From contig NZ_SMGD01000006.1 in the NCBI RefSeq assembly GCF_004339545.1, positions 16,293-56,292 on the forward strand: a stretch of DNA of 40,000 nucleotides. Direction: 5' to 3'. The notes beneath the pieces are model-generated. The model searched no databases and was not told the origin of the DNA. It saw nothing but the letters and a program-made list of their open reading frames with translations. A program made the position numbers and the translations under genes. Position 1 is the stretch's first letter. Each line of letters starts with the position of its first letter. This document shows, piece by piece, positions 1 to 40,000 of this stretch. Source of the DNA: Celerinatantimonas diazotrophica. GTDB taxonomy: Bacteria; Pseudomonadota; Gammaproteobacteria; Enterobacterales; Celerinatantimonadaceae.

Positions 1-304
1 TTTGGTATTTGGCGATGTTGCTATCCATTGTTGGTGCCCAGTCCCCTAAAAATACATCAATATCGTTGTTGGCGAGTGAGCGGTAGGTGACTGGAATCGA
101 AAGCATTTGGGTAGTGGTTTTATAACCTAAGCCTTTTAATACCACTCTGGCACTTGCAGTGGTGGTACTGATGTCAGTCCAGCCGACGTTGGAGAAACGT
201 ACGGTCTGGCAGTTCGATTGAGCATGTGCGGCAGAGGTTAGGCTGAAGGCTGCCAGAAGGGCGCCGCAAAGTTTAAGATGTCTCTTTTTTGAGATTGTCT
301 CCAT
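1..304 (-). CDS. choX: choline/glycine-betaine ABC transporter substrate-binding protein (ChoX/ProX type); N-terminal 101 codons only, continues beyond the window start
   Basis: Not in the ORF track because it runs off the edge. The reverse complement from the ATG at 304-302 reads METISKKRHLKLCGALLAAFSLTSAAHA/QSNCQTVRFSNVGWTDISTTTASARVVLKGLGYKTTTQMLSIPVTYRSLANNDIDVFLGDWAPTMDSNIAKYQ. This is a signal peptide followed by the VGWTDI...LGY...PVTY..L...DIDVFLG.W.PTM pattern I recognise from ChoX/ProX-type binding proteins. It lies directly downstream of betIBA. Confidence 0.8.
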   Translation of the reverse strand, partial: METISKKRHLKLCGALLAAFSLTSAAHAQSNCQTVRFSNVGWTDISTTTASARVVLKGLGYKTTTQMLSIPVTYRSLANNDIDVFLGDWAPTMDSNIAKYQ

Positions 305-336
305 GACAAAAATCCTCTTTGATTTAAGTGATATCA

Positions 337-357
337 CTCAACCCTGTATGGGTTGAG
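337..357 (-). repeat. perfect 8-bp stem / 5-nt loop hairpin in the betA-choX intercistronic gap
   Basis: CTCAACCC tgtat GGGTTGAG read directly. No U-run follows on the transcribed (minus) strand, so it is not a classic terminator. It may be an intercistronic mRNA structure. Confidence 0.35.
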
Positions 358-391
358 CTGTCTGGGTGAACAGAATTTGACGAAACTATCG

Positions 392-2089
392 TCAGGGGTG
401 AGTAAACTGAAGGTCTTGGTGAAGACGCTGGCGAGTTTGCCAGTCTGGATCGATCCAGACAGCAACGTCGGCTGGTGGAAGAAGGGATTTGCCGAGGATC
501 ATATCGGCAGCACGTTCTGCAACCATTATGGTTGGTCCGTTGAGGTTGCCATTGGGAATGGTTGGGAAAATAGATGAATCAACAACCCGTAATCCTTTGA
601 TACCGCGAACTTGGCACTGGGCATTTAAAACCGCAAATGGGTCATTGTCAGCGCCCATTTTGCAACTGCAAGAGGGGTGATAAGCGCTTTCAACGCTTTT
701 GCGGACCCAGGCATCGATTTGTTCATCACTGTCAATATCAATCCCGGGAGCGATCTCTTCGCCCCGATAAGCGGATAATGCCTCTTGTGCTAAAATTTCT
801 CGAGTCAGGCGAATGGTTTTGCGCCAATCTGCAATATCACGCTGGGTGGACAAATAGTTAAATTTAATGATTGGTGCGGCCGTTGGGTCGCTACTTCGAA
901 TACGCACGTAACCTCGGCTAGTGGGCTTATTTGGCCCTACATGTACCTGATATCCATGACCTTTTACAGCAGCTTTACCATCATAACGCATGGCCGCGGG
1001 TAAAAAGTGGAATTGAATATCGGGCCATTTTACACCTGCTGACGAACGAATAAAGGCACAAGACTCAAAATGGTTGGTAGCGCCGAGTCCATCACGACTC
1101 AATAACCAACGTGTTCCGATCCAAGCCATGCTTAACAGATCCAATTTACTGTTAAGTGTAATGGGTTGTAGACAGCGATGTTGAAAATATACTTCCAGGT
1201 GATCTTGTAAGTTTTCACCGACACCAGGCAGATCAAGTATGGGTTCAATCCCCGCTTGCTTTAAGTGCTCGGCCGGACCAATGCCAGAGAGTTGTAATAG
1301 CTGTGGCGAGCCGATAGCGCCGGCGCTTAAAATAACTTCACGTGTGGCAAAAGCTTTAAAAGTTTGCTTGTTGTGGCTAAATTCAATGCCTTCGGCTTGT
1401 GTGCCAGAGAGTAGTACTTTGTGTACTAAAACCTGTTTCTTGATGGTCAGATTGGCACGTTTTCGAGCGCGTTTTAGATAAGCACGAGCGGTTGATGCAC
1501 GAACCCCAGCATCGACCGTCATCTGCATCGGGCCAAATCCCTCTTGCTGATAACCGTTATAGTCGTTGGTTTGAGGGTAACCCGCTTGTTTGCCAGCTTC
1601 AATAAATGCTTGATAGAGCGGGTTATAGCGCATTTCATTTCCCGCACAGGTCCCAACTGGTCCTTTGTCGCCGCGATAATGATCGCCACCATTGATCCAA
1701 CTTTCGCTGCGTTTAAAATAAGGTAGGCATGACTGATAATCCCAACCTGTTGCACCGTGCTCAACCCACTGATTGAAGTCTTCAGCGTGACCACGCACAT
1801 AAACCATCCCGTTAATCGATGAGCTACCGCCTAAAACTTTGCCTCGAGGACAATGTAATCGGCGGTTGTTTAAGCCTGGCTCAGGCTGCGATTCAAACTG
1901 CCAAGCATATTTGTTGGTGTTCATTGGATAAGATAGCGCAGTCGGCATTTTGATAAAAATGCTGTGGTCATTGCCGCCTGCCTCTAATAACAGAATTTGG
2001 TATTGGCCCGATTCACTAAGCCGATCCGCGAGTACACAGCCTGCTGAACCTGCTCCAACAATAATGTAATCGAACTGGGTGGTGCTCAT
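392..2089 (-). CDS. betA: choline dehydrogenase (GMC flavoprotein oxidoreductase)
   Basis: 565 aa. The N-terminus has the FAD fold motif [23 protein letters not shown] signatures are [14 protein letters not shown] and the C-terminal HPSCSCKMG. It is collinear with E. coli BetA as I remember it and sits in betI-betB-betA order. Confidence 0.95.
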
Positions 2090-2120
2090 AAATCCTCTAT
2101 TCTGGTTAAAGAGCTGCTAA

Positions 2121-3599
2121 TTAGACATATGGACTCTCAAACGTACCGAGCTCGATGTAAACACTCTTGGTTTGAGTATAGTGTTTGAGGGTTTCAATGC
2201 CGTTCTCACGGCCAACGCCTGAATGTTTATAACCACCAACAGGCATTGCTGCGGGGGAATCGCCCCAAGTATTGATCCAGCAAATACCCGCTTCTAACTG
2301 GTGGATGACCCGGTGGGCGCGGCTTAAGTCTTTGCTGAACAGTCCTGCTGCCAGACCGTATTGCGTGGCATTTGCGCGCTCAATAACTTCTTGTTCACTA
2401 TCAAACGGTAAAATGGACATGACAGGGCCAAAAATTTCATCTTTGACGTTAGGCATCTCATCGGTGCAGTCGGCAAAAATAGTCGGCGCAATAAAAAAGC
2501 CATTCGCTAAAACGCCGTGCGTGACGCGCTCGCCGCCCGCAATTAAATTTGCGCCAGAGCGTTTAGCCAGCTCGATATATTCCAGTACTTTAGAAAGTTG
2601 TTTTTCACTGATTAAGGCCCCCACTTGTGTATTCGGATCGAGCGGATCACCAATCGTCAATTTAGCTGTGCGTTCCCGAAGTTGCTCGATAAATTGATTG
2701 TAGATGCCGCGCTGAACGAATACTCGAGTACCGTTGGTACATACTTCTCCTTGGGTGTAGAAGTTAGCCACCATCGCCCCGGAAACAGCGGTGTAAAGGT
2801 CGGCATCATCAAATATAATCAGCGGTGATTTACCGCCTAATTCCATGGTGACTTCCTTAAGTGTCTGAGCGGCGTCAGACATCACTTTTTTACCAGTTCC
2901 GACTTCACCCGTGAATGAAACCTTGGCAATGTCCGGATGGGCAGTGAGCATCTGGCCGACTCGGTAATCCCCCTGCACCACATTGAATACCCCATCAGGA
3001 ACACCGGCTTCGCTGTATATTTCGGCCAGTTTTAACGCACTCAGGGGAGTTTCTTCAGAAGGTTTAAAGATCATTGCATTGCCAGCGGCAAGCGCTGGAG
3101 CTGATTTCCACATCGCAATCTGAATCGGATAGTTCCAGGCGCCAATTCCTGCACAGACGCCAAGGGGTTCGCGACGCGTATAAAAGAAACTGGTATTTGA
3201 TAGCGGTTGTTGCTCGCCCTGCATGGCTGGCACTAAACCCGCGTAATATTCAATGACATCCGCACCTGTAATAATATCCACACAGTTGGCTTCTTGCAGT
3301 GGTTTACCGGTGTCGAGTACTTCGAGTTTAGCCAGTTCATCATTACGCTCACGTAACAGAGCAACGGCTTTTAACAAGATTCTAGAGCGCTCCTGTGGAC
3401 TCATTTGGGACCAGATGGCAAAGCCTTCGAGCGCACTTTTTACCGCTTGATTGACATCGTTCTGGCTGGCTTGGTCGACTTCTGCAAGTAATTCACCTGT
3501 TGCTGGGTTGATGGTTTTAAATGTCTCGTTCGAGGTTGCGCGGTGATAACGGCCAGCGATATAAAGCTGTTGATGTCCCATCGGTGATTGCAGTGACAT
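2121..3599 (-). CDS. betB: betaine aldehyde dehydrogenase
   Basis: The ORF-track start (3722) is an in-frame extension that overlaps betI. The ATG at 3599 gives [16 protein letters not shown]..., 492 aa (E. coli BetB is about 490 aa). ALDH motifs are present: MELGGKSP, the catalytic-Cys context GEVCTNGTR and [11 protein letters not shown]. Confidence 0.93.
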
Positions 3600-3616
3600 G
3601 ATCTTTCCTTTAAAAA

Positions 3617-4213
3617 TTAATGCACTTCGGTAAGTTCGATTTCTCGAGCCAAATAATCGCGAATAAGCTCGATGGCTTTCTCTCTCTGGATCCCTTCTGG
3701 GGCAAGAGCACCTCGTAGCCACAAGCCATCAATGAGTGCGGCAACTCCCCTGGCGACAAATTCTGCACGCTGGGTGCTTAAGACCTTTTTTAGCTCGCCG
3801 CGTAGATGTGAATGTAGCCGCCGTTCATTGACTCGCTGCAGCCGGTACAGGCTATGGTCATGCATCGACTGAGACCAAAATGCCAGCCATGTTTTGACCA
3901 CTTTGCTTTCGGTTTGCTGAGGAGCAAAGTTTCCTTCAACAATCGCTTTGATTCGTTCGATGACTTGGTCGGATGGGATTTGGCGGAGCCGCTCCGTAAT
4001 GCCTGTTCCTAGAGACTTTAAGACTGAGCGCATGGTGGCCTCTAGCAAGCCGTGTTTCCCACCGAAGTAATGGTTGATGATCCCTGCTGAGACGCCAGCT
4101 TTGCGACTAATTAGTGCAACACTCGCGCCGGTTAATCCCACTTCATTGATGACTTCCATCGTGGCATTTATCAGTTGTGGACGGCGGATCTCGGGCATTC
4201 CTACTTTAGGCAT
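3617..4213 (-). CDS. betI: TetR-family choline-responsive repressor BetI
   Basis: The ORF-track start at 4273 is a TTG extension. The ATG at 4213 gives [62 protein letters not shown]. This parallels the E. coli BetI N-terminus (MPKLGMQSIRRRQLIDATL..., from memory). It has a TetR HTH and sits 17 nt upstream of betB. Confidence 0.9.
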
Positions 4214-4220
4214 GTTTTTT

Positions 4221-4240
4221 TTAATTAATCGTTTAATTAA
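4221..4240 (-). promoter_or_regulatory. candidate BetI (TetR-type) operator: TTAATTAA-TCGT-TTAATTAA
   Basis: Perfect dyad of two self-complementary 8-mers around a central CG, 8 nt upstream of the betI ATG. The assignment to BetI is inference from position and TetR-like dyad architecture only. Confidence 0.25.
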
Positions 4241-4403
4241 AAATAGGTTGGCAGAGTTTTGGTTAGATGTCAAAAGGTTGTATCTTTATTAATTTACTGG
4301 AGGTTATGTTTGTGTAGAAAGGTGAATAATTTTCATTGGTTTAATTATTTTGTACGTTTTTTCTGAGGTAAATTTAACTATAGATATAGTGGGCTAATTT
4401 TAA

Positions 4404-4430
4404 GTGACCAATCTGATTATGATTGGTCAC
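4404..4430 (-). terminator. perfect 10-bp inverted repeat (GTGACCAATC tgattat GATTGGTCAC); possible remnant terminator or protein-binding dyad
   Basis: Read directly. It lies 12 nt downstream of the stop of the GMC relic. On the minus strand it is followed by TTAAAATTAG, which is only weakly U-rich. Confidence 0.3.
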
Positions 4431-4441
4431 CTGTATCGTTA

Positions 4442-4989
4442 TTAGCGAATGGCAACCGGTAGGAAATGGTATTGCAGGTTCGGATAGGCAACTTGGTCAT
4501 TACTACGAATAAAACCACCTGCTTCAAAGTGGTTAGTCGCAGAGGCTCCTATCCCTTTGGTTAACAACTGCCAACCGATCGCGGGTTGGTTATACCACTT
4601 AAGTGCTGGGTAACGACTGACAGGCTATTTGCAGCTTTACTGAACATATAATTCAAGATGATCTTGTAATTCTCCCCAATCCCAGGTACATCGATGCTTG
4701 GCTCGATGCCTTGCGCGACCTCGATTTGTTTAATATAAGTGCCTTCATGCGCGCCTTTGCGGACTTCGATCATGCCCCTTTTAGCGAAGCGTCTGCAGGG
4801 CTTCGCGAACCACTCCCGACCAGTTTGAAATAACTGCTGGAGTTCGCGGTCACTGGGCAGGGATTCCCCTGATTTCAAATTGCCGCAGAGTACAGCCGCT
4901 TCAACTTCTAGGTTCAAAATTTGAGTGAAAGCCCCCCGTTGCTGTCTGACTTGCATCTGTCTGGTTTTTGTATAAAAATCCTTCTTCAA
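4442..4989 (-). pseudogene. relic of a second GMC oxidoreductase (BetA-like paralogue): middle third only, with at least one frameshift
   Basis: The 142-aa ORF (4561-4989) ends ...AQGIEPSIDVPGIGENYKIILNYMF..., which parallels intact Bet[26 protein letters not shown]. After its stop, a different frame (4442-4558) reads [38 protein letters not shown], which parallels Bet[37 protein letters not shown]. The FAD-binding N-terminus and catalytic C-terminus are absent. Confidence 0.75.
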
Positions 4990-5036
4990 TATTGTTAAAT
5001 AAGTCAGTTGGATTAATTGATTAGAGTGAGATAGCG

Positions 5037-5618
5037 ATGAACCCTTCGATGGCCAGTGTAATTATTATTGCGGTACTGATTGTCATTTTTATCTTTTACG
5101 GAATTTCCATCTATAACCATTTGGTGAATCTCAAAAATAATGTTGCCCGTGCCTGGGCAAACATTGATGTATTGCTTAAGCAGCGTCATGATGAAATCCC
5201 GAAACTCGTTGAAACCTGTAAACAATATATGGGATATGAGCAGGGAACTTTCGAACAAGTGATGCAGGCTCGTTCTGGTGTTTATCAGGCGAGTGATGCG
5301 GGGGATGTGAAAGCGGTAGGCGTGGCTGAAAGTGAGCTTAGAAACGGGCTAGGGAAACTATTTGCACTGGCCGAAGCTTATCCAGACCTCCATGCTAATG
5401 ACAGCTTTGCCAACCTGCAGCAGCGTATCAGCACGTTAGAATCATCTATTAGCGATCGCCGGGAGTTTTATAACGATTCGGTCAATTTGTTGAATACTCG
5501 CATTGAGCAGTTTCCTCATGTTTTGATCGCTCGCCGCTTTGGCTTTAAAAGTGCTGAAATGCTCTCCTTTTCGCAAGAGCAGACCCGCGATGTCGACCTT
5601 AAAAGTCTGTTTAATTAA
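5037..5618 (+). CDS. lemA: LemA family membrane protein
   Basis: 193 aa. One N-terminal TM helix, then the LemA pattern YN.L..L.N.V..AW.NIDV.LKQRHDEIP.LV... ...AYPDL.AN..F..LQ..I..LE..I...R..YN..V...N..I..FP. Confidence 0.88.
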   Translation: MNPSMASVIIIAVLIVIFIFYGISIYNHLVNLKNNVARAWANIDVLLKQRHDEIPKLVETCKQYMGYEQGTFEQVMQARSGVYQASDAGDVKAVGVAESELRNGLGKLFALAEAYPDLHANDSFANLQQRISTLESSISDRREFYNDSVNLLNTRIEQFPHVLIARRFGFKSAEMLSFSQEQTRDVDLKSLFN

Positions 5619-5632
5619 GGAGCTAGAAGAGC

Positions 5633-6397
5633 GTGGATTCAATGTCTTCAGGTCAATGGACTGCCATCTTAGCCATGGGTAGCATTTTTTTGATCTGCTT
5701 TATAGCCTTGATTGGGATTATTCGCAGAAACTATCATCGTTATCGAATGGTAGCTGATACCGCCACATCAAAAATTCGTTCTGCACCACAAGGCTACGTG
5801 GAACTGATCGGTCAGGCTTCGGCCTGTCCGGGGCAAACTTATCAGCATGCCCCATTTTCGAACCTTGAATGTCTTTGGTTCTTTGTTGAGAAAGAGCGCA
5901 AAGAAGTAACTAAGGACGCAGATGGCAAAAAAACCGTCGAGTGGAAAACGATATTTAGCCAGCGTTCCGATGCGCCATTTCAGCTAGTGGACAGTACGGG
6001 CCATTGCTGTGTGCATCCTGCCGGGGCCGATGTAACGCCTGCGATTTTTCGTCGAGTGAACAGCACCTACGACACTATTTCGAGTCATGAAATGCTCGGG
6101 GGGCAGTCTATTGGTTATAGCCACCGTTATCGGTATAGCGAGTCGCTGATTGTGGCCGGTGATCCATTATATGCACTGGGAGAGTTTAAGACTCATGTTG
6201 ATCAACGTACTGGCGAACAACGTCATGACATGCTTAAGCCGGCCTACCGTGAGCAGCCATTTGTCGTTTCTTCTAAAGGAGAGCAAAAACTGCTGAAAAG
6301 TTATCTTAAACGCATCTGGTTGTATTGCTTTGGTTTTGTTCTGTTTGCTGCAGGATTCGCTATGGTGATTTTTATTGCGACCCATCCGGGGCCGTGA
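5633..6397 (+). CDS. GIDE-like (PF12483-type) two-TM membrane protein, function unknown
   Basis: 254 aa with N- and C-terminal TM helices flanking a soluble domain (...IRSAPQGYVELIGQ..., PFQLVDSTGHCCVHPAGADV, SESLIVAGDPLYALGEF). This resembles the bacterial GIDE/E3-ligase-named family that commonly follows lemA. The start is ambiguous: GTG at 5633 or ATG at 5642. Confidence 0.6.
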   Translation: MDSMSSGQWTAILAMGSIFLICFIALIGIIRRNYHRYRMVADTATSKIRSAPQGYVELIGQASACPGQTYQHAPFSNLECLWFFVEKERKEVTKDADGKKTVEWKTIFSQRSDAPFQLVDSTGHCCVHPAGADVTPAIFRRVNSTYDTISSHEMLGGQSIGYSHRYRYSESLIVAGDPLYALGEFKTHVDQRTGEQRHDMLKPAYREQPFVVSSKGEQKLLKSYLKRIWLYCFGFVLFAAGFAMVIFIATHPGP

Positions 6398-6531
6398 CTA
6401 AGAAGAATAAATTGCGTTGGCTTAGTATGAACAGCACGAAAAGGTCATGAAAGCTTTCCTTCTCGGCTGCATTGTGTGTCTCGAACATCACGTAGAAACG
6501 CTTTGGACATAATAGGACATCACTTTTCTTA

Positions 6532-7653
6532 TCATTGCTTGTTCTGTATCCGTTCTGATGGGTGATCTGCGATACTCTGAGCAATGGTTGCCTGGTCTTC
6601 ATCACTTAAGCTGGCCCTAAATTTAGGTAGGCTTTGTGGATAGTTTTGCTGAATATACTCGATCATTTTTTCGCGAACATAGCAGCGCAGGTCCCAAGCG
6701 GTTGGTGAATTTTTTGCGGTCATGAGCAGGCGGATCGTCATGATTTTATCGGTGCTGTCGGTGACCTGTAAAACTTGCGTTTGCCGGTCCCATAGTTCGG
6801 TTTCATCGAGCACTTTTTCAAAATATTCTCGAAGTGGTGCCAGCGGCATGGAATAATCAAGATATAAAAATACCGAGCCTAAAATTTGCGCACTGTTCCG
6901 CGTCCAGTTTTGAAAAGCATTTTCGGTAAAATAGGTAATGGGTAGCACAAGCCTGCGTAAATCCCAGATGCGCACCACGACATAAGTTAAATTAATCTCT
7001 TCAATCCAGCCCCATTCGTTTTCAACTACAACCGCATCGTCAATCTTAATCGGTTGGGTAAAGGCTATTTGAATACCTGCAAATAGATTAGCTAGCGATT
7101 TCTGCAGTGCAAAACCAATGATGATCCCCGCAACGCCAGCCCCAGTTAAGATGGTGGTACCAAAGCGGCGCACACTGGCAAAATTGAGCAGAATAAATGA
7201 GATCCCCAAAATGACAATAATCACCATCGCAACCTTTTTGATGTAGATGATCTGGGTGCGAATTTTTCGGGCTCGGAGATTGTCAGCCTGGGAGATATCA
7301 TAGCGCAGGAACAAAATATCCTGAACCACATTTGTTAAGCGAATAGCAACGGAGCACAGTGACAAAATAATAAGGATGTTAATCGTGGTGTAAATTGCAC
7401 TCATAATATTGGGGGCAATCGTGACGTAGCTGATGCCTATTTTGATCAAAAGTAGCGGAATAAATAGAAACATCGAACCACGTAGGTGATTTTCGAGGGA
7501 TTTAAACAGCGGCTTATCACGCTTTTGCCAATAACGAATTAACTGGAAAATTAAGAATCTGGCTACCAAGCCAATGACCAGCGATAAGGCAACGACTAAA
7601 AGAGCTGGAACCCAAGGCGTTGCATTGAGTAATTCATTCCATTGCCAAGGCAT
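6532..7653 (-). CDS. MscS-family mechanosensitive ion channel
   Basis: 373 aa. Multi-TM N-terminus followed by the MscS core GVAGIIIGFALQKSLANLFAGIQIAFTQPIKIDDAVVVENEWGWIEEINLTYVVVRIWDLRRLVLP. Confidence 0.88.
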   Translation of the reverse strand: MPWQWNELLNATPWVPALLVVALSLVIGLVARFLIFQLIRYWQKRDKPLFKSLENHLRGSMFLFIPLLLIKIGISYVTIAPNIMSAIYTTINILIILSLCSVAIRLTNVVQDILFLRYDISQADNLRARKIRTQIIYIKKVAMVIIVILGISFILLNFASVRRFGTTILTGAGVAGIIIGFALQKSLANLFAGIQIAFTQPIKIDDAVVVENEWGWIEEINLTYVVVRIWDLRRLVLPITYFTENAFQNWTRNSAQILGSVFLYLDYSMPLAPLREYFEKVLDETELWDRQTQVLQVTDSTDKIMTIRLLMTAKNSPTAWDLRCYVREKMIEYIQQNYPQSLPKFRASLSDEDQATIAQSIADHPSERIQNKQ

Positions 7654-7703
7654 GTGCTCTTCCTCCCATGAGATCCATATGGTTAAGTGTGGCAGAAATT
7701 TAG

Positions 7704-8723
7704 CTAAAACAAAGCGCTGATTAATTGTTTCGCAACTCGGTTGGCACCATAGCCATCTATGAGCCGTTGTGAGTTGTGTCGATAAACGTTAGCTTTTTGC
7801 CCTAGCTCTGCTAAGACGTTGTTGAGCACTAAAGTATTATCAAGTTGGGTAAAATCGAGTAATCGAGCCAGTTGAAAATGGTCGATGACCTGAGCATTGA
7901 AGCTTTGATTATCAACAATCGGCACCGCCAGTGTCGGCAGCCCGACACAGCATCTCTCCCACGTCATGCCACCAGCCGCGCCGATGGCAAAATCGGCCCA
8001 GTCCAGTTGTTGACTAATATTGGGGTCATGGTGAATCAGCTCAACGGCTAAGGAACATGTTTGACATAACGTCTGTAATTGCAGCCAGTCGGGATTCGCT
8101 GCACCAGCAACAATTCGCCAATGGATTGTTCGGGCTTTTTCAACTTTGTTTAAGCCAGTTAGCAGCTTGAGTGTGGCATGAACAGGATCAGCCCCCCCAA
8201 AGCAGATAAAACCGTGTTGTAACACTGCTGGATCTTGATTTTTTTTAACCGCGCGAAATTCTGGACGGATTAACGCATAGCGACCACCTAAGAGTAGCTG
8301 GCAATCGCTATTGAGCCATGGCTGGTAATCACTTTTATGGCGCAGTGGGCCCTGATCGAGTAGCCAGTTTGCTTGGTGTGTGCGGTCTGCTAGATCATCG
8401 AGTACGAGCAGTGGAAACCGGCCGTATAGTTTGCTTTCCCAACGAGCATCTAAGGCATAGTGATCGACAATCACTAAATCGGGTTGAGCGGCTTCTATGG
8501 GGGCAATATCGGCGTGTAGTTTATCGGTATGCAGTGTGCTAAACCCGTGCGCTAAAACCAGTTCATTTAAGGCAGCGGGGAGTGTTTGAGTGTAAAAACA
8601 ACAGGTCACTGCCCGTTGTAATTTCTGTCCTTCGCTGACAAAAGCCTGCGCCAAAGTTAAGGCTCGCATCAGATGGCCTGTTCCAATCGCTGTTGTTGCA
8701 TCCAGACGAAACAGAATCTTCAT
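7704..8723 (-). CDS. pseG: UDP-2,4-diacetamido-2,4,6-trideoxy-beta-L-altropyranose hydrolase (pseudaminic acid pathway)
   Basis: 339 aa. The N-terminus MKILFRLDATTAIGTGHLMRALTLAQAF, then VIVDHYALD, VLDDLADRTH, GGRYALIRPEF, FGGADP, and IGAAGGMTWERCCVGLP follow the PseG (TIGR03590-like) pattern as I know it. Confidence 0.82.
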   Translation of the reverse strand: MKILFRLDATTAIGTGHLMRALTLAQAFVSEGQKLQRAVTCCFYTQTLPAALNELVLAHGFSTLHTDKLHADIAPIEAAQPDLVIVDHYALDARWESKLYGRFPLLVLDDLADRTHQANWLLDQGPLRHKSDYQPWLNSDCQLLLGGRYALIRPEFRAVKKNQDPAVLQHGFICFGGADPVHATLKLLTGLNKVEKARTIHWRIVAGAANPDWLQLQTLCQTCSLAVELIHHDPNISQQLDWADFAIGAAGGMTWERCCVGLPTLAVPIVDNQSFNAQVIDHFQLARLLDFTQLDNTLVLNNVLAELGQKANVYRHNSQRLIDGYGANRVAKQLISALF

Positions 8724-8728
8724 GGGCG

Positions 8729-9424
8729 CTATTTCTCAAAGTGTAATGCGCGAAACAGCAACTCAGCCATCTTCCAATCTTCAGGGGTATCGATATCGAC
8801 GACTTTGTAGCGCGGTAGTATCAATGCTTGGCCACGTCCTTCAAAGACACTTTCGCCAGATAGCCAAGCTTCGCGGATCCCCCAATAAAATTGTCCGGCA
8901 TCTTGATAGGCACTCTCAAGATCTTGGCTGCGTTTGCCGATATGCTCTAGATGGAAAGGCGTTATAAATCCCTGCTGGTCGCGTTTTAAGGCGCGCTGAA
9001 TAGGATATGGATATTCGGCGGCAGAAAACACATAAGCGGCACCACTTTGCTTTAGAAGTGCCAGGGCGCGGGAGAGAGCATCGCTATCAAGTAGGGGGGA
9101 GGTTGCATAAATGCAGCAGTACACCTTATCACTAATCTGACACTCTTTTTCGAGGCGTTGGATAGTATCCAGCATCACTGGGGTGGTGCCGACGTAATCA
9201 TCAGAAAGTGATGCATCTCGCAGAAATGGAACACTAGCGCCATATTGTCTGGCTACTTCAGCTATTTCTGGATCGTCAGTCGAGACCACGATATGCTCAA
9301 AACATTGACTTTGTTTGGCGGCCTCAATGGCATAACTTATCATTGGTTTGCCACAAAATTGTTTTAAGTTTTTACGCGGGATCCGTTTACTGCCACCGCG
9401 CGCAGGAATGATTGCGATCGCCAT
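8729..9424 (-). CDS. pseF: pseudaminic acid cytidylyltransferase (CMP-nonulosonate synthetase family)
   Basis: 231 aa. MAIAIIPARGGSKRIPRKNLKQFCGKPMISYAIEAA is the canonical NeuA/PseF N-terminus. Its stop is 5 nt upstream of the pseG start. Confidence 0.85.
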   Translation of the reverse strand: MAIAIIPARGGSKRIPRKNLKQFCGKPMISYAIEAAKQSQCFEHIVVSTDDPEIAEVARQYGASVPFLRDASLSDDYVGTTPVMLDTIQRLEKECQISDKVYCCIYATSPLLDSDALSRALALLKQSGAAYVFSAAEYPYPIQRALKRDQQGFITPFHLEHIGKRSQDLESAYQDAGQFYWGIREAWLSGESVFEGRGQALILPRYKVVDIDTPEDWKMAELLFRALHFEK

Positions 9425-9538
9425 GCCAATTCCTTGTTAAAAGAGGAAGATGTTCAAGGGTAAGATATTCTTGAGCTCAGTACCAGCGTTGAACAAAAGA
9501 ACCGTGCGAGAGTTGCAATTTAGGAAACGATTTAGAAT

Positions 9539-10087
9539 ATGTTAACCCCCTCTATCACGCGCTATGGCGTGAGTTTAAAACCAGTTTCGCCTGCTGACTT
9601 ACCTGCTTTGCGGCGCTGGCGTAACAGTGACGAAGTGCGTTTGAATATGCTCAGCCAGACGCTCATATCACCTTCCCAGCAACGTCAATGGTATGAGCGA
9701 ATTAGCAATGATGAATCGCAATGTCACTGGTGTGCCTATGTCAACAATGTCCGCACCGGCTATGCTAATTTAAAAGGGTTTGCGCAGGCTCCTCTGAGTG
9801 CTCAGCACACCGCTGACAGTGGTTTGTATCTGGGGCAAAGCTCTGTTCGTCATGGTTTGTTGGCCGCAGCCGTGGCGCTATGTCAGTTGGATGTAGCATT
9901 TGAACAATTTAAGATAGGTCAGATACAGACCCAAGTGAAAAGAGATAATAATAGTGCGATAAAACTAAACCAGATGTTAGGCTATCAACCCCAAACCAAT
10001 GAAAATTATTGGGTTACCTTAACCTTAACCGCGCCATCTTATATCCGCGCGCGGCAGAATTTAATGAGATTTTTTCGTCATGTCTGA
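9539..10087 (+). CDS. GNAT N-acyltransferase, PseH-like
   Basis: 182 aa. L.PV...DLPALRRWRNSDEVRLNM.....ISPSQQRQWYERI plus the C-terminal N..AIKLNQMLGYQ resemble the PseH family (WRN...vr..m motif). It is first in the plus-strand operon, and its stop overlaps the ACP start by 8 nt. Confidence 0.65.
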   Translation: MLTPSITRYGVSLKPVSPADLPALRRWRNSDEVRLNMLSQTLISPSQQRQWYERISNDESQCHWCAYVNNVRTGYANLKGFAQAPLSAQHTADSGLYLGQSSVRHGLLAAAVALCQLDVAFEQFKIGQIQTQVKRDNNSAIKLNQMLGYQPQTNENYWVTLTLTAPSYIRARQNLMRFFRHV

Positions 10088-10319
10088 ATTAATACCTTTA
10101 AATGAAGTTTTTGCGAAAGCTTTGGCTGTCGATGTCAGCCTGATTCATGATTCACTGCAATATCAGTCGATTGTGCAGTGGGATTCTGTGGCGCATATGC
10201 AACTAATTGCGGCCATTGAAGACAGTTACGATGTGATGCTCGATACCGATGACATTATCGAAATGAGCTCGGTTGCTAAAGCTCGGGAAATTCTTGCGAA
10301 CTATGGAGTAACGGTGTAA
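10080..10319 (+). CDS. stand-alone acyl carrier protein
   Basis: 79 aa, acidic. The phosphopantetheine-site context QWDSVAHMQLIAAIE puts the likely attachment Ser at residue 36 (codon 10185-10187). The size and helix pattern are typical of PP-binding carriers found in glycan gene clusters. Confidence 0.8.
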   Translation: MSELIPLNEVFAKALAVDVSLIHDSLQYQSIVQWDSVAHMQLIAAIEDSYDVMLDTDDIIEMSSVAKAREILANYGVTV

Positions 10320-11068
10320 TGAATGCGCTTTTGCAGGGTAAACAGGCGTTTATCACCGGTGCTAGTAGTGGTATTGGCCGGGCGATAGCGGAGTTGTTTG
10401 CTGAGCATCAAGCCACATTATATCTTAATGGCCGAAATCGTGAAGTGCTGGACTCTTTGGCTGAGAAATTGCGCCAGCGTTATGGCGTGTCTGTATTTGT
10501 GCATGCCTTTGATGTAGGGGATGCTCAGGCTGTAAAAGAAGGGTTTCGCAATGTATTTGCTCAGACTAAATCGCTTGATATATTAATTAATAATGCGGGT
10601 GTGCGCATTGATTCGCTGTTGGCGATGGCGTCTAAAAATGCTCTTTCAGAGAGTTTTGCCACAAATAGTTTTGGGCCTTTTTATTGTTGCCAGTATGCAG
10701 CCCGAATGATGCGTCGAGCTGGTGGTGGCAGTATCGTCAATATGTCTTCGGGGATGGCGCTCAACGGCTACGCCGGACAAAGCGTGTATGCTGCGAGCAA
10801 GGCAGCATTAATTGGGATGAGTCGATCATTGGCTAAAGAGTTAGCGGGTGATCAGATTCGCGTGAATGCCATTGCGCCGGGTTTTATTGAGACACCGTTA
10901 GTCGCTGATTTGACTGATTCGCAACGCCTTGAACATATTCAGCAAATTTCTCTTAAACGAGCAGGAAGTGCACAGGAAGTCGCGCAGTGTGCACTATTTT
11001 TAGCCAGTGCCATGGCCAGTTATATTACCGGAGAAGTCATAAAAGTTGATGGAGGAACGCAACTTTGA
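10319..11068 (+). CDS. short-chain dehydrogenase/reductase, FabG-like (3-oxoacyl-ACP reductase type)
   Basis: 249 aa. It has TGASSGIGRAIA (cofactor site), NNAG, and the catalytic S...YAASK. The start overlaps the ACP stop (TAATG). Confidence 0.88.
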   Translation: MNALLQGKQAFITGASSGIGRAIAELFAEHQATLYLNGRNREVLDSLAEKLRQRYGVSVFVHAFDVGDAQAVKEGFRNVFAQTKSLDILINNAGVRIDSLLAMASKNALSESFATNSFGPFYCCQYAARMMRRAGGGSIVNMSSGMALNGYAGQSVYAASKAALIGMSRSLAKELAGDQIRVNAIAPGFIETPLVADLTDSQRLEHIQQISLKRAGSAQEVAQCALFLASAMASYITGEVIKVDGGTQL

Positions 11069-12426
11069 ACTTAGTGGAAAAGATAACGTGTCACCAAGGT
11101 GAAGCCCTTTGGCACGATGGAACATCCTTAAGTTATAAGCAGTTACTCAAACAGGCACAGTTATTGGTTCGCCAATGGGGAAAAGAACGTCAGCTTATTG
11201 TCTTGCGGGCTTACCATCGTCCGGAAACGGTTATTGTTTATCTGGCTGCATTATTGGGTCAACATCCAGTCATTCTTTTTAATCCAAAATTAAATCGCCG
11301 TACTGAACAGGCCATTTTAAAGCTCTATCAACCTAATTGGTGTTATCTGAATGGGCGTTTGCAGGGACAAAAGTTGTCTCAACAATGTCACCAATTTGAT
11401 GATGATTTAGCGGTGATGCTGACAACCTCCGGTTCCACGGGAGGCGCAAAATTGGTGCAGCTCAGCCTTGAAAATATCTCCTCAAATGCAGCTTCTATTG
11501 CACAATATTTGCAAATGACACCTTCGTCTCGAGTTTTAACGGTTCTGCCACTCGCCTATTCATACGGTTTATCGTTATTAAATAGCCATTTGTGGGTGGG
11601 AGGGGCGACAGTCTTAACCGATCCAGATCCTTTAAGAACAGATTTCTGGCAACTGATGCGTGAGCAGCATATTACTCAGCTTGCCGGTGTGCCTTATAGT
11701 TACCAAATTTATGAACAGCTCCGTATCCGTCGCAGTGAGTGGCCAGCCTTAGAAGTACTGACACAGGCTGGCGGTCATATGGATAGTAACCTCGCAGAGC
11801 GCTTTGCTAACTGGGCGAGTTTGCAGGGCAAAGAATTTTTTATCATGTATGGGCAGACAGAGGCGACAGCTAGGATCGCTTATTTGCCAGCGACTCAAGT
11901 ATTGGCGCGTTCGGAGAGCATCGGTGTTGCGATCCCTGGTGGAACGCTCGAGATTCATGATCAACAGAGCCGACCTCTGGGCGATAATAAAGTGGGCGAG
12001 CTCATCTATCGTGGGCCGAATGTCATGCTCGGCTACGCCGAAGAGCTTCGCGATTTGGCGCATCCGGAGCGCCCCGAGTTTCTCAAAACGGGCGATTTGG
12101 GGTATCGTGATTCGCAAGGCTTTTATTATGTCACTGGGCGGCTTAAACGGATTGTGAAGCTGGCTGGTGTGCGTACCGCGCTTGATTCGTTAGAGAGTGC
12201 TTTGGCAGCACAAGGGATCCCTGCAACCTGTTGCGGGGGGGATAATGCACTTCGTATCTCAGTGTTAATTCCAGCGCAAAAGATCAAAGTTGAATCGTAT
12301 CTTCGTGAAGAGCTGCAACTGCATCCATCGTTATTTAAAGTCGCGGTGATTGCTGATTTACCTCACAACATTAACGGGAAACTAGACTATATCGGACTGG
12401 TTTCAATGATTGAAAAGGCCACATAA
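11065..12426 (+). CDS. adenylate-forming (AMP-dependent) ligase, short stand-alone A-domain type
   Basis: 453 aa. Core motifs are TTSGSTGGAKLV, YGQTEAT, GELIYRGPNVMLGY, TGDLGYRDSQGFYYVTGRLKRIVKLAGVR and NGKLDY. The TTG start at 11065 overlaps the SDR stop; GTG at 11074 is an alternative. Confidence 0.85.
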   Translation: MNLVEKITCHQGEALWHDGTSLSYKQLLKQAQLLVRQWGKERQLIVLRAYHRPETVIVYLAALLGQHPVILFNPKLNRRTEQAILKLYQPNWCYLNGRLQGQKLSQQCHQFDDDLAVMLTTSGSTGGAKLVQLSLENISSNAASIAQYLQMTPSSRVLTVLPLAYSYGLSLLNSHLWVGGATVLTDPDPLRTDFWQLMREQHITQLAGVPYSYQIYEQLRIRRSEWPALEVLTQAGGHMDSNLAERFANWASLQGKEFFIMYGQTEATARIAYLPATQVLARSESIGVAIPGGTLEIHDQQSRPLGDNKVGELIYRGPNVMLGYAEELRDLAHPERPEFLKTGDLGYRDSQGFYYVTGRLKRIVKLAGVRTALDSLESALAAQGIPATCCGGDNALRISVLIPAQKIKVESYLREELQLHPSLFKVAVIADLPHNINGKLDYIGLVSMIEKAT

Positions 12427-12436
12427 GAGCATCGAT

Positions 12437-13504
12437 ATGAGTCAGATGGAGAGTTTGTGGGATGCGCCAATTTATGGACTGAACCAATCTGATAAAGCTG
12501 AGCTTCTGCTCTCACGCTTAAATGGATTAAGTCAGTGGCATCGCGAGCATTGCCAAAGTTATGCCACGCTGTTGGAAAGCGCTCATGCTAGCGTGGCTGC
12601 CAATGATTATAGCGAAATTTTGCCACTTGCCGTTCAACTATTCAAACAAGTGCGGTTGTCGAGTATCACCGATGATGAAGTGTTTAAAACGATTACTTCA
12701 TCAGGAACCAGCGGTTCTAAGTCACAGATTATCCTCGATAGAACAACGGCTGCACTGCAGAGCAAGGCGCTGGTGAAAATCATGCAAAGCTGGGTTGGTC
12801 GGGATCGGTTACCCATGCTGTTGATTGAGCAGAGTAATCTGATTGCTCAGCGTAGCGGCTTCTCTGCGCGGGGGGCGGGTGCATTAGGGTTGTCCTTTAT
12901 GGGACGTGAACATTGCTATGCGTTAGATGAACAGATGCAACCCAATTGGCCCGTGATCAAGGCATTCGTTGCCGCGCATCAGAATCAACCGGTACTGATT
13001 TTTGGTTTTACCTTCATGCTCTGGGAATATCTGCTTAAACCGTTGATGCAGCAAGGAGTGTGTTTGGGGCTGGAACAGGCCATTATTTTTCACAGTGGGG
13101 GCTGGAAAAAACTCGAACATCTTTCGGTCAGTTCTGAGCAATTTAACCGTCACTGTGAAGCTTCCATTGGCTCCTCGTGTGTGCATAACTTTTATGGGAT
13201 GGCAGAACAAACCGGGAGCATCTTTGTCAGTTGCGAGCAAGGGCATCTGCATTGCCCTATTTTTTCAGACATTCTCATTCGTGACCCGATGAACTTAGCG
13301 CCCTGTCCAATCGGTAAGCCTGGATTAATTCAGGTCTTCTCTGCTTTGGCTCAAAGCTATCCAGGGCACAGTATTTTGACCGAAGATATGGGACTTTGGT
13401 TAGGCGATGATGATTGCCCATGCGGTCGCAAAGGGCGCTATTTTAAAGTGTTAGGGCGGGAGCCAAAAGCAGAGGTGAGAGGATGCAGCGATACCTTCAG
13501 TTAA
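12437..13504 (+). CDS. LuxE-family acyl-protein synthetase
   Basis: The ORF-track start (12410, TTG) overlaps the ligase. The ATG at 12437 (MSQMESLWDAPIYGL) has AAGAG 7 nt upstream. It shows the LuxE-like pattern (L..L..WHREHCQSYATLL, TSSGTSGSKSQI) and a Cys near the C-terminus (EVRGCSDTFS*). Confidence 0.78.
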   Translation: MSQMESLWDAPIYGLNQSDKAELLLSRLNGLSQWHREHCQSYATLLESAHASVAANDYSEILPLAVQLFKQVRLSSITDDEVFKTITSSGTSGSKSQIILDRTTAALQSKALVKIMQSWVGRDRLPMLLIEQSNLIAQRSGFSARGAGALGLSFMGREHCYALDEQMQPNWPVIKAFVAAHQNQPVLIFGFTFMLWEYLLKPLMQQGVCLGLEQAIIFHSGGWKKLEHLSVSSEQFNRHCEASIGSSCVHNFYGMAEQTGSIFVSCEQGHLHCPIFSDILIRDPMNLAPCPIGKPGLIQVFSALAQSYPGHSILTEDMGLWLGDDDCPCGRKGRYFKVLGREPKAEVRGCSDTFS

Positions 13505-14661
13505 CGGATGATGAGTCTGAACTCATCCAGGTTGAAGTGCCCCAAAAAGCTCAAGTGCAAACGTTAAATCTTGAGCCATTACCCTGTTATGCCCCTGTCC
13601 TGATGGAGTTCTTTACTGCGCTTAGCGATGCTTTAGGTCATTTAAGCGACGCGCCGAATGCCCGGGCGCTAGGTTTTTTTTTGCGAGCCAGAGCGCTAGA
13701 ACAGGCGGTGGCTATTCGCCAACGAGAGTATTTGCGTGCTCCGCGCGGGTTGAGTTTCCATCTGGTGCCTGCGAATGTACCGATGGTGGCATTTCATTCG
13801 GCTTTTGCTTCGTTATTACAGGGTAATCCAACTATTGTGCGTTTATCTTCCCGACAATTACCCGAGCAGCAACAAGTTCTTGAAACGCTCAATCGACTAT
13901 TGAGCCAAGCTCGTTGGCACTGTATTGCGCAACGGATCCGATTTGTTCGCTACCCGCACAGTGATGCATTAACCGCCGCTTTGAGCCGGCAATGCCGGAG
14001 CCGAGTGATCTGGGGAGGCGATGCAACCATTCAGCAGGTCCGAAATTATCCTATAAGCGCTGGTGCGCTGGAAGTCACATTTGCTGATCGCCAGTCATTA
14101 GCTGTCTTTGATGAGCAGAGTCTGCGTCAGATGCCTGGGCATTCTGTGCAGCTGCAATTGCAACAGCTCGCTCAAGACATTAGTCAATTTGCGCAACAAT
14201 CTTGTTCATCACCCGGGGCACTGGTTTGGATTGGTACTGATAGCATATTGCGTCAGAAAACATTTGCCCAACTCTCTGGGTATATAGAGTCATCCATTTG
14301 CCGAGGAAGCACGCAGCTTGCATTGCTCCAAAAAGCTTGTTTAGAGAGGCGAATCAAAGATTATGACTATTTCGGGAACCTTGGCTGGGGACAGCTGAAT
14401 AGCCTTGAACAACTGCCCCCTCGACAAGGTGGTACCGTTTATTGGCAGCAATTTGAGAGTATGGATGCATTTTTTAAGCAATCCATTAATTATCAAACCT
14501 GTGTCATTGTTGGCGGCTCTCGAGAATCCATGAAAGAGCAGTTGGTGAACGCCCCCCAAGTGATGATCGATAGGATCGTTGCCCCAGGTCAAGCGCTTGC
14601 ATTTGATTGGTTATGGGACGGAGTGGATTTGCTCAGTGTGCTCTCCCGAATGATAGTTTAG
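13483..14661 (+). CDS. LuxC-family acyl-CoA/acyl-protein reductase (aldehyde-forming)
   Basis: 392 aa. HLVPANVPMVAFHSAFASLLQGNPTIVRLSS and the catalytic-Cys context QQSCSSPGALVWIG (Cys241) match the LuxC/ALDH-like family pattern. A strong RBS (GAGGTGAGAGG) precedes the ATG, and the gene overlaps the LuxE-like gene by 22 nt. Confidence 0.75.
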   Translation: MQRYLQLTDDESELIQVEVPQKAQVQTLNLEPLPCYAPVLMEFFTALSDALGHLSDAPNARALGFFLRARALEQAVAIRQREYLRAPRGLSFHLVPANVPMVAFHSAFASLLQGNPTIVRLSSRQLPEQQQVLETLNRLLSQARWHCIAQRIRFVRYPHSDALTAALSRQCRSRVIWGGDATIQQVRNYPISAGALEVTFADRQSLAVFDEQSLRQMPGHSVQLQLQQLAQDISQFAQQSCSSPGALVWIGTDSILRQKTFAQLSGYIESSICRGSTQLALLQKACLERRIKDYDYFGNLGWGQLNSLEQLPPRQGGTVYWQQFESMDAFFKQSINYQTCVIVGGSRESMKEQLVNAPQVMIDRIVAPGQALAFDWLWDGVDLLSVLSRMIV

Positions 14662-14700
14662 TCGGGGAGTGGTTTGTTGTAATTATTTTATGAGAACAGT

Positions 14701-14745
14701 AGAGATAAGATTAATAAGTAAGTATTAATCTTATCTCTTTTATTA
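14701..14745 (+). terminator. rho-independent terminator of the GNAT-to-LuxC operon
   Basis: Perfect 16-bp stem AGAGATAAGATTAATA / TATTAATCTTATCTCT with a 6-nt loop (agtaag), followed by TTTATT. It lies 40 nt after the luxC-like stop. The stem is AT-rich. Confidence 0.7.
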
Positions 14746-14807
14746 AATGTTGCAGGAGCAGATAGAGAATTAGCTAATGATTTCGAGTATCAGATGATGG
14801 AGAAAGT

Positions 14808-15422
14808 ATGAATACTGTATTAATGGGTCAAACTCGTGTGACTCCGGGTAAAATCGTCTGTATTGGGCGTAACTATGCTGAACATATCGCTGAACTTAAC
14901 AACGAAGTTCCCGATCAAATGGTTATTTTTAATAAACCAAATTCAGCGATTTCTGAACAACTGCAGAGCTTTCATCAGGAACCACTGCATTATGAATCCG
15001 AGTTAAGTTTTTTGATTCGCGACGGTCAATTCGCTGCGGTTGCCTTTGGCCTCGATCTAACTAAGCGTGGTTTGCAAAATCGTTTAAAAAGTAAGTCGCT
15101 TCCGTGGGAACGGGCAAAAGCTTTTGATGGGGCCGCTGTTTTCAGTCATTTTGTGGCGCTGGATGGCGTTGATATTAATGAGTTAAGTCTCGAGCTTGAG
15201 ATTAACGGGACGCTAGTTCAGCAGGGCCATTGTCGTCAGATGATCCACTTGCCACAGGCGATGCTAGCCGAGATTAGCAGTTACACCACGCTGGATGACA
15301 ACGATATTTTAATGACGGGGACGCCCAAAGGGGTAGGACCAGTCATGAAAGGGGATCGTTTTAAGGGTAAGGTCAAATGCCAAGAGAAAACATTACTGGA
15401 GGCATCTTGGCAGGCTAAATGA
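14808..15422 (+). CDS. fumarylacetoacetate hydrolase (FAH) family protein, YcgM-like
   Basis: 204 aa. GKIVCIGRNYAEHIAE, HYESELSFLI, and DILMTGTPKGVGPV are FAH-fold signatures. A GGAGAAAG RBS is present. Confidence 0.85.
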   Translation: MNTVLMGQTRVTPGKIVCIGRNYAEHIAELNNEVPDQMVIFNKPNSAISEQLQSFHQEPLHYESELSFLIRDGQFAAVAFGLDLTKRGLQNRLKSKSLPWERAKAFDGAAVFSHFVALDGVDINELSLELEINGTLVQQGHCRQMIHLPQAMLAEISSYTTLDDNDILMTGTPKGVGPVMKGDRFKGKVKCQEKTLLEASWQAK

Positions 15423-15550
15423 GTTTGAAGAACTTGCGATTGGACAGGCATTATTTCCGATATCCACTGGGCGACAATGGTTCGAGCAAAGGCAAGATCC
15501 AATTTGCCAATGGAGCTATCGTCAACACTGGCAAATACAGGAACTACACG

Positions 15551-16543
15551 TTAGCGATTTAGGCTTTGCGATATTTGCCAGCTAGTACTTCCTATGTGGT
15601 TAGAGCGTTTGAGTGCCAGTAAGCGTAGTAGTGGTTTAGCATGTTCTTCAAGATTGACGACTTGTTCAGGGAGTAGTTTGTTCATCAATGCCGCACGGTA
15701 TGCCACAACCATGTCGTTGCGTTCAGATTCAACCATCGTAATATAAGCCCAGTAATAAGCATTTTCTAACTGATTTGGATCTTGCTGTTGTATTAATGAA
15801 AGTCGCATCGCTGCAGCAACTTGCCCATTTTGTTCGGCAACCTGTTGGTAGAATTGTTGAGCTTTTTGACTATCTTCTTTGATGCCAATCCCATGTTCAT
15901 AGCAATACGCCAGATTGAGCCGTGAAAACCAGTCTTGGTTGTTCGCTCCGTGAATAAAATAACGAATGGCGGTTTCACAGTCATAGCATGGGCTGTCAGG
16001 GCAGCTATAAATAAAGCCTAGCAAACCATAAGCCGCTGGATCTTCGCGTGTTACCGATAGACTTAATTGTTCGAGAGCTTTGGCAAAATTAGGTTCACTT
16101 TTTTGAGTAAGCCAACAGCGAGCTGCCCAGCAAGCATAAGGGGATGGGATGCTCCGGGCTTTTTTTTCTAGCCAGCGCCTAGTTCGCCATTTGCGCCCTA
16201 AGACCGTAAAGCCAATATCAAAGCTCAATAACCCAAGCAGATATTGACGCCATATCCCTTGCTGATGGTAATGGCTATCAGTTGCTGGCTGGTTGCTCCA
16301 AGCGGCCAGCAGATGATCTTCGTTATGTCTGGCATGCGGATTATCTACCAAATTAGGTCCTTTACTGATTTGTACAAAATCGTGGATCACATAAATAATC
16401 ACTACAAAACATACCAGTGGTACAAACAGTAGGTTGCTGCCAAGAGAGTGCAGTTCACGGATATAATAAAGCTGATACGTCTGCGTAGACGCAATTACAA
16501 TGGCCGAAGCTAGCAGCAAAATGCCGACAATAATGAGTTTCAT
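15551..16543 (-). CDS. membrane-anchored Sel1/TPR-like repeat protein, function unknown
   Basis: 330 aa. Two N-terminal TM helices, then Sel1-like repeats (A.YGLLGFIY..., LNLAYCYEHGIGIKEDSQKAQQFYQQVAEQ). Confidence 0.55.
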   Translation of the reverse strand: MKLIIVGILLLASAIVIASTQTYQLYYIRELHSLGSNLLFVPLVCFVVIIYVIHDFVQISKGPNLVDNPHARHNEDHLLAAWSNQPATDSHYHQQGIWRQYLLGLLSFDIGFTVLGRKWRTRRWLEKKARSIPSPYACWAARCWLTQKSEPNFAKALEQLSLSVTREDPAAYGLLGFIYSCPDSPCYDCETAIRYFIHGANNQDWFSRLNLAYCYEHGIGIKEDSQKAQQFYQQVAEQNGQVAAAMRLSLIQQQDPNQLENAYYWAYITMVESERNDMVVAYRAALMNKLLPEQVVNLEEHAKPLLRLLALKRSNHIGSTSWQISQSLNR

Positions 16544-16668
16544 AACATGTTTAACTTAATGCAGAGAAAGCGAGACTAGCATTTTTTTTATGTCAGGCCA
16601 CTAATTTTCTCTAATCGCAGTGAATCGACCTTGGCCTGAAATCACCGACAAGCATTTATGTCAGATTA

Positions 16669-18744
16669 TCAGTAAGATCCATCACTAAAAATGGCATTTT
16701 TATCAATACCTAACCGTTTCATTCTCGAAAGCAGCGTTGTGCGCTTGATACCCAGTTTTTGCGCCGCTCCTCGCGGACCTGCCACAATCCCATTCGTTGC
16801 TTTTAAAGCGCTAATAATCTGGTCGTACTGATGATGCTCTGGTTTAGGGGGCGGAGCGACTTGATGGGAAAATGAGGCGAAGTCCGATTCGCTTTGAATA
16901 TTTAGCTCCGGTGGCAAGCAGAGTTCCCGTCCTGGTGAGAGTAAGACGGCGCGCTCGACGACATTTTCTAATTCGCGAACATTGCCAGGCCACGGATGCT
17001 GTTGGAGCTGGTGGAGCACTTTGGCTGGAATACTGTTGATCTCTCGACCGAGGCGACGAGCCGCTTTAAAGGCAAAAAACTTAACGAGCGTTGGAATGTC
17101 TTCAAGGCGTTCACGAAGAGGAGGTAAACGGACCGGAAAGACATTCAGCCGATAGAATAAATCACTACGGAAACTTTTATCTTCGACCATCTGTTTGAGG
17201 TCTCGATTGGTTGCGGCAATGAGCCGTACATTGACTTGAATCAGTTTACTTCCGCCGAGTCTTTCAAACTCTTGCTCTTGGAGTACTCGTAACAGTTTCG
17301 GTTGTAGTTCAAGTGGCATATCGCCTATTTCATCTAAAAACAAACTGCTTTGATGTGCTAACTCAAAACGCCCGGCGCGGCTGGTACTGGCACCAGTAAA
17401 TGCGCCTTTTTCATGACCAAAGAGATCGCTCTCTAACAAGCCTGCTGGCATCGCTGCACAGTTCATTTTGATCATGCGTTTTTCATTGCGTGGACTTAGT
17501 TGATGGATTGCTTTGGCAAATAGCTCTTTACCGGTGCCGGTTTCTCCCAGTAGTAATACACTACAATCAGTTTTGGCGACAAGCTCTATTTGCTTCATCA
17601 CATTGCTGATAGCCGAGCTGCGGCCAATAATCTGATCAAATTGATGATCAATCTGGTCGATTTGTTCACTTAAATAGTGGTTCTCATGTACTAACTGCTC
17701 TTTAAGCGATTTAATTTGTTGATACGCAAGGGCATTATCGATAGCGATGCCGACTCGTTCCGCAATTTGCTCCAGTAGTGCTAGTCGGTTCTGACTAAAG
17801 CTATCGGTATTTGGCTCGCCGTGCGCCACTTTTAAAACGCCACACACCTTACCAGCATAAATAATGGGTAATAACCCTAATTGATGAGACAGTGCTGGCC
17901 ATAGCTCGAATAATTTTTGTTCGGATAGGGCCATGTCCTCATCGTTGTTGAGCGAGTGCAGGGAGCGTTTGGCATGTTCAAAAACTTGGCGACTCGGACT
18001 TTTTTTGCTCAGTGACCGGTGCTCACATAGTGATATTTCTTGGTCATTAAAAAAGAAGGTACTGTAGCTGATATTATGTTTGGGCTTGTTATCAGGCAAA
18101 GTAATGGTGATGGCATCGAGCGCAAAATAGCGGTGGATTTCCCGAGCTATTTGTAAAATGACCTTATCTAGCTCTCGCTGAGCAAGCACTGAGTTGGTCA
18201 CATTGACTAAAACGTGAAAGTCATCACGCTGTCGACACAACTGGCGTTCTTGATAGCGCAGTTCAACGTGTGATTGTAGATGGGCCAGAGCAATTGATAG
18301 TGAGTGGGTGAGTACTTGGGCGTCTTTAAATGGCTTCTCACTCAAGATTTCACATAAATTATAACGCCCCTTATTATCGACCAACGGGAGCGCGGTATAG
18401 TAGTTAAATTCAGGGTAGTTGACTTGGCGAAATAATGCCGGATAACGTTTAACGAATTCGTCGTAGCTCAACTCAAGCGGTTGTCGAGTGGTCTGAATTT
18501 GATGAAGCGGGCCATTTTCAAATAACTCTGACTGTTCCAAGCTGCGGTATTGAGGGTCATAAATGTGCCAACTCAATTGCTCAGCAGTAGAAACGAGTAA
18601 GGTCGGTTGGCCGTGCGCTGGGTGTGTGGCTAGCTTTTGCTGCAAGCATCCCAGGAAATCCTCAATCGTAAATTGCTCAAGGAGCTGATGAGTCAAATCC
18701 AGCCAAAATGTCGATTGTGTATGATCGTTGGTCGTTATGAACAT
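16669..18744 (-). CDS. fhlA: sigma54-dependent formate hydrogenlyase transcriptional activator
   Basis: The ATG at 18744 (the track start 18780 is a TTG extension) gives 691 aa; E. coli FhlA is about 692 aa. It has a long GAF-containing N-terminus and an AAA+ core with GETGTGKELFAKAIH, the sigma54-contact motif GAFTGA and an ESDLFGHEKG loop. The C-terminal HTH is AAQKLGIKRTTLLSRMKRLGI. Confidence 0.9.
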   Translation of the reverse strand: MFITTNDHTQSTFWLDLTHQLLEQFTIEDFLGCLQQKLATHPAHGQPTLLVSTAEQLSWHIYDPQYRSLEQSELFENGPLHQIQTTRQPLELSYDEFVKRYPALFRQVNYPEFNYYTALPLVDNKGRYNLCEILSEKPFKDAQVLTHSLSIALAHLQSHVELRYQERQLCRQRDDFHVLVNVTNSVLAQRELDKVILQIAREIHRYFALDAITITLPDNKPKHNISYSTFFFNDQEISLCEHRSLSKKSPSRQVFEHAKRSLHSLNNDEDMALSEQKLFELWPALSHQLGLLPIIYAGKVCGVLKVAHGEPNTDSFSQNRLALLEQIAERVGIAIDNALAYQQIKSLKEQLVHENHYLSEQIDQIDHQFDQIIGRSSAISNVMKQIELVAKTDCSVLLLGETGTGKELFAKAIHQLSPRNEKRMIKMNCAAMPAGLLESDLFGHEKGAFTGASTSRAGRFELAHQSSLFLDEIGDMPLELQPKLLRVLQEQEFERLGGSKLIQVNVRLIAATNRDLKQMVEDKSFRSDLFYRLNVFPVRLPPLRERLEDIPTLVKFFAFKAARRLGREINSIPAKVLHQLQQHPWPGNVRELENVVERAVLLSPGRELCLPPELNIQSESDFASFSHQVAPPPKPEHHQYDQIISALKATNGIVAGPRGAAQKLGIKRTTLLSRMKRLGIDKNAIFSDGSY

Positions 18745-18950
18745 GACTCTCTCGCTGAAACATGAATGAGCATTGGACAAGTGCCTTAACTAACCGATGA
18801 CACGCAATATTTAAGGCAATGGATTCGATAACAGATGATCAGATGATATTGAGTCGCCTACTTCATCACCGCGAAATCAGCTGCATCTACAAAGCCATAT
18901 TGTTTGTCAGGTATTATAATGATTTGAGTTGTTCAATAACCTAAACTCGA

Positions 18951-19967
18951 TCAACAAATACGTGGAAGAGGTTCAAAATAGGGCAGCTCTAAAGAGCGAG
19001 TTACACCATAAGCACCTTTGAGGCGAACCCCTGGTTTTTCCTGCACTTGGCCAATAACGGTGGCGTTGGCTCCCAGAGGGTGGTTGTGCAGCTGTGTTAA
19101 AACCTGCGTGGTCGCGCTATTTTTACAGATAATAATTAATTTGCCTTCATTGGCAAGGTTCAATGGCTCAAGCCCCAGTAGCTCACACATTCCCCGAACG
19201 GCGTCACTAACGGGCAAGAGTACTTCGCTGACTTCAAAACCTAAACCACTGGTTTTCGCAAATTCATGCAAAATAGCATTCACGCCGCCGCGGGTTGCAT
19301 CTCTTAAGGTATGAACGCCAGCTATGTGCACGAGCGGTTCAACCAATGGCCAGAGGACCGCACAGTCACTTTGCAGGGCATCGCCTAGGCCTAAATTTTC
19401 GCGCTGATTTAAAATCGCGCCACCATGGTCGCCTAGTGTGCCAGTGACAATGATGTCATCTCCTGCGGTAATTTGTTCCATGCCCCAGTGCGTTCGTGGG
19501 TCGATGAAGCCAATCCCGGTGGTGTTGATAAATAGTTTATCGGCATTGCCGCGGCCAACTACTTTCGTATCGCCAGTGACAATTTGAATATTGGCTTGTC
19601 GAGCCGTATGCGCCATGCTTTGAATAATTTTTTCTAAACGCGCAATAGCCAGCCCTTCTTCCAAAATGAGGCTGCAGGTCAGATACTGAGGGCGTGCTCC
19701 GCCGACGGCCAAATCATTCGCGGTCCCACAAATAGCTAATTTACCGATATCACCGCCGGGAAATTCCAGGGGATCAATCACAAAACTGTCAGTGGTCATG
19801 GCTAAAGTGCCTGATTCGCTATTCATTGATGAGAGTGCGATTCGAGCCTGGTCTTCGCCACGGCGTAAATAGGGATTATCAAATTGCTTAACGAGCAGAT
19901 TTTCAATTAATTGACCCATTGCCTGACCACCACTGCCGTGCGCCAGGGTAATTACATCGTTGGACAT
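18951..19967 (-). CDS. hypE: hydrogenase maturation protein HypE (carbamoyl dehydratase)
   Basis: 338 aa. The N-terminus is ITLAHGSGGQAM. It has a PurM-like fold and the diagnostic C-terminal ...PRIC. Confidence 0.93.
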   Translation of the reverse strand: MSNDVITLAHGSGGQAMGQLIENLLVKQFDNPYLRRGEDQARIALSSMNSESGTLAMTTDSFVIDPLEFPGGDIGKLAICGTANDLAVGGARPQYLTCSLILEEGLAIARLEKIIQSMAHTARQANIQIVTGDTKVVGRGNADKLFINTTGIGFIDPRTHWGMEQITAGDDIIVTGTLGDHGGAILNQRENLGLGDALQSDCAVLWPLVEPLVHIAGVHTLRDATRGGVNAILHEFAKTSGLGFEVSEVLLPVSDAVRGMCELLGLEPLNLANEGKLIIICKNSATTQVLTQLHNHPLGANATVIGQVQEKPGVRLKGAYGVTRSLELPYFEPLPRIC

Positions 19968-21082
19968 TCATCCTCCAAAGCATATTGATAACAGGCTGCA
20001 CATGCGCCTTCTGATGATACCATTAGTGCACCAACTGGTTGTTTGGGTGAGCATTGTTTGGCAAATAACGGGCACTGTTGAGGTTTACATTTGCCGGTGA
20101 GAACATCGCCACAGCGAGCGCCACACTGTTCGCTGACCTCATACTGATGCGGGGTAAATTGCTTTTCAGCATCAAATTGGGCAAATTCATCACGAAAGCG
20201 CATTCCTGATTTAGCAATACTACCCAATCCGCGCCATTGGCTCGATGCTTTGAGTGTAAATACTTTCGCAATCGCTGCTTGAGCTTGACGGTTGCCTTCA
20301 CTTAGCACCACTCGAGCATATTGATTCTCAACTTCGCATCGATCTTGGACTATCTGTTCGACAATCATCAAGACGCTCTGGAGCATATCAACGGGTTCAA
20401 AGCCACTGACCACGAATGGGCAGTGATACTGCTGACATAAGCCCTGATATGCGTCTGCGCCGATCACCATCGATACATGGCCCGGTCCAAGTAACGCATC
20501 AATTTGTTGATCGGGTTCGCTGAGTAGTTCTTTGAGTGTGGGAATGATGGTGATGTGCTGACAAAATCCAAAGAGATTGGAGAGTTTCAGCGCCTTGGCT
20601 TTGATGAAGGTCATGGCTGTAGCAGGCATGGTGGTTTCAAAACCCAATGCAAAGAAGACCACTGGCCGTGATGGATTCTCTTGTGCAATTTTAAGTGCGT
20701 CGAGTGGTGAATAGATCATCCGTACATCAGCGCCTTCACGACGGGCATCGAGTAGCGAACCATGGCTGCCAGGAACTCGCATGGCATCTCCAAAGGTTAA
20801 AAAAATCACCTCTTTGTGATGGGCTATTTCGATGCAGCTGTCGATACGTCCCATCGGCAAAACACAGACAGGACACCCCGGTCCATGGATGAAATCGATA
20901 CTTTCGGGGAGCAGTTTATCGAGACCAAAGCGAAAAATAGCGTGAGTATGTCCGCCACAGACTTCCATAATTCGCAGCGGTGCACGCGCATTGTACTGAC
21001 TGAGTGTTTCCATCCTTGCATTGATTAATGCGAGTGTTTTTTGAACCATATCCGCATCGCGATATTCATCAATCCAGCGCAT
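19952..21082 (-). CDS. hypD: hydrogenase maturation protein HypD
   Basis: The ATG at 21082 gives MRWIDEYRD... Motifs are EVCGGHTHAIF and GPGCPVCV. The gene overlaps the hypC stop and the hypE start. Confidence 0.93.
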   Translation of the reverse strand: MRWIDEYRDADMVQKTLALINARMETLSQYNARAPLRIMEVCGGHTHAIFRFGLDKLLPESIDFIHGPGCPVCVLPMGRIDSCIEIAHHKEVIFLTFGDAMRVPGSHGSLLDARREGADVRMIYSPLDALKIAQENPSRPVVFFALGFETTMPATAMTFIKAKALKLSNLFGFCQHITIIPTLKELLSEPDQQIDALLGPGHVSMVIGADAYQGLCQQYHCPFVVSGFEPVDMLQSVLMIVEQIVQDRCEVENQYARVVLSEGNRQAQAAIAKVFTLKASSQWRGLGSIAKSGMRFRDEFAQFDAEKQFTPHQYEVSEQCGARCGDVLTGKCKPQQCPLFAKQCSPKQPVGALMVSSEGACAACYQYALEDECPTM

Positions 21083-21365
21083 GGCTGCCCCCGCCATTAT
21101 TTAAAAAGGCACCGACATCACTTTCCAGCTCACTCATTGCCTCAAGCGTTGCAAGCGTTTCTTTTGCTTGTTGCTCATCCAATACGCTCATGGCAAAACC
21201 AACATGCACCAATACCCATTGACCGAGCCGAGATTGACCACTTTCATCGGTGGCACCAATGAGTGAGAGATCGACTTCGCGTCGAGCACCACCTACGGCA
21301 ATGATGCCGATATCTGGCTGGGTATTATCGAGTGCGATGAGCTGTGCCGGTGTCCCTATGCACAT
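21069..21365 (-). CDS. hypC: hydrogenase maturation chaperone HypC
   Basis: The ATG at 21365 gives the diagnostic N-terminus MCIGTPAQLI (essential Cys2). It is 98 aa. The ORF-track start (21392) is an extension into hypB. Confidence 0.9.
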   Translation of the reverse strand: MCIGTPAQLIALDNTQPDIGIIAVGGARREVDLSLIGATDESGQSRLGQWVLVHVGFAMSVLDEQQAKETLATLEAMSELESDVGAFLNNGGGSHALD

Positions 21366-22276
21366 TGTTGGGCCTCCAACCAGCTCATCCACTCATCCAT
21401 TCCTTCACCGGTAGTGGTGCTAATCGGGATAATGGTTAATTCAGGATTGACCTGATGAGCATACTCCATACATTGTTTTAGATCGAAATCGACATGTTCT
21501 AATAGGTCAGCTTTATTGATCAGTAGCAATGATGATGCGGCAAACATATGCGGATATTTTAGTGGTTTATCTTCACCTTCGGTCACTGATAGCAACACAA
21601 CTTTGTGTTTTTCACCTAAATCAAAATCAGCAGGGCACACCAAGTTCCCAACATTTTCGATAAACACATAGCTGTGATCGCTGGGTTCAAGACGATGCAG
21701 TGCGTCGTGGATCATTTGGGCATCGAGATGGCACCCTTTTCCCGTGTTGATCTGTAGTGCTGGTGCCCCAGTGGCTTCAATCCGATGCGCATCGTTTTGG
21801 GTCTGTTGATCGCCTTCAATCACGTAGCAAGAGTGCTCAGGTAAAAGTCTTTTGAGCGTTTCTACTAGTAAAGAGGTTTTGCCAGAACCGGGGCTCGAGA
21901 CAAAATTGAGCGCACACTGTTGGTGGCTGGCAAAATGTTCACGGTTGTGAGCCGCTTGCTGATTGTTTTTAGCCAGCACTTGCTGCTCGATATTGATGGT
22001 GCGTTTGACCCCTTGGGTCATGTTTTGCGGTGGTTGTTCTGAGGGCAGCGTGTCCACATGATAATGAATATGGTGGTGAACATCACCATGGTGATAATAG
22101 TGATGGTGGACTTCGATATAATTGGCTTTTGGGTGCGAGCCATCGGGGTGATGATGGTGATGTTGGGCATGAACATCGCAATGATGATGTTCATGTTCAT
22201 GTTCATGATCATGTTCGTGATGATCGCTGCCAGACATGGTGACACCGCCTTCACTACAACCGCAAGTACTGCACAT
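21356..22276 (-). CDS. hypB: nickel-binding GTPase HypB with extended His-rich tract
   Basis: 306 aa. It has an N-terminal MCSTCGC metal site, 26 His within residues 19-73, the P-loop SSPGSGKTSLL and NKADL. Confidence 0.93.
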   Translation of the reverse strand: MCSTCGCSEGGVTMSGSDHHEHDHEHEHEHHHCDVHAQHHHHHPDGSHPKANYIEVHHHYYHHGDVHHHIHYHVDTLPSEQPPQNMTQGVKRTINIEQQVLAKNNQQAAHNREHFASHQQCALNFVSSPGSGKTSLLVETLKRLLPEHSCYVIEGDQQTQNDAHRIEATGAPALQINTGKGCHLDAQMIHDALHRLEPSDHSYVFIENVGNLVCPADFDLGEKHKVVLLSVTEGEDKPLKYPHMFAASSLLLINKADLLEHVDFDLKQCMEYAHQVNPELTIIPISTTTGEGMDEWMSWLEAQQCA

Positions 22277-22319
22277 ATTAGATCCTTAAAGACCGCTACG
22301 TCTTTTTATCAATAACGAT

Positions 22320-22664
22320 TTAAATGATTTCGATTCGTTCGATGGTGACATCATTGTCTGCATCGATATTCAGATCATGACTGCCACAATGAGGGCAGAC
22401 TTTCACCAATGACGAAAGTAGTTCGATTTCTTTTTGGCAGTGGTTACAAAAACAATGAGCGACTTGTAGCTCTAGATGCAGTTTGCAGCCTTCAGCCAGC
22501 GTTTCCCGACAGACCAGCTCAAAACAAAAATTCATAGCGGCTGGTTCAATACACGAAAAAGCACCCACTCTTAACCAGACATCGGTAATGGCTCTGGCGC
22601 CATTGGCGCAAGCATATTGCTCAACTGTTTCGATGGTTTGTTGACAAAGCGTAATTTCATGCAT
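22320..22664 (-). CDS. hypA: hydrogenase nickel-insertion protein HypA
   Basis: 114 aa. The N-terminus MHEITLCQ carries the Ni site, and the zinc site is CNHCQ...CPHCG. Confidence 0.9.
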   Translation of the reverse strand: MHEITLCQQTIETVEQYACANGARAITDVWLRVGAFSCIEPAAMNFCFELVCRETLAEGCKLHLELQVAHCFCNHCQKEIELLSSLVKVCPHCGSHDLNIDADNDVTIERIEII

Positions 22665-22704
22665 GGAACGTCTCGAAAAACAAAAAATAATCTAACGCTG
22701 ATAT

Positions 22705-22721
22705 AGCAAAACCAGTGCCAA
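22705..22721 (-). promoter_or_regulatory. sigma54 (-24/-12) promoter of hypABCDE(-fhlA)
   Basis: The minus strand reads TTGGCACTGGTTTTGCT, a near-perfect TGGCAC-N5-TTGCW match. The -12 GC lies 42 nt upstream of the hypA ATG. Confidence 0.8.
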
Positions 22722-22756
22722 GCACTCCATAGATCATGTTACGCCAAGCCTGTGGC

Positions 22757-22776
22757 TGTCGATTTGATACGTGACA
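22757..22776. promoter_or_regulatory. candidate FhlA enhancer (UAS) between the two divergent sigma54 promoters
   Basis: TGTCGATTTGATACGTGACA shares the TGTCGA half-site with motifs at 23039 and 34400. It is centred roughly 70-110 bp upstream of both predicted start sites. The assignment is inference. Confidence 0.35.
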
Positions 22777-22848
22777 AGTTCTTTTTGAATGCCTCTCTTA
22801 ACTTATTAAGATAATGAAATAAAAGGATTTTTATTTATTTTTATCAGG

Positions 22849-22865
22849 TTGGTGCGAAAAATGCT
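22849..22865 (+). promoter_or_regulatory. candidate sigma54 promoter for the hyf operon
   Basis: TTGGTGCGAAAAATGCT has GG-N10-GC spacing with three mismatches to TGGCAC-N5-TTGC. It is the only GG-N10-GC match on the plus strand in the 472-bp intergenic region. It sits about 270 nt upstream of the hyfA ATG. Confidence 0.5.
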
Positions 22866-23022
22866 GTATCTACTAAGAAATATGATTTGCTGTGATACAC
22901 GACGTCAAGTTCGCAGCAAAAGAACGACCCATAAGCTGTGAGCGAGCAGGTCTTTAAATGCTGGCTAAACCCCGTCAGCTGTATGCTGACTCATAGTTTA
23001 AGGCTCAGGCGTTAATGCTATG

Positions 23023-23084
23023 GAAAATGACGTAGGTATGTCGACAGAAATGTCATCTTTGGTGATCTCGTCAAAAATGACGAG
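23023..23084. promoter_or_regulatory. cluster of dyad motifs (FhlA-site-like) just upstream of hyfA
   Basis: Three elements: GAAAATGACG (23023-23032), ATGTCGACAGAAATGTCAT (23038-23056) and the perfect palindrome CTCGTCA-AAAA-TGACGAG (23067-23084). The last resembles TGTCGAAAAGACGAG upstream of hydN. Confidence 0.4.
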
Positions 23085-23136
23085 CACTCGAACACCTTTC
23101 CCAGAAGTGACGTCAGATTAAGCAAAGAGAGAGATT

Positions 23137-23757
23137 ATGAACCGTTTTGTAATTGCTGATCCGAGCTTGTGTATCGGCTGCAATACCTGTGTGGCGGCGT
23201 GTTCCCAAACACATCTCCAACAAGGATTGCAGGGTGAACCCAGGTTAAAGGTGATGCGCACTGAGCAGGAATCTGCTCCGCAAATGTGTCATCAGTGTGA
23301 AGATGCTCCGTGTGCGACTGTTTGTCCGGTGGGGGCTATCCGCCGAGAAAATAATGCCATTGTTCTTAACGAGAGCTTGTGCATTGGCTGTAAGTTGTGT
23401 GCCATTGCCTGTCCATTTGGTGCGATTACCTTAAGTGGTTCCCGACCCGTGGATATTCCCGATGATGTCGCAACTGATAAAGCGCCTTTGCCTGAGCGTG
23501 AAGCCCGCCCGGTAAGTCCATTATTGGATTGGCGCAAAGGGGTCCGTTCAGTCGCAGTGAAATGTGATCTCTGTGCCTTTAGTGAGCAAGGCCCGGCATG
23601 TATCGCCACTTGTCCAACTGGGGCCATTATTGAAGTGAGCGATGCCGCTATCGCCCAATCGAATGAGCGTAAACGCATCCAAGGCGCGCTGCCTCAATCG
23701 AATCAAATGACGATCACTTCATGGCAAGATCAGCCTGTTTCAGGAGGGCGAAAATGA
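23137..23757 (+). CDS. hyfA: hydrogenase-4 / FHL ferredoxin-type subunit (4x[4Fe-4S])
   Basis: 206 aa. MNRFVIADPSLCIGCNTCVAAC parallels E. coli HyfA/HycB. There are four Cys clusters: CIGCNTCVAAC, CHQCEDAPCATVCP, CIGCKLCAIACP and CDLC...CIATCP. Confidence 0.9.
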   Translation: MNRFVIADPSLCIGCNTCVAACSQTHLQQGLQGEPRLKVMRTEQESAPQMCHQCEDAPCATVCPVGAIRRENNAIVLNESLCIGCKLCAIACPFGAITLSGSRPVDIPDDVATDKAPLPEREARPVSPLLDWRKGVRSVAVKCDLCAFSEQGPACIATCPTGAIIEVSDAAIAQSNERKRIQGALPQSNQMTITSWQDQPVSGGRK

Positions 23758-25778
23758 ATCATTCATTAGCCTTGCTTATATTTGCCCTCGGCCTATTTAT
23801 GTTTAGTGCGCTGGTATCGCTGTGTTTGCCAAAATTAGAAGCCTTGGCGATTCGTTTAAGCGGCAGTTTAACCGCGATTGCAGGCGTGGTTGCCATTGTC
23901 GCTATCTGGCCGGTGCTGATTCACGCGCAAGTTGTGAGTGCCCAATGGGCTGGCCCTTTTGCTGAGTTTGCCCATCTCACTGTGCGTTTGGATGCTCTGG
24001 CAGCCTTCATGGTGCTGGTGATTAGTCTGTTGGCGACCATCTCTGCGATTTATTCTATTGGCTATCTTCAGCATTATCGAGGGCGTGGCGCTTGGGCGTT
24101 GGGCTTTTTTATGAATATCTTTATCGCCTCGATGATTGCCCTGGTGGTTGTTGATAATGCCTTTTATTTCATCGTGTTGTTCGAGGCTATGTCCTTGTCA
24201 TCCTATTTCTTGGTGATTGGCGAACAAGATGAATCCTCAGTCAGCGCGGGCTTTTTATATTTTCTGATTGCCCACGCCGGTTCTGTGCTCATTATGCTGT
24301 CGTTCTTTTTGATGTATCGCGGTACCGGGAGCCTTGATTTTGCCTCGTTTCGACAATTTCACCCCGGAGCGCTGCAAGGCTCAATTATCTTTTTGTTAGC
24401 CTTCTTTGGTTTCGGCGCCAAAGCGGGGATGTTGCCACTGCATGGTTGGCTCCCTCGTGCGCATCCCGCAGCTCCATCCCACGCATCGGCCATGATGTCG
24501 GGAGTGATGGTCAAAATCGGTATCTTCGGGATCATCAAAGTGGGGATTGATTTACTCGGCGCGCAGCAAGCATGGTGGGGTGTGGTGGTCTTGGCTTTTG
24601 GTGCCGTCTCTTCGGTACTGGGTGTGCTTTATGCGCTTGCTGAACATGACATTAAACGGCTGCTTGCCTACCACACAGTTGAAAATATCGGCATTATTTT
24701 GATGGGCGTTGGTGCCGGCATGATCGGTATGGCGACCCACCATCCGCTATTGGCATTGATTGGCCTGCTTGGCGCGCTATATCACACCATTAACCATGCG
24801 GTATTTAAAGGGTTGTTATTCCTTGGTGCCGGTGCGGTGATTGAGCAGGTGCACACCAAGAATATGGAAAAAATGGGCGGATTAGCTAAGCGCATGCCAC
24901 ATACGGCCTTAGCCTTTTTAATCGGCTGTATGGCGATTGCCGCACTGCCACCACTCAATGGTTTTGTCAGTGAATGGTTCACCTATCAATCGTTATTCTC
25001 TTTAGCTTTACATCATCATATGTGGCTGCAGCTGGCTGGGGCTATCGGCATTATTTTGCTGGCAATCACCGGCGCTTTGGCGGCGATGTGTTTTGTCAAA
25101 GTCTATGGTGTGAGTTTTTGTGGTCGAGCGAAAAGTGAAGCGGCCCAGAATGCTCATGAAGAAGCACTCAGCATGCGTATTGCGATGGGACTGTTGGCTC
25201 TGCTGTGTATTGTGTTGGGACTTGGCGCCTGGAAAATTGCACCGGTATTAACCGCAGTTGCTGCGCAACTGGTTCATAGCTCTAGCACAACGATTGCAGC
25301 GGGCTCACTAGCTGTCATGCCCGGTAGTCACGCCCTGACTGCACTGAATGCACCATTATTATTTGTGTTGTTGTTAGCTCTACCATTATTACCACTGATC
25401 ATTGCCAGTGTGTTACGCCAAGGACGTCTTGGGTTTCGTCGGCGTGGTGACCCATGGGCTTGCGGTTATGGTTATGAGCAAGAGATGGCGATCTCCGCCG
25501 GCGGTTTTGCTCAGCCCCTGCGCGTTTTCTTTAGCGGTTTGTATCAACTGCGTCAAACCCTTGATCCCTCCCCCATACTACATCGTTGTTTAAATGCTGC
25601 ACAGCGCGGGGCTGCCTTTATCGAGCCTAGCTTTGATAACTATCTGGTGATGCCTGTGGTTCGAGGGACGCAGCGCCTGAGTCGGGTTGTGCAATGGATC
25701 CAGTTCGGTGACTTTCGTGCCTATTGCTTGTATGTGGTCGCGGCCCTGTTGATTTTACTGTTTGCGGTCATGCTTTAG
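23754..25778 (+). CDS. hyfB: hydrogenase-4 membrane subunit, NuoL/antiporter-like
   Basis: The ATG at 23754 forms an ATGA overlap with the hyfA stop. It is 674 aa; E. coli HyfB is about 672 aa and HycC about 608. It is collinear with remembered HyfB, for example WLPRAHPAAPSHASAMMSGVMVKIGIFG and DIKRLLAYHTVENIGIIL. Confidence 0.9.
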   Translation: MNHSLALLIFALGLFMFSALVSLCLPKLEALAIRLSGSLTAIAGVVAIVAIWPVLIHAQVVSAQWAGPFAEFAHLTVRLDALAAFMVLVISLLATISAIYSIGYLQHYRGRGAWALGFFMNIFIASMIALVVVDNAFYFIVLFEAMSLSSYFLVIGEQDESSVSAGFLYFLIAHAGSVLIMLSFFLMYRGTGSLDFASFRQFHPGALQGSIIFLLAFFGFGAKAGMLPLHGWLPRAHPAAPSHASAMMSGVMVKIGIFGIIKVGIDLLGAQQAWWGVVVLAFGAVSSVLGVLYALAEHDIKRLLAYHTVENIGIILMGVGAGMIGMATHHPLLALIGLLGALYHTINHAVFKGLLFLGAGAVIEQVHTKNMEKMGGLAKRMPHTALAFLIGCMAIAALPPLNGFVSEWFTYQSLFSLALHHHMWLQLAGAIGIILLAITGALAAMCFVKVYGVSFCGRAKSEAAQNAHEEALSMRIAMGLLALLCIVLGLGAWKIAPVLTAVAAQLVHSSSTTIAAGSLAVMPGSHALTALNAPLLFVLLLALPLLPLIIASVLRQGRLGFRRRGDPWACGYGYEQEMAISAGGFAQPLRVFFSGLYQLRQTLDPSPILHRCLNAAQRGAAFIEPSFDNYLVMPVVRGTQRLSRVVQWIQFGDFRAYCLYVVAALLILLFAVML

Positions 25779-25789
25779 GGAGAAACACT

Positions 25790-26734
25790 ATGACTTATCA
25801 TTCTCTGTGGTTTCCTCTGTTATGTGGATTCATTCAGGCGGTTATGCTGCTGGTTCTAGCACCATTTTTCGCCGGCTTATCCCGAGTGCTACGCGCCAAA
25901 ATGCACTCTCGCAAGGGACCGCCTATCTGGCAGGAATACCGCGATCTGTTCAAATTAATGGCCCGTCAGGAAGTCGCGCCGAGTGACAGCGGTACTGCTT
26001 TTCGAATAGCACCGTTTATTCTGCTGGGCACGCTTTTGGTGATTGCCATGGCATTGCCAATGCTGACGGTGCAATCGCCGTTTTTTGCCGGGGGAGACAT
26101 TATCACGCTGATCTACCTGTTTGCCATTTTCCGCTTTTTCTTTGCTCTGGCCGGACTTGATTCGGGGAGCCCATTTGCTGGAATAGGTGCAAGCCGTGAG
26201 ATGAATTTAGGGGTGTTGGTTGAACCCACTTTAATGCTCTCCATGATAGTGGTCGCTTTAATTGCTGGCTCGACCAATATTTCGTTGATTAGCCATACCT
26301 TAGCTCAGAGTTGGCAGTTTCCGACAGCTACCGTTCTGGCGTTAATTGCCTGTGCTTTTGCGGCGTTTATCGAGATGGGCAAAATTCCGTTTGATGTGGC
26401 CGAAGCTGAGCAGGAACTCCAAGAAGGTCCTCTCAGTGAATACTCGGGGGTAGGTTTGGCTTTGATGAAATGGAGCCTAAGCCTTAAACAGGTTGTGGTT
26501 GCCGCATTATTTCTGGCCATTTTTATTCCATTTGGCAAAAGCGTTTCGCCCTCATTCATCGGTGTTCTCGGTGGTTTTGTGGCGCTGCTCATTAAATTAG
26601 TAGTGGTCTTTGTGCTGGCAGCTCTGGTTGAGAATGCCATGGCCCGAGGCCGGTTTTTGCTAACCGATCGGGTGACCTGGCTGGGATTTGGAATCGCCGC
26701 TTTGGCCTTCGTATTTTTCCTGACTGGGATTTAA
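25790..26734 (+). CDS. hyfC: hydrogenase-4 membrane subunit, NuoH-like
   Basis: The ATG at 25790 follows a GGGAG RBS. It is 314 aa and polytopic, with the conserved FDVAEAEQELQEGPLSEYSG (NuoH/HycD motif). Confidence 0.9.
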   Translation: MTYHSLWFPLLCGFIQAVMLLVLAPFFAGLSRVLRAKMHSRKGPPIWQEYRDLFKLMARQEVAPSDSGTAFRIAPFILLGTLLVIAMALPMLTVQSPFFAGGDIITLIYLFAIFRFFFALAGLDSGSPFAGIGASREMNLGVLVEPTLMLSMIVVALIAGSTNISLISHTLAQSWQFPTATVLALIACAFAAFIEMGKIPFDVAEAEQELQEGPLSEYSGVGLALMKWSLSLKQVVVAALFLAIFIPFGKSVSPSFIGVLGGFVALLIKLVVVFVLAALVENAMARGRFLLTDRVTWLGFGIAALAFVFFLTGI

Positions 26735-26752
26735 GCTAAGGAGTTGTTTTTC

Positions 26753-28195
26753 ATGATGATGCATATAGCCCTGGCAACGATGCTTTTGCCGTTTATCGGG
26801 GCGCTGTTGATTGCCATTTTACCGAAACGATATGGGCCTGTGCTCTGCTCGTTATTCGCGCTGGTGGCGACACTGGGAATGGCTTCTTTAGCCTATTTGT
26901 TCTGGCAAAACGGTCAGCACGAGACCACTTTGATTCTTTATCAGGTCGGTCACGCTCAGTTGTTTGGTTTCCGTCTGGATAAAGTCAGTTTGCTGATTGG
27001 CTTTGCAGTGGTGTCGCTCGGCTTTTTAGTTAGCCTTTACTCATGTGGTTATATGAGTATGGGTAACCGAGAACATCCACAGACAGGTGATAATCGTTAC
27101 TGGGCCTTTTTGCTGGTCTTCATCGGGGCCATGGCGGGTTTAACCCTCTCGTCAACCATCTTAGGTCAGCTGCTGTTTTTTGAAATTACCGGCGGTTGTT
27201 CGTGGGCTTTGATTGGCTATTACCAGAGCGAGAAGTCCCTCAAAGCCGCGCTTAAAGCCTTGTTGGTCACCCATATTGCCTCTTTGGGGTTGTACATTGC
27301 CGCCGCTTGGTTGTTTGCCAAAACTGGCACCTTCGATCTGGCGGCTATGGCTCAGCTTGATGAACCGAGCAAATTGGTTGTGATTGGCGGCATCTTGTTT
27401 GCTGCCTGGGGAAAATCAGCGCAGTTGCCGATGCATGTTTGGTTGCCGGATGCGATGGAGGCACCAACGCCAGTGAGTGCGTATCTGCATGCGGCATCGA
27501 TGGTCAAAGTCGGGGTGTATATCTTTGCTCGGGCGATTCTCTCTGCCGGAAATGTGCCGCACATTATTGGGGTCGTTGGGGTTGTCATGGCCGTGATTAC
27601 GCTGATTTATGGCTTCTTTATGTATCTGCCGCAAAAAGATATGAAGCGCTTGTTGGCCTACTCAACGATTACCCAGTTGTCTTATATCTTTTTGGCACTA
27701 TCGCTGTCGATTTTTGGCTCACACGAAGCATTTAATGCTGGGGTCTCTTATATCTTCAACCACGCTTATGCGAAAAGCTTGTTCTTCTTAGTCGCTGGTG
27801 CCTTGAGTTATAGCTGCGGTACTCGTTTATTACCACGCTTTAAAGGAATGATACATAAATTGCCGCTGTTAGGTATTGGCTTTTGTGTTGCGGCGATGGC
27901 GGTAGCCGGGGTGCCACCGTTTAACGGCTTCTTTAGTAAATTCCCGCTGTTTGCTGCAGGTTTTGCCATTAGTGCCAAACAACTGTGGTTAGTTCCGTTG
28001 CTGATCGTGGTGCTCTTGGAGTCGGTTGCCAGTTTTGCCTGGTTCTTACACTGGTTCGGCAAAACTGTTCCTGGGGAGCCTTCAGAAACCATTGCCAATG
28101 CGAGCGAAGTGCCCGTATCGATGAAATTGGTTTTGGTGGTACTGATCATTATGTCACTTATATCGAGCGTGATTGCTGCGCTCTGGTTGCAATAG
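26753..28195 (+). CDS. hyfD: hydrogenase-4 membrane subunit, NuoM/N antiporter-like
   Basis: The ATG at 26753 lies 9 nt after AAGGAG. It is 480 aa; E. coli HyfD is about 479. It contains WLPDAMEAPTPVSAYLHAASMVKVGVY. Confidence 0.88.
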   Translation: MMMHIALATMLLPFIGALLIAILPKRYGPVLCSLFALVATLGMASLAYLFWQNGQHETTLILYQVGHAQLFGFRLDKVSLLIGFAVVSLGFLVSLYSCGYMSMGNREHPQTGDNRYWAFLLVFIGAMAGLTLSSTILGQLLFFEITGGCSWALIGYYQSEKSLKAALKALLVTHIASLGLYIAAAWLFAKTGTFDLAAMAQLDEPSKLVVIGGILFAAWGKSAQLPMHVWLPDAMEAPTPVSAYLHAASMVKVGVYIFARAILSAGNVPHIIGVVGVVMAVITLIYGFFMYLPQKDMKRLLAYSTITQLSYIFLALSLSIFGSHEAFNAGVSYIFNHAYAKSLFFLVAGALSYSCGTRLLPRFKGMIHKLPLLGIGFCVAAMAVAGVPPFNGFFSKFPLFAAGFAISAKQLWLVPLLIVVLLESVASFAWFLHWFGKTVPGEPSETIANASEVPVSMKLVLVVLIIMSLISSVIAALWLQ

Positions 28196-28204
28196 GAAAG
28201 GATT

Positions 28205-28852
28205 ATGACCGGAAGTTATCTTGTCATTCAAATAGCCGGACTGCTGATTATCACTTCGATGCTGGTCATCATTGCCCGGCGGCCAACCACGGCGGCTTGG
28301 CTGTATAGTCTGCAATCGTTGGTATTGGTGGCCACTTTTATTGCATTAGGGCATCTGCTTGGCGCAGATGAACTGTATAAGTGGTCGATTAGTGCCTTTG
28401 TCACCAAGGTGGTTTTGGTGCCGGGGATCATGTTATTGGCGCTGCGCAAAATGGACCGTTCGCCAGTCCCCCCGCTGATTAGTACGCCTGTGTTGGTGGC
28501 CATCGCGGTGGTGATTGTTTTAATTAGCTTTGCTGCGGTTGAACCCGTTACGTTACCGATGAATCCCGCACTTAAGCCAGTATTGGCGATTTCACTGGGC
28601 CATTTTTTACTGGGCATTTTATGCATTGTTAGTCAACGCAATATCCTTAAACAGATTTTTGGATATTGCCTGATGGAAAACGGCGCCCATTTGACGCTGG
28701 CGCTGTTGGCATATCGAGCCCCCGAACTGGTCGAAATTGGTATTGCGACTGACTCTATTTTTGCGGTTATCGTGATGGTGCTGATGGTTCGTAAGATTTA
28801 CCGGACATTGAACACCTTAGATGTCCGTCAACTGACACAACTGAAAGGGTGA
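28205..28852 (+). CDS. hyfE: hydrogenase-4 membrane subunit HyfE (NuoK-like)
   Basis: 215 aa (E. coli HyfE is about 216), polytopic. It sits between hyfD and hyfF, and this subunit is specific to Hyf-type rather than Hyc-type FHL. Confidence 0.85.
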   Translation: MTGSYLVIQIAGLLIITSMLVIIARRPTTAAWLYSLQSLVLVATFIALGHLLGADELYKWSISAFVTKVVLVPGIMLLALRKMDRSPVPPLISTPVLVAIAVVIVLISFAAVEPVTLPMNPALKPVLAISLGHFLLGILCIVSQRNILKQIFGYCLMENGAHLTLALLAYRAPELVEIGIATDSIFAVIVMVLMVRKIYRTLNTLDVRQLTQLKG

Positions 28853-28858
28853 TTAAGG

Positions 28859-30439
28859 ATGAGTAATAATGAACTAATGTTCACCCTGCTGGCCATTCCG
28901 CTGGTCGCATCGGCGTTAACGTTTGCCTGCCAATGGCTTTTTACCAATAAAAAAATCTGGGTCAGCACATTCCATACGATTGCCATTGTGCTGCTCTTGG
29001 TCTTCACCGTGTATGGAACTTGTGCGGTTTATGCTCAGGGCGACATTTTTGCGCTTGGCAATTGGTTTCATATTGATAGTTTAGCTGCATTATTTATGGC
29101 TATTTTGGGACTGATAGGCTTTATGACAGGCCTCCACTCGATTGGCTATATGAATCACGAACTTGCCCATGGTGAAGTCAGTGAAACAACACTGTGTAAT
29201 TACTATGGATTGTTTCACTTGTTTTTGTTCACGATGTTATTGGCCATCACCAGTAATAACTTGATTTTAATGTGGGCGGCGGTGGAAGCAACCACGATCA
29301 GTTCAGCCTTTTTGGTCGCGATATATGGTAAACGAACTTCGCTTGAAGCTGGCTGGAAGTACATCATTATCTGTACAGTCGGGGTCGCATTTGGTCTGTA
29401 CGCAACAATTTTGGTGTACGCCAATGCTGTGCAAGTGATGCCCGATCCCAATCAGGCCATATTCTATAGCGCTGTGTTGCCATATGCCAAAATGCTGGAT
29501 CCAACGCTGATGAAATTGGCATTTGTGTTTGCCCTGATTGGTTTTGGGACGAAAACTGGGTTATTCCCCATGCATGCTTGGTTACCGGATGCCCATAGTG
29601 AAGCAGCCAGCCCAACCAGTGCACTACTTTCGGCGGTACTTCTAAACTGTGCATTGCTGATTATCATCCGTTTTCATGTGTTGGTCAGTGCCACTATCGG
29701 GAGTGCTTTCTCTCAACATCTGTTACTGATTTTTGGTTTCTTGTCGGTTGCCGTGGCTGCATTGCTGATTTTAGTGCAGCGCGATATGAAACGGCTGTTG
29801 GCCTATTCCAGTGTCGAAAATATGGGGTTTATTGCTCTGGCACTTGGCATCGGTGGTCCGCTTGGGACATTGGCGGCCATGTTGCATACCTTAAACCATA
29901 GTCTGGCAAAAACCTTGTTGTTCTGTGGCTCCGGTAACGTCTTACTCAAATATGGTAGCCGCGACCTGAATGTCGTTAAAGGTGTTCTGCGTTTAACTCC
30001 CCTCACCGGAGTCCTACTCGCGGGTGGGGCTTTGGCATTGGGTGGGATGCCACCTTTTAATGTCTTTTTAAGCGAACTGCTCACTGTGACGGCGGGCATT
30101 CGAAGTGGCCATTTCTGGTTAATTGGATTTTTGTTGATTTTGTTAACCATTGTATTGGCCGGTTTGGTTCGATTGATTGCCAAGGCGATTTTAGGCCCAT
30201 GTCCTGATTCGCTGCCGAAAGGCGAATTGGGTTGGTTAACCACAACACCAATGGCGTTGTTGCTGGCTCTGATGCTGTTGATGGGGACTCATATTCCACA
30301 TTCAGTCAGCCAGTTATTAACACAAGCTTCTCAAGTTGTGATGCATGTTGAATCTGTGCCACAAAATCTGGCGGCAAGCTCAGCGCTGCCGTCTTCTTTT
30401 TCTCCCTCGGCTGTATCTTTGGAGTTAACCCGTGACTGA
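28859..30439 (+). CDS. hyfF: hydrogenase-4 membrane subunit, NuoN/antiporter-like
   Basis: 526 aa, the same length as E. coli HyfF as I recall. It contains [23 protein letters not shown] and [15 protein letters not shown]. Confidence 0.88.
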
Positions 30440-32153
30440 ACAATTTTCTCAAAGCACAAAAGGTGCGCAGTATCTGGCGAAAGTCGGCGAAAAATTTCCA
30501 AATGCGGTGTTAGCCAGCGAATGGCAGACCGCTGACCAGTTGACCATCACGGTCAAACTTAACGCGTTGCCGGATGTGGTCGAATATGTTTATTACCAGC
30601 TAGGTGGCTGGCTGTCGGTTCTATTTGGTAATGATGAACGTAAACTCAATGGTCATTACGGCCTTTATTACGTGTTGTCGATGGAACAAGGTGAAAAATG
30701 CTGGGTTACCATTAAGGTATTGGTGAACGAAGCGGTTCCAGAATTCCCATCAGTGACACCGAAAGTCCCTGCCGCCGTTTGGGGTGAGCGTGAAGTCCGT
30801 GATATGTACGGTTTGATTCCGGTCGGATTGCCAGATGAACGACGGTTGGTCCTACCTGATGACTGGCCAGAAGATCTCTATCCACTGCGTAAAGATAGTA
30901 TGGATTACCGGCAGCGTCCGGCACCTACGACTGATCGAGAAACGTATCCATTTGACAATGAACTAGGCGATGCCAGTAACCAGGTGGTACCAATCGGTCC
31001 ATTGCATGTTACCTCTGACGAACCCGGTCATTTTCGTCTGTTTGTTGATGGAGAACAGATCGTTGATGCCGATTACCGGTTATTTTATGTTCATCGGGGC
31101 ATGGAAAAATTGGCCGAAACTCGTATGGGTTATAACGAAGTTACTTTCCTTGCAGATCGGGTGTGTGGGATTTGTGGGTTTGCTCATAGCACGGCTTATG
31201 CCACCTCAGTAGAAAATGCGATGGGGATTGAAGTGCCTGATCGCGCCAAAATGATTCGCTCTATTTTGCTCGAGATCGAACGGTTGCATAGCCACCTTTT
31301 GAACTTGGGGTTGGCATGCCACTTTACGGGTTTTGATTCTGGATTTATGCAGTTTTTCCGGGTGCGAGAAAAATCGATGAAGATGGCCGAGATCCTCACT
31401 GGTGCTCGTAAAACCTATGGACTGAACCTCATCGGGGGGATCCGTCGTGACATTCTAAAAGAGGACATGATCGCAACTCGTAAGCTGGCTCAGCAGATGC
31501 GCCGAGAAGTTAAGGATTTGCTGGATGTCATGATGAGCACGCCGAATATGGAACAGCGTGGTGTCGGCGTAGGGCGTTTGGATCCACAGATTGCGCGTGA
31601 TTTCAGTAACGTCGGGCCTATGGTGCGAGCCAGTGGCCATGCCCGCGATACCCGCAGTGACCATCCTTTTGCTGGCTATGACTTGATGCCGATGAAGGTT
31701 CACAGCGAAAACGGATGCGATGTGATGTCGCGTCTGATGGTGCGAGTGGACGAAGTGTTTACCGCGTTAAATCTGATTGATTATGGCTTGGATAATTTGC
31801 CGCAGGGACCATTGATGGTCGAAGGGTTTACCTATCAGCCGAATAAATTTGCACTGGGCTTTTGTGAAGCGCCGCGTGGCGATGATATTCATTGGAGCAT
31901 GACCGGTGATAACCAGAAACTTTATCGCTGGCGATGCCGTGCGGCCACTTATGCGAACTGGCCAACACTGCGTTATATGTTGCGGGGAAATACGGTTTCG
32001 GATGCGCCACTCATTATTGGCAGCCTTGATCCTTGTTATTCATGCACAGACCGGGTGACCTTTATCGATGTTAATAAACGGCGTAGCAAAACGGTCTCTT
32101 ATAAAGAGGTCGAACGCTATGGCATTGAACGTAAAAATTCACCGCTGAAATAA
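30432..32153 (+). CDS. hyfG: [NiFe] hydrogenase-4 large subunit (fused NuoC/NuoD-like)
   Basis: 573 aa. The GTG start overlaps the hyfF stop. The Ni-ligand motifs are [12 protein letters not shown] and C-terminal DPCYSCTDR, followed by a 32-aa extension. It is near-identical in blocks to remembered E. coli HyfG ([40 protein letters not shown]). Confidence 0.95.
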
Positions 32154-32173
32154 AGGGTCGGAGAGCGTAAATC

Positions 32174-32722
32174 ATGCTGAAATTTTTTAAAAAAGCACTA
32201 AAAACCGGAGTTGTTACCGGAACTGATCCTCTGACCCCTCCGGATGTTGATAAAAACTTTCGTGGTAAACCTGAACACGATAGTTCGCAGTGCATTGCTT
32301 GTGGGGCCTGTATCAATGCATGCCCGGCCAATGCGCTATCAGTCGAAACAGATATTGCCACCAATACGCAACACTGGTCACTCTTTCTGGGGCGCTGCAT
32401 TTTCTGCGCACGCTGTGAAGAAGTGTGTCCAACCGGGGCAATTGAATTGGGCCAAGATGTGCAGATGGCGGCTTGGAATAAAGATGATCTGTATATCAAA
32501 GCAGATTTTCCAATTCAACATTGCCGTGAATGTGGTCAACCCTTTGCCGTGACGAAAGAGCTTGAGTATGCCAAAGAGGTGTTGTTGCAAAGTGGTCAAT
32601 ACACCGATGAGCAAAGCCTGATTGAACAGCTTTATACCTGTCCAGAATGCAAACGAAAACAGAATGTTACCCAGTCGCAGCGAGTACAAATTGGTCGATT
32701 ATTACGGGAGGAAAAAGTATGA
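32174..32722 (+). CDS. hyfH: FHL 2x[4Fe-4S] subunit (NuoI-like)
   Basis: 182 aa. It has [12 protein letters not shown] and [12 protein letters not shown], plus C-terminal CRECG...CPECK. Confidence 0.9.
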
Positions 32723-33489
32723 GTGAATTGATTGGACCTCGTGATAGTCAGGGACAACCGATCCCGGTCAGTGTCGATGAAACTGTCGCGCAGATGAAAC
32801 GCACTTTGCTGAATCAAATTGGCCGCTCTGCATATGTCTATCGCGTTGATTGCGGGGGATGTAATGCCTGTGAAATTGAAATCTTTGCATCAATTTCCCC
32901 CCTTTTTGATGCGGAACGTTTTGGGATTAAAGTGGTTCCCTCACCAAGACATGCCGATATTTTACTATATACCGGAGCAGTGACCCGTTCGATGCGCGTT
33001 CCGGCACTGCTTGCGTACGACTCGGCACCAGATCCAAAAATTGTCGTCTCCTACGGTGCTTGCGGCAATAGTGGGGGTATTTTCCATGACCTTTATTGTG
33101 TCTGGGGAGGGACTGATAAAATTTTGCCAGTCGATGTGTACATTCCTGGCTGTCCTCCTACACCCGCCGCAACGTTGTATGGTCTAGCGATGGCTTTAGG
33201 ACTGTTGGAGCAGAAAATTCATGCGCGCGATAGTTCTGAAAATGATCTCAAAGCTGCTGAAATTCGACACCCGAAAGTGGCTCCGAGTCTGCGGGTGGCC
33301 ATCGAGAGAAAAGCGCGCGAGTTGGCAGGGTATCGCTATGGCCACCAGATTGCCGATGAGTTTTTAGCATTACTTGTAAAACCGCGCACTGAGCTTGCGC
33401 TCAGCAGTTTTTTACAAGAGCGCAATGATCCGCGTTTAACTGAAATTATGATGCAGTTGGCGCAACTGACCGATGAGATCCGAGTATGA
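32719..33489 (+). CDS. hyfI: [NiFe] hydrogenase-4 small subunit (NuoB-like)
   Basis: The ATG at 32719 forms an ATGA overlap with the hyfH stop. It is 256 aa. The Cys ligands are [14 protein letters not shown] and PGCPP. Confidence 0.9.
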
Positions 33490-33890
33490 GTGAAACGGTG
33501 ACCTTTTTTGCTCTACGGCGCAAGTTTATCGATGAAAAAGACAGCCCGGCGCAAAGCCAGCAGCTGGTTTATTACGGCTTAGCAATTGGTCATCACTTAG
33601 GGGTGATCGACTGCTTTGAGCCAGAATTTAGTTGTGATTACGCTGATTATCAGCGCTGGCTTGAGTTGATTGACGAGCCCTATGCCCATGCCAAATTAGC
33701 CGGTTTACCGAAATATGGTGAAATCATTATTGATGCATCTCATGTGGTGATGTTGGCCACCGCACTGAAGGCAATGAATGAAGATTGCGAACCCCGATTT
33801 ATCAACTGGCGCGATCAATTGATGCAATTGCTTAAGATGATCCAACAGGAAAAAGCTATTCATCTGATTGTCCGGAGGCTTAATGACTAA
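33486..33890 (+). CDS. hyfJ: FHL maturation/assembly protein HycH/HyfJ family
   Basis: 134 aa (E. coli HycH/HyfJ are about 136-137 aa). The start forms an ATGA overlap with hyfI, and the gene lies between the small subunit and the protease. Confidence 0.8.
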
Positions 33891-34377
33891 TATAACCCAA
33901 GCCCTTTTATGTGTTGGTAACGACATGATGGGCGATGACGGTGCCGGCGTATTGCTGGCTAACTTGCTCAAAGAACATCAGAGCGATTGGCAGATTTATG
34001 TCGGTGGCAGCTTTCCTGAAGGGGAGACGGCTGCTATTCGCCAGAGCGCCCCTCAGACCTTAGTGATTGTCGATGCCACTGAAATGGGGCTGCCACCGGG
34101 CGCGATTCGCCAAATTGATCCCGCCATGATCGGCGAAATGATGCTGATGAGCACTCATAGTATGCCGCTTAATTTTCTTATCGACGACTTAAAAGAAGTG
34201 GTTGATGAAGTGGTGATGATTGGCATTCAGCCTGACATCGTCGGATTTTGCTACCCCATGACTGAAGCGGTGAAGGAGGCCTGCGCCCAGTTAGCATCTT
34301 TACTGAATGATGCTGATGGGAGTTGGCGGCAACTTCCGCAACTGGTTGATGACACGACTGACGAACCCTGCGCTTAG
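33883..34377 (+). CDS. hycI: hydrogenase large-subunit C-terminal endopeptidase
   Basis: The ATG at 33883 gives [22 protein letters not shown], compared with E. coli HycI MTDVLLCVGNSMMGDDGAG (from memory). It is 164 aa. Confidence 0.9.
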   Translation: MTNITQALLCVGNDMMGDDGAGVLLANLLKEHQSDWQIYVGGSFPEGETAAIRQSAPQTLVIVDATEMGLPPGAIRQIDPAMIGEMMLMSTHSMPLNFLIDDLKEVVDEVVMIGIQPDIVGFCYPMTEAVKEACAQLASLLNDADGSWRQLPQLVDDTTDEPCA

Positions 34378-34440
34378 ATGTCGTCATCTTCGTCATTTGT
34401 GTCGAAAAGACGAGAGAAACAGACAAATCTGATGTCGTTA
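34377..34440. promoter_or_regulatory. candidate FhlA enhancer (UAS) for hydN-fdhF-hypF
   Basis: The direct repeat GATGTCGT occurs at 34377 and 34431, 54 bp apart. They flank TGTCGAAAAGACGAG (34400-34414). The region lies about 40-105 bp upstream of the -24 element. Confidence 0.45.
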
Positions 34441-34478
34441 TTTTTAGTTAATTGATTGAAATATATGTAAAAAATAAG

Positions 34479-34495
34479 TTGGCTTGGATTATGTA
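34479..34495 (+). promoter_or_regulatory. candidate sigma54 promoter upstream of hydN (atypical -12)
   Basis: TTGGCTTGGATTATGTA has a good TGGC -24 element, but GG-N10 is followed by GT rather than GC. It lies 65 nt upstream of the hydN ATG, and an AT-rich tract separates it from the UAS-like motifs. Confidence 0.4.
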
Positions 34496-34558
34496 TAACA
34501 TATACAAAACAGCGGTATCTAGGCAGCTTTATACCGAATACTAACAATGGGAGTGCTC

Positions 34559-35101
34559 ATGAATCGTTTTATCTTAGCGGATGCGAACAAATGCATCGGC
34601 TGTCGGACTTGTGAGGTAGCCTGTGTCGTGGCTCACGATGCTCACGGCGATGTAACCGAAGTTGATCCAATTAATTTCACTCCGCGAATTCGAGTGATCA
34701 AAGGTGGCAATATCAGTACTGCCACTTTATGTCGTCAGTGCGAAGATGCCCCATGTGCGAATGTTTGCCCTAATGGTGCGATTCGTCGTGAAGGCGATTT
34801 TATTCATGTCCTGCAAGATCGCTGCATCGGTTGTAAAACCTGTGTCGTAGCTTGCCCTTATGGTGCCATGGAAGTGGTGACTCACCCGGTAGTGCGCAAT
34901 ACCGGTGCGGCGGTTAATGTCGTTGTGGAAAAAGCCGAAGCTAACAAATGTGACCTGTGTTATGACAAACCTGAAGGCCCATCGTGTGTCAGCGTCTGTC
35001 CGACCAAAGCTCTGCGGTGTGTTGATCGCAATGAATTGGCCAAAATGAATGCTGAAAAACGCCGTCGTGCTGCACTCGATGCCAGCGCCTCTATTTTTTA
35101 A
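34559..35101 (+). CDS. hydN: electron-transfer ferredoxin HydN (4x[4Fe-4S])
   Basis: The ATG at 34559 follows GGGAG. MNRFILADANKCIGCRTCEVACVVAH compares with E. coli HydN MNRFIIADASKCIGCRTCEVACVVSH (from memory). It is 180 aa. Confidence 0.9.
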   Translation: MNRFILADANKCIGCRTCEVACVVAHDAHGDVTEVDPINFTPRIRVIKGGNISTATLCRQCEDAPCANVCPNGAIRREGDFIHVLQDRCIGCKTCVVACPYGAMEVVTHPVVRNTGAAVNVVVEKAEANKCDLCYDKPEGPSCVSVCPTKALRCVDRNELAKMNAEKRRRAALDASASIF

Positions 35102-35118
35102 GATTTCAGGATATAAAG

Positions 35119-37281
35119 ATGAAAAAAGTAACTACTGTATGTCCTTATTGTGGGGCTGGCTGTAAATTAAATCTGGTTGTCGAAGATGGCAAAATCATTC
35201 GCGCCGAAGGCGCTGATGGTGCTACCAACCAAAATGAGTTATGTCTAAAAGGCTACTACGGTTGGGATTTCTTAAACGATACCAAATTATTAACACCACG
35301 GATTCGTGAACCGATGATCCGGCGTAAACGCGGTGAACCATTTGAAGTGGTTAGCTGGGATGAAGCGATTAAATACACCGCGAAACGCTTAAGCGAAATT
35401 AAAGAAAAATACGGTCCTCGTTCCATTATGACCACTGGCTCATCGCGTGGTACTGGTAACGAAACGAACTTTGTGATGCAAAAATTTGCGCGTGCTGTGA
35501 TTGGCGCGAACAATGTCGATTGCTGCGCTCGTGTTTGTCATGGTCCATCGGTAGCAGGGCTTCGTGAAACACTCGGCAACGGTGCGATGAGTATCTCAAT
35601 CTCTGGGATTGAAAAATCAAACTGTTTATTAGTCTTTGGTTATAACTGTGCCGACTCTCATCCGATTGTGGCTCGCCGTGTTGTTAAAGCTCGCGAAAAT
35701 GGCGCAAAAATTATTGTTTGTGACCCACGCAAAATTGAAACGGCCCGAATTGCCGATCAGCATTTGCAGTTGAACAATGGTTCTAACATGGCGCTGGTGA
35801 ATGCCTTCATTCACACGTTGATTGAAGAAAATCTCTACGATAAAGAATATGTTGCTAAATATACCGAAGGGTATGAAACACTTTGGGATGTCGTAAAAGA
35901 TTACTCACCTGAAAAAGTTGAAGAGATTACGGGTGTGCCTGCAGGTGATGTTCGCCAAGCGATGCGCACATACGCTGCTGCCCCATCGGCTGTCATCATG
36001 TGGGGGATGGGCGTGACTCAATTCGGTCAGGGCACTGAAGTGGTCAAAGGTCTGTCAACGGTTGCTGCCTTAACCGGTAACTTAGGTCGAGAAGGTGCCG
36101 GTGTTGCGCCTGTTCGTGGTCAAAATAACGTTCAAGGTGGCTGTGACATGGGCGTTCTGCCTGATTTGTTCCCCGGCTATCAAAAAGTGACTGATCCAGC
36201 TGTTCGCGAGAAATTTGCGAAAGCTTGGAATATCGACCCTGAAAAAATGGATAAAGAAGTTGGGGTTCGTATTACCCAGGTGCCACATCTGGCTCTAGAA
36301 GGGAAAGTCAAAGCCTACTACATCATGGGTGAAGATCCGCTGCAAACCGAAGCTGACTTAGGGTTAGTTCGTAAAGGAATGGAAGCGCTTGATTTCTTGG
36401 TCGTGCAGGATATCTTTATGACCAAAACGGCTTCCCAAGCTGATGTGTTACTGCCAGCTACCTCGTGGGGTGAACATGGTGGGGTCTTTACGTGTGCCGA
36501 TCGTGGCTTCCAGCGGTTTGAAAAAGCGATTGAACCCAAATACAACGTCAAACGTGATTGGGAAATCATTTCACTGCTAGCCACTGAAATGGGTTATCCA
36601 ATGCACTATGATAACAACCAACAGATCTGGGATGAACTGCGTGAGTTATGCCCACTGTATTACGGTGCAACTTACGAAAAAATGGAAGGGTTAGGGCACG
36701 TTCAATGGCCATGTCCGACGTTGGATCACCCAGGGACACCATTCTTGTACAAAGAAAATGAATTTTCAACTCCGAGCGGGAAAGCTCAATTATTTGCTAC
36801 TGCATGGCGCAGTCCGGCTGAACGACCAAGTAAAGATTTCCCTCTGGTGTTGTGTACTGTCCGTGAAGTGGGTCATTATTCATGTCGTTCTATGAGTGGT
36901 AACTGTGCTGCATTACGTACCTTGGCTGATGAACCCGGATTTGTACAAATGAATCCTGCAGATGCGCAGAAACTGGGGATCGATGATCAGCAGCTCGTAT
37001 GGGTTGAATCGCCTCGTGGTAAAGTGATTACTCGTGCCAACTATAATGACCGGATCAACAAAGGCGCGGTTTATATGACTTACCAATGGTGGATTGGTGC
37101 TTGTAATGAGTTGACTCAGGATAATCTGGATCCAACTTCAAAAACACCTGAAACTAAATACTGCGCGGTGAAAGTGAGTGCTATTGCCGATCAAATTTGG
37201 GCTGAAAATCATACGGCTCAAGTTTACAATGAGTTAAAAGCACGGCTTCGTAGTGCAGTAGATCAAGCTGTTGGTGCTTAA
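35119..37281 (+). CDS. fdhF: formate dehydrogenase H (molybdopterin), cysteine-type
   Basis: 720 aa. MKKVTTVCPYCGAGCKLNLVV... is collinear with E. coli FdhF. Residue 140 is Cys (TGT, 35536-35538) in CCARVCHGPSVAGL, where E. coli has Sec (UGA). Confidence 0.95.
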   Translation: MKKVTTVCPYCGAGCKLNLVVEDGKIIRAEGADGATNQNELCLKGYYGWDFLNDTKLLTPRIREPMIRRKRGEPFEVVSWDEAIKYTAKRLSEIKEKYGPRSIMTTGSSRGTGNETNFVMQKFARAVIGANNVDCCARVCHGPSVAGLRETLGNGAMSISISGIEKSNCLLVFGYNCADSHPIVARRVVKARENGAKIIVCDPRKIETARIADQHLQLNNGSNMALVNAFIHTLIEENLYDKEYVAKYTEGYETLWDVVKDYSPEKVEEITGVPAGDVRQAMRTYAAAPSAVIMWGMGVTQFGQGTEVVKGLSTVAALTGNLGREGAGVAPVRGQNNVQGGCDMGVLPDLFPGYQKVTDPAVREKFAKAWNIDPEKMDKEVGVRITQVPHLALEGKVKAYYIMGEDPLQTEADLGLVRKGMEALDFLVVQDIFMTKTASQADVLLPATSWGEHGGVFTCADRGFQRFEKAIEPKYNVKRDWEIISLLATEMGYPMHYDNNQQIWDELRELCPLYYGATYEKMEGLGHVQWPCPTLDHPGTPFLYKENEFSTPSGKAQLFATAWRSPAERPSKDFPLVLCTVREVGHYSCRSMSGNCAALRTLADEPGFVQMNPADAQKLGIDDQQLVWVESPRGKVITRANYNDRINKGAVYMTYQWWIGACNELTQDNLDPTSKTPETKYCAVKVSAIADQIWAENHTAQVYNELKARLRSAVDQAVGA

Positions 37282-37287
37282 ATTGGT

Positions 37288-39570
37288 ATGAATCAGGCGG
37301 TTGCGATTCGTATTCAGGGAACGATTCAAGGGGTAGGATTTCGCCCGTTTATCTGGCAGTTGGCTAAGCGTTATCAACTGTGTGGGGATGTTTGTAATGA
37401 CGGCTCTGGGGTATTAATCAGAGCCTATCCTATTCCTGATTTGCAGCGTTTTACGCAAGATTTACGAATGCATGCACCGCCTTTGTCTGATGTTCAAAAC
37501 GTGGGGTGGCAGTTTTTTCACTGGCATCAGCCGCCCCCGAATTTTTCTATTCGAGCCAGTTGTCTTGATGGCAGTCAAACCGCTATTGCACCTGATGCCG
37601 CAACGTGCCCAGAGTGTTTAGCTGAAATTTTTTCCCCAACTAGCCATCGCTACCGTTACCCGTTTACCACTTGTACACACTGTGGCCCTCGTTTTAGTGT
37701 GATAGAAGCACTGCCTTATGATCGTGAACGCACGACTTTGCATGAATTTCCCTTGTGTTCTGATTGTTTAAGTGAGTATCACTCGCCTGATAACCGGCGT
37801 TTCCATGCTGAGTCAACGGCTTGCCCTGATTGCGGGCCCAAACTCATTTGGCTCGATCATAGCCCCCATGTTCGCCATCTTGACCCACTTGCGACGGCAC
37901 TTGCAACCTTGCAAGAGGGGAAAATTATATTACTCAAAGGGTTAGGTGGTTTTCATCTGGTTTGTGACGCGACCAATGAGCAAACTCTGGCAACCTTGCG
38001 CCAGCGCAAACAACGGGTGAGTAAACCATTTGCATTGATGGTCCCTAATCATCAGTGGTTAGCTAAATTAGTTGTGCCAGAGCAATTAGCCGTGGCACAT
38101 CGGTTACTCAGTTCAAGCGCGGCGCCCATTGGCTTATTTCGTCGGCGGATCGATGCGCCCATAGCCTCCTTAGTGGCACCGAGGCTCGATGAGCTAGGCC
38201 TTATTTATCCATCTAATCCGTTGCACCATCTAATTGCCCGAGAATTCAACCGACCGTTGGTGTTAACCTCGGCGAATCAGTCAGCACTGGCTCCCATGCT
38301 TGATGATGAACACGTTTGGGAAACACTGGGCCCTTTGGTCGATGGCATGCTTGGTCACAACCGTAAGATTGTAACTCGAGTCGATGACTCGCTGTTACGC
38401 TTAGATCACCAGCAACAAGCGGTGCTGCTACGGCGCAGTCGCGGTTATGTGCCGCAAAGCAGCCTAATGGATGAAGTTCTCATGCTGGCTGCACCATTGT
38501 TGGCGATGGGGGCTGATCTTAAAAACACGTTTGCACTGGCAAGAAACCGAGAAGTGATTTTAAGTGCCCACTTCGGTGATCTGACGTCATTGTCGGTGCA
38601 AAATCAGTATCAGCAAGCGATTGAGCATTACCTGAAGTTGTATCAGCTCCATCCGGAACATATCGTCATTGATGCTCATCCGGGGTATTACAGCCATCAG
38701 ATAGGGCGAATGTTGGCTGAGCAACTCAATGCGCAGGTGGTTAAGGTGTATCATCATCATGCGCACGTTGCTGCAGCAATGGTTGAGGCTCAGGTGAAAG
38801 CAAACCAGCAGGTGGTCGGGATCTGTTTGGATGGTTTGGGGATGGGGCCCAATGGGACCTGGTGGGGCGGTGAGTGTCTGGTCGCCGACTACCAAAGTTT
38901 TGAGCATGTCGGTGGGTTGCCTGCGGTGGCTCTCCCGGGAGCAAATTTAGCCGCGCGCCAGCCGTGGCGAAATCTATTAGCGCAGTGGTTAGCATTTGTG
39001 CCGAACTGGTCTGAACGTTGGCCAAACGATCTAGCCGATTGTCCCGTTCAACCACTGAGCGCAGCCATAGCTAGGCAGGTGAACTCACCGCTTGCCAGCT
39101 CTGCTGGGCGTTTGTTCGATGCGGTTGCTGCTTATCTTGGTTGCTCACCAAGAGTGCTTGATTATGAAGGGCAGGCGGCTATCAGCCTTGAACAGTTAGC
39201 GATGCAGGTGAGCAGTTTACCTACGTCTTTAACCATGGCTTTAGTGCCATGTGGCGATCAGTATTATTTGGATATGACTGATTTTTGGCAACAATGGCTG
39301 AGTGTCAAAGGTTCACGAGCACAAAAAGCATGGTTATTTCATGATGCGTTGGCTAATGGTTTTGCTCAGTTGGCCCTTAAGGTGGCCGATGCGCGTCGTA
39401 TCGAGACGATAGTGCTCTGCGGAGGGGTGATGAATAACCTGCTGTTGCGCTCACGCTTCGAATACTATCTAAAGTCCAAACGGGTTATTTGTGCACGGCA
39501 ATATCCATGTGGGGATGGGGGATTGGCTCTGGGACAAGCGGCGATCGGTGCCGCTCAGTTACAGATATAG
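37288..39570 (+). CDS. hypF: carbamoyltransferase HypF
   Basis: 760 aa. The N-terminus is acylphosphatase-like (IRIQGTIQGVGFRPFIWQLA). Two zinc-finger pairs follow (CPECLAEI...CTHCGPRF; CSDCLSEY...CPDCGPK), then YrdC-like and Kae1-like domains. Confidence 0.93.
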   Translation: MNQAVAIRIQGTIQGVGFRPFIWQLAKRYQLCGDVCNDGSGVLIRAYPIPDLQRFTQDLRMHAPPLSDVQNVGWQFFHWHQPPPNFSIRASCLDGSQTAIAPDAATCPECLAEIFSPTSHRYRYPFTTCTHCGPRFSVIEALPYDRERTTLHEFPLCSDCLSEYHSPDNRRFHAESTACPDCGPKLIWLDHSPHVRHLDPLATALATLQEGKIILLKGLGGFHLVCDATNEQTLATLRQRKQRVSKPFALMVPNHQWLAKLVVPEQLAVAHRLLSSSAAPIGLFRRRIDAPIASLVAPRLDELGLIYPSNPLHHLIAREFNRPLVLTSANQSALAPMLDDEHVWETLGPLVDGMLGHNRKIVTRVDDSLLRLDHQQQAVLLRRSRGYVPQSSLMDEVLMLAAPLLAMGADLKNTFALARNREVILSAHFGDLTSLSVQNQYQQAIEHYLKLYQLHPEHIVIDAHPGYYSHQIGRMLAEQLNAQVVKVYHHHAHVAAAMVEAQVKANQQVVGICLDGLGMGPNGTWWGGECLVADYQSFEHVGGLPAVALPGANLAARQPWRNLLAQWLAFVPNWSERWPNDLADCPVQPLSAAIARQVNSPLASSAGRLFDAVAAYLGCSPRVLDYEGQAAISLEQLAMQVSSLPTSLTMALVPCGDQYYLDMTDFWQQWLSVKGSRAQKAWLFHDALANGFAQLALKVADARRIETIVLCGGVMNNLLLRSRFEYYLKSKRVICARQYPCGDGGLALGQAAIGAAQLQI

Positions 39571-39592
39571 GCAAGTCACCGTGATTGCGCAT

Positions 39593-39988
39593 TCATACTG
39601 ACAAAGGTTGTGGTAAGTAGTCTTGTTCCAGTTCTAGCAACTGCTGTTTAATTTCGACCCCGCTAGCAAACCCGACCAGCTGACCATTGCGGCCAATTAC
39701 TCGGTGGCAAGGAATGATGATAGGGAGGCGATTTCTGTTGTTTGCCATACCAACGGCTCTTGCCGCGCCCGGTTTACCCAGTGCCAGCGCAATGTCCTTA
39801 TAACTTCGCGTCTGCGCATAAGGGATCTGGCGTAGTTGTTGGTAGACCTGCTGTTGAAATTCTGTTCCTGAAATATCTAATGCGACGCTAAATTGCTGAC
39901 GCTTACCTAGGGACTGTTGATCTTTCGTGGTGGTTTTTTGAACGGCATGGTAAAGGGTTATAATTTGCTTCGCCAAAAGTAAAACCAT
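39593..39988 (-). CDS. ogt: methylated-DNA--protein-cysteine methyltransferase (Ogt/Ada C-domain type)
   Basis: It has the active site IIPCHRVIG and the HTH region SYKDIALALGKPGAARAVGMANNRN. The reading frame stays open upstream to the window edge (codons WYWF at 40000-39989). The true start may therefore lie outside the window, and a 131-aa product would be short for this family. Confidence 0.8.
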   Translation of the reverse strand: MVLLLAKQIITLYHAVQKTTTKDQQSLGKRQQFSVALDISGTEFQQQVYQQLRQIPYAQTRSYKDIALALGKPGAARAVGMANNRNRLPIIIPCHRVIGRNGQLVGFASGVEIKQQLLELEQDYLPQPLSV

Positions 39989-40000
39989 GAACCAATACCA

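Follow-up and report, generated by a model that had tools for sequence, protein, structure and literature searches.

A pseF-pseG-linked acyl carrier protein, SDR, AMP-ligase, LuxE and LuxC cassette of Celerinatantimonas diazotrophica and its relation to Aeromonas-type flagellin glycosylation islands

We analyzed a 40-kb stretch of the C. diazotrophica genome (the window), in which the minus-strand genes pseG and pseF are separated by a divergent intergenic region from six overlapping plus-strand genes that end at a hairpin (Table 1). All eight ORFs were found at the positions claimed in the original prediction, and the chaining of the plus-strand genes (8-nt overlap, TAATG, TTGA, 22-nt overlap), the divergent region common to pseF-pseG and the six-gene operon, and the hairpin downstream of the luxC-like gene were all borne out.

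Table 1. Features of the C. diazotrophica pse-linked locus (coordinates within the window).
Feature	Position	Strand	Assignment	Detail
pseG	7704..8723	-	UDP-2,4-diacetamido-2,4,6-trideoxy-beta-L-altropyranose hydrolase	ORF; TIGR03590 251.4 bits, cut-off 153.6
pseF	8729..9424	-	pseudaminic acid cytidylyltransferase	ORF; TIGR03584 324.9 bits, cut-off 205.7
Intergenic region pseF/GNAT	9425..9538		divergent region	114 bp
PseH-like GNAT	9539..10087	+	candidate N-acyltransferase for UDP-4-amino sugar	PF13302 match
ACP	10080..10319	+	dedicated acyl carrier protein, WDSxxHM subfamily	PF00550 19.3 bits, cut-off 20.8
SDR	10319..11068	+	FabG-like short-chain dehydrogenase/reductase	PF13561 212.7 bits, cut-off 27
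AMP-ligase	11065..12426	+	stand-alone AMP-forming ligase, TTG start	PF00501 140 bits, cut-off 29.9
LuxE-like	12437..13504	+	acyl-protein synthetase	PF04443 171 bits, cut-off 24.9
LuxC-like	13483..14661	+	thioester reductase, short form, 392 aa	PF05893 89 bits, cut-off 21
Hairpin + T tract	14701..14745	+	intrinsic-terminator-like	16-bp stem, 6-nt loop, TTTTATT

The luxE-like gene could start at ATG 12437 (10-nt gap to the ligase gene, 355 aa) or at TTG 12410 (17-nt overlap, 364 aa); the former is favoured because the homologues are 351-357 aa long. The 4-nt TTGA overlap of the ligase and SDR genes is also kept in the related locus L087. The stem and loop of the terminator (14701-14738) are AT-rich, with only 3 GC pairs among 16, and have a free energy of -18.3 kcal/mol (z = -4.8 versus shuffles). 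The intergenic region contains a single weak sigma-70-like site, directed toward pseF; no convincing sigma-54 or sigma-28 motif was seen there by eye, and an Rfam search of the region gave no match.

Profile searches of all eight proteins agreed with the domain assignments of the original prediction, and the catalytic motifs are intact as it had claimed (ACP Ser, SDR, adenylation core, LuxC Cys, LuxE C-terminal RGC). The ACP is matched by NCBIfam ACP models at E = 2e-5; among 68 cassette ACPs, W34-D35-S36 and H39 are conserved at 99-100%, with W34 and S36 invariant. The SDR has the TGxxxGxG, NNAG and YxxxK motifs with Ser/Tyr/Lys and scores 233 bits with TIGR01830, under the equivalog cut-off of 298. 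The ligase carries the adenylation motifs TSGSTGGAK, YGQTE, TGD, GRxKRxxK and NGK, and no NCBIfam equivalog reached its cut-off for this protein. Its nearest PDB sequences are the stand-alone adenylation enzyme 3WVN, malonyl-CoA synthetase, oxalate-CoA ligases and beta-aminoacyl-ACP synthetases, and it is probably the enzyme that loads the ACP. The TSSGTSG and C-terminal RGCS motifs of the LuxE-like protein align with those of LuxE in PDB 7XC6, RGCS being invariant across 61 homologues. Cys241 of the LuxC-like protein, in QQSCSS, is invariant across 22 homologues and aligns with the QQACFS Cys of Photobacterium LuxC (7XC6); the protein matches the C. diazotrophica 'acyl-CoA reductase' at 100% identity.

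The Aeromonas Group II flagellin glycosylation islands contain pseH followed by ACP, 3-oxoacyl-ACP reductase, AMP-synthetase, luxE and luxC genes, a core published as "pseFGH + orf1-3 + luxE + luxC" (PMC7874193), and the same genes are found in Enterobacteriaceae flagellin glycosylation islands (PMC4875605). Since the published Aeromonas core has the same genes, the window cassette belongs to a known gene set, and judged by its sequences and gene order the C. diazotrophica locus is a copy of the conserved core of the Aeromonas-type islands. The original prediction was right about luxC/luxE-like genes in Aeromonas flagellin islands (PMC7874193) and missed that the module as such had already been described and has a very broad distribution.

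The Aeromonas-type islands (L001, L002, L008, L010, L013) share all eight genes, their order and the divergent layout of pseG-pseF and GNAT to LuxC with the window; the divergent pseF/GNAT arrangement was also detected in L004/L007 and L087. The window LuxC and GNAT are 39-43% and 46-51% identical, respectively, to the Aeromonas proteins. Maf, pseB/C/I and glycosyltransferase genes lie near the cassette, in the same layout, in Aeromonas schubertii (L001), Tolumonas (L002), a fliS/fliT-linked locus (L006), C. yamalensis and Ca. C. neptuna. Unlike the Aeromonas islands, the window has no pseB, pseC, pseI, maf (maf-2), fgi-1 or other glycosyltransferase genes within its 40 kb, and the locus lies between mscS and the FAA-hydrolase/fhlA-hyp-hyf region, away from flagellar genes. 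The function of the Aeromonas cassette is likewise a prediction from its genes.

The five-gene core (ACP, AMP-ligase, LuxE, LuxC, SDR) was found across many phyla and in several hundred species genomes or more, and the LuxC-like protein is encoded in at least 593 species genomes (1,549 clusters at 50% identity, E <= 1e-30). Among the 45 loci that span 18 kb or more, NeuB- or CMP-transferase-like genes are present in 21 and dehydratase or DegT aminotransferase genes alone in a further 14, so that about 78% of the long loci contain amino-sugar genes. The core thus usually lies beside amino-sugar genes. The PseH-like GNAT gene is the commonest pse gene directly adjoining the cassette (16/24 loci, in three different arrangements), and in three Campylobacterota loci (L036, L049, L056) the cassette interrupts the pse operon, separating pseG from the GNAT gene. 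In loci without pse genes its neighbour is a GNAT that aligns along its entire length with WecD (TDP-fucosamine N-acetyltransferase, 2FS5), or else a PglD-like or AAC(3)-like transferase. An N-acyltransferase gene was detected within 5 kb of the cassette in 28 of the 45 long loci, and in unrelated loci its family (PseH-like, WecD-like or PglD-like) varies with the local sugar pathway.

The GNAT had been described as PseH-like. PseH (TIGR03585) is indeed its best NCBIfam match, although at 62.1 bits it falls under the cut-off of 93.1. C. jejuni PseH (4XPK/4XPL), H. pylori PseH (4RI1) and FdhC (5KTA) are the best profile and fold matches: the GNAT family profile scores 100 bits with 4XPK and 95 bits with 5KTA, the second-best in the PDB, and the top fold match of the AF2 model (pLDDT 92.4) is 4RI1 (TM 0.78-0.81). 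Like PseH, the window GNAT keeps the W-R-N motif and its gene adjoins pseF-pseG, whereas its identity to the PseH proteins of known structure is only 14-15%. FdhC moves 3-hydroxybutanoyl onto a dTDP-amino sugar, and its rank among the matches provides a precedent for a donor other than acetyl. PseH uses acetyl-CoA, while the window GNAT may use an acyl-ACP; CoA thioesters are the usual donors of GNATs, and nothing in the GNAT sequence points to ACP use. The GNAT clade is not cassette-specific, because a pse locus lacking the cassette (L088) has a 44%-identical GNAT.

A comparable set of enzymes operates in Vibrio cholerae O1: an ACP and a ligase, together with a fused LuxC-LuxE protein and an alcohol dehydrogenase, yield 2,4-dihydroxybutanoyl-perosamine, and O1 antigen formation requires these genes. 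The original prediction drew the analogy to the rfb region correctly: the dihydroxybutyryl group is made by rfbK-L-M-N-O (wbeK-O, VC0248-VC0252). Likened by description, both systems pair a dedicated carrier protein and an AMP-ligase with LuxC and LuxE activities, a reductase that forms an alcohol, and an N-acyltransferase. The acyl acceptor in V. cholerae, and in the route proposed for the window, is the 4-amino group of a 4-amino-4,6-dideoxy sugar. A single fused protein (WbeN, 825 aa) combines LuxC and LuxE in V. cholerae, whereas the window encodes them separately; an iron alcohol dehydrogenase there takes the place of the SDR, and GDP-perosamine that of the UDP-linked pseudaminic acid precursor.

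We suggest, with moderate confidence, that the cassette makes a small hydroxylated acyl group, which takes the place of an acetyl on pseudaminic acid by way of the PseH-like GNAT; the substrate, product, GNAT donor and target glycoconjugate are ones that we infer. The five-gene core would turn a small di-acid, most economically malate, into a hydroxy-acyl group held as a thioester by the dedicated ACP. One carboxyl would be loaded onto the ACP by one adenylating enzyme; the other would be activated by LuxE, passed from its C-terminal Cys to the LuxC Cys and reduced by LuxC to an aldehyde, and carbonyl reduction by the SDR would give a group such as 2,4-dihydroxybutyryl. Either order of loading and reduction is compatible with the sequence. 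The GNAT would transfer this acyl rather than acetyl to the 4-amino group of UDP-4-amino-4,6-dideoxy-beta-L-AltNAc, whose nitrogen would become N7 of pseudaminic acid, and PseG, then PseI encoded elsewhere, then PseF would complete and CMP-activate the sugar.

The support for this mechanism, as the original prediction had outlined it, is circumstantial and comes from the N-acyltransferase company of the cassette and from the Aeromonas glycan masses, while the L088 GNAT weakens it; two Firmicute loci with two PseH-like GNATs apiece also count against it. Cassette-bearing Aeromonas strains have pseudaminic acid derivatives of 376.14 Da or 422 Da and never 316-Da Pse5Ac7Ac; a limit on this comparison is that their proteins share only some 40-50% identity with those of C. 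diazotrophica. Neither removal of every gene lying between pseC and luxC nor loss of AHA_4171, the fgi-1 homologue, abolishes the extra mass. The 376.14-Da form fits Pse5Ac7Ac with one acetyl swapped for a C4H6O3 acyl, such as dihydroxybutyryl (computed 376.148 Da, oxonium ion 377.156; observed oxonium ion 377.16). The +60.02-Da shift has other formal solutions (O-methyl-glyceroyl, two hydroxypropionyl groups), and the 422-Da form is not accounted for by the cassette alone.

It is possible, though rather unlikely, that the GNAT is an ordinary acetyl-CoA PseH leading to Pse5Ac7Ac and that another enzyme attaches the cassette product elsewhere or later, for instance to another glycan sugar, to O-positions or to LPS. 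PseH being the best family match, several cassette-adjacent GNATs scoring above the PseH cut-off, the cassette-free L088 clade member and the A. piscicola AH-3 glycan, which terminates in a 102-Da moiety (the mass of the C4H6O3 acyl), all agree with this. However, +60.02 Da on pseudaminic acid fits substitution of one acetyl and not simple acyl addition, the derivative remains as a single monosaccharide in the fgi-1 and AHA_4171 mutants, the Campylobacterota cassettes occupy the pseG/GNAT interval, and no acyltransferase other than the GNAT was found within the window. Decay of a larger glycosylation island, with the glycan no longer made in C. diazotrophica, is improbable. The window lacks pseB, pseC, pseI, maf and an fgi-1-type GT2, and the corresponding site in C. 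yamalensis and Ca. C. neptuna still has glycosyltransferases along with a CN-hydrolase gene; against this stand eight full-length ORFs whose catalytic residues are intact and whose translation is tightly coupled, the retention of the cassette in at least 4 Celerinatantimonas lineages at 56-86% identity, and the frequent splitting of pse genes between loci (pseBC and pseFGHI in Aeromonas).

The papers on the Aeromonas and Enterobacteriaceae islands label the genes "fatty acid synthesis", and their authors suggested a fatty acid or fatty aldehyde product that would turn the glycan into a 'liposugar' (PMC7874193, PMC4875605), in line with the LuxC/LuxE names and the FabG- and ACP-like domains. 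We consider this very improbable, since ketosynthase, dehydratase and enoyl reductase are all absent from the window, the nearest PDB relatives of the ligase take small di-acids as substrates or attach amino acids to ACPs, and the masses 376 and 422 misfit hexanoyl (372.19), octanoyl (400.22) and myristoyl (484.31) forms. The LuxC Cys, LuxE ATP loop and C-terminal acylated Cys of the bioluminescence fatty acid reductase (7XC6) are kept, but LuxE and LuxC reach only 58 and 39 bits against bioluminescence equivalog cut-offs of 550 and 750, LuxC has 392 aa versus 477 aa, luxD, luxA and luxB are absent from the window, and here an ACP, another adenylating enzyme and sugar genes accompany the pair. 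We give equally little credence to a release of the ACP-bound acyl by LuxC as an aldehyde or alcohol for a non-glycan product, for which the precedent is direct thioester reduction by LuxC-type enzymes such as the acyl-ACP reductase TabE (bioRxiv 10.1101/2025.08.11.669332). The retained C-terminal acylation Cys of LuxE argues for a LuxE-to-LuxC relay, and the frequency of amino-sugar and N-acyltransferase genes in the long loci points to a glycan product.

Transketolase or TPP enzymes are encoded in 21 of 80 cassette loci. These enzymes need an aldehyde acceptor, which fits an aldehyde made by LuxC.

The pse-linked genes of C. diazotrophica form a real and intact feature, and the gene map of the original prediction matches the ORF list exactly. 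The LuxC-like protein is 100% identical to a protein of C. diazotrophica in the protein collection, although an exact-sequence look-up of it had no match. The pseF gene is separated by a 114-bp gap from the first of six plus-strand genes, encoding a GNAT followed by the five-gene cassette (ACP, SDR, AMP-ligase, LuxE and LuxC). The plus-strand genes overlap by 8 nt, 1 nt (TAATG), 4 nt (TTGA) and 22 nt. LuxE has two candidate starts, ATG at 12437 (leaving a 10-nt gap) and TTG at 12410, and the former is favoured because the homologues have 351-357 aa. The GC content of the cassette region is the same as in the remainder of the window. The Rfam search of window positions 7000-16000 gave no match, and no convincing sigma-54 or sigma-28 motif was found by eye in the pseF-GNAT intergenic region.

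Features of the 40-kb window (positions in the window)
Feature	Position	Strand	Basis or remark
betI-betB-betA	392-4273	-	choline-to-glycine-betaine operon
LemA-family gene and adjoining gene			adjoining gene encodes a 254-aa protein without family match
mscS			
pseG	7704-8723	-	ORF list
pseF	8729-9424	-	ORF list
Six genes, GNAT to LuxC	9539-14661	+	ORF list
AT-rich 16-bp hairpin and T tract	14701-14745		after luxC; fold -18.3 kcal/mol, z = -4.8
FAA-hydrolase-family gene	14808-15422	+	PF01557; best NCBIfam match NF007967/PRK10691, below cut-off
Sel1-repeat protein	15551-16543	-	330 aa, N-terminal hydrophobic segments
Complete formate hydrogenlyase-2 type region	16669-39570		
fhlA	16669-18780	-	
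hypE, hypD, hypB	18951-22276	-	
hyf subunits (hydrogenase-4)	23137-34377	+	
hydN, then fdhF	fdhF 35119-37281		
hypF	37288-39570		

PseG and PseF score above the NCBIfam equivalog cut-offs, and LuxE, LuxC, the AMP-ligase and the SDR above those of Pfam; the ACP is slightly below its Pfam cut-off, and its WDS...H motif is kept in 99-100% of the cassette ACPs (n=68). Alignment with the solved LuxC-LuxE complex of bioluminescence (7XC6) places the LuxC cysteine in QQSCSS against QQACFS, and the LuxE ATP loop and C-terminal cysteine (RGCS here, KGCS there) are also aligned. Both cysteines are invariant across the family, and from this alignment and invariance the LuxE-to-LuxC acyl relay is probably retained. 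These catalytic features are shared with the LuxCDE fatty acid reductase, whereas the cassette proteins are far from its equivalogs (LuxE 58 bits with a cut-off of 550, LuxC 39 bits with a cut-off of 750), and luxD, luxA and luxB were not found in the window. The nearest solved relatives of the ligase include malonyl-CoA synthetase, oxalate-CoA ligases and ACP-loading adenylation enzymes, which is weak evidence.

The GNAT is PseH-like without reaching the threshold for membership in the family. Its best NCBIfam match is TIGR03585 (PseH), but the score of 62.1 bits is under the curated cut-off of 93.1 bits; cassette-adjacent GNATs of other loci score 30-132 bits. The profile of the cassette-linked GNAT family, searched against the PDB, has C. 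jejuni PseH (4XPK, 100 bits) as the top match, followed by FdhC (95 bits), a 3-hydroxybutanoyl-CoA-dependent sugar N-acyltransferase. PseH was missed in the PDB by phmmer with the single GNAT, and was found only by the family profile and the fold search. The AF2 model, built from an alignment of database homologues (pLDDT 92.4), has H. pylori PseH (4RI1) as the top Foldseek match, with a TM of 0.78-0.81, only slightly ahead of RimJ and SpeG. The gene is 114 bp from pseF-pseG, and in at least 20 related loci it adjoins pseG, pseF or pseI.

Specialisation of the GNAT to the cassette is opposed by a 44%-identical homologue in a pse locus without the cassette and by two Firmicute loci with two PseH-like GNATs each. 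A cassette-specific GNAT clade was rejected, because of the variation of the PseH scores and this close homologue. The prediction of donor specificity from the P-loop region was dropped because the alignment is too divergent. The paired GNATs of the Firmicute loci are adjacent (L064 5155-6225, L076 2027-3067), and in each pair the GNAT by the SDR and ACP of the cassette has the higher PseH score (115 and 92 bits, against 60 and 53 bits for the GNAT by pseI).

The feature is an orthologue of a module already published as a gene cluster. In 98 Aeromonas strains pseFGHI are located beside the genes for ACP, 3-oxoacyl-ACP reductase, AMP-synthetase, luxE and luxC, followed by the glycosyltransferase fgi-1 (PMC7874193), and the same genes are present in more than 70 enterobacterial strains (PMC4875605). 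We detected the same divergent layout in Aeromonas schubertii, Tolumonas, C. yamalensis, Ca. C. neptuna and one fliS/fliT-linked locus. The Aeromonas Group II island shares pseF-pseG-pseH and the five cassette genes in conserved order, but has an fgi-1-type GT2 gene directly 3' of luxC, where the window has the terminator and then the FAA-hydrolase gene. That island also has flanking pseBC and pseI and an adjacent maf-2, whereas no pseB, pseC, pseI, maf or flagellin gene was found in the 40-kb window. In a search with the Tolumonas PseI, Aeromonas entries dominated the best 120 matches listed. The fgi-1-type GT2 is present in C. yamalensis (54% identical to the Tolumonas protein) and has no homologue in the window; thus, the C. 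diazotrophica locus is a reduced version of the Aeromonas-type island.

In C. yamalensis (L004 11429-14203) luxC is followed by a GtrA/GtrB/GtrII-type trio (flippase-like, GT2, Glucos_trans_II); the GT2 of this trio is a relative of the one that accompanies WecD-like GNATs in loci without pse genes. In C. yamalensis (L004 3386-4180) and Ca. C. neptuna (L087 7390-8172) a CN-hydrolase gene (nitrilase/amidase superfamily) separates pseG from mscS or a transporter gene, and only 50 bp are present at this site in C. diazotrophica (7654-7703).

With each species represented by a single genome, the LuxC-like gene was detected in at least 593 genomes, and a profile search gave 1,549 clusters at 50% identity (E <= 1e-30). 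The locus content was scored with home-built profiles for the best 80 of at least 593 matching loci, and all five core genes are present in 49 of these 80. Among the 45 loci of at least 18 kb, NeuB- or CMP-transferase-like genes are present in 21, another 14 have only 4,6-dehydratase or DegT aminotransferase genes, and nine have none of these. The counts give a mixed answer on the predicted tie to nonulosonic acid pathways, neither breaking it nor clearly upholding it: the cassette is an accessory to amino-sugar loci in general, and nonulosonic acid genes are linked to it about half the time.

The closest pse gene to the cassette in pse-bearing loci is the PseH-like GNAT gene, directly adjacent in 16 of 24 and placed 5' of the ACP, 3' of LuxC or beside the SDR; in the Campylobacterota loci pseG and the GNAT are separated by the inserted cassette. 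Where pse genes are absent, the neighbours of the cassette are a GT2 and an unannotated ~242-aa protein, the profile of which matches WecD (TDP-fucosamine N-acetyltransferase, 2FS5) over the full length, and PglD-like or AAC(3)-like transferases are found instead in other loci. Such a transferase is located within 5 kb of the cassette in 28 of the 45 long loci. The transferase family therefore tracks the sugar pathway beside a constant cassette. Of the comparative evidence, this speaks most strongly for the supply of an N-acyl group by the cassette.

The genes of the cassette were read previously as fatty acid or "liposugar" genes (PMC7874193, PMC4875605). The fatty-acid reading is unlikely: the operon has no type II fatty acid synthase partners (ketosynthase, dehydratase, enoyl reductase), and the computed masses of fatty acyl groups do not fit the Aeromonas sugars. 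Among the related loci, KAS III is present in four and FabA-like genes in 13. The cassette-bearing Aeromonas strains have a pseudaminic acid derivative of 376.14 Da or 422 Da, not 316 Da. Pse5Ac7Ac was computed as 316.127 Da, and the replacement of one acetyl by C4H6O3 gives 376.148 Da, with the oxonium ion at 377.156 computed versus 377.16 observed. The source of the 376-Da sugar is reportedly Wilhelms 2012 (JBC). We infer that this sugar may be a dihydroxybutyryl-type derivative; our literature search found no paper linking dihydroxybutyryl with pseudaminic acid. For the 422-Da form a C5H8O5 acyl group would be required, and this form is left unexplained. The heptasaccharide of A. piscicola AH-3 ends in an "unknown 102 Da moiety", the same mass as a C4H6O3 acyl group (102.03 Da).

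The two adenylating enzymes and the thioester reductase imply the activation of two carboxyl groups, and the same logic is seen in the V. cholerae O1 tetronate genes (RfbK-O). These encode a carrier (RfbK), a ligase (RfbL), a LuxC/LuxE fusion (WbeN) and an alcohol dehydrogenase (WbeM), the product being 2,4-dihydroxybutanoyl-perosamine. Compared by the description of their parts only, both sets have a carrier protein, an AMP-ligase, LuxC and LuxE activities, an alcohol-forming reductase and an N-acyltransferase by 4-amino-sugar genes, but the V. cholerae reductase and acyltransferase are from other families. Transketolases or TPP enzymes are present in 21 of the 80 loci; their requirement for an aldehyde as acceptor agrees with the formation of an aldehyde by LuxC. 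The production of an ACP-tethered acyl group by the operon and its transfer onto the pseudaminic acid precursor by the PseH-like GNAT, as originally proposed, is the best-supported reading, and we hold it with moderate confidence. The putative donor of the GNAT would then be an acyl-ACP, whereas PseH N-acetylates UDP-4-amino-4,6-dideoxy-beta-L-AltNAc with acetyl-CoA.

A broader reading is plausible, if somewhat doubtful: the cassette would be a widespread uncharacterised pathway of many phyla, converting a small di-acid to an acyl thioester with an omega-aldehyde or omega-hydroxy group. This thioester would N-acylate 4-amino-4,6-dideoxy sugar nucleotides at their 4-amino group, and the acceptors would include the precursor of pseudaminic acid, dTDP-sugars (through WecD-like GNATs) and, in V. 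cholerae, GDP-perosamine. If so, the 376-Da sugar on Aeromonas flagellin would be Pse5Ac7(dihydroxybutyryl), and transketolase, TPP, FabA and radical-SAM add-ons elsewhere would lengthen the LuxC-made aldehyde to longer polyhydroxy-acyl groups. Extended cassettes (L019, L039, L089, L028, L062 and others) are present in Pelagibacteraceae, Lachnospiraceae and other groups, with split transketolase, TPP enzyme, FabA-like dehydratase and radical-SAM (SPASM or B12-binding) enzymes. These variants suggest longer tailored acyl chains.

The N-acyl groups of nonulosonic acids on flagellin, LPS and capsules are diverse and influence antigenicity, recognition by phages and motility, and to our knowledge the enzymes making most of the non-acetyl groups are unknown. 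The "fatty acid synthesis" label of the cassette in the literature was given without a test. If the cassette is the source of a short hydroxy-acyl N-substituent, a function would be assigned to a gene set of at least several hundred species, the 376-Da Aeromonas sugar would be explained and a mechanistic tie to the V. cholerae O1 tetronate pathway obtained. The contribution of the window itself is modest, one further intact copy in a nitrogen-fixing marine Celerinatantimonas; the seagrass symbiont Ca. C. neptuna has the same locus.

Among the other genes of the window, betI-betB-betA are neighbours of the cassette locus in Ca. C. neptuna and C. yamalensis as well. The FAA-hydrolase gene, directly after the terminator, is probably unrelated to the cassette, because it is not kept beside it in other loci. 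The Sel1-repeat protein weakly resembles MotX, a protein of the flagellar T ring (E = 7e-6; the score of 25.6 bits is far under the cut-off). The AT skew is strongly negative over the hyf membrane subunits.
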